Origin: an uncultured Ruminococcus sp.
GTDB taxonomy: Bacteria > Bacillota > Clostridia > Oscillospirales > CAG-272
Length of the DNA stretch: 64,000 nucleotides
Direction: 5' to 3'
Assembly: GCA_964629225.1 (NCBI GenBank)
Contig: CAZVQC010000007.1
Span: 1,675 to 65,674, forward strand
Part shown: positions 1 through 64,000 of the stretch, in pieces
How positions within the stretch are numbered: the stretch's first letter is position 1
Layout: the number at the start of each line of letters is the position of its first letter
Made by a program: the position numbers and the translations under genes
Notes under the pieces: generated by a model
The model's database searches: none
The model's input: the letters and a program-made list of their open reading frames with translations, nothing else
Told to the model about the DNA's origin: nothing

Positions 1-522
1 GTGGCGAAGATCCTTTTTTTCGATGGTACGGGTCTTGAATTCGCCATATGGCTCACCCTTTCGGAAACTCATTTCGGACACGGTGGTGCCGTTCGAAGAG
101 ATGACTTCGAAATACTCTGAAGAATACTGTGTCGCACAGGAGCCGAGGCCGTTCAGTCCCAGTGAGTACTGATAGACACTGTCATCTTCGTTATTTGAGT
201 ATTTTCCGCCGGCGTAGAGCTCGCAATAGATAAGTTCCCAATTGTAGCGCCCTTCCGCCTCGTTGTATCCGAGGGGAACGCCGCGCCCGTGGTCTTTTAC
301 CTCGATGGATCCGTCAAGAAATACCGTGGTGATGATCTCATCACCATAGCCCTCACGTGCCTCGTCCACGGAGTTTGAGAGGATTTCGAAATAGGAATGC
401 TCACATCCGTCAAGCCCGTCCGAGCCGAAGATGACCGAGGGTCTCAATCTGACTCTGTCGGCGCCCTTAAGGGCTTTTATCGATTGGTCACTGTAGTTGT
501 TTTTTTTCTTCTTATCAGCCAT
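1..522 (-). CDS. Type IIA DNA topoisomerase subunit B (GyrB/ParE family), N-terminal GHKL ATPase part; C-terminal part runs off the window start
   Basis: Absent from the ORF track because it is open at the window edge. My reverse-complement translation from ATG at 520-522 gives MADKKKKNNYSDQSIKALKGADRVRLRPSVIFGSDGLDGCEHSYFEILSNSVDEAREGYG...YSLGLNGLGSCATQ. It has an N-box-like EILSNSVDEA and a GLxGxG ATP-lid motif. Confidence 0.8.
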   Translation of the reverse strand, partial: MADKKKKNNYSDQSIKALKGADRVRLRPSVIFGSDGLDGCEHSYFEILSNSVDEAREGYGDEIITTVFLDGSIEVKDHGRGVPLGYNEAEGRYNWELIYCELYAGGKYSNNEDDSVYQYSLGLNGLGSCATQYSSEYFEVISSNGTTVSEMSFRKGEPYGEFKTRTIEKKDLRH

Positions 523-539
523 TTTTACTTCCCATTGGT

Positions 540-1226
540 TCAGTTTTGTTCCATTACCTGCTCTCCGCTTGAATGACCGTCAAGGGAGACGATGTAGTTG
601 GTTTTGTAAGTCAGCTTTGCCTCGGCGCCGGAGGTGTCCTCAAGGAAGACCTTGAAATTGTAGCAGAATACACCGTTGTTTTTGACGGTCCCCTGGTACT
701 CGACCTTGTAGGGGAGTCCTGTTGCGGCGTCTTTTTCTCCGTGTTTCGTCATGAACGTGGCTGCGGCCTCGTTGACTGTGGCGTTATCCTCGGAAAGCTC
801 GGTGTAGATAACTCCGTTGACGGAAACGTAGTAGTCGACCGTCTCTGAGGGCTTTTCCTCATCCCCCTCTGTTTTTGCGGGGAGTGTCACTCTGAAAAGA
901 TAATACTCACTGCCATCGCTCTGGGCGGTCATGTCATCAGTCTCGATCACGGCACAATCATCGTCGGGGTACTCGCTTGCAAGGGAGTCCTTGAGAAGTG
1001 CGGATGCCTCGCTCCGAGAGTGGCGGATTGGAGCGCTGTCGTCAGTGGTATCGGGCGTGTTTGCGGTGTCCGATGCGTTGTCTGCGGTGTCACTGCCTGC
1101 AGAGTGGTCTTCTGTGGATATGACATTTTTTTCCTCCACGGGCGTTGCTTTTCTGATGAGAGAACAGGATGCGAGGGAAGATATTGCGATGAGAGTGATC
1201 AAGATGACCGAAATTGTTTTTTTCAT
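540..1226 (-). CDS. Predicted lipoprotein, function unknown
   Basis: ORF track 228 aa. N-terminal signal peptide with lipobox (SSLASC), followed by an acidic low-complexity linker. Last gene of the MBOAT/DHHW gene string. Confidence 0.6.
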   Translation of the reverse strand: MKKTISVILITLIAISSLASCSLIRKATPVEEKNVISTEDHSAGSDTADNASDTANTPDTTDDSAPIRHSRSEASALLKDSLASEYPDDDCAVIETDDMTAQSDGSEYYLFRVTLPAKTEGDEEKPSETVDYYVSVNGVIYTELSEDNATVNEAAATFMTKHGEKDAATGLPYKVEYQGTVKNNGVFCYNFKVFLEDTSGAEAKLTYKTNYIVSLDGHSSGEQVMEQN

Positions 1227-1250
1227 TGTAAAAACCTCCGTTAGATACCG

Positions 1251-2483
1251 TTATTTATCGAGCCCCATTTTGAAGAGGCGGAATCCCGATTCGTTTGCCA
1301 ACGTGTCCATGTTGTAGATGAGGAAGACCTTGTTGATATTTTTCTCTCTGCAGAGCTCGGCGGGAGAGCCCGTGTAGTAGCGTAGGTCGATCATCACCAC
1401 GTCATAAGTTCTCGAAAGGAAGGGGACAAGGCTGTGGGCGAAGCTGTCCTTCACCACCAGAACACATTCTCTGTCGGCTCCTTCAAGAGTGATGTCGGTC
1501 TCGGCGGTGTTTCCGTCAAGAAAGACTTTGTATTTATCCTTGGTATCAAGGGCGTTCATGTCGTAGAGACCGTTAATTACCTTTCCGGTGGAGAGAGTCG
1601 AGGTCAGATCCCCGTCTCCGTCAAAGCGGAAAAGCTCGATGGTGTCGGGCTTTGTCCATTTCGTACCTGCCGTGGACCATGTGGTGCCGAAGAAACTGTC
1701 ACTCACCGTCTCGACAGTGAAGTCGTCCTGTGTGAAGATGGGAAGGGAAGCGCTCTCCGCTATCGCTCCGTACGCTCGAAAAGCGCCGAGAGAGGTCCAG
1801 TGGTGGTCGGTCTTGTACATAACGTATTCGCCCTTTGAAAAGGCCTCTTTTATCGGCTCTCTCAGGTCGACGTAGTCAAGCCCCAGCTCCGAGCAGTCCT
1901 TTTTCAAAAGATTCCATGCGGCATCGGATGCATCCGTGCCGTAGGATGGGGGAATAACGTCGGTGACGGTATCCATGGTGCGACCGGCAAATGCGGATGT
2001 CACTTCAATACCGTTTTTGTCGCAGTGCTCCTTGAATGCGGCGATGCTTTCAAGGTTTCCTCTCAGTATCTTTTCGTCCACGGTGTCGTATCTTGTGACG
2101 AGGTAGCCGTCACCGGCGGTGATGACCCCGTTGTTTTGATCCTTAAGAAGGATCTTTTCGCAAGCCGCTTTGAGACCGATGAAGGCATTTCTGAAAGGGA
2201 ACTGATCTGCCACATAGTTCGATATGTCGGTGGCAAACTGCCCACTTGTGACGGCATCAAGCGTGACTTTCGGAGCGGTCTGCAGTGCTCGGTTCTCATC
2301 CTCCGACATCTCCTTGTCCGGGAAGATGAAGAACAGTGCGGTAAAGACGAATATGAAGGAAAGGAACATCGCTACGGTGGCAATATTAGCCGCACGGTAC
2401 TTCGGAGCCTTTTCCTTTTGCAGATCCATGTAAAACTGCTGTTCTTCGTCCGCAGTCATTTCTTTTTGTATCTTATCGCTCAT
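1251..2483 (-). CDS. DHHW-motif protein (AlgJ/AlgX/DltD-like SGNH-type O-acyltransferase partner of MBOAT)
   Basis: 410 aa with one N-terminal TM segment and the motif YKTDHHWTSLGAFRAY. Sits 14 nt downstream of an MBOAT gene, the usual pairing. Confidence 0.7.
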   Translation of the reverse strand: MSDKIQKEMTADEEQQFYMDLQKEKAPKYRAANIATVAMFLSFIFVFTALFFIFPDKEMSEDENRALQTAPKVTLDAVTSGQFATDISNYVADQFPFRNAFIGLKAACEKILLKDQNNGVITAGDGYLVTRYDTVDEKILRGNLESIAAFKEHCDKNGIEVTSAFAGRTMDTVTDVIPPSYGTDASDAAWNLLKKDCSELGLDYVDLREPIKEAFSKGEYVMYKTDHHWTSLGAFRAYGAIAESASLPIFTQDDFTVETVSDSFFGTTWSTAGTKWTKPDTIELFRFDGDGDLTSTLSTGKVINGLYDMNALDTKDKYKVFLDGNTAETDITLEGADRECVLVVKDSFAHSLVPFLSRTYDVVMIDLRYYTGSPAELCREKNINKVFLIYNMDTLANESGFRLFKMGLDK

Positions 2484-2497
2484 GTTCTTCCCTCCTT

Positions 2498-3886
2498 TCA
2501 GAATCTAAAATAGAGAAACGGGTTGTAGGATGAGTTGACGAGATATGCCACGCATATGAGGAGAAGCGCTATGCCGCCGACGGCAACGATCCATTTTGCC
2601 GCCGAGTATTTTTCATAGAGTCGGTAATAGAGTTTTTTCGGATAGGGGGTAGATGCGATGCAAAGGATGAGAAACAGGAGGACGTTTGACAGAATATCAA
2701 AGTTGACGCTTCCGTTTGTGAGGGTCCCCTTTCCGAACATCAGACTGAGGTAGGACATTCCCTTTGACAGATCGTCGAAGGCGAAGAGCCACCAGCCGAA
2801 GAGGATAAGGATGAGGGAGTAGAGATGGGAGAATACGGCGGGTATCTTTTTGAGAGCCTTCATAAGGAAGGTCTTCTCAATAATGAGAATGATGCAATAG
2901 TAGATGCCCCAAAGCACGAAATTCCAGGATGCTCCGTGCCACAGTCCCGTTAAGAACCACACCACAAAGATGTTGAGATACATTCTGAATTTTCCCCGTC
3001 TGTTTCCGCCCAGCGGTATGTAGACGTATTCCCTGAACCAGGTGCCGAGGGATATGTGCCATCTGCGCCAGAAATCGGTGATGCTCTTTGACATATAGGG
3101 GTAGTAAAAGTTCTCTCTGAAGGTAAATCCCAGCATTTTTCCGAGACCAATCGCCATGTCGGAGTATCCGGAGAAGTCAAAGTAGATCTGGAAAGAGAAG
3201 AAGACGATCCCCACCCAGGCTCCGAGAGTGGTATTTGAGTCTCTCATGGACTCCCACACGGCTCCTGCCGAGTTTGCAAGCAGTACCTTTTTTGCAAAGC
3301 CGCATATGAAGGTGCGGATGCCGGACGACATCATCAGGATATTGCGGGGACGGCTCCGCAGTTCTTTGTCCACGTCCTGATATCTTACGATGGGTCCTGC
3401 GATTAGCTGAGGAAAGAGGGTGACGTAGGTTCCGAATGCCACCGGGTCCTTCTGCACGGAGGCATCCATCCGGTAGACGTCAAGCACGTATGACAGCGCC
3501 TGGAACGTGTAGAATGAGATCCCGATAGGAAGAGTAACGTTAATCCCCGGTATCGATATGAAGGGAAGTCTGTTCAAATTCCCGACTATAAAGTTGAAGT
3601 ATTTGAAGAATCCCAAGAGCCCAATGTTGATGATTATCGCAACGATCATTATGATCCGTGCTTTTTTGCGGTCGCTATCCCGATATTTTCCCACGAAATA
3701 TCCGGCAACGTAGTCAACCAAGATCGTGCCGATCATCAGAAAGACGTGGACCGGTTCGCCCCAGCCGTAGAAGAAGAGGCTGACGGCAAGGAGCACGGCG
3801 TTTCTCCACTTGAAGGGCACCGCAAAATACATTATCAGTGTTGCCGCAAAGTAGAAGAACAGGAATTCAAGAGATGAAAAAACCAT
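2498..3886 (-). CDS. MBOAT family membrane-bound O-acyltransferase (AlgI/DltB/PatA-like)
   Basis: 462 aa, polytopic. Carries the MBOAT signature FWRRWHISLGTWFREYVYIPLGGNR with the invariant His. Confidence 0.85.
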   Translation of the reverse strand: MVFSSLEFLFFYFAATLIMYFAVPFKWRNAVLLAVSLFFYGWGEPVHVFLMIGTILVDYVAGYFVGKYRDSDRKKARIIMIVAIIINIGLLGFFKYFNFIVGNLNRLPFISIPGINVTLPIGISFYTFQALSYVLDVYRMDASVQKDPVAFGTYVTLFPQLIAGPIVRYQDVDKELRSRPRNILMMSSGIRTFICGFAKKVLLANSAGAVWESMRDSNTTLGAWVGIVFFSFQIYFDFSGYSDMAIGLGKMLGFTFRENFYYPYMSKSITDFWRRWHISLGTWFREYVYIPLGGNRRGKFRMYLNIFVVWFLTGLWHGASWNFVLWGIYYCIILIIEKTFLMKALKKIPAVFSHLYSLILILFGWWLFAFDDLSKGMSYLSLMFGKGTLTNGSVNFDILSNVLLFLILCIASTPYPKKLYYRLYEKYSAAKWIVAVGGIALLLICVAYLVNSSYNPFLYFRF

Positions 3887-3888
3887 AG

Positions 3889-4116
3889 TTACCTCCCGGA
3901 GCCGTCCCTGTCGGGGGTCTCTGTTTCGGAAAGATCCACCGAAGCCAGTTCTGCGGGCTTGATCTTTCCGTGGACCCGTTCATAGTAGGCGATGTTGGTC
4001 CTTGCCAGATGAAGGACGTAATTGTTCAAGGTCATGCCGTCGCTCTTTGCAACAAGCAGAAGTTTTTTGAGCATCTCTTCGTCCAGTCGGACCTCAAATG
4101 ATACTTTGTTTTTCAC
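3889..4116 (-). CDS. Small ribbon-helix-helix (Arc/MetJ-like) protein
   Basis: 75 aa with a GTG start. N-terminal beta-strand (KVSFEVRLDEEM) followed by two helices. Its stop lies 2 nt before the MBOAT ATG, and its GTG overlaps the TGA of the upstream EamA gene (GTGA). Confidence 0.45.
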   Translation of the reverse strand: MKNKVSFEVRLDEEMLKKLLLVAKSDGMTLNNYVLHLARTNIAYYERVHGKIKPAELASVDLSETETPDRDGSGR

Positions 4117-5153
4117 AGATCGTTTTCTCCTTGATTTGAGTTTTCGGTGGGATCGACATAAGGATGTTTTTTCTTCTTTCGGGGTGTTGAGCCAAAGGAT
4201 ACGTGAAGCTTCTTTGACGGCACCGAAAGGATGAATACGGTGATCAGTATGAGCCCGATGCCCAGGTAGTCCTGCCAGACGAATTCATTGCCGAGAAAAA
4301 CGGAGGCAAGCACCGTGCAGGATACCGGGTCTATGCAGGCTATCATGTTGGCCTTCACCGATCCTATGTCGGAAACGCCCTGCATATAGAGCGTGTAGCC
4401 CACAGCCCCTCCGATGATGACCACTCCGAACACCGCCGCTGCGGCGGGAAGGTCAAAGGGAAGGCGATACTGCCAGGGACGCACCACAAACAGCAGTATT
4501 ATCCCACCGGAGAGCATTCCGAGACCGGTGGTCATGATGCTGCCGTATTTCGGCACGAGTCTTGTGGGAAGAATGGAGTAGAGCACCATTCCGAAGGCTG
4601 CCATCATACCCCAAAGGAAACCTTCTTTCGACATGGCGAGGGAGTGGATATCGGCGTGGGTAGCCAGCATAAAGACTCCGGTGAAGGCTAATACGACGGA
4701 CACCGCCTCGGTCACCTTCGGCGGTCGCATATTCTTGATGCAGACTGCGATTATGATAATTATCGGGGACAGGTACTGAAGCACCGTTGCCGTCCCCGCA
4801 TTGGAGGCGTCTACCGCTTTCAAAAACGTGAACTGACCTAACATCAGCCCCGCAATACCGTAGATGAGAAGTATCAGTGTGTCCTTTTTGCTTTTGAAGA
4901 GCTTTGCGGCGGTGTCTCTGCTTTTAATGAGGGAAAATGCGGTCAGAAGGACACCGGTAACGGTCATTCTGACACAGGTGAGCCATTCTGCGGGATAACC
5001 TCTTTTTTGCATGAGATACTGACCGCAGGTGCTCGATATTGCCCAGAAGAGTGCTCCGGCGACCGTTACGGCGGTACCCTTTGCGGAGTTCCTGCGGACG
5101 ATCTTTCCTGCGAGCCTTTGCTGGGGATGAAGTGCTTGATCTTGTCTTTTCAT
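4113..5153 (-). CDS. EamA/DMT-family transporter
   Basis: 346 aa, about 10 TM helices in two repeated halves. The start codon is uncertain because the N-terminus is basic and unstructured. Confidence 0.65.
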   Translation of the reverse strand: MKRQDQALHPQQRLAGKIVRRNSAKGTAVTVAGALFWAISSTCGQYLMQKRGYPAEWLTCVRMTVTGVLLTAFSLIKSRDTAAKLFKSKKDTLILLIYGIAGLMLGQFTFLKAVDASNAGTATVLQYLSPIIIIIAVCIKNMRPPKVTEAVSVVLAFTGVFMLATHADIHSLAMSKEGFLWGMMAAFGMVLYSILPTRLVPKYGSIMTTGLGMLSGGIILLFVVRPWQYRLPFDLPAAAAVFGVVIIGGAVGYTLYMQGVSDIGSVKANMIACIDPVSCTVLASVFLGNEFVWQDYLGIGLILITVFILSVPSKKLHVSFGSTPRKKKKHPYVDPTENSNQGENDL

Positions 5154-5174
5154 AAAAACCTACCGTGGCGGCAG

Positions 5175-6089
5175 TCACAGAACAAAGAGTTTTATCGGCT
5201 TCACAGCCGACCCTTTTTCAAACTCTTCGACCCTTCCGAGAGCGATGAACTCCCCGTTTCCGGAAAGTCTCACGAGGGTCCCGATGTCAAAACGGGTTCC
5301 AAGCTTGCTCTGATAGAGTTCTGTGCCTCCCTTTATCAGTTTGACGTAAAAACTGTTGATATCGATATTCGGAAGCTCTTCAAACAGGCTGACCGTAGGC
5401 TTCGGCAGCAAGAGTCTCTCTTCAAAACTCATTTCCGACAGCTCCTCCACCGTCACCGCATCCTCAAGGGTGAAGTTCCCGGAGCGGGTGCGGCAAAGGC
5501 TCTTCATGGTGCCGCCGCATCCGAGGGCTTCTCCGATGTCGTTGCACAGGGTGCGGATATAGGTACCCTTGGAGCACTTCACGTAAAGTCGGTAGGTGTC
5601 CTCCGACAGCTTTTCGTATTTTATCGACTTCACCGTAATGGGCCGGGCATCTCTTTTTACTTCTCCCCCGTCCCGGGCGATGTCGCAGAGTTTTCTGCCG
5701 TCCACCTTGAGGGCACTGTACATGGGTGGCACCTGCATGAGGTCTCCTTCAAAATCGCAAAGCACCTTTGCCACCGCATCTTCGCTTGGAACGGTGTCGC
5801 AGGTCTTCAGCACTTCTCCGGTAATGTCCTGAGTGTCGGTGGTGATGCCAAGTTTCAGCTCTGCTACATATTCCTTGTCTTCGGCAAGGAGAAAGTCCGC
5901 AGCCTTGACCGCGCGGCCCAAAAGGATAGGAAGGACTCCCGTCGCCATCGGGTCAAGGGTACCCGTGTGCCCTACCTTCGGCATGTCGTAGAGCTTTCTT
6001 AAAATGGATACTATTTTGTGGGAGGTAACTCCGGCGTGTTTGTTCACGACGAGTACCCCCGTTACCGTAGCCGGTTTGTTTCTGCTCAT
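5175..6089 (-). CDS. truB: tRNA pseudouridine(55) synthase TruB
   Basis: Motif GHTGTLDPMATGVLPILLG plus a PUA-like C-terminus. I trimmed the ORF-track start (6230) to ATG 6087-6089 (MSRNKPATVTGVLVVNK), which overlaps the upstream TGA (ATGA). Confidence 0.9.
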   Translation of the reverse strand: MSRNKPATVTGVLVVNKHAGVTSHKIVSILRKLYDMPKVGHTGTLDPMATGVLPILLGRAVKAADFLLAEDKEYVAELKLGITTDTQDITGEVLKTCDTVPSEDAVAKVLCDFEGDLMQVPPMYSALKVDGRKLCDIARDGGEVKRDARPITVKSIKYEKLSEDTYRLYVKCSKGTYIRTLCNDIGEALGCGGTMKSLCRTRSGNFTLEDAVTVEELSEMSFEERLLLPKPTVSLFEELPNIDINSFYVKLIKGGTELYQSKLGTRFDIGTLVRLSGNGEFIALGRVEEFEKGSAVKPIKLFVL

Positions 6090-7150
6090 TTGGGCATCCT
6101 TTCGTTCTTGTATTCCGCAACGGCCTTTGAAAAAGCGGACACTGCCGCAAGGTAGGCATCCTTCGGAGAGGATGCGGTCAGCGTTGCACCGGCGGCTCTT
6201 TGGTGGCCTCCTCCTCCGAAGGCGGCACACACTGCCGAAACGTCGATGGGGCAGTTCGCCCGTGATGACAGTTTGAATCTTTCTTTGTTTTCGGTATCCT
6301 GTCTCAGAACGAAGGCGACGAGGACGTTTTCAAGTTTTCTCGGAACATCCACCGCTCCGCCCAAGTTCTCGCTTTTAAGACCTTTTGACATTATCTCATC
6401 GGCAGTCAAAAGAACTCCGCAGAGGGATCCGTCCTCAAACAGCTCTGCCTTTGAAGCCACCAGAGCATTCGCTGCCATGTCGGACTCGGTGACGGTGTCG
6501 TGAAGGAGTCTTGATATCTCATCGGCAGCCATTCCGTCGGTGTCGGTTATTATTTTGAGAAGCTCGGATGCGACGGTGAAGGTCTTCGGAGTGGTGTTGC
6601 TGAACTTGAAACTTCCGGTGTCGGAAGTAATGGCTCCGTAGAGTGCTCTTGCGACGTTTCCGGAAAAGAATGCCTCCCCGTCCCTTTCAAGCATTTTTGC
6701 AAGGTCAAATATTATCTCTCCGCAAGCGGCGGCATCCGGAACGATCAGAGCATCCGCATAGGGAGTGCCGGATGAATGGTGATCTATCATGAGATCCGTT
6801 CTCTCTGCGAGATAGGACAGCTCTCCGAGCTGGATAGGAGAGGCGGTGTCCACCGTCACGAGGGTGTCAAAGGGGGCGTCTCCGTCAAAGATGAAAGTGT
6901 CCTCTCCCATTAGGATGGAGAGCCTTTTCGGAACGGCGGAGGGAGCGGCGACTGTGGCGGTCTTTCCCATGGATCTCATCAGCTTGCAAAGTGCCGATGC
7001 GGACCCTATTGCATCTCCGTCCGGGTTGGTGTGGCAGAGGATGAGGATATTGTCGGCGGCGGCAAGTTTGTCTGCAGTCTCTCTGAGAGTCAGCTTCCTG
7101 AATGATCTTTCTGTCATTTTGTCAGTCATCTCCGTCATCCCCGTCGTCAT
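6086..7150 (-). CDS. nrnA: DHH/DHHA1 phosphoesterase, NrnA-type oligoribonuclease/pAp phosphatase
   Basis: Motifs HTNPDGDAIGS, MIDHHSS and GGGHQRAAGA. Canonical position between rbfA and truB. The start is ambiguous among four Met codons (7150, 7138, 7129, 7117). Confidence 0.8.
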   Translation of the reverse strand: MTTGMTEMTDKMTERSFRKLTLRETADKLAAADNILILCHTNPDGDAIGSASALCKLMRSMGKTATVAAPSAVPKRLSILMGEDTFIFDGDAPFDTLVTVDTASPIQLGELSYLAERTDLMIDHHSSGTPYADALIVPDAAACGEIIFDLAKMLERDGEAFFSGNVARALYGAITSDTGSFKFSNTTPKTFTVASELLKIITDTDGMAADEISRLLHDTVTESDMAANALVASKAELFEDGSLCGVLLTADEIMSKGLKSENLGGAVDVPRKLENVLVAFVLRQDTENKERFKLSSRANCPIDVSAVCAAFGGGGHQRAAGATLTASSPKDAYLAAVSAFSKAVAEYKNERMPK

Positions 7151-7490
7151 CGCTGATATCGAGAGTGCCCAAAATGCGTGCTATCTCGACACCGTGCTCC
7201 ACCGAATTGTCGTAGATGAAGGATATCTCCGGAGTGATCCTGAGGTTGAGCTCCTTGGCGAGACGGCTTCTCACGAATCCCGATGCGCTTTTGAGTCCTT
7301 TTTTTATGTCATCGTCCTCTCCGGTGACCGAGGAGTAGAATATCTTTGCGTATTTCAGATCCGCCGTGACGTCCGCAGACGTTATCGTGATCAGTGCTCC
7401 CGACACACGAGGGTCTTTCACCTCTCTCAGTATTGATGAGACCTCCGACGCCACTGCGTCATTGATGCGTTCCTGTCTGAATTTTGCCAT
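7122..7490 (-). CDS. rbfA: Ribosome-binding factor A
   Basis: MAKFRQERINDAVASEVSSILREVKDPRV... with an acidic tail. ORF-track start 7634 trimmed to ATG 7488-7490. Confidence 0.9.
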   Translation of the reverse strand: MAKFRQERINDAVASEVSSILREVKDPRVSGALITITSADVTADLKYAKIFYSSVTGEDDDIKKGLKSASGFVRSRLAKELNLRITPEISFIYDNSVEHGVEIARILGTLDISDDDGDDGDD

Positions 7491-7660
7491 GACTGTCCTT
7501 TCGTCGGGGGCTTTTTTATGAGTCCCCCTCTTAAAGATCGGGATCGTTTCATTATCCCAAACTACTTCAGTTTCCAGTATAGCACAAAATACAGCAAAAA
7601 TAAATACCCGCGAGTAAAAATTATATATTATCAAATTTCTTTAAAATCCGGGAGTTGATA

Positions 7661-7689
7661 TTGAACTTCCGCCTTCGATGTGCTATACT
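7661..7689 (+). promoter_or_regulatory. Predicted sigma-A promoter for the yhaO/yhaN-like pair
   Basis: TTGAAC (7661-7666), 17-nt spacer, TATACT (7684-7689), preceded by the TRTG-type extended -10 (TGTGC). Confidence 0.5.
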
Positions 7690-7759
7690 GTTCACAGAGC
7701 CGGCCTCGGATGCCGTCGGATGAGAGGCATCCCTCGGTTTGGGACACGGCACCAAAAAA

Positions 7760-7818
7760 CGGATCGATGATCAAAACGGTGATCGGGCTATGATCGGATC
7801 GATGATCGGGATCGGATC
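7760..7818. repeat. GATC cluster (8 GATC sites in 57 bp) containing a 13-bp direct repeat CGGATCGATGATC
   Basis: GATC at 7762, 7769, 7781, 7792, 7797, 7804, 7810 and 7815. CGGATCGATGATC occurs at 7760-7772 and 7795-7807. Lies in the leader between the promoter and the ATG at 7847. Confidence 0.8.
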
Positions 7819-7846
7819 CGAAAAAAGACTTACTATCGGAGTGGCT

Positions 7847-8980
7847 ATGATAAGGATACTTCACACCGGGGATATTCATCTCGACAGCCCGTTTTCCGGG
7901 TTGGATCCCCGCAGAGCGGAAATAAGACGCAATGAGCTCAGAGCGGCATTCACGTCCATGATGACCTATGTCAGAATGAACGAGGTCGACATCCTTTTGA
8001 TCGCAGGAGACCTTTTTGACGGGGACTTTGCGACAAGAGAGACCGTCGGGCTGATAATCAGAGAACTTGAAAAATGCCGTGCGAAGGTCTTTATTACGGC
8101 GGGAAATCATGATTTCATCTCCCGGTCCTCCGTCTACTCCAAGGAGGGCATCTTCCCGGAGAACGTGTTTGTTTTCAAGGATGAAAACGTGGAAAAAGTC
8201 TCCCTTGACGAGCTTGGGGTCGATGTCTACGGTTTCAGTTTTCTCTCACCCTATTTGTATGAAAACCCGATAGTGGGGCACCGAGTCGAAAATGAGGACA
8301 GGCTGAATCTTTTGGTCTGTCATGCGGATACCCGCTCGGCATCCTCGGCTTACTGTCCCATCGATGAAAAGATGATCTGCGATTTCGGAGCGGATTACAC
8401 AGCCCTCGGCCACATCCACAATGCCGGTGACGTGAAGAACGCCGGCGGGCACATCTACGGGTATTGCGGATGCCTTGAGGGCCGTGATTTCGGTGAGACC
8501 GGAGTCAAGGGTGCCCTTTTGGTGGAATGCGACAAGGATGGAGACAACACCGTCATCAAGGCAAAGAGGATCCGTTTTTCCAAGCGCCGTTATGAGAGTG
8601 AGGTGCTCTACGTTGACGGAGCCTCCTCCATGGGAGAGGTGAAGGATGCGGTGGAGAGATTCATCTCCGAGAGAGGCTACGGAGACGAGACCCTTCTCTC
8701 GCTGACTTTGAAGGGTTCGGTCTCTCCGTCTTTAGTCATCAATACCGACACGCTTGCGGAGGATATAGGAGGACTCTTTTTCCTTGAAATATCCGACGGC
8801 ACGGTCCCCGATCCGGAGGGGGATAAGCTTGAAAGCGATGCCACCGTCAAGGGACAGTTCTACAGAGAACTTTTGCCCTATCTTTCCGATGAGAACGGGG
8901 AAAAGAGCGCAGTTGCGGCTGCCGCCTTGCGCTACGGACTCTCGGCACTTGAGGGAGAGAACATAATAGATTTTAACTGA
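7847..8980 (+). CDS. Metallophosphoesterase, Mre11/SbcD-like DNA repair exonuclease (YhaO-like)
   Basis: Motifs MIRILHTGDIHLDSPF, ITAGNHDF and ALGHIH. ORF-track start 7739 trimmed to ATG 7847, which has a GGAG 8 nt upstream. Confidence 0.8.
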   Translation: MIRILHTGDIHLDSPFSGLDPRRAEIRRNELRAAFTSMMTYVRMNEVDILLIAGDLFDGDFATRETVGLIIRELEKCRAKVFITAGNHDFISRSSVYSKEGIFPENVFVFKDENVEKVSLDELGVDVYGFSFLSPYLYENPIVGHRVENEDRLNLLVCHADTRSASSAYCPIDEKMICDFGADYTALGHIHNAGDVKNAGGHIYGYCGCLEGRDFGETGVKGALLVECDKDGDNTVIKAKRIRFSKRRYESEVLYVDGASSMGEVKDAVERFISERGYGDETLLSLTLKGSVSPSLVINTDTLAEDIGGLFFLEISDGTVPDPEGDKLESDATVKGQFYRELLPYLSDENGEKSAVAAAALRYGLSALEGENIIDFN

Positions 8981-8989
8981 GGGGCGACT

Positions 8990-11257
8990 ATGTACATTAA
9001 GCATCTTCACATCGGGTCCTTCGGAGTGTTGGTGGAAAAGGACATCACCTTCGAGCGGGGGCTCAACATAATAGAAGGCGAGAACGAATCCGGCAAGAGC
9101 ACCGTTGCCATGTTCATAAAATTCATGCTCTACGGACTGTCTGCGAAGGCTGTTGGCAAGGATCGGATATCCGAGAGGGAGCATTACGTCAACTGGAACA
9201 CCGGAGTGTCATCCGGATGGATGACGGTGGAGTCGGATGGAGAAGAGTTTCGCATCGACCGCAGGATCACTTTGGCTGAGGATCTGAACGGCAGAGAAGA
9301 ATACAAAGAATCCGTGAAACTGACAAGGCTCGCCACCGGCGAGGCCGTCAAGGGTCAGAAGAGCCCCGGAGAATTCTTCTTCGGTTTCCCCGAAAAGGTG
9401 TTCATGCAGAGCGCCTTTGTCAAAAACATATCCAGCACCGAGGTGGACAATGCGGGTCTCAAGGTGGCGGTGGAGAATCTTCTCTCCTCCGGAGACGAGG
9501 AGATCAACACGAAACGTGCTCTTGAAAAGCTGGATGCGGCAAGAAAGCTTCTTCTTCATAAAAACGGCCTTGGCGGAACTATTGCGGAGCTGACCGCAGA
9601 GAAAAAAGAACTTTACGGTCTTCTCGAAAGATCGAAGGACTCCGCCTCCGAGATCGTGGATCTTGAGGGGACGCTCTCCGATTTGACTGTGAAGATATCC
9701 TCAAAGGACGGGGAGTATGCGGAGCTGTCGGAGCTGTGCCGAGGATACGAGGCGGTCCGAAACGGTTCGAGAGTCAAGGAGATCAAGCGGTGTGAGGGAG
9801 ATATTGCCTTTTTACAGAGCGAGCTTGACTCTCTTGACCCGGCAGTTGACAGACAGTTTCTTGCCAAGATCGAGCTTTGCGAGAGCAACGTGAGAGATAC
9901 GGAAAAAGACATCTCTGTTCTGGAGGAAAAACGTTCTGAACTTGAAGAAAAATGCGAGGGCAGAAGGACGGAGGAGCCGCCGGAAGTGGAAGAGGTGGCG
10001 AAAAAATACGGTAAGATCAGGCACTCGGCGGCGTTTCTCACCGCTCTCGGTGCCACTTGTATCCCCTTATCCGCAGCGCTTCTCGCTCTCGTTTGGATCA
10101 AAGGTGCCGCCATCGGCAGTTTTCTTTTGCCCGCAGTAGTTGCGGGGGTGGCGTTCTTGCCCGTGGGCATCTGTTTTCTGCTTCTCGGTATTTTGAAGCG
10201 TAAGAGTGCCCGTGATATGCTGTCGTCCTTCGGAGCGGCTGACGAGGCGGAGCTTCGTGCAGTGGCGGAGGAAGAGAGAGAGCAGTACCGCTACACGGCA
10301 AAGCTTCTTGAAAAAATGGCAAGGATCGATGCGGTGATGGAAGAGGCCGTCGGTAAGCACGACCGTGAGATAGAAAACGGATATGGGCTTGCAAAGCTCG
10401 TGGGTATCGAGACGGGAGAGACGGTATTCGACGTTCTTTCCGCCGCAAGGGTTGCCGCCGAGGAGATCTGCGCCCGCAGGGAGACCATGGTATCCAAAAA
10501 GGAAAGCGCCAAGGGGCGCCTCTCCGCACTTCTTGAAGAAGTGGGGGACGTTGAAAACGAAGAGGCGGAAAAAGAAGAAAAACTGATCCTTGAATCCGAG
10601 CTTGGGGAAAAGATCCTTCGCATGACAAAGGAGGACTACTCCCGAAGTGTCAGAGAAAGGGATTTTGCCAAGAGCACCGCAGATGCCATGAGGCTTCGCA
10701 GTGCCGAGATAGAGAAGAGACTTGCGGTCCTTAAGGCTGCGGGAGATTCCCCGGCTAAGATCGCATCCCAGATATCCTGTCTTGAGAGAAAGATATCGGA
10801 GCTCACCTTCAAACATCGGGCTTTGGTCCTCGCTTACGATTCCCTTCTCCGTGCGGGAGAAAAGATGCGTGGGGACGTGATGCCCAAGGTGGCGGCAAAG
10901 GCTGCGGAGATTATGGATCGGGTCACCTACGGCAGATACGCCGATATCGGAGCGAATGAAGACATGGAACTTTCCTTTGTTACGAACGGGGAAAGACGGG
11001 ACATCGACTTTCTCTCCGAGGGCACGAAGGATGCGGCGTACGTCAGCTTGAGAGCGGCGCTTGTGGATGTCATGTACTCCGGCAGCACTCCTCCGCTGAT
11101 ATTTGACGAATGCTTTGCAAGAATGGACAGACAGAGGCTGTGCCGCATCATGCAGGTGCTGGATGCCGAGGGGATGCCGCAGTGTGCGGTGTTTTCATGC
11201 AGAGATCTTGAGGCTGCGGCGGTGCCGGATGCCAACATAATAAGATTGGAGAGGTGA
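8990..11257 (+). CDS. Rad50/SbcC-like AAA ATPase (YhaN-like) with a central double-TM hairpin
   Basis: 755 aa. N-terminal Walker A GENESGKST, long coiled-coil regions, two hydrophobic helices near residues 345-400 (AAFLTALGATCIPLSAALLALVW...VAFLPVGICFLLLGIL), and a C-terminal LIFDECFARMD Walker-B-like motif. Confidence 0.75.
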   Translation: MYIKHLHIGSFGVLVEKDITFERGLNIIEGENESGKSTVAMFIKFMLYGLSAKAVGKDRISEREHYVNWNTGVSSGWMTVESDGEEFRIDRRITLAEDLNGREEYKESVKLTRLATGEAVKGQKSPGEFFFGFPEKVFMQSAFVKNISSTEVDNAGLKVAVENLLSSGDEEINTKRALEKLDAARKLLLHKNGLGGTIAELTAEKKELYGLLERSKDSASEIVDLEGTLSDLTVKISSKDGEYAELSELCRGYEAVRNGSRVKEIKRCEGDIAFLQSELDSLDPAVDRQFLAKIELCESNVRDTEKDISVLEEKRSELEEKCEGRRTEEPPEVEEVAKKYGKIRHSAAFLTALGATCIPLSAALLALVWIKGAAIGSFLLPAVVAGVAFLPVGICFLLLGILKRKSARDMLSSFGAADEAELRAVAEEEREQYRYTAKLLEKMARIDAVMEEAVGKHDREIENGYGLAKLVGIETGETVFDVLSAARVAAEEICARRETMVSKKESAKGRLSALLEEVGDVENEEAEKEEKLILESELGEKILRMTKEDYSRSVRERDFAKSTADAMRLRSAEIEKRLAVLKAAGDSPAKIASQISCLERKISELTFKHRALVLAYDSLLRAGEKMRGDVMPKVAAKAAEIMDRVTYGRYADIGANEDMELSFVTNGERRDIDFLSEGTKDAAYVSLRAALVDVMYSGSTPPLIFDECFARMDRQRLCRIMQVLDAEGMPQCAVFSCRDLEAAAVPDANIIRLER

Positions 11258-11402
11258 GCCGCTTTTCGGAAACGTGACAGATGGGCTGAGAACCGCCCGA
11301 AAACAGCGAAAAGATCCCGACGGAACCGATCTCAAAATGAAAGAGACCGTGATCGGAAAAATTCGGGGACGAATAATAATCTAAGGAAGAGGAGGGGAGC
11401 GA

Positions 11403-12803
11403 ATGCTTGCCAAGTTCGATAAAAAATATCTTGCAAACGTGGCGCTTAAGATAACGGCGGTGCTTTTGTGCGTTCTTATCGCATTCTACTTGGGATACCA
11501 CATCTGGCGCAAGGTAACGACTACGATTGAATCCATGCTGACGACACCCTTCTCGATTTCGGAAAAAAGCACCGGAAGCGGATATGTCATAAGAAGCGAG
11601 ACTGTGATATCCTCAAGCGGAGGCGGAAGTCTTGTGGCAACCGCCGAGGAAGGAGAGAAGGTGGGCTATCTCAGCGAGGTGGCTCGGATCTACTCTTCCT
11701 CATCTCCCGACATTGAGGCAAGACTGTCGGAGATAGACCGTCAGATAGCCCTTTTTTCGGCATCCCTCAGCGACGGAGAACTTACGAGCCGTGATGTTTC
11801 CAAGATCGACGACGAGATCTACTCCACCTTGACGGACATGAAAAAAAGCGTTGCGATGGGAGAGTATTCCGAGGCTCTGTCTCAAAAATCGTCTTTGATA
11901 TCCGGTCTTAACAAACGGGATATCGCCTCCGGAAAGACGGACGGTATTGCATCGGGTATAGCCCTGTTGCAAGCGGAAAAGCAGAATTTGACGTCCCGTC
12001 TCGGAAGTCTCATGTCCATAGTTCCCGCACCCTCATCCGGGTGGTACTATTCCGATGTCGACGGCTACGAGGGGATCTTTGATGCATCCTCGATAAACTC
12101 CCTCACGTATGAGAAATTTGAGGCCGCAGTTACCACGACACCGGCAGATACCTCCTTTGCTTGCGGAAAGATCGTGACGGATTGCAGGTGGTATTTCGTT
12201 TGTGATGCGGATGTGGGAGTTTTTGAAGACAGGAAGGAAGGGGAGGTCTGCACGGTGTGTTTTCCCTACAACAGGGGCATCGCGCTTGATATGACCCTTG
12301 AGAAGATATCGAAGTCCGAGGACGGTCTGAGAGCCATCGGAGTGTTCTCAAGCGACCGTATCCCGGAGGGGTTTGACTTCACCAGAATGCAGAGCTATGA
12401 GATAATAGAGAAGGAGTACACCGGGTTCAGGATCCCGAAATCGGCTGTGAGAGTCGAAAACGGACACAGAGGCGTCTACGTGCTGTCGGGTGAGATCATC
12501 CATTTCAGGTGGATCGACATCTTGACCGAGTTCGAGGGAAGCTACATCGTTTCCATGGACGGCGCTTCAACTGCCGCTACTCCCGTCATGCCAAAGGACA
12601 CGACCGAGACGGATGAGGACGACGGCGAGAGCGACGGGGACACGGGAGAACTTCTCGGAAGCGACTGGATGATCAAATCAGAAAACAGAGGCACCAAAGT
12701 GCCGAAGAGCACCGCCGCGGGAATTTGGATCGATATCAACGAAAACGTGATCACCAAGGGCAAAGGGCTGAAAGAAGGCCGTGTTATAACGAATATAAGG
12801 TGA
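11403..12803 (+). CDS. Membrane-anchored coiled-coil protein, HlyD/membrane-fusion-like; function unknown
   Basis: 466 aa, one N-terminal TM, a coiled-coil segment, then beta-rich domains and an acidic tail. Directly upstream of yggS-sepF. Confidence 0.4.
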   Translation: MLAKFDKKYLANVALKITAVLLCVLIAFYLGYHIWRKVTTTIESMLTTPFSISEKSTGSGYVIRSETVISSSGGGSLVATAEEGEKVGYLSEVARIYSSSSPDIEARLSEIDRQIALFSASLSDGELTSRDVSKIDDEIYSTLTDMKKSVAMGEYSEALSQKSSLISGLNKRDIASGKTDGIASGIALLQAEKQNLTSRLGSLMSIVPAPSSGWYYSDVDGYEGIFDASSINSLTYEKFEAAVTTTPADTSFACGKIVTDCRWYFVCDADVGVFEDRKEGEVCTVCFPYNRGIALDMTLEKISKSEDGLRAIGVFSSDRIPEGFDFTRMQSYEIIEKEYTGFRIPKSAVRVENGHRGVYVLSGEIIHFRWIDILTEFEGSYIVSMDGASTAATPVMPKDTTETDEDDGESDGDTGELLGSDWMIKSENRGTKVPKSTAAGIWIDINENVITKGKGLKEGRVITNIR

Positions 12804-12807
12804 CATT

Positions 12808-13512
12808 ATGGACAGGTTAGCTACTATAAGAGACAATGCCCTCAGGGTGAGGGAAAAGGTTGAAAATGCGGCCGCGAAGCGTCCCGGAGGGAAGGCCCCC
12901 GACATACTTCTTGCCACTAAGACGGTGGAGCCGTCCGAGATACTTTTTGCCGTTCGGGAACTGGGCTTTACTTTGATAGGCGAGAACCGTGTGGGGGAGC
13001 TTGTGGAAAAGTACGATGCCCTGAAGGACGATGCGGACATCCACCTGATAGGTCACCTACAGACCAACAAGGTGAGAAAAGCGGTGGGAAAGGTCTCGGT
13101 GATAGAATCCGTGGATTCGGTGAGGCTGGCAAGAGAGATCGACAGGATCTCCGAAGAAGTAGGCACCGTGACTGACGTCTTGATGGAGATCAACATAGGA
13201 CGAGAGGCGGCGAAGGGCGGGATCATGCCCGAAGCGGCAGACGAATTTGCCTCGGAACTGTCCGAGCTTTCTCACATAAGACCGATCGGCATCATGACGA
13301 TGGCGCCGATCTGCGAAAAAATCGAGCAATACAGAAGATATTTCGCAGAAACTTATCAAATATTTCTTGACATTTCGCAAAAATACTTATATAATACAAT
13401 AGAGCCTGTGTTATCAATGGGTATGAGCGGCAGTTATGAGGCCGCCGTACTGGAAGGTGCAACTCAAATACGGGTCGGCAGCGCCGTCTTCGGTAACCGG
13501 TCGTATCACTGA
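12808..13512 (+). CDS. yggS: YggS/YlmE family pyridoxal-phosphate homeostasis protein
   Basis: 234 aa with LLATKTV (PLP lysine context), HLIGHLQTNK and MGMSGSYE motifs. dcw-tail context. Confidence 0.85.
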   Translation: MDRLATIRDNALRVREKVENAAAKRPGGKAPDILLATKTVEPSEILFAVRELGFTLIGENRVGELVEKYDALKDDADIHLIGHLQTNKVRKAVGKVSVIESVDSVRLAREIDRISEEVGTVTDVLMEINIGREAAKGGIMPEAADEFASELSELSHIRPIGIMTMAPICEKIEQYRRYFAETYQIFLDISQKYLYNTIEPVLSMGMSGSYEAAVLEGATQIRVGSAVFGNRSYH

Positions 13513-13633
13513 CGTCTCTTTTCCGCGGTATTTCGGAGCCGCTTGGATCATCGACACGGAGGATGCGGCGCAGTGAGAAAAACAAGTTAAATTATTATTC
13601 GGAATGAATAACAAGATTCGGAGGAATTGAAAC

Positions 13634-14161
13634 ATGGCATTTGGATTTATGGATGGCTTCAAAAAGAAACCCGCTGAGGACAACTATAACGACAACTACG
13701 AGGACGATTACTACGACGAGTTCAACAACGGTGGATATGACGATCCTCAGGCTGACGATATGGGAATGCAGAACGGCGCAAATTCCGGCATGAATGCGGG
13801 AATGTCTGCTATGGGAAGCGGCGCTATGAGCGGCATCAGCATTTCGGGCACGTCCATTGAGATGAAGGTCCTCAAACCGAAGACCTTTGAGACCGTACCT
13901 CAGATAGCAGACCACCTTCTCAGCAAGAGGACCGTTGTGCTCAATCTTGAAGATGCTGACGATGCAACATCAAGAAGGATCATCGATTTCCTGTTCGGAG
14001 TAGCATACTCCATCAACGGAAGTCTTAAGAAGATAGCAACCAAAGCGTACGTCATCACTCCCAACAACGTCGATGTTGACGAAGCTAAGCTCACAACAAA
14101 GAAGAAGAAACAGCCTGAACCCGAGGAAGAGGAAGCTTCTGCCTTTGATGCTGAGATCTGA
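13634..14161 (+). CDS. sepF: Cell division protein SepF
   Basis: 175 aa. N-terminal MAFGFMDGFKK amphipathic helix, a low-complexity linker, and a conserved C-terminal domain (VLKPKTFETVPQIADHLLSKRTVVLNLE...IDFLFGVAYSINGSL). Confidence 0.9.
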   Translation: MAFGFMDGFKKKPAEDNYNDNYEDDYYDEFNNGGYDDPQADDMGMQNGANSGMNAGMSAMGSGAMSGISISGTSIEMKVLKPKTFETVPQIADHLLSKRTVVLNLEDADDATSRRIIDFLFGVAYSINGSLKKIATKAYVITPNNVDVDEAKLTTKKKKQPEPEEEEASAFDAEI

Positions 14162-14185
14162 ATTTGATAAGTTTTGATACATAAG

Positions 14186-14225
14186 GTCGGAGTTGTGCTG
14201 GGATAGTGTGGCTCCGACTTTTTTC
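14186..14225 (+). terminator. Intrinsic terminator-like hairpin after sepF
   Basis: GTCGGAG (14186-14192) pairs with CTCCGAC (14212-14218) and is followed by TTTTTT. The loop is large (19 nt). Confidence 0.45.
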
Positions 14226-14244
14226 AAGTTTCGGAGGTCTTTTC

Positions 14245-14556
14245 TTGCGTATCATTATCTATGTTATTTATTCAACGCTGAATTACGCCATTGAACTTTT
14301 GACATTGGCGATGGCAGTGCGTGCTTTGCTCAGTTGGCTGCTTCCCATGGCGTCCCATTCCTCAAGATTCGTGCAGGTACTCGTCTCGATCACCGAGATA
14401 TTCATCTCACCGGTGAGGCGCTTTATGAGGAGGTTCACTTTCGTAAGGACATTCCCGTTGGATCTGGCGTATCTCGTCACATATCTGCTTCTTCATGCGG
14501 CGCAGACGGTCATCTATTCCGTTGGTACCGCACTGATGGATCTCTTCATTATTTGA
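14245..14556 (+). CDS. yggT: YggT family membrane protein
   Basis: Small two-to-three-TM protein. The ORF-track start (GTG 14206) lies inside the sepF terminator hairpin. The in-frame TTG at 14245 is preceded by GGAGG (14233-14237). Confidence 0.75.
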   Translation: MRIIIYVIYSTLNYAIELLTLAMAVRALLSWLLPMASHSSRFVQVLVSITEIFISPVRRFMRRFTFVRTFPLDLAYLVTYLLLHAAQTVIYSVGTALMDLFII

Positions 14557-14571
14557 AGGAGGCATTTTACG

Positions 14572-15417
14572 GTGTCTTGTGACGGAAAAATATTTGAAGG
14601 ACGGGTGAGGGAGCTTCTCCGCCTGTCGGAATACGAGATGAGGGCATCCTCATTTCTCACTCCCGCAGAGCAACAGACTGCTTTTGAGATCGCTCTGCGC
14701 GAGAAGGAGAGCGACAGATGCTTCTTTTGGGGCGGTGCCTTCGATGCGGAGAGACGGCTCTTGATAGCCATCCCCGAATGGATGATACCGGACTACGGCG
14801 CTCTCGGCGGGGTATTTGACGAAAAGCGGGAGACGGTGTTTCACAGTATGCTGTCGGAAAACGAGGTGGATCTGACCCCGTTTTTGTCGGCGGTGGAGAT
14901 GACGTCTGCCGGTTATGACGAACTTTGTCACCGTGACTATCTCGGAGCGCTCCTTTCGATGGGCATCGATCGCAGTGCGGTGGGAGATATCGCGGTGCTT
15001 GAGGAAAGACGGGCGGTGGCGTTCATGAAGCCTGCCGCTTGTACGGTGGCACTTTCCGAGCTTAAGCGAGCGGGGCGTGATACTCTTCGTGTCTACCCTT
15101 ATGACGGAATCGGCGGCAAATGTGAAAGAGAGACTCTCAGGATCCCCAGAGAGTATGAATTCATTGACGAGACGGTGATGTCGGAGAGGCTCGACGGAGT
15201 TATCAAGGCTATCTGCAAGATGTCCCGCGACGATGCACTGGAGCTTGTGAAGCGGGGCGATGTTACGCTGAATTACAAACAGGAGACGAAGCCGGACAGG
15301 CTTCTCGTCCCCGGAGACGTTCTCTCGGTACGGGGGATCGGAAAGTTCATATACGACGGAAACGGCGGAGTCAACCGCCGAGGAAGAGTTAAGATCCATG
15401 TCAGAAAATACCTTTGA
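14572..15417 (+). CDS. ylmH: YlmH-like RNA-binding protein with C-terminal S4 domain
   Basis: 281 aa with a GTG start. C-terminal S4-like segment (ERLDGVIKAICKMSRDDALELVKRGDVTLNYK). Conserved position between yggT and divIVA. Confidence 0.8.
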   Translation: MSCDGKIFEGRVRELLRLSEYEMRASSFLTPAEQQTAFEIALREKESDRCFFWGGAFDAERRLLIAIPEWMIPDYGALGGVFDEKRETVFHSMLSENEVDLTPFLSAVEMTSAGYDELCHRDYLGALLSMGIDRSAVGDIAVLEERRAVAFMKPAACTVALSELKRAGRDTLRVYPYDGIGGKCERETLRIPREYEFIDETVMSERLDGVIKAICKMSRDDALELVKRGDVTLNYKQETKPDRLLVPGDVLSVRGIGKFIYDGNGGVNRRGRVKIHVRKYL

Positions 15418-15448
15418 CGGATCACTATTATAATTTGAGGAGGATAAG

Positions 15449-16723
15449 ATGGGCAGAGAAGTGGAGGATGTCGTTTTCAGAAGGTCACTCAGAGGCTACA
15501 ATACAGTGGATGTGGACGAGTATATCGACGCCTTGAACCGTGATATCGACTCTTTGAGAGGGGAACTTGCGGATCTTTACAAGAGGCTCGATGCCGCAAA
15601 CCGTGAGATCGCGGGCTATAAGAATGCGGAGACCTTCAGAGGAGACCTTCTTGACGAGGCAAAGCACAATGCCGAGGAGATAATCAAGCAGGCTAAGAAC
15701 AAGGCGGCTCACATTATCATCAAGACTACCAACCAATGCAATCACATAGTCTCCAATATGGTGTCTCAGGTAGAGGAGCAAAAGAAGATCTACGAGGCCA
15801 CAAGGAAGGAAGTGCTTCGCTTCCGCAGTGAGCTTTTCGACAAGTACACCGACCATATTAAGCGCATCAACGCATTCACCGAGGCGGCGGGAGTTTTTGA
15901 AAGATCCGATAGCTTCAATGAGAGCGAGATGGACGATTACATTGCTTCCCTATCCGTGGATACCGACTTTACTAAGGATTTCGGTCTCGCTGCTCCCTTT
16001 GATTTCGACGAAGACAGCACGGCAGATCCGGTGAGCGAGGACGTCTCCGAAAATGAGACAATGCCCAAGGCTGAGCCCGAGGCATCGGTGGAAGCGAGGG
16101 ATACTGCCGCATGTGCGGATGTTACCGACCTTGACGGCGGTGCCGAGGAGTACTGTGGGACGGATGAGGATGAGACCGAGGACGCCATTTCGGACGATAC
16201 TTCCGTCGAGAAAGCTCCGAGCATATCGGAAATAACGGCAGATGAAACGGTGATACCTCCGACAGTGACGGCCTCGATACCCGATGAGGATCTTGACGAA
16301 TTTGAGGACGGGAACGTCGGAGTCAGAGAATTTGACGGCCCCGTTACCGTAGAGGCGGTATTCAAGGATGAGGACATTGACGGGATGATATTGCCCGACG
16401 TGGGACCTGCAGTGGAGCCGATCACGGAGGAAGAGACGGCCGTTCCCGTCGAAAAGGAGCCTGAGGTTAGTCCTGCATCTCCCTCCTACGGATTCGTTAT
16501 CGCTCACAAGAGAGACGACGTGGATGAGGATGACGACAGTGATGAGTTTTATGACGGTGGCGGTATCGATGCAAGTTTTGAAAGAGAGATACCCGCATCC
16601 GTGCTGGGGTCGCTCTCTATGGGTGCCTCGGACGGCGCAAACGGAAAAAAGAAAAAATGGACGGTAAAAAAGAGCAAGAGTCTGACGGACGAATTTGATG
16701 CTGTCAGATCGGAAGAGGACTGA
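15449..16723 (+). CDS. divIVA: DivIVA domain protein with long acidic C-terminal extension
   Basis: N-terminal FRRSLRGYNTVDVDEYIDALNRDIDSLRGEL (DivIVA lipid-binding and coiled-coil domain), followed by about 250 aa rich in D, E and T. Confidence 0.85.
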   Translation: MGREVEDVVFRRSLRGYNTVDVDEYIDALNRDIDSLRGELADLYKRLDAANREIAGYKNAETFRGDLLDEAKHNAEEIIKQAKNKAAHIIIKTTNQCNHIVSNMVSQVEEQKKIYEATRKEVLRFRSELFDKYTDHIKRINAFTEAAGVFERSDSFNESEMDDYIASLSVDTDFTKDFGLAAPFDFDEDSTADPVSEDVSENETMPKAEPEASVEARDTAACADVTDLDGGAEEYCGTDEDETEDAISDDTSVEKAPSISEITADETVIPPTVTASIPDEDLDEFEDGNVGVREFDGPVTVEAVFKDEDIDGMILPDVGPAVEPITEEETAVPVEKEPEVSPASPSYGFVIAHKRDDVDEDDDSDEFYDGGGIDASFEREIPASVLGSLSMGASDGANGKKKKWTVKKSKSLTDEFDAVRSEED

Positions 16724-16733
16724 CAGGGCGCCT

Positions 16734-17297
16734 ATGAACACTGCTAAAAAAAGGATCTGTTATTTTATTACAGCGGCCCTCGTTGTGCTCTTGGATCAGG
16801 TGTCGAAGTTCACGGTCAGTGCCGGCTTTTCCCATGAAGGGGAGAGCATCACTGTGATACCGGGGGTGCTTGACTTCACCTTCGTTCTTAACGAAGGGGC
16901 GACTGCGGGAATGCTTGCGGATCGAAGATGGGTCTTCATGACGGTGTCCGTAGTTGCGATAATTGCGATAGCACTGTATCTGTTTTTTTCGAAGAACATC
17001 GGCTCCCTTGCGGGGATCGCTCTTTCCGCAGTGGCAGGCGGCGGCATCGGCAACATGATCGATCGCACCGTCTCCGGAGCAGTGGTTGACTTCGTGGACG
17101 TGACCTGCATCGATATCTTTCCCTTCAACACGGTATTCAATGTGGCGGATATCTTCGTGTGCGTCGGATGCGCCGTTTTCATATTTGCGATAATAAGAGA
17201 AGAAGTGGCGGATGCCAAAGCCAAAAAAGCGACAGAAAACGCTGCAAAATGCGACGGCACCGACGGGTGCGACGGCGGAGACTGCCATGAGAGCTGA
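16734..17297 (+). CDS. lspA: Signal peptidase II (lipoprotein signal peptidase)
   Basis: Motifs IGNMIDR and VVDFVD (catalytic Asp contexts), four TM segments. Start trimmed to ATG 16734. Unusual Cys/Asp-rich tail KCDGTDGCDGGDCHES. Confidence 0.85.
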   Translation: MNTAKKRICYFITAALVVLLDQVSKFTVSAGFSHEGESITVIPGVLDFTFVLNEGATAGMLADRRWVFMTVSVVAIIAIALYLFFSKNIGSLAGIALSAVAGGGIGNMIDRTVSGAVVDFVDVTCIDIFPFNTVFNVADIFVCVGCAVFIFAIIREEVADAKAKKATENAAKCDGTDGCDGGDCHES

Positions 17298-18303
17298 TTT
17301 GAATGAAGCTTTTGAAGGTGAGGAGAGGGAGTGTGAGGCTCTGTTCTTCACGGCGTCCACCGAGGATGTGGGAAAGCGCACGGACGTCTTCGTGTCGGAA
17401 AGGTGCGGTATCACGAGAAGTGCTGCGGGAAAACTGATAGAAGAAGGCAACGTCACCGTAGGCGGCAAGGTTGCTTCAAAAAGCGGCAAGATCAAGGATG
17501 GTGACACGGTCGAGGTGCTCATACCGGAGCCCGAGCAGTGCAGTGTAGCCCCCGAAAACATCCCTCTTGACGTGGTGTACGAGGATGGGGACGTGATAGT
17601 GGTCAACAAGCCGGCGGGGATGGTGGTCCATCCCGCTCCCGGACATTCAAGCGGGACTCTCGTTTCGGCACTGCTCTACCATTGCAGGGATTCTCTTTCG
17701 GCGGTCAACGGAGTCTACAGGCAAGGAATAGTCCACCGTATCGACAAGGATACTACGGGACTTATCGCGGCGGCGAAGAATGACGTTTCTCACAACAGCC
17801 TCGCATCCCAGCTCAAAGATCACTCCATGCACCGTGAGTACCTTGCGATCCTTGTGGGAAGGCTTCCCGATAGCACGGGAACGGTGGACCGTCCCATCGG
17901 AAGGAATCCTTCGGACAGAAAAAAGATGGCTGTGGCAAGACCCGGTGACAGAAGCGCAAGGAACGCCGTTACCCATTACGAGGTCATTAGCGAAAATGGC
18001 GGTTTCACCCTTGCCAAAATGAGACTTGAGACCGGAAGAACGCACCAGATACGTGTCCACATGGCATCTGTCGGTCATCCGGTCCTGGGGGACGAAGTCT
18101 ACGGCGGTGACAAGACCCTTTTCCAAAAGAAGCACCCGACTCTTTTCAAGGGGCAGATGCTTCATGCGGCAAGGCTCACGTTTGTCCACCCTTCAAACGG
18201 AGAGACCGTGTCCGTGACGGCGCCTCCTCCGGATAATTTTATAAGAGCCGCCGAGCTTTGCGGACTCATACCCGAGGGGGATTGGAGTTTGTTGTCAATG
18301 TAA
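17287..18303 (+). CDS. rluD: RluA-family 23S rRNA pseudouridine synthase (RluD-like)
   Basis: N-terminal S4 domain and catalytic HRIDKDTTGL. Start trimmed to ATG 17287, which overlaps the end of lspA. Confidence 0.85.
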   Translation: MRADLNEAFEGEERECEALFFTASTEDVGKRTDVFVSERCGITRSAAGKLIEEGNVTVGGKVASKSGKIKDGDTVEVLIPEPEQCSVAPENIPLDVVYEDGDVIVVNKPAGMVVHPAPGHSSGTLVSALLYHCRDSLSAVNGVYRQGIVHRIDKDTTGLIAAAKNDVSHNSLASQLKDHSMHREYLAILVGRLPDSTGTVDRPIGRNPSDRKKMAVARPGDRSARNAVTHYEVISENGGFTLAKMRLETGRTHQIRVHMASVGHPVLGDEVYGGDKTLFQKKHPTLFKGQMLHAARLTFVHPSNGETVSVTAPPPDNFIRAAELCGLIPEGDWSLLSM

Positions 18304-18348
18304 TGACAAACGGCGGAATTTAATTTTGATTATTCGGCATAATAACTG

Positions 18349-18377
18349 TTGATTATGATAGAAAATTGTGCTATATT
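18349..18377 (+). promoter_or_regulatory. Predicted sigma-A promoter of pgk-tpiA
   Basis: TTGATT (18349-18354), 17-nt spacer, TATATT (18372-18377), with the TGTGC extended -10. Confidence 0.55.
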
Positions 18378-18428
18378 AGGTTAGTGAGAAAAACAATATT
18401 CTAATGAAAAATACGGAGATGAAAAAAG

Positions 18429-19616
18429 ATGACTTACAACAAGAAAACAGTTGAAGACATTGATGTCAGAGGAAAAAGAGTCCTTGTAAGATGCGATTTC
18501 AACGTGCCTATGAAGGACGGTGTCATCACGAATGACAACAGAATCGTCGGAGCGCTTCCCACCATTAAATACTTGGTCGAGAACGGAGCCAAGGTGATCC
18601 TTTGCTCCCACATGGGCAGACCCAAGGGCGAATTCAACATGCAGTACTCTCTCGCTCCCGTGGCAAAGAGACTTTCCGAGCTTTTGGGCAAGGAAGTCAC
18701 CATGGCTGCCGACGTTATCGGAGAGGATGCAAAATCCAAGGCGGCGGCACTTAAAGACGGTGAGCTCCTTCTCATCGAGAATGTTCGCTTCCACAAGGAA
18801 GAGACCGCAAACGATCCCGCTTTTGCAAAAGAACTCGCATCCATGGCGGACATCTTCGTTAACGATGCATTCGGTGCCGCTCACAGAGCACACGCTTCTA
18901 CAGCCGGCGTTGCCGCATATCTCCCTGCAGTTTGCGGATATCTTATCAAGAAAGAGATCACCATCATGGGTGATGCTCTTGAGAACCCCGTAAGACCCTT
19001 TGTTGCCATCCTGGGTGGCGCTAAGGTCTCAGATAAGATCGGCGTTATCAACAACCTTCTCGAAAAGGTAGATACTCTCATTATCGGCGGCGGCATGGCT
19101 TACACGTTCTTCAAGGCCTTCGGAAACGAGATCGGAACGTCCATCTGCGAAGAGGACAAGCTCGATCTGGCACGTGAGTTGGTTCAGAAGGCAAAGGAAA
19201 AGGGTGTTAATTTCCTTCTCCCCGTTGATAACATCATCGGCAGAGAGTACAAAGAGGACACCCCTTGCATGAGGATCTACTCCGACTCTATTCCCGACGG
19301 TTGGATGGGACTTGACATCGGTAAGACGACACAGGAGCTCTACTCCAAGACCATCATCGGTTCCGGCACAGTTATTTGGAACGGACCTATGGGCGTTTCC
19401 GAGTGGGATAACTTCGCATCCGGCACAGAGGCTGTCGCAAAGGCAGTTGCAGAGTCCGGCGCGGTTTCCATCATCGGCGGCGGCGATTCCGCAGCGGCTG
19501 TTGCAAAGCTCGGATATGCAGATAAGATGACCCACATTTCCACAGGCGGCGGCGCTTCCCTTGAATTCCTTGAGGGGCTTGAGCTTCCCGGTATCGCTTG
19601 CCTCCAGAATAAGTGA
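18429..19616 (+). CDS. pgk: Phosphoglycerate kinase
   Basis: 395 aa; [11 protein letters not shown] and the C-terminal [13 protein letters not shown] motif. Confidence 0.95.
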
Positions 19617-19636
19617 TCGGAAGAGAGGACATCGAA

Positions 19637-20404
19637 ATGGACAAGACAAAAAGACGTGTCGTTATCGCCGGCAACTGGAAGATGAACATGACTCCTTCCG
19701 AGGCTGTTGCGGCTATTAAAAAGACTGCCGAGCTGACAGAGGGCATGAACGGTTGTGACGTGGTACTTTGCGTTCCTTACGTCGATATTCCCGCATCCGT
19801 TGAGGCTGCGAAGGGAACTAACGTTAAGATCGGCGCCGAGAACATCCACTTTGAAGAAAAGGGTGCTTTCACAGGTGAAGTATCCGCCGCAATGCTCAAG
19901 GAGTGCGGTGTTGAATACGTTATCGTAGGTCACAGTGAAAGAAGACAGTATTTCGGTGAGACCGACGAGACTGTCAACAAGAGAGCGAAGGCCTCTCTTG
20001 CCGCAGGCTTCAAGACCATCGTTTGCCTTGGCGAAGTCAAGGATGAGAGACTCAGCGGCATCACAAACGAAGTAGTCTCCATGCAGACAAAACTTGATCT
20101 TGCGGGTATTTCCGCCGAGGATATGAAGAACGTTATCATCGCCTATGAGCCTGTGTGGGCAATAGGTACCGGACTTACCGCAACTCCCGAACAGGCTGAG
20201 GAGGTCTGCGCTCTCATAAGAGAGACAGTTGAAGGACTCTACGGCAAGGAAGTAGCCGACGGACTAACCGTTCAGTACGGAGGAAGCATGAACGATGCCA
20301 ATGCCGCAAGCCTTCTTGCAAAGCCCGACGTGGACGGTGGACTTATCGGCGGAGCATCTCTCGTTCCCGAAAAGTTCCTTAAGATAGTTGAGGCTGCTCA
20401 ATAA
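19637..20404 (+). CDS. tpiA: Triose-phosphate isomerase
   Basis: Motifs IAGNWKMN, VIVGHSERR and AYEPVWAIGTG. Start trimmed to ATG 19637. Confidence 0.95.
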   Translation: MDKTKRRVVIAGNWKMNMTPSEAVAAIKKTAELTEGMNGCDVVLCVPYVDIPASVEAAKGTNVKIGAENIHFEEKGAFTGEVSAAMLKECGVEYVIVGHSERRQYFGETDETVNKRAKASLAAGFKTIVCLGEVKDERLSGITNEVVSMQTKLDLAGISAEDMKNVIIAYEPVWAIGTGLTATPEQAEEVCALIRETVEGLYGKEVADGLTVQYGGSMNDANAASLLAKPDVDGGLIGGASLVPEKFLKIVEAAQ

Positions 20405-20425
20405 TTTCAATAGGTTCTACCAAAC

Positions 20426-20455
20426 GGGCTGCCGGGAGGCAGCCCGAAAATTTTG
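20426..20455 (+). terminator. Hairpin after tpiA (weak terminator)
   Basis: GGGCTGCC-GGGA-GGCAGCCC (20426-20445), followed by GAAAATTTT. Confidence 0.4.
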
Positions 20456-20473
20456 AAAAATTCGGAGATAACA

Positions 20474-21742
20474 ATGGAAACCATTCTTTGCCTGGGAGTG
20501 ATGCTGCTTTCGGGACTCATCATGTCAAGACTCATAAAGCCCCTGGGACTCCCCGCCGTTACTGCCTACCTTCTTGCGGGGATACTTATCGGGCCGTTTT
20601 TCCTCGGAAGGCTGGGCGTTGCGGGACTGGGATTTTCCACTCTTGAAAAAGTGGAGAGTTTCGGCCTTGTGTCGGATATCGCTCTCGGATTCATCGCATT
20701 TGCGATAGGAAACGAATTTCGCCTCTCTCAACTCAAGGAGACGGGAAAGCAGGCCACGGTCATCGGTATCATCCAAGCGCTCGTGGCAACACTGCTTGTG
20801 GATATCGCTCTCATTGCCGTCCATTTCATAGTAGGTGACAAACTGTCTCTTGCTGCCGCAATAACTCTCGGTGCCGTGGCATCGGCTACCGCCCCTGCCG
20901 CAACGCTCATGGTAGTAAGGCAGTACAAGGCCAAGGGAAAGCTGACGGATCTGCTCCTCCCCATAGTAGCCCTCGACGATGCTGTGGGGTTGGTGGTATT
21001 TGCAGTGTCCTTCGGCATTGCTCAGGCTCTGACGAGCGGCACGGTCAGCGTTACCTCCATAGTTGTGGAGCCTCTGATTGAGATAGTGCTCTCCTTAGCT
21101 CTCGGAGCGGCGATGGGCTTCATATTGAATTTTGCCGAAAAGTTCTTCCACTCCAGAAGTAAGAGGCTCTCCATTGCGGTGACCTTCGTGGTACTGTCGG
21201 TGGCGATATCCCTCATGTCCTTCCACATCGGCTCGGTCAAGGTCTCCTTCTCCTCGCTTCTCGTCTGCATGATGCTGGGAACGGTGTTCTGCAACCTTTG
21301 CGATTTTTCCGAGGAGTTGATGGACCGTTGTGACAGATGGACTGCACCGCTGTTCGTGCTGTTCTTCGTCCTCTCCGGTGCGGAGCTTGACTTCAGTGTC
21401 TTCTCCGACGTCGCTATCATCGCCGTGGGCGTTATCTACATCATCTTCCGCTCCGTCGGAAAATACGTGGGTGCCAGGGGCAGCGCAAAGCTGATGGGTT
21501 GTGATGAGAGCACGGTCAAGTACCTGGGCGTGACTCTTCTTCCCCAAGCAGGCGTTGCCCTCGGAATGTCGGTGACTGCCGCAAAATATCTGGGCAGTGA
21601 CGGAGACCTTATCAGGAACATCATCCTTTTCGGAGTCTTCATCTATGAGCTCATAGGACCCATGGCAACTAAGATCGCCCTTACCAAGGCGGGCAATATC
21701 GTTCCGGAGGAGCGCAAGAGTTCCAGAGGAGCGAAGGTCTGA
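20474..21742 (+). CDS. Cation:proton antiporter (CPA2/Kef-type membrane domain, no RCK domain seen)
   Basis: About 422 aa, 11-13 TM segments, typical Na+/H+ exchanger fold sequence. ATG 20474 is preceded by GGAG. The ORF-track TTG start at 20453 is less likely. Confidence 0.7.
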   Translation: METILCLGVMLLSGLIMSRLIKPLGLPAVTAYLLAGILIGPFFLGRLGVAGLGFSTLEKVESFGLVSDIALGFIAFAIGNEFRLSQLKETGKQATVIGIIQALVATLLVDIALIAVHFIVGDKLSLAAAITLGAVASATAPAATLMVVRQYKAKGKLTDLLLPIVALDDAVGLVVFAVSFGIAQALTSGTVSVTSIVVEPLIEIVLSLALGAAMGFILNFAEKFFHSRSKRLSIAVTFVVLSVAISLMSFHIGSVKVSFSSLLVCMMLGTVFCNLCDFSEELMDRCDRWTAPLFVLFFVLSGAELDFSVFSDVAIIAVGVIYIIFRSVGKYVGARGSAKLMGCDESTVKYLGVTLLPQAGVALGMSVTAAKYLGSDGDLIRNIILFGVFIYELIGPMATKIALTKAGNIVPEERKSSRGAKV

Positions 21743-21776
21743 CGGCTATCCGGACGACAAAAACAGCAAAAAGATC

Positions 21777-21811
21777 GGGGCTTGAAACACTGTTTCAAGC
21801 CCCTTGTTTTT
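21777..21811. terminator. Bidirectional intrinsic terminator between convergent genes
   Basis: GGGGCTTGAAA-CACTG-TTTCAAGCCCC, an 11-bp stem flanked by an A-run upstream and TTGTTTTT downstream. Confidence 0.8.
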
Positions 21812-21842
21812 CATTATTCGGGCATCGAAGATACCCATTTGA

Positions 21843-23276
21843 TCAATTGTCAAAAGACCCGGCTATAATTTCCGATCTTGTCCGGTAGTACCGATGCTTC
21901 TCAATGTACATCAGTCTTTCTGCCTCTCTCAGCATTCCGTCAAGGTCATCGCATTCTTTTTTCCAAATGTATCCTATGGAGGCGCTGATGTCTTCATCTT
22001 CTATGCTCCGTTTGAAGGAGTCTGTCTTGCGGACAAAATCGGTGGCTTCCACGTCGGGACAGATCACCACGAACTCATCTCCGCCGATACGGTAACAGCA
22101 TTCTCCGAAAGTGCTTGAGAGAAGCCGTGACACACTTTTTATGAATTCATCTCCGGATTCGTGGGATCTGGAGTCGTTCATCTGCTTCAGTCCGTTAAGA
22201 TCCACATATGCAATGCCGATATCGGTAGGTCTTTCGGCACGGAGGAAGTTCAAGGTCTCGGTGTATTTCCGCCGGTTATAGAGAGACGTCAGCATATCCC
22301 GGTAACTGAGAAAATCAAGCTGCTCGTTCTTCTTTTCGATCTCGTTGTTACTTTGCTGAAGCTTTCTTATCATTTTCGTGTTCCACGCAAAGTAAAAGAG
22401 AAGAAGCAGGACTTGGACCGTTCCGGATATGATGAACTTTTGTCTGAGGCTTGCGACGTTTGAGAACAGCACGCTCTCTTCCGCGAATACCGCTATTTGC
22501 CAGTCGAACATTCCGAAGGGAGTGTAGTACATGTAGATGTCGTTCCCGGTGGTCTTTGAAACAAAGGCGATGGCTCCGGTCTCGTGATTCTTGATGGCGG
22601 CTTTGAGGTCTGTATCCTCAAACCCCTCGACACGCTCTCGCTCTTCCATTTCGAAGGCATTCCCAAGTTCTGTGTGCCAACTGTCCATAATGTAGTTGCC
22701 GTCATCGGAATCTATCATGCAGATGTTGGCAGCCCCATTGTAGATGACCGGTCTGAACAGGTCGGTCAAAGTGGTAAGGTCGATGACTCCGATCAGTACT
22801 GCGGAGATCTCATTGTCTATGATGACGGGGAGAACATAGTAGACGCAGGGCATCTCGGTCAAAAAGTCGGTCTTTCTGTCTGTGAGGTACTCGCCCTTTG
22901 CTACGATCCTGTCATAGTTGATCTCTTTGTCGACCTCAATGACCTTTCCGTCGGATACGAGGGTATTGTCCGGGTAGAGGATATCGATACGGGCGAACAT
23001 CGTGGCATCCTTCAGCTCGTTGATGTAGAGGCTGGATACTTCGGTATATGAGTTCATATGGCCGTTGACTATGACGGTCTCGATCAAATGAAGTTTTGAT
23101 ATCTCGTCGGTGAATTTGATGGTGATCTCATTTGCGGTGTCCTGTACGGTGGTCTCAAGTTCCCGCCAACAGCGCTCCTCTTCTTTCACCAGTATCCCGG
23201 CGTACAACTGCTGTGAAATGATCACGGTCACGATTGCTATGCACAGCAGCGGAAGAATGTGTTTTGAAAATTTCAT
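21843..23276 (-). CDS. Diguanylate cyclase: signal-anchor, extracytoplasmic Cache-like sensor, TM, GGDEF
   Basis: 477 aa. The C-terminal GGDEF domain has an intact RIGGDEFVV and YNRRKY. I see no RxxD I-site 5 residues upstream. Confidence 0.85.
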   Translation of the reverse strand: MKFSKHILPLLCIAIVTVIISQQLYAGILVKEEERCWRELETTVQDTANEITIKFTDEISKLHLIETVIVNGHMNSYTEVSSLYINELKDATMFARIDILYPDNTLVSDGKVIEVDKEINYDRIVAKGEYLTDRKTDFLTEMPCVYYVLPVIIDNEISAVLIGVIDLTTLTDLFRPVIYNGAANICMIDSDDGNYIMDSWHTELGNAFEMEERERVEGFEDTDLKAAIKNHETGAIAFVSKTTGNDIYMYYTPFGMFDWQIAVFAEESVLFSNVASLRQKFIISGTVQVLLLLFYFAWNTKMIRKLQQSNNEIEKKNEQLDFLSYRDMLTSLYNRRKYTETLNFLRAERPTDIGIAYVDLNGLKQMNDSRSHESGDEFIKSVSRLLSSTFGECCYRIGGDEFVVICPDVEATDFVRKTDSFKRSIEDEDISASIGYIWKKECDDLDGMLREAERLMYIEKHRYYRTRSEIIAGSFDN

Positions 23277-23392
23277 TTTTATCTCCGTGCCGAAATGTTT
23301 TTATCATGGAGCAATAATGCTCCGGTAGTTACGATGCTTGCAGGGTCATTTGCCTAAGAAGTCAAGACGGAATGCGCGACATCCGTTACATT

Positions 23393-23421
23393 AGTATAGC
23401 ACCATTGTCGGACGGTGGCAA
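23393..23421 (-). promoter_or_regulatory. Predicted sigma-A promoter of the GGDEF gene
   Basis: On the minus strand: TTGCCA (23421-23416), 17-nt spacer, TATACT (23398-23393). AT-rich UP-like region upstream. Leader of about 115 nt. Confidence 0.5.
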
Positions 23422-23851
23422 TACCCTAGACAAATATTATCGAATAAAAATACAAAAAAATGTTGTTATTTACCTGTTATTGCCAAGCAAATTCCAGCTT
23501 TTGCATTTTATTCCCATCTGTTGGCATTTTTGATGGGCAACTGTAAAAAGGCGAATCTTGCAAGACGAAATTTGCTCTGTAATATGAGAGGCGTACATTG
23601 AGCGAAAACAGAATCCGGTCAGGTGGAGAAAGCGCAAAGCTCGGTCAAAGTATCCGGAGACCTTCTACGGTTCGCAGATGCTCGGATAGGTCGGTTAAGG
23701 CGGGTAAGCGACTCGGTGGTCGCCGATATGCAGGAGTCGGAACGGTTTGAAGGGACAGCCGACGTCAACGCTCTGTAAAGGGAATTTCAGCCCGTTTTCG
23801 GCGCTGCCGAGCTATGGGTGGTGATTCTCTCGCGGAGTCCAAGAATATCGC

Positions 23852-23903
23852 AAAAAAGCCGCTTTTAAGCGGCGAGAGACCGCCTTTGAATGAAGGCGGT
23901 CTC
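23852..23903 (-). terminator. Tandem hairpins / intrinsic terminator ending the riboswitch-controlled operon
   Basis: On the minus strand: GAGACCGCC-N-GGCGGTCTC, then GCCGC-TTAAAA-GCGGC followed by TTTTTTG. Confidence 0.7.
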
Positions 23904-23910
23904 CAATGTT

Positions 23911-23972
23911 ATTCGGCGCAGCTATTCGGCGCAGCTATTCGGCGCAGCTATTCGGCGCAGCTATTCGGCGGT
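23911..23972. repeat. 13-bp tandem repeat, 4 full copies plus a partial fifth, spanning the stop codon of the EAL gene
   Basis: ATTCGGCGCAGCT starts at 23911, 23924, 23937, 23950 and 23963 (the last is partial). The TAG stop (23935-23937) and the last 12 codons (DRRIAAPNSCAE) are made of repeat units. Confidence 0.9.
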
Positions 23973-25893
23973 CGGTAACGTCGCATCTTGAAAGTATCAA
24001 TTTTTCACACTCGGATATCGGGAGGACTCTTGCAATGTAGAAGCCTTGCATCATGTCGCATCCGATGCCGCGAAGAAAGTTTGACTGCTCGGCGTTCTCT
24101 ACTCCCTCACAGATTACCGTGGCACCGGAATTGTGGACGAGGGATACGATATCCCGAAGCATCTGACGGCGGCGGGATGTCTTGAATGAGGCGAGTAAGT
24201 CCTTCTCTATCTTGACGGTATCGATCTCGTTATCGTAGATGTCCGCAAGGGAGGAAAAACCCGCTCCCATGTCGTCGATCGCCACTTTGAATCCAAGTTT
24301 TTTTACGAATTCTATGTTCTTCGACACCGTGGCGGAATCGGTGCTTAGCAGATCCTCCGTGACCTCGATGACAAGGCGGCTGTGGGAAAAATTATATTCT
24401 GCCGCAATAGCGGAGATATTTTTTGCGTAGTCCTCTTTTGAAAAAGAGAGCCTTGTGAAATTGCAGGTGATAAAGAGCCTGTCAAGGGGCGGCTTTGACC
24501 AGCTTGCAAGCTTTTCACAGGCGGCCTTGAAGATCAAAAGGTCGTGCTCCACTATCATGCCCGTTCTGCTCAGGATCGGAATGTATTCGTGGGGGTGAAG
24601 GAGACCGTAGTCCCTGTTATGCCAGCGTGACAGCATCTCTCCACCGCAGAACCGGCCGTTCTTACAGTCGAAGATCAGTTGCATATAGGGGCGAAACTCT
24701 TCGTTTTCAAGGGCAGAGCTGAGTCCGGATGAGAGTTTTTGAGCCTTTTTGACCTCTGCTATCTGTTTGTCGGAGCCGAGGTGGTAGGGAAGGTCGTTTG
24801 CCTCGGCGTACAGGTAGCCCAGTTTCGCATTGTAGAGAAGTCTTTCCGTATCAGCCCCCGGATGCTCGCACATACGGCAGTATCCCGCTCTGAAGAGAGG
24901 AACCCGGTTCATGGCGAACTGAGCTACGTATTTGTTGACTCCCTCCACTGCTTCTGCGATCCGTCTCTCGGCGGTGTTTTCGTTTTCCGCCTGGTACAGG
25001 AAGGCAAAGACCCCGTTTCCGAGGTGGGCTACGTACTCGGTCGCAGCGGTGTAGCCGGTGAGTTTCACCGCAGCGTATTTTGCCGCATCCCGAAGGGAGA
25101 GTGTTGCCGAGAGCGCTTCAAGTGCCTTTTCGTCGATGCCGACATAAGCAAGACAGTAGAGTCCCCGTGACTGCTCCGAAATGAGGTTGCCGAGAACGTA
25201 ATTACAGTAGTCTCCGTTCCCCACTCCGGTATCCTCGTCTATCAGTGCATCAAGCTCGCTTGTGCGTCGGCTTTTTCGGATGACTGCGATAGCGGTGATG
25301 AGTACCGATATCATAACGGTGGCGGTAAGAGCGGAGATAAGAAGGATCCGCTGTGCGCGGGTCATATCCCTTCCTTCGGTGGCGGTATCGATGATGATAC
25401 CGGCCTTTTCATTATCCGGGATGGTCTGCAGAGCGCCTTCGATCTTATTTTTCAGTTCCACGGAGGCGATGGAGGTAAGACCGATGCCGTAGCTCACTGT
25501 TTCTCCGTTACGCTCGGCGGTTATGAAGGACACTTCTCTGACATTCGAAAAGGCCTCGCTTCCGATGACGATACCGGATACTATCTCCACCTGACCGTTT
25601 TTGACAAGGCTCTTCTGCCTGTTTTCGCTTCCCGAGGAGATGTAGGTGAAGTCGATGCCTGTAAGATCCGAGATCCTTTCAAGCATATCCGGGATAACGC
25701 CTTTGTATTCTCCGGTGTCTCTGTCATAATACTCTATCGGGTAGTTGTCGGGGTTCCCCGCAACGAACACGGAAACGGCGTTTCCTCCACCCGACGGCTC
25801 AGCCGTCACCGATGCCGAGACTCCGCTTGCCGATACGATCGCCACAAGAAGGGATATTGCGGCAATTACGGTCGCTTTAATACTTTTGTTCAT
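23935..25893 (-). CDS. Signal peptide, periplasmic solute-binding-like domain, TM, degenerate GGDEF, EAL domain protein (c-di-GMP phosphodiesterase or receptor)
   Basis: 652 aa. The GGDEF position reads HLGNGVFAF (degenerate). The EAL domain has EMLSRW (EAL position), IEVTED, AIDDMGAGFSSL and ICEGVENAEQ...MQGFY. Confidence 0.8.
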   Translation of the reverse strand: MNKSIKATVIAAISLLVAIVSASGVSASVTAEPSGGGNAVSVFVAGNPDNYPIEYYDRDTGEYKGVIPDMLERISDLTGIDFTYISSGSENRQKSLVKNGQVEIVSGIVIGSEAFSNVREVSFITAERNGETVSYGIGLTSIASVELKNKIEGALQTIPDNEKAGIIIDTATEGRDMTRAQRILLISALTATVMISVLITAIAVIRKSRRTSELDALIDEDTGVGNGDYCNYVLGNLISEQSRGLYCLAYVGIDEKALEALSATLSLRDAAKYAAVKLTGYTAATEYVAHLGNGVFAFLYQAENENTAERRIAEAVEGVNKYVAQFAMNRVPLFRAGYCRMCEHPGADTERLLYNAKLGYLYAEANDLPYHLGSDKQIAEVKKAQKLSSGLSSALENEEFRPYMQLIFDCKNGRFCGGEMLSRWHNRDYGLLHPHEYIPILSRTGMIVEHDLLIFKAACEKLASWSKPPLDRLFITCNFTRLSFSKEDYAKNISAIAAEYNFSHSRLVIEVTEDLLSTDSATVSKNIEFVKKLGFKVAIDDMGAGFSSLADIYDNEIDTVKIEKDLLASFKTSRRRQMLRDIVSLVHNSGATVICEGVENAEQSNFLRGIGCDMMQGFYIARVLPISECEKLILSRCDVTDRRIAAPNSCAE

Positions 25894-26440
25894 CGGCTTC
25901 GGTTTCCAATGCGGAGATCTTGCCTTCCGCTATTGAGAGCTTTGTTTCGGTCTCTTCAAGGACGGAAGAGATCTCGTTCTTAACTCTCGATACCTTTCTT
26001 GAGTACTCGGCAAGTCTTGCTTTTTCAAGTTCATTTTTCCTTCGGTTCTCTTCAATGAAGGCTTCGTTTTCACGGATGGACTTTTCTCTTAATATCCGTG
26101 CAAATTCCTTTGCCTCCGCTAACATCGCAGCGATCTCCTCGGCCAGGGCGAGCTGCTTATCCGTGTCGGTACGGTAGTTCTCGTTTTCCTCGGTCAGCTT
26201 TTTTATGAGGGCTTCTTTTTCGGTGATCTCTCTTTTGAGGACGTCATTTTCTCCCTCAAGACACATCAGCTTCTCGCTTAGCTCCGTGTTTTTTGCGTTG
26301 AGTTCCGAGATGGTCGACTGTCTGTCTTTTTTAGCGTCTTCGACCTTTTGGGAGCAGACTCGGTTAAGATCGGCAATGTACTCATAGACACTGCTTTTTT
26401 TGAACCCGAAAAGTCCGCTCTTCATATTATTCAGTTCCAT
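25877..26440 (-). CDS. Coiled-coil protein with DivIVA-like N-terminal motif
   Basis: 187 aa. GLFGFKKSSVYEYIADLN is followed by heptad-rich sequence. Its 3' end overlaps the next gene's start by 17 nt. Confidence 0.5.
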   Translation of the reverse strand: MELNNMKSGLFGFKKSSVYEYIADLNRVCSQKVEDAKKDRQSTISELNAKNTELSEKLMCLEGENDVLKREITEKEALIKKLTEENENYRTDTDKQLALAEEIAAMLAEAKEFARILREKSIRENEAFIEENRRKNELEKARLAEYSRKVSRVKNEISSVLEETETKLSIAEGKISALETEADEQKY

Positions 26441-26450
26441 TTTGATCTCC

Positions 26451-27854
26451 TTATTTGAAATTGATCTTTTTGCGCTCTATCCTTCCCCATTGCAGTTTCT
26501 TTCTTCTGTAGCCGACGAATGACAGCCCCCTGACCCAAGCAAGGATGAAGCGAAGGAAGGTTATCTCAAACAGACACAGAAGGCAGGCCTTAAGGGCATC
26601 CCCAAAGGAGACCTTCAAGTCCGATGTGTAGATGCGGGAGAAGAAGGCTGTCAGTGACAGAACGCTCCCGAACACCGCGTAAATGAGGAAGAACAGTATC
26701 ATGAACGGTACGTTGATCAGATCTACCAGATAGGCGAGCACCACGGTAAGTACTCCGAATATCTCGATGTAGGGTGACAAAAGCTCGTAGAGCAGAAAAT
26801 AGAAGTAGGAAATGAAGCTTACAACACCGAATTTCGGATTGAACAGTATCCTTCGGTGCTTGTGCATGCTTTGGAAAAGTCCCAAGTGCCACCGTTTTCG
26901 CTGCTTTTTTAAGTCCCTCATTGTCTCCGGTGCCTGAGTCCAGCAGATGGCATCGGTGGCATAGCAGATGCAGTAGTCCATGTTGTTGATCCGACAGTAT
27001 TCATGGAGCTTCACCACAAGTTCCATGTCCTCGCCGAGAGTATTGCTATCATACCCGCCGGCGGCTACCACCACGTCTTTCTTGAAAAGCCCGAAAGCAC
27101 CGGATATGATGAGCGAACCGTTGAATTTGTCAAACAGTATCCTCGATGCCAAGAAGGAGCGGTCATACTCCAGCACCTGCATGGCGGCAATGATGTTCCT
27201 TGGAAGGCGGTAGCTCTTTACTCGGCAATTCTCAAGTTCCACGTCGTTTGAGAGGCGGATGAGCCCGCCGACAGCCACCACGTTTTTCTTTTGCAAAATA
27301 GGCTCGGTTATGTTCTTGAGTGAATCGTATTGAAGTACCGAGTCCGCATCCATGCAGATAAAATAGGGATAGTTTGCCGCATTGATACCCATGTTAAGCG
27401 CATCTGCCTTGCCGCCGTTCTTTTTTCTTATGACGGTGAGAGGCACCTTCGTGTCCGAGGTCTCGTAGATGAACTCCTCCGGCTGACAGGATATCTGCCT
27501 TCGTATGGGGCGGTCTACCGGATGCATGGAAAAGGCGGTTATCACCTCCGATGCGGTGTTGTCCGTGGATCCGTCATCCACCACGATGATCTCATACAAT
27601 TTGTAATCAAGCTGCAAAAGTGACTTCACCGTTTCCACAACGGTCAATTCCTCATTGTAAGCGGGGACGACGATGGTTATCGGCACGAAGTAATCGCTTG
27701 GCAGGATGTTTTGAAGCTGCTTTTGCCTGTGGAGCTTGTAGAGCTCCGAGGAGCCCACCACCACCGACAGAAAGAGGAACGTGGAGTATCCTATGAGGTA
27801 GATGAGAAAAAATACCCCGACTCCTTTGAGAAACGGATCGATAAGACCTGTCAT
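26451..27854 (-). CDS. Processive family-2 glycosyltransferase (PgaC/IcaA/BcsA-like polysaccharide synthase)
   Basis: 467 aa with N- and C-terminal TM bundles. Motifs VVDDGSTDNT, CMDADS (DxD), LGEDMEL and QRKRW (QxxRW). No PilZ domain after the last TM. Confidence 0.85.
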   Translation of the reverse strand: MTGLIDPFLKGVGVFFLIYLIGYSTFLFLSVVVGSSELYKLHRQKQLQNILPSDYFVPITIVVPAYNEELTVVETVKSLLQLDYKLYEIIVVDDGSTDNTASEVITAFSMHPVDRPIRRQISCQPEEFIYETSDTKVPLTVIRKKNGGKADALNMGINAANYPYFICMDADSVLQYDSLKNITEPILQKKNVVAVGGLIRLSNDVELENCRVKSYRLPRNIIAAMQVLEYDRSFLASRILFDKFNGSLIISGAFGLFKKDVVVAAGGYDSNTLGEDMELVVKLHEYCRINNMDYCICYATDAICWTQAPETMRDLKKQRKRWHLGLFQSMHKHRRILFNPKFGVVSFISYFYFLLYELLSPYIEIFGVLTVVLAYLVDLINVPFMILFFLIYAVFGSVLSLTAFFSRIYTSDLKVSFGDALKACLLCLFEITFLRFILAWVRGLSFVGYRRKKLQWGRIERKKINFK

Positions 27855-28957
27855 ACCGTCACCTCCTTTCTTTCAAGTTCGCCTTTTTTGAGTTTGTACT
27901 GCAGTATCTCCGCCGCAAATCTGTCCTCTCCGTCAAGGACGTCCGCAAGCTCCGGATAGGTGATACCGAGTTTCTCAAGGCTGTCTGCGGAATTGTATCT
28001 GACGTACCAGTTTCCGCAGGTCAGATTGTGTTTCAGCAGTTCCACCGTTGTATCTCCCGGATAAGTCGCAAGAGCAGAGGAGGCAATGGCGGCGTATTGC
28101 CATTTGTCGCTGTCTCTAACGGAACTGAGGCGGCAGAGCGTCGCGTACGCCACGTCGTAGCGGTATTTTGCAAAGTAACGTATTGCGGAGTAGCGGAGCT
28201 CGTCGTCCTCACTTTCATCCTGCAGGATCGTGAAAACATACTCACAGTAGTCCGGCGAGGAAAAACGAATGAAGTTGAGGAGGACCACTCTCATCTCTGC
28301 CGAAAAAGAGTCAAACTCGGATATTATCAGATCGCTCAGCTCCTTGATACTTCCCATGAAATTGAGAAGGCCGTCCGTTATCAGCTTTCCGTGGTAGAAC
28401 AATCCGCTTCGGTCGATCCGCTTCAGTGCTTCTATCACGCAACCGCTGTCTCCGGTGGTGTAGAGCGCCTGCATCACGTTTTCACGGCAGTAGATACCGG
28501 GCTCATCCAAAAGGCTCAGAAGGATCCCGGTGATAGAGGGAAAGGCCCTGTTTGCGATAAGGCGGTATTTTTTTACTATGTAGGGGAAGTATGCCGCCTC
28601 TATCCTGCCTTTGCCGCTGTAAGTTACCGTAAGCGAGATGAAGACTCCGTCAAGCTCGGACAGGTAGAGCTTGACTGCATCGGCGTCCTCAAGATAGGCT
28701 CCTTCAAGCATCCGATCGAAGGCCACCATGTTACCTACCCGTTTTAATTTCGATCTTAAATACCTTTTGTGACGGTCGTCGCAGGGAAGCCCCTCTTTTA
28801 TTTTAAGGAGCTGATACTTGACCTCGGTGTAAAATCCTCGGCTCACCCGTTCGGTTCTCTTGTCACGGTGTTTTAGAAGGATCGCCGTGACGATGTTGAA
28901 AAGTATCATCGCAAGGCAGATGAACAGGTAGACGTAGATCATGGTCTCTACTTTCAT
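27851..28957 (-). CDS. Membrane-anchored HEAT/ARM-like repeat protein
   Basis: 368 aa with an N-terminal TM and repeated helical pairs (e.g. DDELRYSAIRYFAKY, NWYVRYNSADSLEKLG). ATGA overlaps at both ends. Confidence 0.5.
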   Translation of the reverse strand: MKVETMIYVYLFICLAMILFNIVTAILLKHRDKRTERVSRGFYTEVKYQLLKIKEGLPCDDRHKRYLRSKLKRVGNMVAFDRMLEGAYLEDADAVKLYLSELDGVFISLTVTYSGKGRIEAAYFPYIVKKYRLIANRAFPSITGILLSLLDEPGIYCRENVMQALYTTGDSGCVIEALKRIDRSGLFYHGKLITDGLLNFMGSIKELSDLIISEFDSFSAEMRVVLLNFIRFSSPDYCEYVFTILQDESEDDELRYSAIRYFAKYRYDVAYATLCRLSSVRDSDKWQYAAIASSALATYPGDTTVELLKHNLTCGNWYVRYNSADSLEKLGITYPELADVLDGEDRFAAEILQYKLKKGELERKEVTV

Positions 28958-31131
28958 TCCGCATCACCTCCCCAAAAGCTTTTCACATCGTAGTAGGATC
29001 TTTTGAGTCTCTCGTGAAAACTCACGTCGTTGCCCCATCCTTCAAGTTCAAAAAAGTCGAGTTCTACCCGCTCGGAGCTTCCCTGAGTTACTCCAACGTA
29101 GATGCCGTCGGTCTCGATGAATTCCACCCCGTAATTCCCGTCATAGTAGTCGTCGTGGATCATCATTCTCGAAGGGTCTCCGAAATTGAGAAGTTGCCAT
29201 GGGAGCTTCACCTCAATGTAGTCTCCCTTTGCGCAGAAATCCGCAAGGGAGTTAAAATCGTCGCTTTCCGGGTTGGCGTTACCGTATGTGAGTTTTCCGG
29301 TCTCAAAGGTCTTCGGAAGGAGATCGCTGCTGCCGGGAACGGAGATCTCGTTCTTACTTAGAATAAGGGCGATGCTTTTGAAGACCGGAGAGTCCTTGTC
29401 CGGAATAAAGCCGGTCTCGTAGGTGTTGAATTTGTAGATCTCTGCCGAATACGTGGAGCGGAGAGCCTCGTAGCGCTCCTGCACCAGAAGACGGCTGTTT
29501 TCGGCGCCGTCAATGACCAAAAGCAGGTCGGCGGCTCTGCCGAATTTGAGATGGAGATCTTCGGCGTAGTTGCTTCCGGTCTTTTGGATGGTGTCGATGG
29601 GAATGTAAAAGGTCTCATTTTCGAAGTCAAGACCGCTTTTTCTTATCATGAAGTAGAGATACTTCTCGTCGTATTTCATCGATACCGACACGCCCCCGTT
29701 TTCGGTCACGGTGTCGTCATCGTTCCACTCGGATACGTCACCGTCTACATAGGACACGGACTCATCATCGCCGGGATCGAAGGTCATTATGCCGAAGAAT
29801 TGCTCACTTGACTGGTAATCGGACCAATAGGGAGTTCTAATCAAGTCCACAGCATGAAGGACGTTCCACGTCCTCATGTACCACTCGTCATGCCATGAGA
29901 AGATGCAGCTTCCCGCACATCCCGCCTCCATGATATCGCGATAGCACTCTTCAAGAGCCTTTCCCTGACTGTCCTCGTTCATGGCGCTCTGACCCTGTCC
30001 GGCGCTCGCATTAAGACGGGACATCGTCCGACCGGTGGAAAAACCGAACTCGGATATCACCACCGGTATCGTGTGGTGGCTCGTAAGCATCGTAAGGTAG
30101 GCGCGGTAGGTATTCATTCCCTTCGACGAGGCGAATACGGTCTTATCAAGACCGTAGGGGCTCCAATCCTCCACGTAGGTCATGTAATCGGGGAAGTAGG
30201 GGTAGACGTGGTATGAAGCGAAGTGTCCTGACTTGAATTCCTCTGTGGGAAGGATGTGTTCCACGTCAATGTAGGCGCATTTTTTGATGACCGAGGTGTC
30301 GATAGTGGGATATTCGAAGGGGTCTGTGGTGGGCCAGTTTGAAAAAGCCATCAGTCTTTGAGCCCCATAGCGCTTCGTCTCGTATTCCGTCACCCCATCC
30401 GCCACTCTCGTAAGCATGGTTTCAAAGGGGGAGGCATCCGGGGAAGTCTTGAAGTATCTGCCGCTGTAGTTCAGCTTCGACTCATCGTCTCGGTATTTGT
30501 CGTCGGTGTAGGCCACCGTAAGTTCATCCCACTCCACACCCAGAATGTAGCCGATGACCCAATGGGAGATATCCTTAAGGTAACTTCCGTGGCCGGCGCT
30601 TGCCATCCTTCCGAGGGAGACTTTTCTGTTTCCGTGGATGATGTCCACCATTATTTTGCAGTCCTCAAGGAACGTGCCGTAAAAGTCCTCGTGGTAGGCA
30701 TCTCTGTAGGAGTTCACGACGTAGTCGTTGACCCAGACTCCGTGGAGAAGATACAGCGGTTCCTCTCTGCCGCTGTTGTACTCGTAAAATGCTTCGTAAA
30801 ACGGCTGAGATTGGATAGTGTAGATGCGCACCGTGTTGACGCCCATCTCTTGCATCAGCTCAAACCAACGGATATAGGTCTCCTTGTCGATGGCAAAGTC
30901 CGTGGACCATTCTCCCGGATACCCGGATCCAAGGTCGACACCTCTTATCTCAAAGGGGACAAAGTCGCCGTTTTCATCCTTCAAGAGGATCTCCTTCCCC
31001 TCGGCGGTGGCGTTGACCTCTATCTCGGAGAGTTGTAACAGCGGAATGTAGACGCCCACGTGAAAGTATAGGTAGTTTCCAAGCAGTACCGCAAGCAATA
31101 CGGATGCTACGATAATAATAAATTTCTTCAT
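28954..31131 (-). CDS. Membrane-anchored clan GH-A-like (TIM-barrel) glycoside hydrolase/transglycosylase with C-terminal beta-rich domain
   Basis: 725 aa with an N-terminal TM. FEIRGVDLG...GVNTVRIYT (beta-strands 1 and 2 of a GH-A barrel) and VVISEFGFSTG (candidate nucleophile Glu). The family is not assignable by eye. Confidence 0.5.
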   Translation of the reverse strand: MKKFIIIVASVLLAVLLGNYLYFHVGVYIPLLQLSEIEVNATAEGKEILLKDENGDFVPFEIRGVDLGSGYPGEWSTDFAIDKETYIRWFELMQEMGVNTVRIYTIQSQPFYEAFYEYNSGREEPLYLLHGVWVNDYVVNSYRDAYHEDFYGTFLEDCKIMVDIIHGNRKVSLGRMASAGHGSYLKDISHWVIGYILGVEWDELTVAYTDDKYRDDESKLNYSGRYFKTSPDASPFETMLTRVADGVTEYETKRYGAQRLMAFSNWPTTDPFEYPTIDTSVIKKCAYIDVEHILPTEEFKSGHFASYHVYPYFPDYMTYVEDWSPYGLDKTVFASSKGMNTYRAYLTMLTSHHTIPVVISEFGFSTGRTMSRLNASAGQGQSAMNEDSQGKALEECYRDIMEAGCAGSCIFSWHDEWYMRTWNVLHAVDLIRTPYWSDYQSSEQFFGIMTFDPGDDESVSYVDGDVSEWNDDDTVTENGGVSVSMKYDEKYLYFMIRKSGLDFENETFYIPIDTIQKTGSNYAEDLHLKFGRAADLLLVIDGAENSRLLVQERYEALRSTYSAEIYKFNTYETGFIPDKDSPVFKSIALILSKNEISVPGSSDLLPKTFETGKLTYGNANPESDDFNSLADFCAKGDYIEVKLPWQLLNFGDPSRMMIHDDYYDGNYGVEFIETDGIYVGVTQGSSERVELDFFELEGWGNDVSFHERLKRSYYDVKSFWGGDAE

Positions 31132-31144
31132 TAGCCTCCTCCTT

Positions 31145-32626
31145 TTACTGCTCGTGGGTCTCGTGGGATCCGTGGGTCTTCGATGCGGCTGAATACTGTT
31201 TCAGACTTTCGATGTTTTCATCCATCCACCTGACCCGTTCATTAAGACAGTTCCTCATTTGGGCGAGGGCATCGTCGTAGCTTCTTAAGTTGCGTTCCTT
31301 TGGAATGAGTCGGTCTTCGCTTTCTTCAAATGAGTAGCCCCACACTTCGAAATTGCGATCGACGGCATCTCCCAGCCACGCGACCGTTTCGTCAATGTAG
31401 GCGTTGAGGTTTTCATCGGAAAGTACCGTCGTTCGCAGATATTTGTAGCGGTCTATCACCCTTTCGGTGAAATCTTCATCTTGGATGATCCTGTCGAACC
31501 AGACGGTACTGAACATGGAAAAACCGGTCGTGGGGTTGTCGGTCTCCTCGTAGTTGTCAAGGGCGTTGTTGAAATCCCACACGCACATTTTGTACTTCCT
31601 GTCCACGTCCTTGTAGATGTAGGTGGAGTAATAACCGGCATCTCTGTTGAGGGCGACTTCGTTGATTATGAAGTAGTCTACGAAGGAGTCCACATCGACG
31701 GTGCTCTTGTAGCCCCTTTTGTCATCGAAATCGTAGGAGTACAGAGCCTTTTCGAAATCGGAAAACTCAAGCTCGATATTCCGTATCAACTCAGTATCGA
31801 GGGATGACAGCCCCGGAGAAACTACGTTGATCAAGTTGTCTGTCTGCAGCGTGTAGATGCTGAAGGGGGCGATGTTTTTGATCCCGGTGTCGCTACCTCG
31901 GTCGTGCCTCAGTATGTAACCGGAGAAGGTGTTGCGCTTCTCAGTGGTGGACAGCTTTATTCTGGCGTCCTCGTCTCCTGCCGTAACGGTCTCCGTCATA
32001 AGGTAGAGTCCCTTGTACTCCCCGTTTATTATCAGCTCGCAAAAGCGGACATTCGGAGAGTAGTCCATGATCTCTCCCGCCAGATTGTACCACATATAGT
32101 TGCGTATCAGAGTCTTGTCGAGAAACGGCCCGTGAAGAGCCCATTCGTGATGGGCGGCCATGCCCATCATCTCTCGGTCGTTGTTGGTGCCGTCTTTGTT
32201 GACAAGTTCAATGAGATACGGCAGTTTGTCAAAGAATCTGGAGGAGTTTCCTCTGATCCTGATGCGGATGTCGCTTGAGAGGGTAGCCTTGTCGGAGGGG
32301 TGATTGTTTCCCTTTTTCGAGTCGATAACGTCCGCTGTTGCCGCAATAGTTTTGTTTCCGTCCTCCGCCATGCCGTGAAGTACCTTCCCGGATCCGGGGT
32401 CCAGGTAGGCTTCTCCCGGGATCTCAACTCCTCCGGTATCTATCTTGATTATCGGAAGGTGGGTGCAAAGGGAGGTGTCCGGGCAGACGTCACAGGGTGA
32501 GTAGCCCGATTCCATACGGTGTTGAACGTACCTTTCCTTTTCGCCGTCCGAAAAGATCCACGCACCGCCGATAACGGCAGATACCGCAAGTATCAACGCA
32601 ACGGCTCCTATCAGCTTGTATTTCAA
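31145..32626 (-). CDS. cotH: CotH kinase family protein with N-terminal signal anchor
   Basis: 493 aa with a TTG start preceded by AAGGAG. CotH-like core (LHGPFLDKTLIRNYMWYNLAGEIM...FCELIINGEYKGLYLMTETV...WDFNNALDNY). Confidence 0.75.
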   Translation of the reverse strand: MKYKLIGAVALILAVSAVIGGAWIFSDGEKERYVQHRMESGYSPCDVCPDTSLCTHLPIIKIDTGGVEIPGEAYLDPGSGKVLHGMAEDGNKTIAATADVIDSKKGNNHPSDKATLSSDIRIRIRGNSSRFFDKLPYLIELVNKDGTNNDREMMGMAAHHEWALHGPFLDKTLIRNYMWYNLAGEIMDYSPNVRFCELIINGEYKGLYLMTETVTAGDEDARIKLSTTEKRNTFSGYILRHDRGSDTGIKNIAPFSIYTLQTDNLINVVSPGLSSLDTELIRNIELEFSDFEKALYSYDFDDKRGYKSTVDVDSFVDYFIINEVALNRDAGYYSTYIYKDVDRKYKMCVWDFNNALDNYEETDNPTTGFSMFSTVWFDRIIQDEDFTERVIDRYKYLRTTVLSDENLNAYIDETVAWLGDAVDRNFEVWGYSFEESEDRLIPKERNLRSYDDALAQMRNCLNERVRWMDENIESLKQYSAASKTHGSHETHEQ

Positions 32627-32641
32627 ACCATGCTCCTTGTA

Positions 32642-33319
32642 TCAGTTCGATATCTCGTCGTTCTGCATCACCACGTTGACGTATTCTACCTTGCCCGCTT
32701 TGTAGAGGCTGTCGGTGATGCCGCCTTCTGCTTTTTCCGCCTTGCGGATCATTTTTTGAGTCACCTCATAGATCAGCTCCACAGTCTCGGATGTTGTGTT
32801 TTCCACTCGGAGTATCGCCTTCCCGGAAAAAAGTTTGTAGATGAGGGATTTTATTATGGGCGTGCAGCCTCTGTCGGCACGAATTATGATGAGCATCCTG
32901 TTGTCGTTTTTGATGCATCCCAGTATCAGTATCACAAGGAAGACCACTGCACTTCCGATGGAGGCGACAAGAAAGTCTCCGACACCGCAGCATATGCCGA
33001 TTATGATTGCCCAGAAAATGTAGACAGTGTCTCTTGAGTCCTTGATGGCCGTTCTGAAACGGACGATGGACAGAGCACCCACCATACCGAGGGACAGCGC
33101 AATGTTATTTCCGATAACTGTCATGACGGTGCCTGTGAGCACTGTGAGGATGACGAGGGAGGCGTTGAATTTCTTGCTGTAGATAGTACCTCTGTGGGAG
33201 ATGAAATAGGATATGAAGATGAAAAATCCCAGCACCGCAGAGGCGGTGATATTCATCAGTATGTTCTCCCATGTCATGTCGCTTGGGTTGGTGAAAAGTT
33301 GGTAGATCTGTTCTCTCAT
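32642..33319 (-). CDS. DUF4956-like polytopic membrane protein
   Basis: 225 aa, 4-5 TM helices followed by a roughly 90-aa soluble C-terminal domain. As I recall, DUF4956 is the usual neighbour of bacterial VTC-domain proteins. Confidence 0.6.
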   Translation of the reverse strand: MREQIYQLFTNPSDMTWENILMNITASAVLGFFIFISYFISHRGTIYSKKFNASLVILTVLTGTVMTVIGNNIALSLGMVGALSIVRFRTAIKDSRDTVYIFWAIIIGICCGVGDFLVASIGSAVVFLVILILGCIKNDNRMLIIIRADRGCTPIIKSLIYKLFSGKAILRVENTTSETVELIYEVTQKMIRKAEKAEGGITDSLYKAGKVEYVNVVMQNDEISN

Positions 33320-33341
33320 GTCTTTTTCTCCTTATTAATTA

Positions 33342-34037
33342 TTATAATCTTGTTTGATAGCCGTTTTGACGGGCCAGAACGTATTTGCTCACCGACAACT
33401 CGCTCCTGTTTGCCGGATCGATGAGTTCTCTTATGTATCCGAGCAAAAAGCCGTTGAACTTCACTTCCAGCACCACGTCGTATTTGTCTAACACCGGAAC
33501 CATGTTAAGGCGGGGATCGAACAGGTCGAAACTGCTCTCGGTGGCTACGATGTTGTTGTCGAATGTGACTCTTATTTTGTTCTCCTTGGCGATGAAGGCC
33601 TTTCTGTTGTATTCCACCACCGTTTTTGGTCGGTATGCACGGCAGTGCATCAGTCCGTAACACTCTGCGGCAAACGGCTCTCTGTATTTGAGCAGAGGGG
33701 AATAATTGCCGCGGGTCAGTTCCGTCGCATCCTCGCGGGATATCCTTAAGGAGCGCTTCATCTGATTTGCCCCTTGTTTTTGTTTCATTTCAAGCATGGC
33801 AAAGTCGCCGTTCGGATCGTAGCACCTGAGGCGGATCTTCCGTCTCAGCTCCACTCCGTCCAGCTTTTCGAAGTAGTCCCCGTCGTAAGCAGTGTCAAAA
33901 TACAGCGATCGGATGCGGTAGCCGTGAGTACCGTTGTGGGGATCACTCAGCATCACCTGCTCCACTCTGTGGGAGAGGGCGATGAACTCGTCTATGCTGA
34001 GAAGAAATTTTTTCTCCTCTCTGAGTACCTTATTCAC
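33342..34037 (-). CDS. VTC-domain / triphosphate tunnel metalloenzyme (polyphosphate-polymerase-like) protein
   Basis: N-terminal REEKKFLL (ExExK-type strand) and alternating charged beta-strands (IRLRCY, LEMKQK, VEYNRKAF, IRVTFD, VLEVKF). The start is reassigned to GTG 34037, which has AGGAGG 6 nt upstream. The ORF-track ATG at 34070 lies inside the terminator hairpin loop. Confidence 0.7.
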   Translation of the reverse strand: MNKVLREEKKFLLSIDEFIALSHRVEQVMLSDPHNGTHGYRIRSLYFDTAYDGDYFEKLDGVELRRKIRLRCYDPNGDFAMLEMKQKQGANQMKRSLRISREDATELTRGNYSPLLKYREPFAAECYGLMHCRAYRPKTVVEYNRKAFIAKENKIRVTFDNNIVATESSFDLFDPRLNMVPVLDKYDVVLEVKFNGFLLGYIRELIDPANRSELSVSKYVLARQNGYQTRL

Positions 34038-34050
34038 AAAACACCTCCTG

Positions 34051-34161
34051 AAAATAAAAACCGACCGCACCTTTTTTGAAGAAATGCGGTCAGTCGGTCA
34101 TACGGATCTCTCCGCTTAGATACTTAACTTTGCGTCCCATCCTTTCGAATGGTTTGCCCTT
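34051..34161 (-). promoter_or_regulatory. c-di-GMP-I (GEMM-I) riboswitch aptamer plus intrinsic terminator expression platform
   Basis: The minus strand reads AAGGGCAAACCAUUCGAAAGGAUGGGACGCAAAGUUAAGUAUCUAAGCGGAGAGAUCCGUAUGACCGAC.
- GGCAAACC, then a 6-bp hairpin with a GAAA loop, then GGGACGCAAAG.
- Second helix CGGA-GAGA-UCCG flanked by UCUAAG/UAUGA, an 11-nt tetraloop-receptor type.
- Terminator ACCGACUGACCGCA-N15-UGCGGUCGGU-UUUUAUUUU (34052-34098). Confidence 0.8.
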
Positions 34162-35388
34162 TTATTCGGTTTTCTGTTTTTCTGCCTTCAAAAAGGCTTC
34201 GAATTCATGCGCCGGCATGGGACGGCTGAAATAATACCCCTGCATTTGCGAGCATCCGAAATCACGGAGCATCTCTGCCTGCTCCAAGGTCTCAACTCCC
34301 TCCGCTATGACCGAGAGGTCAAGTTTTTTTGCCATGTTGATGACCGAGGACAGGATAGTTTGGCTTTTCTTTGAATTGTCGGAGGATGAGAGAAATCTCA
34401 TGTCAAGCTTCAATTTGTCGATGCTGATGTCCTTCAGCAGATTGAGGGAGGAATATCCGGAACCGAAATCGTCCATCTCCACCTTGAATCCTGCTTTCCG
34501 AAGGTCACCTACCACACTTATCAATCTGTCTGCATCGTCGATGTAGGAGCTTTCCGTGATCTCAATGTGGATGGCGGAATGGGGAAGGCCGTTCTTTTCG
34601 GTGATGTCATTAAGTGCGCCGCACAGCCCGTCAAAGAAGACGTTGTTCCGCGAGAGATTGACGGATATGTGGACGCTGTCGTCGCAGATGCCGTCGCGCC
34701 TCCATTTTGCCATGTAACGGCAGACTCTGTCAAAAACGTATTCGTCAAGAATTCCGATACATCCGGTGCTCTCAAACAGCGGAATGAAATCCATGGGAGG
34801 GATGATGCCTCTACCGGGATGATCCCACCTGACAAGCGCCTCGGCTCCGATGATGTTTCCGCTTTCAAAATTGAATTGAGGCTGAAACCAGATGTCGAAT
34901 TGCCCCTCGTCTATTGCTTTCTTGAAGCCGTCAAGAAGCTCTTTTTTATCCTCGCTGATCTTGCCGAATGCCGCATCCGTCACGTCAATGCACTCCATAA
35001 GGATGACATTTCGGTCCGGGTCGAGGTACCGGTAGGAAAATTCCTTGCAAACAACTCTTTTATCGGCGCCGGAGGCCAAGGTGAGATCCACCGTGTAGCG
35101 CTCCCTTTTTTCAAGCTCCGATCTTACCGTGGAAAGGAGGATAGCCCGTTCAACGGCGATCCTTTCCGTCTCCATGAGAGAGCCTCTTGCGGTCTTCACG
35201 ACCTGCTCATCGTAGGTCTCCCCATCGTGCTTGCGGACTTTCTTCTCCCTGCCGAACGCTATCTCAAGGACATTATTCACTTTTTCCGTATTGCAGTCAA
35301 TAAGCAGGATCTCTTCAAACGATCCGGTAATGAGACTGCAAACTAATTTGTCCCTGTCAATGCGGTTTACGATATCGTCATTTGACAC
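34162..35388 (-). CDS. EAL-domain c-di-GMP phosphodiesterase with uncharacterised N-terminal domain
   Basis: 408 aa. GTG start with GGAGG 9 nt upstream. Motifs GAEALVRW, NLSRNN, IEITES, EMDDFGSGYSSL, KLKLD and AEGVETLEQ...MQGYY, so all catalytic motifs appear present. Confidence 0.85.
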   Translation of the reverse strand: MSNDDIVNRIDRDKLVCSLITGSFEEILLIDCNTEKVNNVLEIAFGREKKVRKHDGETYDEQVVKTARGSLMETERIAVERAILLSTVRSELEKRERYTVDLTLASGADKRVVCKEFSYRYLDPDRNVILMECIDVTDAAFGKISEDKKELLDGFKKAIDEGQFDIWFQPQFNFESGNIIGAEALVRWDHPGRGIIPPMDFIPLFESTGCIGILDEYVFDRVCRYMAKWRRDGICDDSVHISVNLSRNNVFFDGLCGALNDITEKNGLPHSAIHIEITESSYIDDADRLISVVGDLRKAGFKVEMDDFGSGYSSLNLLKDISIDKLKLDMRFLSSSDNSKKSQTILSSVINMAKKLDLSVIAEGVETLEQAEMLRDFGCSQMQGYYFSRPMPAHEFEAFLKAEKQKTE

Positions 35389-35526
35389 CGTCTGTTACCT
35401 CCGATGGTTTGGATAGCTGCGTTTTGCAGACGAAAGGGAGGGGGGGATGGGATGGAAACAGCAGCATGGCTGCTGTCTTTGCGGAGGCTTCTTAATAGTG
35501 CCGATGCCGACGTGCCGCTTTAACTC

Positions 35527-35555
35527 ATTCTATCACATAAGGAGGGAAAACTCAA
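35527..35555 (-). promoter_or_regulatory. Predicted sigma-A promoter of the EAL gene (and probably of the riboswitch operon)
   Basis: On the minus strand: TTGAGT (35555-35550), 17-nt spacer, TAGAAT (35532-35527), with TGTGA as extended -10. Confidence 0.55.
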
Positions 35556-35600
35556 CAGTTTTTGAAAATATTTTTTGTGTTTTTGCCGTACAAAGAGCGT

Positions 35601-35662
35601 AGGAGAAGCAAAGAGGAAAAAAGAAGGGAAAATGAGGAAATAAAAGGGAACAAAAGGAAAAG
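35601..35662. repeat. Polypurine/polypyrimidine tract (58 of 62 nt purine on the + strand)
   Basis: AGGAGAAGCAAAGAGGAAAAAAGAAGGGAAAATGAGGAAATAAAAGGGAACAAAAGGAAAAG. The only pyrimidines are at 35609, 35633, 35641 and 35651. Confidence 0.85.
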
Positions 35663-35682
35663 CACTTGCCTTGGCAAGTGCT
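35651..35682 (-). terminator. Intrinsic terminator after the esterase gene
   Basis: On the minus strand: AGCACTTGC-CAAG-GCAAGTGCT followed by TTTTCCTTTT. Confidence 0.7.
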
Positions 35683-35691
35683 TTCGTTTCG

Positions 35692-36465
35692 TTACTTTCT
35701 GTCCGACAGCCTCTGGGAGAACATCCACTCTCCGATGCCCTCGGTGGATACCGCATTGTCCCAAACAAAGTGTCCGAGCCCGGGATACTCGGTGTATTCA
35801 AGCTTGGTGCCGCCTGCGGCTTTGACAGCCTCCACCATACGGCGGGTACCGTCGACGGGAACGGCTTCGTCAATATCTCCGTGGAAGGTGCGGATGGGGA
35901 TGTCTTTCACAAGCTCTGCCTTTGTGGGATCTGATCCCCCGCATATGGGCATTGCCGCCGCAAAGAGTTCTCCGTGTCTCATGATGAGGTCCCATGTGGC
36001 GTAGCCGCCCATGGAGATGCCCATGACGTAGATGCGGTCACGGTCGGCGCCGTATTTTGCCGCAACGCTGTCAAGTATCTTAAGAACGTTGGATATCTCC
36101 CAAGTTTCCGGTACTTCGTCAACGCTGTAGCAGACTTTTGTCCAAGGGGTAGCCACCCACTGCTCGTCAACGGGGCACTGAGGGATGATCCATATCGCCT
36201 CTCTCACGTTGGGGGCGCTTTCAAGGTAGGGTACGATGGCGGTGCGAAGCTGAGTATCGTTATCGCATCCACGTTCGCCCGCTCCGTGCATAAAGAGCAC
36301 TATCGGAAGGTTTCTTTTCTCCGCATCCTTGGGAAGCGCGAGGCAGTAGGGAGTAGTGCCTTTTTCACCTGCGTATTCTTCTTTTACCAGTTTTTCAAAA
36401 TACTTTTCAACATCCGGTTCGTACATGGTGTTTCCTCCGTCAATTATCCCGTTGGGATCTTTCAA
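35692..36465 (-). CDS. Alpha/beta-hydrolase esterase/peptidase (phospholipase-carboxylesterase / S9-like)
   Basis: 257 aa with the nucleophile elbow GISMGG, a downstream D and H (FHGDIDEAVP, GLGHFVW). Confidence 0.7.
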   Translation of the reverse strand: MKDPNGIIDGGNTMYEPDVEKYFEKLVKEEYAGEKGTTPYCLALPKDAEKRNLPIVLFMHGAGERGCDNDTQLRTAIVPYLESAPNVREAIWIIPQCPVDEQWVATPWTKVCYSVDEVPETWEISNVLKILDSVAAKYGADRDRIYVMGISMGGYATWDLIMRHGELFAAAMPICGGSDPTKAELVKDIPIRTFHGDIDEAVPVDGTRRMVEAVKAAGGTKLEYTEYPGLGHFVWDNAVSTEGIGEWMFSQRLSDRK

Positions 36466-36609
36466 GGTATTTTACCACAAGCCGACGCTGTTTTCAAGGT
36501 TTTTAGGGTATTTTTGAAAAAACGGCATTTTTCGAACATTTGATCTTTTGATCCATTGACCTTTTCCCGATAATGTGATAAAATGTTTTCGAAAACGGCA
36601 TCGAAGGTG

Positions 36610-36798
36610 ATGAAAATGAAGAAGGTAACGAACTGTGAGGAGTGTGTCCACTACGATTACAACGGGGATACGGACTCCTACGAATGTAACGAGGATCTGG
36701 ATGAGGATGAGCTTGTCAGGTTCGTCAAGGGTGACAGCGGAAGCTGTCCCTATTTCAGATACTACGATGAGTACAAATTCGTCAGAAAACAAAACTGA
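36610..36798 (+). CDS. Small acidic four-Cys protein (zinc-ribbon-like; DUF-type)
   Basis: MKMKKVTNCEECVHY...YECNED...GSCPYFRYYDEY. The ORF-track ATG at 36583 sits directly on the -10 element (TGTGATAAAATG), so the start was moved to 36610 or 36616. Confidence 0.5.
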   Translation: MKMKKVTNCEECVHYDYNGDTDSYECNEDLDEDELVRFVKGDSGSCPYFRYYDEYKFVRKQN

Positions 36799-36818
36799 CT
36801 TGATATCGGGGGAAAAGA

Positions 36819-38345
36819 ATGCTTACAACGTCTTACGGAGCGGGGCTGATCGGGATCGACGGCTTCGTCGTGACAGTGGAATGCAACTGTACGAGAGCAG
36901 TGCCTGCGTTTGATATCGTAGGGCTTCCGGATGCTGCCGTCAAGGAGGCCGAGTACAGAGTCCAGACCGGCATTGCCAATTCCGGGATAAAGTCCCACGA
37001 CCTTCAGATCAAGGTCAATCTTGCTCCCGCCAACATGAAAAAAGAGGGCTCATCCCTCGACCTTGCCATTGCGGTGGCGATACTTCAAGGCAAGAAGGTC
37101 ATTCCGGAGATGGATCTTTCTAGCATGATGTTTCTCGGAGAACTTTCCTTTTCCGGCAGAGTGAGACCCGTCAAGGGAGTTCTCAATATGACCATAGCCG
37201 CCAGAGATCACGGCTTTAAGAGCGTCTTCGTTCCCCAGGACTGTGCGGCAGAGGCGGCGGTAGTCGGCGGTGTTGCGGTCTACCCGGTGGGAACTCTGTC
37301 CGAGGTCATCTCCCATCTCAATCACAAGCACGAGATAGAGCCTGCCACCCCTCACGTTTTTGAAGGAGACTCCTTCATCGATGCCGGACTTGATTTTGCC
37401 GATGTGAAGGGTCAGGACGGAGTAAAAAGAGCTCTTGAGATAGCGGCTGCGGGAGGACACAACGTACTTATGATCGGCCCTCCCGGATCGGGAAAATCCA
37501 TGCTGGCAAAGCGGATACCCTCCATTCTTCCCGCAATGACCTTTGACGAGGCGCTAGAGACCACTAAGATCCATTCCGCATCCGGAATGCTTCCGGAGGG
37601 AGCGTCCCTTGTGAAGGGGAGACCCTTCCGCTCTCCCCACCATACCATGAGCGCTCCTGCCCTCGTGGGCGGCGGACGGGTGCCGACTGCGGGTGAGATA
37701 TCACTTGCCCACAACGGAGTGCTGTTCCTTGACGAGCTTCCGGAATTTAACAAGAACGTGACCGAGAGCCTCCGCCAGCCTCTCGAAGACGGCAAGGTCA
37801 CCATAACGAGAACCGCCGGAAGGCTGACCTTCCCCAGCTCCTTTATGCTGGTCTGTGCCATGAACCCCTGCAAATGCGGTTACTACGGATCGAAGGTGAA
37901 GGAGTGCGCCTGTCGGGAGGAGGATATCCACCGTTACCTTGCAAAGATCAGCGGACCCCTCCTTGACAGGATAGATATCCAGGTGGAGGTGCCGGCGCTG
38001 GCATTTGACGAGCTTTCCGAGAAAAAGAGAGCAGAGCCCTCTTCTGAGATCCGAAAGAGAGTGGAGAAGGCAAGGCAGATGGCAAGGGAGAGGCTTCGTG
38101 ATGACGGAGTCAACTGCAACGCCGCAATGAAGACCGGCGAGATACGGAAGTATTGCGAGCTTGATGCCAAGGCCGCCTCTGTTCTCAAAAAGGCTTTTGA
38201 CTCCATGGGGATGTCCGCAAGGGGCTACGACCGTGTCCTCAGAGTGGCAAGGACGATAGCCGACCTTGAGGGACGGGAGAATATCGATGCCTCCCACGTG
38301 GCGGAGGCTGTGAGGCTGAGGACTCTTGATAAAAAATATTTTTGA
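36819..38345 (+). CDS. comM: YifB/ComM family Mg-chelatase-like AAA+ ATPase
   Basis: 508 aa. N-terminal Lon-protease-like domain, Walker A MIGPPGSGKSM, GVLFLDELPEF and a C-terminal ChlI-like domain. Confidence 0.9.
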   Translation: MLTTSYGAGLIGIDGFVVTVECNCTRAVPAFDIVGLPDAAVKEAEYRVQTGIANSGIKSHDLQIKVNLAPANMKKEGSSLDLAIAVAILQGKKVIPEMDLSSMMFLGELSFSGRVRPVKGVLNMTIAARDHGFKSVFVPQDCAAEAAVVGGVAVYPVGTLSEVISHLNHKHEIEPATPHVFEGDSFIDAGLDFADVKGQDGVKRALEIAAAGGHNVLMIGPPGSGKSMLAKRIPSILPAMTFDEALETTKIHSASGMLPEGASLVKGRPFRSPHHTMSAPALVGGGRVPTAGEISLAHNGVLFLDELPEFNKNVTESLRQPLEDGKVTITRTAGRLTFPSSFMLVCAMNPCKCGYYGSKVKECACREEDIHRYLAKISGPLLDRIDIQVEVPALAFDELSEKKRAEPSSEIRKRVEKARQMARERLRDDGVNCNAAMKTGEIRKYCELDAKAASVLKKAFDSMGMSARGYDRVLRVARTIADLEGRENIDASHVAEAVRLRTLDKKYF

Positions 38346-38627
38346 TCTTTGAAGATGCTGAAAAAAGTCTGCCTTCCTTGCGGGATACCGAGGGGGCGGT
38401 GACGGGAAAACAGGCGGCGAATCGGGGAATATGGAAAGCCGTTAAGGCGAAACCGAGGTTCCAACCCCTTTTGACAACCTGCGGATGACATCCTAAAAAC
38501 CTCCATCCGAAGAAACAAAATAATATTTTTTCTTCCATGCCCTTGTGTTTTTGCGGGAGGAGACCACAATATATCGTGTTTTCGGGAAAGAGTTTTGTCT
38601 TTCACAAAAAAACTTTCGCAAAAAGTG

Positions 38628-38657
38628 TTGACAAAGAGGCCCTTTAACAGTTATAAT
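38628..38657 (+). promoter_or_regulatory. Predicted strong sigma-A promoter of rpmH-rnpA
   Basis: TTGACA (38628-38633), 18-nt spacer, TATAAT (38652-38657). Confidence 0.6.
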
Positions 38658-38737
38658 AACTATTGCCTATGCGAAAAGGACAATGTGTCCGCTAAACTAA
38701 AAAATAATAACATGAATACAATCAAGGAGGTGCGATA

Positions 38738-38872
38738 ATGCTTAGAACATATCAGCCCAAAAAACGTCAGAGAAGCAAAGAACACGGCTTCAGAAAAAGA
38801 ATGAGCACAGCAGACGGCAGAAAGGTCCTTAAAAGACGCCGTGCAAAGGGTAGAGTCAGACTTACTCACTGA
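38738..38872 (+). CDS. rpmH: 50S ribosomal protein L34
   Basis: Not in the ORF track (44 aa). My translation is [51 protein letters not shown] lies 7 nt upstream. Confidence 0.95.
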
Positions 38873-38911
38873 GTAGGGGTCCTTCTTATTGCAGTCTCTA
38901 CTGATGACTAA

Positions 38912-38942
38912 CCTCCGCTTCCGTAGGATGTCGGGGGTTTTA
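38912..38942 (+). terminator. Hairpin plus U-run between rpmH and rnpA (attenuator-like)
   Basis: CCTCCG (38912-38917) pairs with CGGGGG (38932-38937), including one G-U pair, and is followed by TTTTAT. Confidence 0.35.
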
Positions 38943-38997
38943 TGCTAAATCGGGACAGATCCCGTCCCGGTGAAACTGTTGTAAGGCAAGGTCTTGA

Positions 38998-39489
38998 ATG
39001 GAAAACATTTCACTGAAAGAGAATCACCTTTTTTCGAAGGCGTACCGAGGCGGAAGGCGGCAGGTGACCCACACCGTGGCAGTCTACGTCATGAGGGACC
39101 GTGCAGAAAAAAGGCTCAAGAATGCCAATCCGGAAAAAAAGAGCATCAACCGTGTGGGTATCTCAGCCTCGAAAAAGATCGGAGGCGCAGTTGCGAGAAA
39201 CCGTGCAAAGCGTGTCATAAGAGAAGCGTATAGGCAGCTTGACAGGGCTTACGGTGTCAGAAAGGGCAGGATAATAGTTCTTGCCGCGCGTGAGAGGGCA
39301 ACTGTTTCGAAAATGCAGGACGTTTTACGTGACTTGCAGTACGCACTCACAAAGCTGGATATGCTTTTGACAGTTCCGGAAGAACGTTCTTTTTCCGAGA
39401 CTTTGAATAAGACGGATAACGGTCTGAAGGAGCCCCCAAATGAGGGTCCGGAAGGATCCGTCGAAAGCGGGAGCGTGGCAGATGCTTAG
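38998..39489 (+). CDS. rnpA: Ribonuclease P protein component (with about 45-aa C-terminal extension)
   Basis: Motifs [14 protein letters not shown] and [21 protein letters not shown] (RNR motif). Confidence 0.9.
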
Positions 39490-39790
39490 CCGCCCACTCA
39501 TCTTTCTTATCCGCCTCTATCAGAGGTTCATCTCTCCCCTGAAACCGCCTTCATGCCGTTTTATTCCCACCTGCTCCGCCTACGCCATAGATGCGCTTCG
39601 GGAATGGGGACTTGTCGTGGGCACGGCTCTCACTTTGTGGCGGATATTGCGCTGCAATCCCTTCGGCAAAGGGGGGTACGATCCGGTGCCGAAAAGGCGT
39701 GGGAGAAAAAAGCAAAAGAGAGACTCGGAAAAGATAACGGAAGACGAAAAGTCCGTCTTCGAAGAAACCAACCTTAAAAAGGAAGAATAA
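39482..39790 (+). CDS. yidD: Membrane protein insertion efficiency factor YidD
   Basis: [27 protein letters not shown]. Start trimmed to ATG 39482, which overlaps the rnpA stop. Basic C-terminal tail. Confidence 0.9.
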
Positions 39791-40944
39791 TGGAAAGTAT
39801 TGTTGATATAATCAGAATACCCATCGCATGGATACTCAAGCTCTGCCATGCGATCTGCCCCAACTACATGGTGGCGCTTTTGCTTTTCGCATTGGTGATG
39901 CAGATACTTCTGCTCCCCTTCGCCATTAAACAGCAGAAGAATTCCGTTAAGCAGGCAAAGCTTGCTCCGAAACTTGCGGCTATAACAAAAAAATACGCCG
40001 GAAGAACAGACCGTGCGACCCAGCAGAAGATGCAGCAGGAGCAGATGGAGCTGTATCAGCGGGAGAATTACAATATGATGGGCGGATGTCTTCCGCTTCT
40101 CATCCAGATGCCGATACTCTTCGCTCTGTTCAGGGTGATCACACAGCCACTCCGCTACCTTTGCGGATTGAGCACAGCTTCCGTCACTACTATCCTTACA
40201 AAGCTTTCCGAGCTGGGTGTTGACACTACAGCCGGATATCCTCAGATCACGGCGATCAACAAGCTCCGTGACATGGGAGCGGCAGAGGCGGCATCTATTA
40301 CCGAGGGCATCGAGAATTTCAATTTCGACTCTCTCCCGGTATTCAAGATGTTCGGCGGCAAGATCGATCTTTCCATCGCTCCCAAGGACGGCGGATGGTG
40401 GATGCTCCTCATCCCGATAGTCACCATAGTCGCCCTTATCATCAGCCAGATGATAACGAAAAAGTTCACATACCAGCCGCCCAATGCGGGAGATGCCAAC
40501 AACAACCTTGTGATGAAGGTGTTCATGTACGCGGGAATGCCCCTGCTCTCCGGTTGGATAGCGTATCAGTATGCGGCGGCTCTCGGCATCTACTGGATAT
40601 TCAGGAACCTTTTGTCTCTTGTGCAGCAGATCGTACTGTCGAAGGCGATACCGATCCCTCACTTCACAGAAGAGGACTACAAGGCGGCTGAAAAGGAGAT
40701 GTACGGCTCCTCCAGAGCGAAAAAGAACGCACGTGCCCTTGATCCGAACAGAGAAAGGCCCAGAAGCCTTCATCACATCGACGACGATGACGATGACACT
40801 TACGATGACGGCGGCAGAGTGACCAGATACGATGACGAGGACGACGATGCCTCCGCATCTGTTCCAAAGTCCGTGCCCAGCTCTGCTGTGGAGGCACCCA
40901 TCAAGGACGACAAAAACAAAACTTACAAGAAGAAAAAGAAATAA
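39790..40944 (+). CDS. yidC: YidC/Oxa1 family membrane protein insertase
   Basis: 384 aa. Conserved core (MELYQRENYNMMGGCLPLLIQMPILFALF) and an unusually long Asp-rich, Lys-terminated tail. Confidence 0.9.
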   Translation: MESIVDIIRIPIAWILKLCHAICPNYMVALLLFALVMQILLLPFAIKQQKNSVKQAKLAPKLAAITKKYAGRTDRATQQKMQQEQMELYQRENYNMMGGCLPLLIQMPILFALFRVITQPLRYLCGLSTASVTTILTKLSELGVDTTAGYPQITAINKLRDMGAAEAASITEGIENFNFDSLPVFKMFGGKIDLSIAPKDGGWWMLLIPIVTIVALIISQMITKKFTYQPPNAGDANNNLVMKVFMYAGMPLLSGWIAYQYAAALGIYWIFRNLLSLVQQIVLSKAIPIPHFTEEDYKAAEKEMYGSSRAKKNARALDPNRERPRSLHHIDDDDDDTYDDGGRVTRYDDEDDDASASVPKSVPSSAVEAPIKDDKNKTYKKKKK

Positions 40945-40966
40945 GAAAGCAAGGTTTCAAACAGCA

Positions 40967-41992
40967 ATGAATGACGAAATTATCGTAACGGGGAAGACCG
41001 TCGAAGAGGCCATGGCTCTTGCTGCGGCGCAGTATGGCGGTGAAAACGTTTCCTATGATATCGTTGAAATGCCGAAAAAAGGATTCCTCGGCATCGGCGC
41101 ATCCCCCGCAAAGATCAGAGTGACCGTTAATAAGGAAGAGGAGATCGATCTGTCGGATCTTGTCACCTCCGTAAAATCAATGAAGGTCGCTACCAATAAG
41201 GGCGGCTCCGGCGAGACTTTCGAGAAAAAGAAGGAAGCAAAGCCCGAAAGAAAATCCCGTCCCGAAAAGACGGAAAAGGTCGAAAATACCGAAAGACCCG
41301 AAAGAAAAGAGAAGCCCGCAAAGCAGGCTCCCGCAAAGGCCGATAGACCGGCCACCGAGCAGCCCGTAAAAGAGCCGAGAGTCATCGTCGTCACAGACGA
41401 GGAAAAGGCTTTCGCACTTGATTTCGCAAACAACCTTCTCAAGAACATGGGCGTTGATGCCACCGCCGCATTTGACGGTATCGAAACTGCCGGCGAAGGT
41501 GGAACCACCTATCCGAGACTCGTTATCTCCGGAGACGGTGCGGGCATCCTCATCGGTCATCACGGTGAGACCCTTGACGCTATCCAGTATCTTGTCAACC
41601 TCAGCGCACTTCGTCGCGGAGGAAACACGCAGAAGGAATTTGTCAAGATCGTAGTTGACATTGAAAACTACAGAAAGAAGAGAGAGGAAACTCTCAGAGC
41701 GCTTGCGCGCAGAATGGCGATCAAGGCGCAGAAATACAAGAGGAACGTGGTGCTAGAGCCCATGAACCCCTATGAGAGAAGGATCATTCACTCCGAGATC
41801 CAGGGCTTTGAGAATGTCTCCACCCACTCCGTAGGCTCCGATGAGAACCGTAAGATCGTAGTGACTTACGAAGGTGCGGACAAGATCGAAAGAAGACCCC
41901 GCTCAAGATACAACCAGAGGCCTCGCCGTGAAAACGTTGCGACAGGGAACGTCACCGTAGAAGATACGGCAAGTTTTGAGAGCGAAGAATAA
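40967..41992 (+). CDS. jag: Jag/KhpB RNA-binding protein (Jag_N, KH, R3H)
   Basis: Start trimmed to ATG 40967 (MNDEIIVTGKTVEEA). KH GxxG (GHHGETLDAIQYL) and R3H (MNPYERRIIHSEI) motifs. Lys/Glu/Pro-rich insert. Confidence 0.85.
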   Translation: MNDEIIVTGKTVEEAMALAAAQYGGENVSYDIVEMPKKGFLGIGASPAKIRVTVNKEEEIDLSDLVTSVKSMKVATNKGGSGETFEKKKEAKPERKSRPEKTEKVENTERPERKEKPAKQAPAKADRPATEQPVKEPRVIVVTDEEKAFALDFANNLLKNMGVDATAAFDGIETAGEGGTTYPRLVISGDGAGILIGHHGETLDAIQYLVNLSALRRGGNTQKEFVKIVVDIENYRKKREETLRALARRMAIKAQKYKRNVVLEPMNPYERRIIHSEIQGFENVSTHSVGSDENRKIVVTYEGADKIERRPRSRYNQRPRRENVATGNVTVEDTASFESEE

Positions 41993-42038
41993 TTGATCAA
42001 AGGGGAGCAGAGTCTCCCCTTTTTGACCGGAGAGTACT

Positions 42039-42761
42039 ATGTTTGATGATTTTTACCGTCTCCTTTCGGAGGATGCCCTTTTGACGGAATGCGGAGTTCT
42101 TTGTGAGGACGTGGCAAGGAAACTGCTCGTCCACGCAGAGGAACTGGCGGACAAGGGAAAAAAATACAATCTGACGGCTATCACCGACCCAAAGGAAGTG
42201 GCAGTCAAGCACATGGCGGACTGCCTCCATGCAGCCGCCGCAGTAAAACGTCTCACAAGGGGCAACAGAGCCTCTCTGATCGACGTTGGCAGCGGGGGCG
42301 GGTTTCCATCCCTCCCCATTGCCGCAGCCTGCGAAAACATCTCCGTTTGGGCTCTGGATGCCACCGAGAAAAAGTGCGGCTTCATAAAGGACACCGCAAA
42401 AGCGGCGCAGATACCGATAACAGCAGTCTGTGCCAGAGGGGAGGAGTACGCCGCCGAAAAGCGGGAGTGCTTTGATATCGCCACGGCACGGGCGGTGGCG
42501 GCACTTCCGATACTGTCGGAGCTTTGCCTTCCATTTGTGAGACCCGGCGGATATTTTATCGCCATGAAGGGCCCTGCCGCCGATGAGGAACTTGAGAATG
42601 CGGAGAACGCCTTGAGGATCCTCGGCGCAAAGCTTGAAGAAAAGGCGGAGTACCGCCTGAGTGACGGCAGCATACGTTGTCTTCTCATCTTTAAAAAGAC
42701 GGCAAAGACTCCTTCCGGATACCCGCGAATGTACTCGAAGATCAAAAAGAAGCCCCTTTGA
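42039..42761 (+). CDS. rsmG: 16S rRNA (guanine527-N7)-methyltransferase RsmG
   Basis: 240 aa; SAM motif LIDVGSGGGFPSLPIA. Conserved position after jag. Confidence 0.9.
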   Translation: MFDDFYRLLSEDALLTECGVLCEDVARKLLVHAEELADKGKKYNLTAITDPKEVAVKHMADCLHAAAAVKRLTRGNRASLIDVGSGGGFPSLPIAAACENISVWALDATEKKCGFIKDTAKAAQIPITAVCARGEEYAAEKRECFDIATARAVAALPILSELCLPFVRPGGYFIAMKGPAADEELENAENALRILGAKLEEKAEYRLSDGSIRCLLIFKKTAKTPSGYPRMYSKIKKKPL

Positions 42762-42790
42762 CGGGTGCTTTCAATGATCGGCTGAAAAAA

Positions 42791-42825
42791 CGAGGCTTGA
42801 AACTCGGGTTCAAGCCTCGTTTTTT
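42791..42825 (+). terminator. Intrinsic terminator after rsmG
   Basis: CGAGGCTTGAA-ACTCGGG-TTCAAGCCTCG followed by TTTTTT. Confidence 0.85.
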
Positions 42826-42941
42826 GTCCGCCGAACTGATTCGACGGTTCGGTCGCACTTCGGTATTTTCAATGATGTAATGGCCGAAATAACCCTCGTA
42901 TTGAAATTTCGTCGCTCTTTACCCGACACGCCGTCAGGTGC

Positions 42942-42970
42942 TTGACAATCGGTGCGGGCTTTGGTAAAAT
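42942..42970 (+). promoter_or_regulatory. Predicted sigma-A promoter upstream of the HAD hydrolase gene
   Basis: TTGACA (42942-42947), 17-nt spacer, TAAAAT (42965-42970), with TGG as extended -10. Confidence 0.5.
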
Positions 42971-43113
42971 AGTAATGTAGAAATTTTTGCGCCGTTATTC
43001 CTTTTGACAGCGGGAGAGCTTTTTAGAATGCTTTTTTGATCTTTTGTTTTTCTTGCCCGTTGGATCGGAAAGGATACGGTCGGTTTTGTGACCGAATGAA
43101 GGAGGGATATGTT

Positions 43114-43890
43114 TTGGGTAGTGAGATGCTGTTTGCCACGGATTTTGACGGGACTCTCAATTCATATTCCGCTGGTATCAGCGAAAAGACCGTTAGGATG
43201 ATAGAGGCGTTTCGTGATGGGGGTAATTATTTCGGCGTTATCACCGGGCGCAACGTCAACAATATTGCGGGAATAACGGAAGCCATCGGAGATCATCTGG
43301 ATTTTCTCATGTGCATGACCGGGGCATATGCCGCCGACGGCGCGGGAAACATCATTTTCGAGGAAAGGGGAGATGGCGGGATACTTGCGGATCTTCTTAT
43401 GACCATATCCGATCAAAAATGCCGCTATCTCAGTTATGCCGACGGGAAGGACGCCTATCGCATCGACGTGTCAAGACCCCTTCTGCCGGATTCTCCTGAT
43501 GTAAAAGAGGCTATGCGCCACAGATCATTTTCCCAGGTCAACACCGCCTACAATACGATGGAGGAGCTGGAGGCTGCCATGGGAGAGCTTCTTGACAAGT
43601 TCGGTGAGAAGATATCTCCTCAGATCAACGGTACCTGCCTTGACATACCACCCTTCGGAGTCACCAAGGGTACCGCCGTGCTTCGCATGGCAAAGCACTT
43701 TGGAGTGTCAGAGGGCATGATATTCACGGCGGGGGACAACGACAACGACATCGCAATGTTAAAGATGCATTTCGGTTTTTCAGTGCCGAACGGTACGGCG
43801 GGGGCAAAGGCCGCCGCAAAGATGATATTTCCGGAAGTGGGAGATATGCTTGAATACGTTCTCAAACTATCACAGGAGGGCTCGTTATGA
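43114..43890 (+). CDS. Cof-type HAD-IIB phosphatase
   Basis: Motifs FATDFDGTLN (DxDGT) and GDNDNDIAM. The start is most likely TTG 43114, 8 nt after AGGAGG. ATG 43126 is an alternative. The ORF-track start 43036 is unlikely. Confidence 0.75.
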   Translation: MGSEMLFATDFDGTLNSYSAGISEKTVRMIEAFRDGGNYFGVITGRNVNNIAGITEAIGDHLDFLMCMTGAYAADGAGNIIFEERGDGGILADLLMTISDQKCRYLSYADGKDAYRIDVSRPLLPDSPDVKEAMRHRSFSQVNTAYNTMEELEAAMGELLDKFGEKISPQINGTCLDIPPFGVTKGTAVLRMAKHFGVSEGMIFTAGDNDNDIAMLKMHFGFSVPNGTAGAKAAAKMIFPEVGDMLEYVLKLSQEGSL

Positions 43891-44858
43891 ATGCGACTCT
43901 TGAAAAGGGATCCAAGGTCAAAAGATCCGAAAGAAGGATAATCCACATAGTCAATCCCATGTCCGGCAGCGGAAGAAAATTCAGGAGGACAAGGGATACC
44001 GTTACTTCCCTCGGTGAGGAGCTCTATCTCACCAAGCGCGAGGGTGACTGCGAGGATTTCGTATCCGAGATGCTGGTAAAAGATCCTTATTGCCATATAG
44101 TGGCCCACGGAGGCGACGGTACTATGAGCGAGGCGGCGGGAGGTATCGTGAAAGCGGGTGCGGGGGAGACTGCACTGTTTTCCGGAGTGCCTGCGGGAAG
44201 CGGAAACGACCTGCTTCGCTATCTTTTCAAAGAGAAGAACGTTTTCGGGCGGATCTACCCCACCGACCTTATCAGCGTGGGCGGCAGATATGCTATCAAC
44301 GAGATCAACATGGGCTTTGACTGCACCGCAGCATCCGAGGCGGAGAGGATCCGTAAGGTGCCGGGGATAGGCGGCAGTTTTTCCTACATAGCCGGAGTTG
44401 CCACCGCATTCGTGAAAAAAGAGGGCTTTCTTTCCAAGGTAACTCTTGAGGGAGTACCGGATCAAAACGGAGAGCATCATGACGAAACCATTGAGGATGA
44501 GCTCCTTTTGGTCGCTCTTGCCAACGGTCAGTATTACGGAGGCGGGTTCAGAGCGGCTCCCACGGCGGATACGGGAGACGGGTATCTGGATGCCATCATC
44601 GTAAAAAACGTGCCGAGAAACGTCTTTGTGTCCCTTGTGGCGGACTATAAAAACGGGTCCCACATCGACAGAGAGACCGGAAAGGTGGCGGCTAAATTCA
44701 GAAATTTCGTCAGATACAGACGGTGTAAGAACTTCTCCCTCACCGGGATAAGAGAATTTTCAAGAGACGGGGAGATAACTCCCGCAAAGGAGCTTAGAGC
44801 CGAAATACTGCCGAAGGCGATACTCTATACTCCTCCGAAAAGCGCTTGGCTGAAATAA
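43887..44858 (+). CDS. Diacylglycerol/lipid kinase family protein (YegS/DagK/BmrU-like)
   Basis: 323 aa with VAHGGDGTMSEAAGG and GSGNDL. ATGA overlap with the HAD gene. Confidence 0.8.
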   Translation: MNATLEKGSKVKRSERRIIHIVNPMSGSGRKFRRTRDTVTSLGEELYLTKREGDCEDFVSEMLVKDPYCHIVAHGGDGTMSEAAGGIVKAGAGETALFSGVPAGSGNDLLRYLFKEKNVFGRIYPTDLISVGGRYAINEINMGFDCTAASEAERIRKVPGIGGSFSYIAGVATAFVKKEGFLSKVTLEGVPDQNGEHHDETIEDELLLVALANGQYYGGGFRAAPTADTGDGYLDAIIVKNVPRNVFVSLVADYKNGSHIDRETGKVAAKFRNFVRYRRCKNFSLTGIREFSRDGEITPAKELRAEILPKAILYTPPKSAWLK

Positions 44859-55359: not shown

Positions 55360-56112
55360 TTATGCAAGCTCCGCCCGGGATGCAAGGCATTCACCCAGCC
55401 TTGCGTAGCCAAGGTCGTTGAGATGCGCCTGATCCGCATATTGAGGATATGGGGCATCGTATTTTTTGTTCGGGTCGTAGTCGGGTCTTATCGCTGTGGG
55501 GGAATTTGCGAAATAGTCCCAGGTAAAGCGGTTGATGCCGCTGGTCTTCCAGGTGTTGCAGAATGGGAGGTTAAAATATGCCGCAATATCCTCGATGATC
55601 TCCGACATGGTCTCAAGGCTCCTGCCGCTTCCCCTTGGGAAATCTTCGTATCCGTCCCGGTCCACCCAATCGTATCTACCGACGCAGTGAGGAGCCGCAA
55701 GCATGATGTGGCAGGTGATATTTCCCGTTTTCTTCATCATGCCGAAAAGATGCTCAAGGACGAAATCGAATTTTCCGTAGAGGGTGTCATCCTTCGGGAA
55801 CATATCTCCTCTTTTACCGTATTCCGCATGGCGCTCGTTGTAGGGCGCTAAGATGATGATGAGATCCGCCCATTTTACCTCGTCCTCGGACAGAGGGTGG
55901 AACGCGCCGGAGCATCCGGTCTTCGGATCGTATTTGACGTCCGGAGTCTCACTTGCCCCAAGTCCCATGAACATATCCACAAGTCCGATGCCGCCGTAGG
56001 CGTGGGTCTTGACCTCGGCTCCGGTGATCTCACTGAATTTTTTTTGCCAACGTCCGTCGGACGTGATGCTGTCTCCTATGCAGAGAACGTGTTTCTCTTT
56101 CCACTTGCTCAT
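55360..56112 (-). CDS. SGNH/GDSL hydrolase family protein
   Basis: VLCIGDSITSDG (block I Ser) and a C-terminal DQAHLN (D-x-x-H). ORF-track start 56313 trimmed to ATG 56110-56112. Confidence 0.7.
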   Translation of the reverse strand: MSKWKEKHVLCIGDSITSDGRWQKKFSEITGAEVKTHAYGGIGLVDMFMGLGASETPDVKYDPKTGCSGAFHPLSEDEVKWADLIIILAPYNERHAEYGKRGDMFPKDDTLYGKFDFVLEHLFGMMKKTGNITCHIMLAAPHCVGRYDWVDRDGYEDFPRGSGRSLETMSEIIEDIAAYFNLPFCNTWKTSGINRFTWDYFANSPTAIRPDYDPNKKYDAPYPQYADQAHLNDLGYARLGECLASRAELA

Positions 56113-56256
56113 GAAATGCCGCCTTTCGATCTTCGCATATAATGTACTGTATGAAACAATGATAGCACAGTCGGGGGAAGATTTCAAGCAAAAAAGATCC
56201 GCGCTTTTCGAAAAAAAGGCTGTCAAAAAGATTTTTGAAAGATTTTTCGATACCAC

Positions 56257-56285
56257 TTGTATTTTTCTTTCGCATGTGCTATAAT
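56257..56285 (+). promoter_or_regulatory. Predicted sigma-A promoter of the aminotransferase gene
   Basis: TTGTAT (56257-56262), 17-nt spacer, TATAAT (56280-56285), with TGTGC as extended -10. Confidence 0.55.
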
Positions 56286-56360
56286 AATTCCCGAAATGAG
56301 GGATTTTTTGCAAATTCCGACTCGGAATTATTCAAAAATGCAAGTCCGGAGGTTTTGAGC

Positions 56361-57650
56361 ATGACTGAATTTAGAAACATGACGAAGGCGCAGCTTGAGG
56401 CTGTCTACAGCGAGACGAAAGCGGAACTTAAAAGATGGGAGGAAAGGGGAGTCCATCTCGACATAACGAGAGGAAAGCCCGGACAGTCCCAGCTTGATCT
56501 TTCCAGCGAAATGCTGACGGTCGTTTCCGACAGGGACGATTGCTTTGCCGAAAACGGGCTTGACTGCAGAAACTACGGTATCCTTGACGGGCTTCCGGAG
56601 ACCAAGAGACTTTTTTCCGATCTTCTCGGCATCCCCGCAGAGAGGATCATGGTGCTTGGCAACTCTTCGCTCAACGTGATGTTCGACACCATAGTAAGAG
56701 CGATGCTCTTCGGTGTTGCAGGAGGATTTGAGCCTTGGTGCAGACAGGGAAGGATCAAATTCATCTGTCCCAGCCCCGGTTACGACAGGCATTTTGCCAT
56801 CTGTCAGAAGCTGGGCATCGAGATGATCCCCGTGGCGATGACTCCCGACGGCCCCGACATGAACGCCGTCTACGATATCGCCTGCTCCGACCCGTCGGTA
56901 AAAGGCATCTGGTGCGTTCCCAAGTTCTCGAATCCCGACGGTATCACCTATTCCGACGAGACGGTAGAGCAGTTTGCGGCTCTTCGTCCGGCGGCTAACG
57001 ACTTCAGGATATTCTGGGACAATGCCTACTCCGTCCATGAGCTGACGGACGAGAAGGTGGAGCTTCTCGACATCTTCAAGGCGGCGGAAAAATACGGCAC
57101 GGAGGACAACATATTCTATTTTGCCTCCACGTCCAAGATAACCTTCCCCGGATCGGGTGTTGCCATCATGGCGGCCAGCGAGAAGAACATTGAGCACATC
57201 AAGCCGATACTTGCCACGCAGACTATCGGATACGATAAGATTAACCAGATGCGGCACGTAAAATACTTCAAAAATGCCGAGGGCATCAGAGAACACATGA
57301 AGAAGCACGCCGCTATCATCAAGCCCAAGTTCGATATCGTGACCTCCACCTTCAGGCGGGAGCTTGGCGGTCTCGGCATTGCTACGTGGAACGAGCCCAA
57401 GGGCGGGTACTTTATCAGCCTCAACGTGGAGGACGGCCTTGCAAGACGTGTCTACCGCCTTGCAATGAAAGCGGGAGTCGCTTTGACCCCTGCGGGAGCA
57501 ACGTATCCCTACGGAAGGGATCCGAGAGACAGAAATATCCGCATTGCTCCCACTTATCCGGATGACAAGGAGCTTAAGGATGCCCTTGAGATACTCTGCC
57601 TCTGCATCAAGAGAGCCTCCGCGGAAAAGCACTTAAAGGAGCTCTCGTAA
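56361..57650 (+). CDS. Class I/II fold PLP-dependent aminotransferase
   Basis: 429 aa. PLP-lysine context ASTSKITFPGSG. Start trimmed to ATG 56361, with GGAGG 8 nt upstream. Confidence 0.75.
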   Translation: MTEFRNMTKAQLEAVYSETKAELKRWEERGVHLDITRGKPGQSQLDLSSEMLTVVSDRDDCFAENGLDCRNYGILDGLPETKRLFSDLLGIPAERIMVLGNSSLNVMFDTIVRAMLFGVAGGFEPWCRQGRIKFICPSPGYDRHFAICQKLGIEMIPVAMTPDGPDMNAVYDIACSDPSVKGIWCVPKFSNPDGITYSDETVEQFAALRPAANDFRIFWDNAYSVHELTDEKVELLDIFKAAEKYGTEDNIFYFASTSKITFPGSGVAIMAASEKNIEHIKPILATQTIGYDKINQMRHVKYFKNAEGIREHMKKHAAIIKPKFDIVTSTFRRELGGLGIATWNEPKGGYFISLNVEDGLARRVYRLAMKAGVALTPAGATYPYGRDPRDRNIRIAPTYPDDKELKDALEILCLCIKRASAEKHLKELS

Positions 57651-57694
57651 CAGTTCACGGAATGAAAGTGCGCAAACGGAAGGGTGAAAAAATT

Positions 57695-57728
57695 AAAAGG
57701 TCGGGCAAAGCATTTTGCCCGACCTTTT
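57695..57728. terminator. Bidirectional intrinsic terminator
   Basis: AAAAGGTCGGGCAAA-GCAT-TTTGCCCGACCTTTT, a perfect 15-bp stem with symmetric A and T runs. Confidence 0.85.
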
Positions 57729-57729
57729 A

Positions 57730-57934
57730 ATATCCGCTGTGCCGTGTGATACGAGAAGTAAAAACCCTGCTTTCGCAAGGCGGGATCCTCACCGTTGCTT
57801 TGTGCTACCAACATCCGAGGAGGCGCGTCACGCAGAGGCGCCGTCGGGAGGTCTGCATACCCGCTTTCGGAATTCGGAGCCCTTTTATCAATTGTGGGTC
57901 TTAGGTCTCGCATTATCACGAACACAGCAGATAT
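57730..57934 (-). ncRNA. Candidate about 205-nt structured sRNA with 6S-RNA-like architecture
   Basis: The 5' arm AUAUCUGCUGUGUUCGUGAUAAUGCGAGA (57934-57906) pairs with the 3' arm UCUCGUAUCACACGGCACAGCGGAUAU (57756-57730). This gives 14+6+5 bp, including 3 G-U pairs that exist only on the minus strand. The centre is GC-rich with internal hairpins. A terminator follows immediately, and a TATTAT element lies about 7 nt upstream. Confidence 0.45.
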
Positions 57935-57986
57935 CACTGTTATAATATGCTGTTTTTTTGAGGGGATACCTCATTTTCGAAAATAA

Positions 57987-58292
57987 TTATTTTCCTTCGT
58001 CGTAATCCACGTCGTTGAAGCTGTCGTCGAAGATGTCTGCGATGCGGTCGAATTCCTCATCGTCCTCGATAGTGGAAAGGAAGACGTCGCCGTTTTCGTC
58101 GACTTCACGGCGGAGAATGACATATTCTCCGTTCTGCTTTGATTCATCGGCGGGAATGAGGGCGTTGTAAGTGACGCCGTTCTCCATGTACTTGCCGATG
58201 AGCTCGTAATCTTCGTCTACTCCGTCCTCGTCTGTGAGTGTGTAGATCTCGGTGTCAAAATACTCTTCGTCATTGAATCTTTCGTCTGCCAT
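57987..58292 (-). CDS. DUF1292 family protein
   Basis: 101 aa, acidic. The pattern YTLTDEDGVDEDYELIGKY...YNALIP...EYVILR is typical of DUF1292 (YrzB-like). Confidence 0.8.
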   Translation of the reverse strand: MADERFNDEEYFDTEIYTLTDEDGVDEDYELIGKYMENGVTYNALIPADESKQNGEYVILRREVDENGDVFLSTIEDDEEFDRIADIFDDSFNDVDYDEGK

Positions 58293-58553
58293 GTTATGTT
58301 TCTCCGTTTCTTTTTTACAGCGGTATCCGAAGGGCGGAAGTTCTCGCCTCTTGACAGTCCCTTGAAAACTATTTTAAAGTCTTTGGAAACCGCCGGTTTG
58401 AATTGATTTTTACCGTTTTTTGGGGCTTTGCGCTTTTTGATGCTTCTTTGGATTGCAAAGCCTTTGCTCCTCTTCAAAACTGTCACTTTTGGGATTCGGA
58501 ACAGCTTCTGCGGAGCGATCGGCTCAGTGTCCCAACGCACCCTCTTCGATACT

Positions 58554-58583
58554 ATTCTATACTATGTTGGGGTGCCTTGTCAA
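58554..58583 (-). promoter_or_regulatory. Predicted sigma-A promoter giving a roughly 255-nt leader for the DUF1292 gene
   Basis: On the minus strand: TTGACA (58583-58578), 16-18-nt spacer, TATAGAAT (58561-58554). Confidence 0.5.
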
Positions 58584-58606
58584 GGGGGTCAGCCGATTAC
58601 GTTCTG

Positions 58607-59782
58607 TTACTTTTTGATCCTTGCAAGGGAGGATATCCCACGTGTCAACTCTTTTATGAAGGCATCCACTTCGCTCTCGGTGTTCAGGTGGGAAAAAGAG
58701 AGCCTCAGGGTTGAGTCCGTGTCGGTCTCGCTGAGACCGAAGGACAGAAGTGCGGGACTTAAGTTTCTCGACCGTGCCGAGCAGGCGGAGCTCTTGGAAA
58801 CGCAGATGCCTGCGGCGGAAAGGAAATTCAGCATAGTCTCGCTTTTGATGCCGGCAATCGTCATGCTGAGAATGGAGGGGATCCTCTTTTCGGGGAGATT
58901 GAGCCTCACTCCGGCGGTCTCATTGAGGCGTTTCTCGGCGTATCTTGATATCTCACCGATCCTTTTTTCACGGTCATCAAATTCTCTCATCCCTTCCTCT
59001 GCCGCCGCGCCGAAAGCGGCGATGGCTGGAACGGATTCCGTTCCTCCGTGGAGACCATCCCCCTGACCGCCTCCGAAGATGACGGGGGAGATATTACGCG
59101 CTTTAATGACGCTTTCAGACAGGAAGAGAGCCGCCGAGCCCTTCAGTGAAAATATCTTGTGAGCGCTGACCGAGATCATGTCCGCGCCGATAAGCGACGG
59201 TGCGATCGGGATCTTCATGTAAGCTTGGACACAGTCGGAATGAATAACTGCCGCAGGGGATGCGGCTTTTATAATGTCGGACGCCCCTTTAACATCGTAG
59301 ACGGCTCCCGTCTCGTTGTTGACGAGCATCACGGAGGCTACTATAACGTCCTTTGTGACGTTTTTCTTCAGCCATTCAAGATCGAGCTTTCCGCCGACTG
59401 TGGGAATCCTCAGAACATTGAAGCCGTTTTTTTCAAGATTCTCCGCAGTTGACTCCACCGAAGCATGCTCACCGGAGGTGATAGCGACAGTTCCGCGCCG
59501 TCCGTTTTTTTCGGGTCTTGCTTTGGCATTTATGACGCCGTTAATTGCCAGATTGTTCGCTTCTGTGCCGCTTGAAAGGAAGATGAGTCGTCCCATTCCC
59601 GGTCGCCTTATCCCCATTGACGAGGCGACACTTCGGGAGCATTTCTCAAGAAGCCGTCTTGCCTCTCCTCCCGCGGCATGAGCGGATGAGGGATTTCCCC
59701 ACACCGTTCTCATGGCGTTTTCCGCAGCAGCTATTGCCGCATCGCAGGGCTTGGTTGTGGCACTGTTGTCAAAATAGATCAT
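58607..59782 (-). CDS. Cysteine desulfurase (NifS/IscS, class V aminotransferase)
   Basis: 391 aa. PLP lysine SAHKIFSLKG and active-site Cys KSSACSARS. Confidence 0.85.
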   Translation of the reverse strand: MIYFDNSATTKPCDAAIAAAENAMRTVWGNPSSAHAAGGEARRLLEKCSRSVASSMGIRRPGMGRLIFLSSGTEANNLAINGVINAKARPEKNGRRGTVAITSGEHASVESTAENLEKNGFNVLRIPTVGGKLDLEWLKKNVTKDVIVASVMLVNNETGAVYDVKGASDIIKAASPAAVIHSDCVQAYMKIPIAPSLIGADMISVSAHKIFSLKGSAALFLSESVIKARNISPVIFGGGQGDGLHGGTESVPAIAAFGAAAEEGMREFDDREKRIGEISRYAEKRLNETAGVRLNLPEKRIPSILSMTIAGIKSETMLNFLSAAGICVSKSSACSARSRNLSPALLSFGLSETDTDSTLRLSFSHLNTESEVDAFIKELTRGISSLARIKK

Positions 59783-59788
59783 GGTATG

Positions 59789-60337
59789 TCAGTTGAATTT
59801 GAAGTTGTCAAGCATCTTTTGGACATCATCAAGGTGAGAGTCAAAGATGTCCGGCACCGACGTGTAGGTGAATATTATTATCTGAGGGGCGCTGAAGGAC
59901 TCTTTTTTTACCGTGACGACTTGCATGAATTTGTAGGTCACCTCTCCCAGCTTCCCGGTATAGACGTATTTTTTTGCCCCGGACGAGTCAAGAGCCGTCT
60001 CCTCTGTGGATATCAGTTCAAACTCGGAATAGGTGCTGTTGAAGTCCTCAAGAAATCCGTCCCACCAACTGTCTGCCGTAAAGTCGGTATTCTTGGCGGA
60101 GAAGGACATAACGCTGACATTTGAGGCGTCGCTTGAAGAGTAGTAGGCAGTGGTGGCACCCGATGCCACGTCGCACTTCCAGCTTGACGGAACGTAGAAC
60201 GAGTAACCTATGTTCTCGGCGGATGCTTTGACCATTCCGTCGGGAGCGGAGGTGTCTTTCTCACCGCAGGACGTCGCAAGCAGAGCGACCGTTGCCACTG
60301 TGATGATCGCAAGAAGAGTCGATATTACTTTTTTCAT
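59789..60337 (-). CDS. Predicted lipoprotein, function unknown
   Basis: 182 aa with a signal peptide and lipobox-like LLATSC. ATGA-type overlap with dusB. Confidence 0.55.
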   Translation of the reverse strand: MKKVISTLLAIITVATVALLATSCGEKDTSAPDGMVKASAENIGYSFYVPSSWKCDVASGATTAYYSSSDASNVSVMSFSAKNTDFTADSWWDGFLEDFNSTYSEFELISTEETALDSSGAKKYVYTGKLGEVTYKFMQVVTVKKESFSAPQIIIFTYTSVPDIFDSHLDDVQKMLDNFKFN

Positions 60338-61344
60338 GATGTTGTCTCCTTAATGGCGGGGTGACGAAGCATCTCCCGCAATATTTTTTCCGCCTCCGAA
60401 TAGGTGGTGGCGTGATTCATTCTGTCTCTTGTAACTGCGCTCTGGCGCATTCCTTTGATAAAATGGGCAGCCCGTCCTCTGGACTCCCGTATTCCACGCT
60501 CTTCTCCCTTCTCAGCGATGATGTCTTTGATAAGTGAAAGTGCCGTGTCTATTCTTTCTTCGTCCGATGGTGGAGTGAACGGTTCTTTGGACATAGCACA
60601 CCGGATCTTTTTGAAGATCCATGGGTCACCCAGTGCCGCCCTGCCGATCATGACTCCGTCACAGCCCGTCGTATCACGCATTTTAAGGGCTGTTTCGGGG
60701 GAGTTCACGTCACCGTTGCCTATTACCGCCACTCCACTCGGAACTGCGTCTTTTACCCGCTTTATCACGCTGATATCGGCACCCGGACCGTACATTTGCT
60801 CCCGTGTGCGGCAGTGGACCGCAATAGCACTCGCTCCCGCATCACAAAGAGCCTTTGCAAACTCCGGTGCATTGATGCTGTCGCTGTTCCACCCGGCACG
60901 GATTTTCACCGTCAGTGGCAGTCCGTATCCTTCAAGGGCACGTGACGTGGCTCTTACTATTTCGGCGGCAAGACGGACATCTTTCATCAAAGCGGAGCCG
61001 TCGCCGCAGGAAACTATCTTTTTTACCGGACACCCCATGTTGATGTCTACGGCCACCGGCGAGCGGTGGAATGAGGCCCCGTTAAAGGAGGCTTCTGCGA
61101 CCATGACGGCGCATTCCGCCATCTCTTTCGGATCATGTCCGAAAAGCTGGATAGATACCGGTCCCTCTCCTTCTGTTATCCTTGCAAGCTCACCGGTCTT
61201 TGCATCCCCGTAGCACATTGCCTTTGCCGAGATCATCTCGCTGACGGAAAAGGTGCAACCGAGGCTTTGGCACAACCGCCTCATGGGGCTGTCCGTGTAG
61301 CCCGCCATGGGGGCGAGCACCGTAAAAAACGGAATTTGTGACAC
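60334..61344 (-). CDS. dusB: tRNA-dihydrouridine synthase (DusB-like)
   Basis: Motifs LAPMAGYTD and VDINMGCP, and a C-terminal helical domain. The start is reassigned to GTG 61344, with AGGAGG 8 nt upstream. The ORF-track ATG at 61395 has no RBS and sits within the predicted promoter (TTGAAA-17-TATCCT). Confidence 0.85.
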   Translation of the reverse strand: MSQIPFFTVLAPMAGYTDSPMRRLCQSLGCTFSVSEMISAKAMCYGDAKTGELARITEGEGPVSIQLFGHDPKEMAECAVMVAEASFNGASFHRSPVAVDINMGCPVKKIVSCGDGSALMKDVRLAAEIVRATSRALEGYGLPLTVKIRAGWNSDSINAPEFAKALCDAGASAIAVHCRTREQMYGPGADISVIKRVKDAVPSGVAVIGNGDVNSPETALKMRDTTGCDGVMIGRAALGDPWIFKKIRCAMSKEPFTPPSDEERIDTALSLIKDIIAEKGEERGIRESRGRAAHFIKGMRQSAVTRDRMNHATTYSEAEKILREMLRHPAIKETTS

Positions 61345-61425
61345 GTTGATCCCCTCCTGACCGACTGCTCTGCCGTCGGTAATAGGATACCACATTCCGA
61401 GCAGCTTTTCAAGTACTAAGAAATA

Positions 61426-61450
61426 AAAAGCGGAGTTGCCTCCGCTTTTT
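61426..61450. terminator. Intrinsic terminator after the ABC exporter genes
   Basis: AAAAAGCGGAG-TTGC-CTCCGCTTTTT. Confidence 0.75.
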
Positions 61451-61457
61451 GGAAATG

Positions 61458-63404
61458 TTATTCAAGTTCAAAAGCACCTGTGTAGAGCTGGTAATACTTG
61501 CCTTTTTGGTCGATGAGTTGTTCGTGACTACCTCGTTCGATGATCCGCCCGTCCTCAAGAACCATGATAACGTTGGAATTACGGACTGTTGAGAGCCTGT
61601 GGGCGATGACGAATACCGTTCTGCCTTTCATGAGGCTGTCCATGCCCTTTTGAACGAGGGCTTCAGTCCTCGTGTCGATAGAAGAGGTGGCCTCGTCAAG
61701 TATCATTACCGGGGGATCCGCCACTGCCGCCCTTGCGATGGAAAGAAGCTGGCGTTGACCTTGAGAAAGGTTGGCGCCGTTTCCGGAAAGGGGAGTGTCG
61801 TATCCCTGGGGAAGTCTCTCGATGAAGTCGTGGGCGTTGGCAAGCTTTGCCGCTGCAATGCATTCCTCGTCCGTTGCATCGAGTCTTCCGTAGCGGATGT
61901 TGTCCATCACCGTTCCGGCAAACAGGTTCGTGTCCTGAAGGACGATGCCCATGGAACGGCGCAGGTCGGCTTTTTTGATCTTGTTGATATTGATGCCGTC
62001 ATAACGGATCTTGCCGTCTGCGATATCGTAGAAGCGGTTGATAAGGTTGGTGATTGTGGTCTTTCCCGCACCGGTCGCACCCACGAATGCCACCTTTTGT
62101 CCCGGCTCTGCGAAAAGTGAGATGTTGTGGAGCACCGTCTTTTCGGGAACGTAGCCGAAGTCCACGTCGAACATTCTGACGTCGCCTCGAAGAGGTGTGT
62201 AGGTGACGGTCCCGTCCTCGTGGGGATGCTTCCATGCCCACGTTCCGGTGCGCTTGTCTGTCTCTGTTATGACGCCGTCCTTTTCAACGGAGTTGACGAG
62301 GGTAACGTATCCGTTGTCCTCTTCCGGTTTTTCATCCATCAGTCCGAAGACTCTCTTAGCGCCCGCCATAGCCATTACTATGGAGTTGAGCTGTTGAGAT
62401 ACTTGGGAGATGTTGGAGGAGAACTGGCGGGTCATATTGAGGAACGGCACTGCCGCCGCAATGGATAGCACGCCGACTCCCGACAGAGAGACGTTGGGCG
62501 CTTTGAGAACTATCAGAAGCCCTCCGAGCAGAGCGATGACGGCATAGAGGACGTTACCGATGTTGCCGAGTATCGGCATCAGGATGTTGGCAAAGCGGTT
62601 AGCGGCTTCCGAGTCTCTGTAGAGCTGCTCATTCAGCTTGTCAAAGTCACGCTTTCCCGCTTCCTCATGGCAGAACACCTTGACGACTTTTTGCCCGTTC
62701 ATCATTTCCTCAACGAAGCCCTCCGTCTTGGCGAGAGCCTGTTGCTGTTTTACGAAGTATTTTGCGCTGTTTCCGCCGATCTTTGCGGTGACTGCGAACA
62801 TGGCGATGATACCGAGAATGACGGCGAGGGTCAGCCAAAAGCTGAAAGAGAGCATTATGATGAACACCACCGTGATAGTCAGCGCCGATGAAAGAAGGTT
62901 CGGCAGGCTCTGGCTGATCAGCTGGCGAAGAGTGTCAACGTCGTTAGTGTAATAGCTCATGATGTCGCCGTGGGAATTGGTGTCGAAATATTTTATCGGA
63001 AGGTCCTGCATTCCCTCGAACATTCTGATCCTAAGCTTGCTTAAGAAGCCTTGAGTTACCGTCGCCATAATGCGGTTGTAGACGAAGATGGATGTGAGGC
63101 TGATAAGATACATTCCCACAAGGCAGAGAACGGTGACAGTTATCTGCTTCCACACCCCGTCGATACCGACCTTGAGTCCCTCTTCGATCAGAGAGATTAT
63201 CCTGTTGTTGAACAGTGCCGGGAGAGCCGACGATATTGCAGTTATGATGATCCCTATGATGACCACTACGGTCTTACCCGGATAGAATTCGAAGAGCAGC
63301 TTGAGCACTCTGCCAAGGGTCTTTTTATCCTCGGCTCCGAGTTTTGTCTTGCCCATGTTGGGAGATTTTCCCATGGGGCCTTTTACCGGCTTGTTACTCA
63401 TCAT
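61458..63404 (-). CDS. ABC exporter, fused permease/ATPase (type I exporter half-transporter)
   Basis: Six-TM domain, then Walker A GATGAGKTT, signature LSQGQRQLL and Walker B MILDEATS. Start trimmed to ATG 63404, with AGGAGG 5 nt upstream. Confidence 0.85.
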   Translation of the reverse strand: MMSNKPVKGPMGKSPNMGKTKLGAEDKKTLGRVLKLLFEFYPGKTVVVIIGIIITAISSALPALFNNRIISLIEEGLKVGIDGVWKQITVTVLCLVGMYLISLTSIFVYNRIMATVTQGFLSKLRIRMFEGMQDLPIKYFDTNSHGDIMSYYTNDVDTLRQLISQSLPNLLSSALTITVVFIIMLSFSFWLTLAVILGIIAMFAVTAKIGGNSAKYFVKQQQALAKTEGFVEEMMNGQKVVKVFCHEEAGKRDFDKLNEQLYRDSEAANRFANILMPILGNIGNVLYAVIALLGGLLIVLKAPNVSLSGVGVLSIAAAVPFLNMTRQFSSNISQVSQQLNSIVMAMAGAKRVFGLMDEKPEEDNGYVTLVNSVEKDGVITETDKRTGTWAWKHPHEDGTVTYTPLRGDVRMFDVDFGYVPEKTVLHNISLFAEPGQKVAFVGATGAGKTTITNLINRFYDIADGKIRYDGININKIKKADLRRSMGIVLQDTNLFAGTVMDNIRYGRLDATDEECIAAAKLANAHDFIERLPQGYDTPLSGNGANLSQGQRQLLSIARAAVADPPVMILDEATSSIDTRTEALVQKGMDSLMKGRTVFVIAHRLSTVRNSNVIMVLEDGRIIERGSHEQLIDQKGKYYQLYTGAFELE

Positions 63405-64000
63405 CGGCACCTCCTTTGTTCTGGGATTCGTAGATCTCACGGTAGATGGGATTTCCATCGATCAGTTCGCTGTGAGTTCCCACCGCGTTGATCTTACCGT
63501 TTTCAAGGACGATGATCTTGTCCGCATCTTGGACAGAGGATATCCTCTGGGCGATAATGAGCTTCGTAACCTCGGGTATCTCGTTTCTCATGGCGTTTCG
63601 GATAATGGCGTCCGTCCTTGTGTCAACGGCACTGGTGGAGTCATCCATGATGAGGATCTTCGGCTTTTTGAGGAGCGCTCTTGCGATGCAGAGGCGCTGC
63701 TTCTGTCCGCCCGAGACGTTGGCGCCGCCCTGCTCGATGTAAGTGTCGTAGCCGTCGGGGAATCTTTCAATGAACTCGTCGGCGCAGGCCAGCCTGCAGA
63801 CACGCTTCATCTCCTCGTCCGTAGCATCCGCGTTGCCCCAGCGCAGGTTGTCCTTGATGGTTCCCGAAAAGAGGATGTTCTTTTGAAGCACCACTGCCAC
63901 ATTGTCCCTCAAGACCTCCACGTCGTAGTCTCTCACGTCGTGTCCGCCGACCTTGACCGATCCCTCGGTCACGTCGTAGATCCTGGATATGAGCTGAATA
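63394..64000 (-). CDS. ABC exporter half-transporter, C-terminal NBD part; N-terminus lies beyond the window end
   Basis: Signature VSGGQKQRLCIARALL and Walker B LIMDDSTSAVD. The frame stays open to position 64000. Probable heterodimer partner of the downstream gene. Confidence 0.85.
   Translation of the reverse strand, partial: IQLISRIYDVTEGSVKVGGHDVRDYDVEVLRDNVAVVLQKNILFSGTIKDNLRWGNADATDEEMKRVCRLACADEFIERFPDGYDTYIEQGGANVSGGQKQRLCIARALLKKPKILIMDDSTSAVDTRTDAIIRNAMRNEIPEVTKLIIAQRISSVQDADKIIVLENGKINAVGTHSELIDGNPIYREIYESQNKGGADDE

What the first reader, a model, noticed from the sequence alone, without database searches (positions are those of the whole stretch)
34051..34161. GEMM-I (c-di-GMP-I) riboswitch hidden in the 124-nt gap between an EAL gene and the VTC/CotH/GT2 operon
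**What the sequence shows.** The minus strand between the TAA of the EAL gene (34162-34164) and the GTG of the VTC-domain gene (34037) reads:

5'-AAAAGGGCAAACCAUUCGAAAGGAUGGGACGCAAAGUUAAGUAUCUAAGCGGAGAGAUCCGUAUGACCGACUGACCGCAUUUCUUCAAAAAAGGUGCGGUCGGUUUUUAUUUUCAGGAGG-3'

- GGCAAACC, then a 6-bp hairpin CCAUUC/GGAUGG closed by a GAAA tetraloop, then GGGACGCAAAG.
- A second helix CGGA-GAGA-UCCG bracketed by UCUAAG...UAUGA. This is the 11-nt GAAA tetraloop-receptor pattern (CCUAAG/UAUGG type).
- A terminator hairpin followed by UUUUUAUUUU, then AGGAGG-6 nt-GTG.

**What is established.** GGCAAAC...GNRA hairpin...GGGACGCAAAG plus a tetraloop receptor is the invariant core of the GEMM-I class. As I recall it, the V. 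cholerae Vc2 aptamer reads GGGCAAACCAUUCGAAAGAGUGGGACGCAAAGCC.

**What I infer.** The 5' arm of the terminator (ACCGACUGACCGCA) overlaps the 3' edge of the aptamer (GACCGAC). Ligand binding should therefore disfavour the terminator, making this a c-di-GMP ON switch.
Basis: partly seen in the sequence, partly recalled or inferred. Interest (0 to 1): 0.72.

Follow-up and report, generated by a model that had tools for sequence, protein, structure and literature searches.

The report
Ordinary c-di-GMP riboswitch, probable ON switch
The 124-base gap holds a textbook class I c-di-GMP riboswitch that most likely lets transcription run into a ten-kilobase cell-surface polymer operon when the signal molecule c-di-GMP is high; the RNA class and its design are well known, so the finding is correct but ordinary.

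Summary
Rfam's c-di-GMP-I model (RF01051) matches window 34168..34082 on the minus strand over its full length, at 68.5 bits against a gathering score of 35 (E 2.7e-11).

- **Defining features.** All that could be tested are present: the 2+6 bp P1 hairpin with a GAAA loop, the AAA linker, P2 with a tetraloop receptor, and G20, A47 and C92.
- **Conservation.** The same leader sits about 110-190 nt upstream of the orthologous VTC gene in 67 of 80 related Clostridia loci, with abundant compensatory changes.
- **Terminator.** A 14-bp stem (34095-34082 with 34072-34059) plus a U-tract shares its 5' arm with the P2 3' strand and C92. Both alternative helices covary, and some shared columns covary three ways. 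This is the "terminator competes with P2" design already described for 78 of 322 GEMM RNAs, which predicts an ON switch.
- **Regulated unit.** It is a nine-gene operon: VTC, DUF4956, CotH, a 725-aa protein, HEAT, a PgaC-like GT2, a 187-aa protein and a 652-aa EAL-domain protein. Its core order matches C. perfringens NELoc-2.
- **Local peculiarity.** The aptamer starts 3 nt after an intact EAL gene with no recognisable promoter between them, so EAL transcripts must meet the switch.

Verdict: new member of a known kind, low to moderate interest.

The parts
34082..34168 (-). c-di-GMP-I (GEMM-I) aptamer, full-length Rfam RF01051 match
   Evidence: 68.5 bits against a gathering score of 35, E 2.7e-11, model positions 1-87 of 87. 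RNAalifold recovers the same fold independently.
34132..34157 (-). P1 hairpin (Weinberg nomenclature): 2-bp stem G34157-C34132 and C34156-G34133, internal loop AAA/GAC, 6-bp stem CCAUUC (34152-34147) with GGAUGG (34142-34137), GAAA tetraloop 34146-34143
   Evidence: All 6 pairs of the long stem show compensatory changes in 62 leaders, with 97% of cells paired. The 2-bp stem has one GC-to-CG flip, in L049.
34158..34158 (-). G20 equivalent, the specificity nucleotide (G for c-di-GMP, A for cGAMP or bispecific binding)
   Evidence: Aligned to model position 11. It is G in 56 and A in 6 of 62 distinct leaders. Its role is described in PMC6140456.
34129..34131 (-). AAA linker between P1 and P2; A34131 is the A47 equivalent
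   Evidence: A47 and A48 are invariant in 62 of 62 leaders, and the third linker A is among the invariant columns of the alignment. PMC1950547 states the linker is virtually always AAA.
34088..34129 (-). P2 hairpin with the GAAA tetraloop receptor (UCUAAG 34120-34115 and UAUGA 34102-34098) and inner stem CGGA-GAGA-UCCG (34114-34103)
   Evidence: The P2 outer helix has 91.5% of cells paired and 4 pairs with compensatory change; the inner stem has 87% paired and 4 of 4 pairs compensatory.
34086..34086 (-). C92 equivalent, which Watson-Crick pairs with the second guanine of the ligand; it lies inside the terminator 5' arm
   Evidence: alignment. Invariant in 62 of 62 leaders. Its role is described in PMC6140456.
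34051..34095 (-). Intrinsic terminator: 14-bp stem 34095-34082 with 34072-34059, 9-nt loop, U-tract UUUUUAUUUU 34060-34051. The 5' arm shares 34095-34088 with the P2 3' strand
   Evidence: It appears in the minimum-free-energy fold; pair list. Across leaders 88.6% of cells are paired and 8 of 14 pairs are compensatory. In 54 of 62 leaders an independently folded hairpin starts inside P2, includes C92 and is followed by at least 5 U.
34035..34049 (-). Shine-Dalgarno AGGAGG (34049-34044) and GTG start codon (34037-34035) of the VTC gene
   Evidence: The start codon column is aligned in all 62 leaders as GTG, TTG or ATG. Gene callers on independent assemblies give the same 231-aa product.
23935..34037 (-). 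Regulated operon: VTC (33342-34037), DUF4956 (32642-33319), CotH (31145-32626), 725-aa protein (28954-31131), HEAT-repeat protein (27851-28957), PgaC/IcaA-like GT2 (26451-27854), 187-aa protein (25877-26440), SBP_bac_3 + EAL 652-aa protein (23935-25893)
   Evidence: ORFs; Pfam and NCBIfam hits. Genes are closely spaced or overlapping. Terminator-like hairpins lie at 23903-23858. VTC-DUF4956-CotH-p725 is conserved in the 80 loci wherever the contig extends far enough.
34162..35388 (-). Upstream EAL-domain gene (408 aa, catalytic motifs intact); its stop codon lies 3 nt from G19/G20 of the aptamer
   Evidence: Pfam EAL at 8e-70. The translation shows EALVRW, DDFGSGYSS and EGVE. No terminator or consensus promoter lies between it and the aptamer.
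35527..35555 (-). Candidate sigma-70 promoter of the EAL gene (TTGAGT-17-TG-TAGAAT), downstream of the terminator of the preceding hydrolase gene (35685-35658)
   Evidence: This is a consensus match only (9 of 12 positions), not evidence of function.

Best explanation
This is a canonical class I c-di-GMP riboswitch (GEMM-I, tetraloop-receptor type) that works as a transcriptional ON switch.

**Proposed mechanism.**
1. RNA polymerase transcribes the leader, and P1 and P2 fold and dock through the GAAA loop and its receptor.
2. If c-di-GMP is bound (G34158, A34131 and C34086 contacting the ligand), the P2 3' strand and C92 stay locked in the aptamer. The terminator 5' arm is then unavailable, and polymerase reads through into the nine-gene VTC/DUF4956/CotH/.../GT2/.../EAL operon.
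3. Without ligand, the much more stable terminator hairpin strips the P2 3' strand out of the aptamer, and transcription stops at the U-tract 34060-34051.
4. The decision must be kinetic, made in the roughly 30 nt between synthesis of P2 and of the terminator 3' arm.

**Shown:** family membership by score and features; conservation in 67 of 80 orthologous loci; covariation of both mutually exclusive helices; the overlap between them.

**Inferred:** ligand identity (from G at position 20), polarity, and kinetic control.

**Also inferred:** no promoter is recognisable between the EAL stop codon and the aptamer. EAL-gene transcripts therefore run into the switch, and its terminator is the only one that could end them.
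For: - Rfam RF01051 scores 68.5 bits against a gathering score of 35 over the full model.
- An independent RNAalifold consensus gives the same fold.
- Aptamer pairs: 93.1% of cells paired, 15 of 22 pairs with changes on both sides, 0 of 500 shuffles reaching the observed value, and slid controls at 17-46% paired.
- Terminator pairs: 88.6% paired, 8 of 14 pairs with changes on both sides, and slid controls at 21-45%.
- Three-way covariation of shared columns: columns 47/115/165 read U-A-U 40 times and C-G-C 17 times; columns 51/113/167 read A-U-A 25 times and G-C-G 19 times.
- G20 is G; A47 and C92 are invariant in 62 of 62 leaders. The roles of G20 and C92 are given in PMC6140456.
- In 54 of 62 leaders an independently folded terminator starts inside P2, includes C92 and is followed by at least 5 U.
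- Energies: the aptamer fold is -16.1 kcal/mol and the terminator-containing minimum-free-energy fold is -37.4 kcal/mol.
- The same architecture and predicted polarity are described for 78 of 322 GEMM RNAs (PMC1950547).
- The downstream genes, including a PgaC/IcaA-like synthase (1e-44), fit the usual link between high c-di-GMP and surface-polymer production.
- GGDEF or EAL genes flank the leader in the window and in at least 23 orthologous loci.
Against: - There is no experimental datum for this RNA or any orthologue: binding, termination and the transcription start are all untested.
- In Clostridioides difficile, the best-studied clostridial case, class I riboswitches act as OFF switches (PMC11477304), so polarity cannot be assumed from the class.
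- The nearest-neighbour model does not make the aptamer the most stable fold even before the terminator 3' arm is made (-20.2 against -16.1 kcal/mol). That model omits tertiary and ligand energy.
- A closing helix at the base of the three-way junction is only marginal (GAAU 34167-34164 with AUUU 34085-34082) and is not evident in the orthologues.
- The covariation controls do not remove phylogenetic relatedness, and many of the 62 leaders are close relatives.
Confidence: 0.8

Rival explanations
1. The aptamer is genuine, but the switch has the opposite or a different logic. It could be an OFF switch, as the class I riboswitches of C. difficile are, or it could control translation through the AGGAGG site.
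For: Class I riboswitches in C. difficile are transcriptional OFF switches (PMC11477304). The minimum-free-energy fold places a weak hairpin over the Shine-Dalgarno and start region.
Against: - An OFF switch needs the terminator to form alongside the bound aptamer. Here the terminator 5' arm is the P2 3' strand plus C92, so the two cannot coexist.
- No separate anti-terminator element was identified.
- The hairpin over the Shine-Dalgarno site is weak, and that region is not conserved in sequence or spacing apart from the site itself.
- The U-tract lies 13 nt upstream of the start codon, so termination precedes any translational step.
Confidence: 0.07
2. The hairpin and U-tract are simply the intrinsic terminator of the EAL gene, and the aptamer is a decaying relic that no longer regulates anything in this genome.
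For: The aptamer begins 3 nt after the EAL stop codon with no recognisable promoter between them. The EAL neighbour is unique to this lineage among the 80 loci. Some relatives have lost or remodelled the aptamer: L035, L036 and L038 keep only the terminator 3' arm, and L060 and L064 lack the core.
Against: - Every ligand-contacting and structural position is intact, and the score (68.5 bits) is as high as or higher than that of promoter-proximal orthologues.
- The overlapping leader sequence is 100% identical in six independent assemblies.
- The terminator is orthologous to the one attached to the aptamer in 60 or more genomes that have no EAL gene upstream.
- Being the EAL terminator and being a conditional terminator are compatible roles.
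Confidence: 0.06
3. The aptamer senses 3',3'-cGAMP, or both dinucleotides, rather than c-di-GMP alone.
For: Eleven of 67 orthologous leaders carry A at position 20. That is the change which makes Vc2 bispecific and marks cGAMP riboswitches. A Clostridium beijerinckii A20 aptamer is bispecific (PMC6140456).
Against: The window's RNA has G at position 20 (34158). Wild-type Vc2, which also has G20, binds c-di-GMP with picomolar affinity and cGAMP at about 10 uM (PMC6140456). The locus is surrounded by EAL and GGDEF genes.
Confidence: 0.03

Closest known systems
GEMM / c-di-GMP-I riboswitches with a terminator overlapping P2 (Weinberg et al. 2007, PMC1950547; Rfam RF01051)
   Same: - The 2+6 bp P1 with a GNRA loop, the AAA linker, and P2 with the 11-nt-type receptor when the loop is GAAA.
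[quoted passage not shown]
- The predicted polarity: more ligand gives more expression.
- All of these features are present here.
   Different: - Nothing differs in kind.
- The receptor carries a U-A pair where the classic motif has C-G (UCUAAG/UAUGA). This is the majority form in this clade (59 of 62 leaders).
- The downstream gene families (VTC, DUF4956, CotH, GT2) are not in that paper's Table 2 of recurrent GEMM-associated families.
Vibrio cholerae Vc2 aptamer, the structural reference for class I
   Same: G20, A47 and C92 equivalents, the GAAA tetraloop, the receptor, and the GGCAAAC...GACGCAAAG core. The positions are assigned through the Rfam alignment and the numbering given in PMC6140456.
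   Different: - Vc2 has a defined closing helix below the junction. Here only a marginal 4-bp AU-rich pairing is possible.
- In most orthologues the promoter lies so close (-10 box ending 11-20 nt before G20) that a long closing helix cannot exist.
Clostridioides difficile class I c-di-GMP riboswitches (for example upstream of flgB and zmpI)
   Same: The same aptamer class in Clostridia, with transcription termination as the output (PMC11477304).
   Different: Those are OFF switches that repress motility and protease genes. This one has the aptamer-versus-terminator overlap that predicts ON, a role that C. difficile gives to class II riboswitches.
Clostridium perfringens NELoc-2, a necrotic-enteritis-associated locus (Lepp et al. 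2010, PMC2879425)
   Same: The same gene order as the regulated operon: VTC domain, a roughly 225-aa membrane protein (there annotated 'tubulin/FtsZ'; the corresponding gene here is a DUF4956 protein), CotH, a 685-aa hypothetical protein, a HEAT-repeat protein, and a chitin-synthase-like GT2 (one search compared).
   Different: This comparison concerns the cargo, not the RNA. No riboswitch has been reported for NELoc-2 in the held literature, and I could not fetch that DNA to test it. A Planococcus plasmid copy of the cluster has no Rfam riboswitch.

Membership tests
c-di-GMP-I riboswitch (GEMM-I, Rfam RF01051) | Covariance-model score at or above the curated gathering score, over the full model | tested here: met
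   68.5 bits against 35, E 2.7e-11, model positions 1-87 of 87.
c-di-GMP-I riboswitch (GEMM-I, Rfam RF01051) | [quoted passage not shown] | tested here: met
   The 2-bp stem is GC/GC and the 6-bp stem is CCAUUC/GGAUGG, with an AAA internal loop and a GAAA cap. All six long-stem pairs covary in 62 leaders.
c-di-GMP-I riboswitch (GEMM-I, Rfam RF01051) | AAA linker between P1 and P2 | tested here: met
   AAA at 34131-34129. The three columns are invariant in the alignment.
c-di-GMP-I riboswitch (GEMM-I, Rfam RF01051) | P2 hairpin carrying a tetraloop receptor when the P1 loop is GAAA | tested here: met
   UCUAAG (34120-34115) and UAUGA (34102-34098) flank a 4-bp stem. P2 pairs are 87-92% paired and show compensatory changes.
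c-di-GMP-I riboswitch (GEMM-I, Rfam RF01051) | Ligand-contacting nucleotides G20, A47 and C92 | tested here: met
   G34158, A34131 and C34086 by alignment to the model. A47 and C92 are invariant in 62 of 62 leaders; position 20 is G in 56 of 62. The roles of G20 and C92 are given in PMC6140456; the intercalating role of A47 is from memory.
c-di-GMP-I riboswitch (GEMM-I, Rfam RF01051) | Closing helix at the base of the three-helix junction (P1 in crystal-structure nomenclature) | tested here: inconclusive
   Only GAAU (34167-34164) with AUUU (34085-34082) is possible, read by eye. It is not part of the Rfam model. In most orthologues the promoter leaves only about 4-13 nt before G20.
c-di-GMP-I riboswitch (GEMM-I, Rfam RF01051) | 5' regulatory position relative to a gene on the same strand | tested here: met
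   The aptamer ends 45 nt before the GTG at 34037. The same position is kept in 67 of 80 orthologous loci.
c-di-GMP-I riboswitch (GEMM-I, Rfam RF01051) | Selective, high-affinity binding of c-di-GMP | not testable with these tools
   Requires in-line probing, ITC or a similar assay.
Transcriptional ON platform (terminator competing with P2) | Intrinsic terminator (GC-rich stem plus U-tract) between the aptamer and the start codon | tested here: met
   A 14-bp stem with UUUUUAUUUU, present in 54 of 62 leaders by independent folding.
Transcriptional ON platform (terminator competing with P2) | The terminator 5' arm shares nucleotides with the aptamer, so the two folds exclude each other | tested here: met
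   34095-34088 belongs to both helices, and C92 (34086) lies in the terminator arm. Both helices covary, and the shared columns covary three ways.
Transcriptional ON platform (terminator competing with P2) | More read-through with ligand | not testable with these tools
   Requires single-round transcription, Term-seq or reporter assays.
cGAMP riboswitch (GEMM-Ib) | Adenine at the position equivalent to Vc2 G20 | tested here: not met
   Position 34158 is G. A is found only in 11 orthologous loci, not in the window.
c-di-GMP-II riboswitch (RF01786) | Match to the class II covariance model | tested here: not met
   No hit in the window at the gathering threshold.

The most novel reading that the evidence does not exclude
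In this lineage the riboswitch may act as an intra-operonic checkpoint rather than a 5' leader.

- **Layout.** The aptamer starts 3 nt after an intact c-di-GMP phosphodiesterase (EAL) gene, with no recognisable promoter between them. Every EAL transcript must therefore end at, or read through, the riboswitch terminator.
- **What c-di-GMP would decide.** It would set whether the phosphodiesterase mRNA stays monocistronic or extends into a 10-kb operon. That operon resembles NELoc-2, probably makes a surface polymer, and itself ends in a second EAL-domain gene.
- **Resulting circuit.** Signal degradation and signal output would be wired into one transcript, forming a feedback loop.
- **Relatives.** They carry a diguanylate cyclase gene at the same position (at least 23 loci). 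Some of these also have no promoter in between, and two (L009, L037) have no riboswitch at all.
- **Wider implication.** If true, the uncharacterised VTC/DUF4956/CotH/GT2 cluster, and by extension C. perfringens NELoc-2, would be a c-di-GMP output in gut Clostridia.
Probability: 0.35. Interest if true: 0.45.

Novelty: new member of a known kind. Interest (0 to 1): 0.3.

Why it matters
The RNA itself adds nothing conceptually new. Class I c-di-GMP riboswitches and the design in which a terminator competes with P2 have been known since 2007/2008.

The modest value lies in what the switch points to:

- **It marks the cluster as a c-di-GMP output.** The conserved, functionally uncharacterised VTC-DUF4956-CotH-(~700 aa)-HEAT-GT2 cluster carries this leader in 67 of 80 related Clostridia genomes.
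- **It suggests a lead for a pathogen locus.** The cluster has the same gene order as the necrotic-enteritis-associated NELoc-2 of C. perfringens. That gives a testable regulatory handle on a locus whose role is unknown.
- **It offers a natural comparative series.** The upstream position holds an EAL gene, a GGDEF gene or a promoter. Position 20 is G or A. Some aptamers are lost or remodelled. The series could be used to study how second-messenger circuits are rewired.

Tried and rejected
- **Terminator scan.** I did not take this as evidence of absence, since folding finds it.
- **Conserved EAL-riboswitch pairing.** I looked for it and found none: tblastn with the EAL protein hits none of the 80 orthologous loci. 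The neighbour there is usually a GGDEF gene or a promoter.
- **Promoter between EAL and the aptamer.** None was found within 90 nt (best score 5 of 12). The only consensus match lies 546 nt upstream inside the EAL gene (34733-34704), and that is no more than chance predicts.
- **Assembly chimera at the EAL/aptamer junction.** Rejected, because five independent assemblies carry it, and all six retrieved contigs match the leader exactly where they overlap.
- **Literature.** No paper in the held library links GEMM-I to VTC, CotH, DUF4956 or NELoc-2. The CotH hit in PMC4448311 concerns the B. subtilis cotH leader and is irrelevant.
- **Papers not available.** Sudarsan 2008 and Smith 2009 are not held. 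The Vc2 sequence string was not found in any held text, so the claimed Vc2 identity stays unverified.
- **Plasmid copies of the cluster.** The Planococcus and Pseudobutyrivibrio copies carry no Rfam riboswitch at E <= 0.1.
- **Not attempted.** I did not build my own covariance model or Rfam-score the 56 motif-positive loci one by one. They are supported by the alignment and the covariation counts instead.

Full report
**1. Observation.**
- A cmscan of the whole 64-kb window against Rfam 15 gives two hits above gathering score. One is c-di-GMP-I (RF01051) at 34168..34082 on the minus strand: 68.5 bits against a threshold of 35, E 2.7e-11, all 87 model positions aligned at maximal posterior probability. 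The other is an unrelated 6S RNA at 57936..57727.
- The element is therefore real, sits at the stated place, and is far beyond chance.
- The junction is not an assembly artefact. Look-up of the exact VTC protein returned six contigs from six different sequencing runs. Five carry the same EAL-124 nt-VTC arrangement, and all six match the window's leader base for base where they overlap; the sixth contig begins inside the aptamer.

**2. Anatomy (window coordinates, minus strand).**
- G20 equivalent: 34158.
- P1: a 2-bp stem (G34157-C34132, C34156-G34133), an AAA internal loop, and a 6-bp stem CCAUUC/GGAUGG (34152-34147 with 34142-34137) capped by GAAA.
- AAA linker: 34131-34129, whose first A is the A47 equivalent.
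- P2: 34129-34088. It carries the receptor halves UCUAAG (34120-34115) and UAUGA (34102-34098) around CGGA-GAGA-UCCG.
- C92 equivalent: 34086.
- These assignments follow the Rfam alignment, the founding description of GEMM (PMC1950547) and the Vc2 numbering explained in PMC6140456.
- Downstream, ViennaRNA places a 14-bp stem (34095-34082 with 34072-34059, 9-nt loop) followed by UUUUUAUUUU, then AGGAGG, 6 nt and GTG.
- The pattern scanner missed the terminator only because its loop limit is 8 nt.

**3. Context.**
- Upstream lies a 408-aa EAL protein (Pfam 8e-70) with its catalytic motifs intact: EALVRW, DDFGSGYSS and EGVE.
- Downstream, closely spaced or overlapping on the same strand, lie these genes:
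  - VTC
  - DUF4956
  - CotH
  - a 725-aa protein without family assignment
  - a HEAT-repeat protein
  - a GT2 closest to PgaC/IcaA (1e-44, below the equivalog cut-off)
  - a 187-aa protein
  - a 652-aa SBP_bac_3 + EAL protein
- Terminator-like hairpins follow at 23903-23858. A separate dCache-GGDEF gene with its own promoter-like site comes next.
- The six-gene core has the same order as C. perfringens NELoc-2 (PMC2879425) and as a Planococcus maritimus plasmid cluster.

**4. Comparative evidence.**
- A scan of one genome per species for the VTC protein returned 80 loci at 70-91% identity. Nearly all are gut or rumen Clostridia MAGs labelled Oscillospiraceae, Acutalibacteraceae, Ruminococcus and similar. 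Wherever the contig extends far enough, they carry VTC-DUF4956-CotH-p725.
- A GEMM-I aptamer lies about 110-190 nt upstream of the VTC start in 67 of the 80 loci. Of these, 56 were found by core motif and alignment and 11 more by Rfam at 58-75 bits.
- On an alignment of the window plus 61 distinct orthologous leaders:
  - The Rfam-derived aptamer structure has 93.1% of cells paired and 15 of 22 pairs with changes on both sides. None of 500 column shuffles reaches the observed values, and slid controls give 17-46% paired.
  - RNAalifold, run without the Rfam model, predicts the same P1 and P2.
  - The terminator helix has 88.6% of cells paired and 8 of 14 pairs with changes on both sides, against 21-45% for slid controls.
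- Columns that belong to both helices covary with both partners. Columns 47/115/165 read U-A-U in 40 leaders and C-G-C in 17. Columns 51/113/167 read A-U-A in 25 and G-C-G in 19.
- I folded each leader on its own from the P2 3' strand onward. In 54 of 62 the first hairpin starts inside P2, includes C92 and is followed by at least 5 U in 9 nt.
- Caveat: many leaders are closely related, and the shuffle control does not remove phylogeny, so these numbers show consistency rather than independent events.

**5. Mechanism.**
- The aptamer and the terminator cannot coexist, because 34095-34088 belongs to both and C92 lies in the terminator arm.
- The terminator-containing fold is about 21 kcal/mol more stable than the aptamer fold in the nearest-neighbour model (-37.4 against -16.1). 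A bound aptamer can therefore only win kinetically, while polymerase covers the roughly 30 nt to the U-tract.
- Ligand binding should thus prevent termination, making this an ON switch.
- This is precisely the model proposed for the 78 of 322 GEMM RNAs whose terminators overlap P2 (PMC1950547).
- It differs from the C. difficile class I examples, which are OFF switches (PMC11477304). No arrangement compatible with OFF logic is visible here.
- G at position 20 predicts c-di-GMP rather than cGAMP (PMC6140456).
- My confidence is about 0.97 that this is a GEMM-I aptamer, about 0.9 that c-di-GMP is the ligand, and about 0.8 for the whole statement including polarity.

**6. What is particular to this window.**
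- In most orthologues a strong sigma-70 promoter lies just upstream, of the form TTGACA-17-TATAAT with the -10 box ending 11-20 nt before G20.
- In the window and its closest relatives (L002-L007) there is none. In the window, L003 and L006 the upstream ORF stops only 3-16 nt before the aptamer.
- In the window that ORF is the EAL gene. The EAL gene has a promoter-like site of its own (35555-35527) downstream of the preceding gene's terminator.
- EAL transcripts must therefore reach the riboswitch, and its terminator is the only one available to them. Whether an unrecognised internal promoter also feeds the switch cannot be decided from sequence.
- In at least 23 other loci the upstream gene is a GGDEF gene. 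In L009 and L037 a GGDEF gene abuts VTC with no riboswitch at all.
- The operon is thus tied to c-di-GMP enzymes in several ways, but the EAL neighbour itself is lineage-specific.

**7. Comparison, novelty and score.**
- Every defining feature of GEMM-I that could be tested is met. The junction-closing helix is inconclusive, and ligand binding cannot be tested here.
- The expression platform is a described type.
- I found no paper in the held library that links a c-di-GMP riboswitch to VTC, CotH, DUF4956 or NELoc-2. These families are also absent from the original table of recurrent GEMM-associated genes. The regulon link may therefore be unreported, but it is an incremental annotation.
- Verdict: new member of a known kind, interest about 0.3.

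Noticed in passing
L015, L017, L018, L019, L039, L042, L046, L047, L073, L077, L079 (aptamer about 115-150 nt upstream of the VTC start in each): Eleven of the 67 orthologous leaders have A instead of G at the specificity position 20 (UUAGCAAAC). They occur on at least two different aptamer backgrounds, upstream of the same operon. G20A in Vc2 and a C. beijerinckii A20 aptamer are bispecific for c-di-GMP and cGAMP (PMC6140456), so these may be bispecific sensors.
   Followed up: partly
L060:3830-4000 and L064:3830-4000 (Hominicoprocola fusiformis; Oscillibacter sp. MSJ-31): The leader keeps the promoter, a receptor-like P2 3' half (UAUGAUCGACCGACCGCA) and the terminator. The GGCAAAC...GACGCAAAG core is replaced by unrelated sequence, and there is no Rfam hit even at E <= 1. 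It is either a decayed aptamer or one with altered specificity.
   Followed up: partly
L003, L006, L013, L014, L016, L020, L023-L034 and others (ORF ending 4-243 nt upstream of the aptamer); L009 and L037: A GGDEF (diguanylate cyclase) gene lies immediately upstream of the leader on the same strand in at least 23 loci. In L009 and L037 the GGDEF gene abuts VTC with no riboswitch. The window has an EAL gene at this position instead.
   Followed up: partly
L002, L004, L007, about 40-50 nt upstream of the aptamer: Runs of 9-13 G lie at the 3' end of the upstream GGDEF-like reading frame in three different MAGs, and the frame is broken there. This could be a slippage-prone (phase-variable) tract or a sequencing or assembly error.
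   Followed up: no
window 23935-34037 (-); L081 (Planococcus maritimus plasmid NZ_CP059541.1, 5389-12824): The regulated core VTC-DUF4956-CotH-(~700 aa)-HEAT-GT2 has the same gene order as C. perfringens NELoc-2 (PMC2879425). It also occurs on a Planococcus plasmid without any Rfam riboswitch. In a Pseudobutyrivibrio plasmid (L082), CotH-VTC-DUF4956 sits inside a polysaccharide biosynthesis cluster.
   Followed up: partly
window 21843-25893 (-): The operon ends with a 652-aa SBP_bac_3 + EAL protein and is followed by a dCache-GGDEF gene with its own promoter-like site (23421-23393). With the upstream EAL gene, that makes three c-di-GMP turnover or receptor genes within 14 kb.
   Followed up: partly
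window 57727-57936 (-): 6S (SsrS) RNA, Rfam RF00013, 54.3 bits against a gathering score of 46.4.
   Followed up: no
L035, L036, L038 (about 60 nt upstream of the VTC start): Only the terminator 3' arm and U-tract (UGCAGCCGGUUUUU) remain and the aptamer is gone, which suggests deletion or replacement of the riboswitch in these genomes.
   Followed up: no
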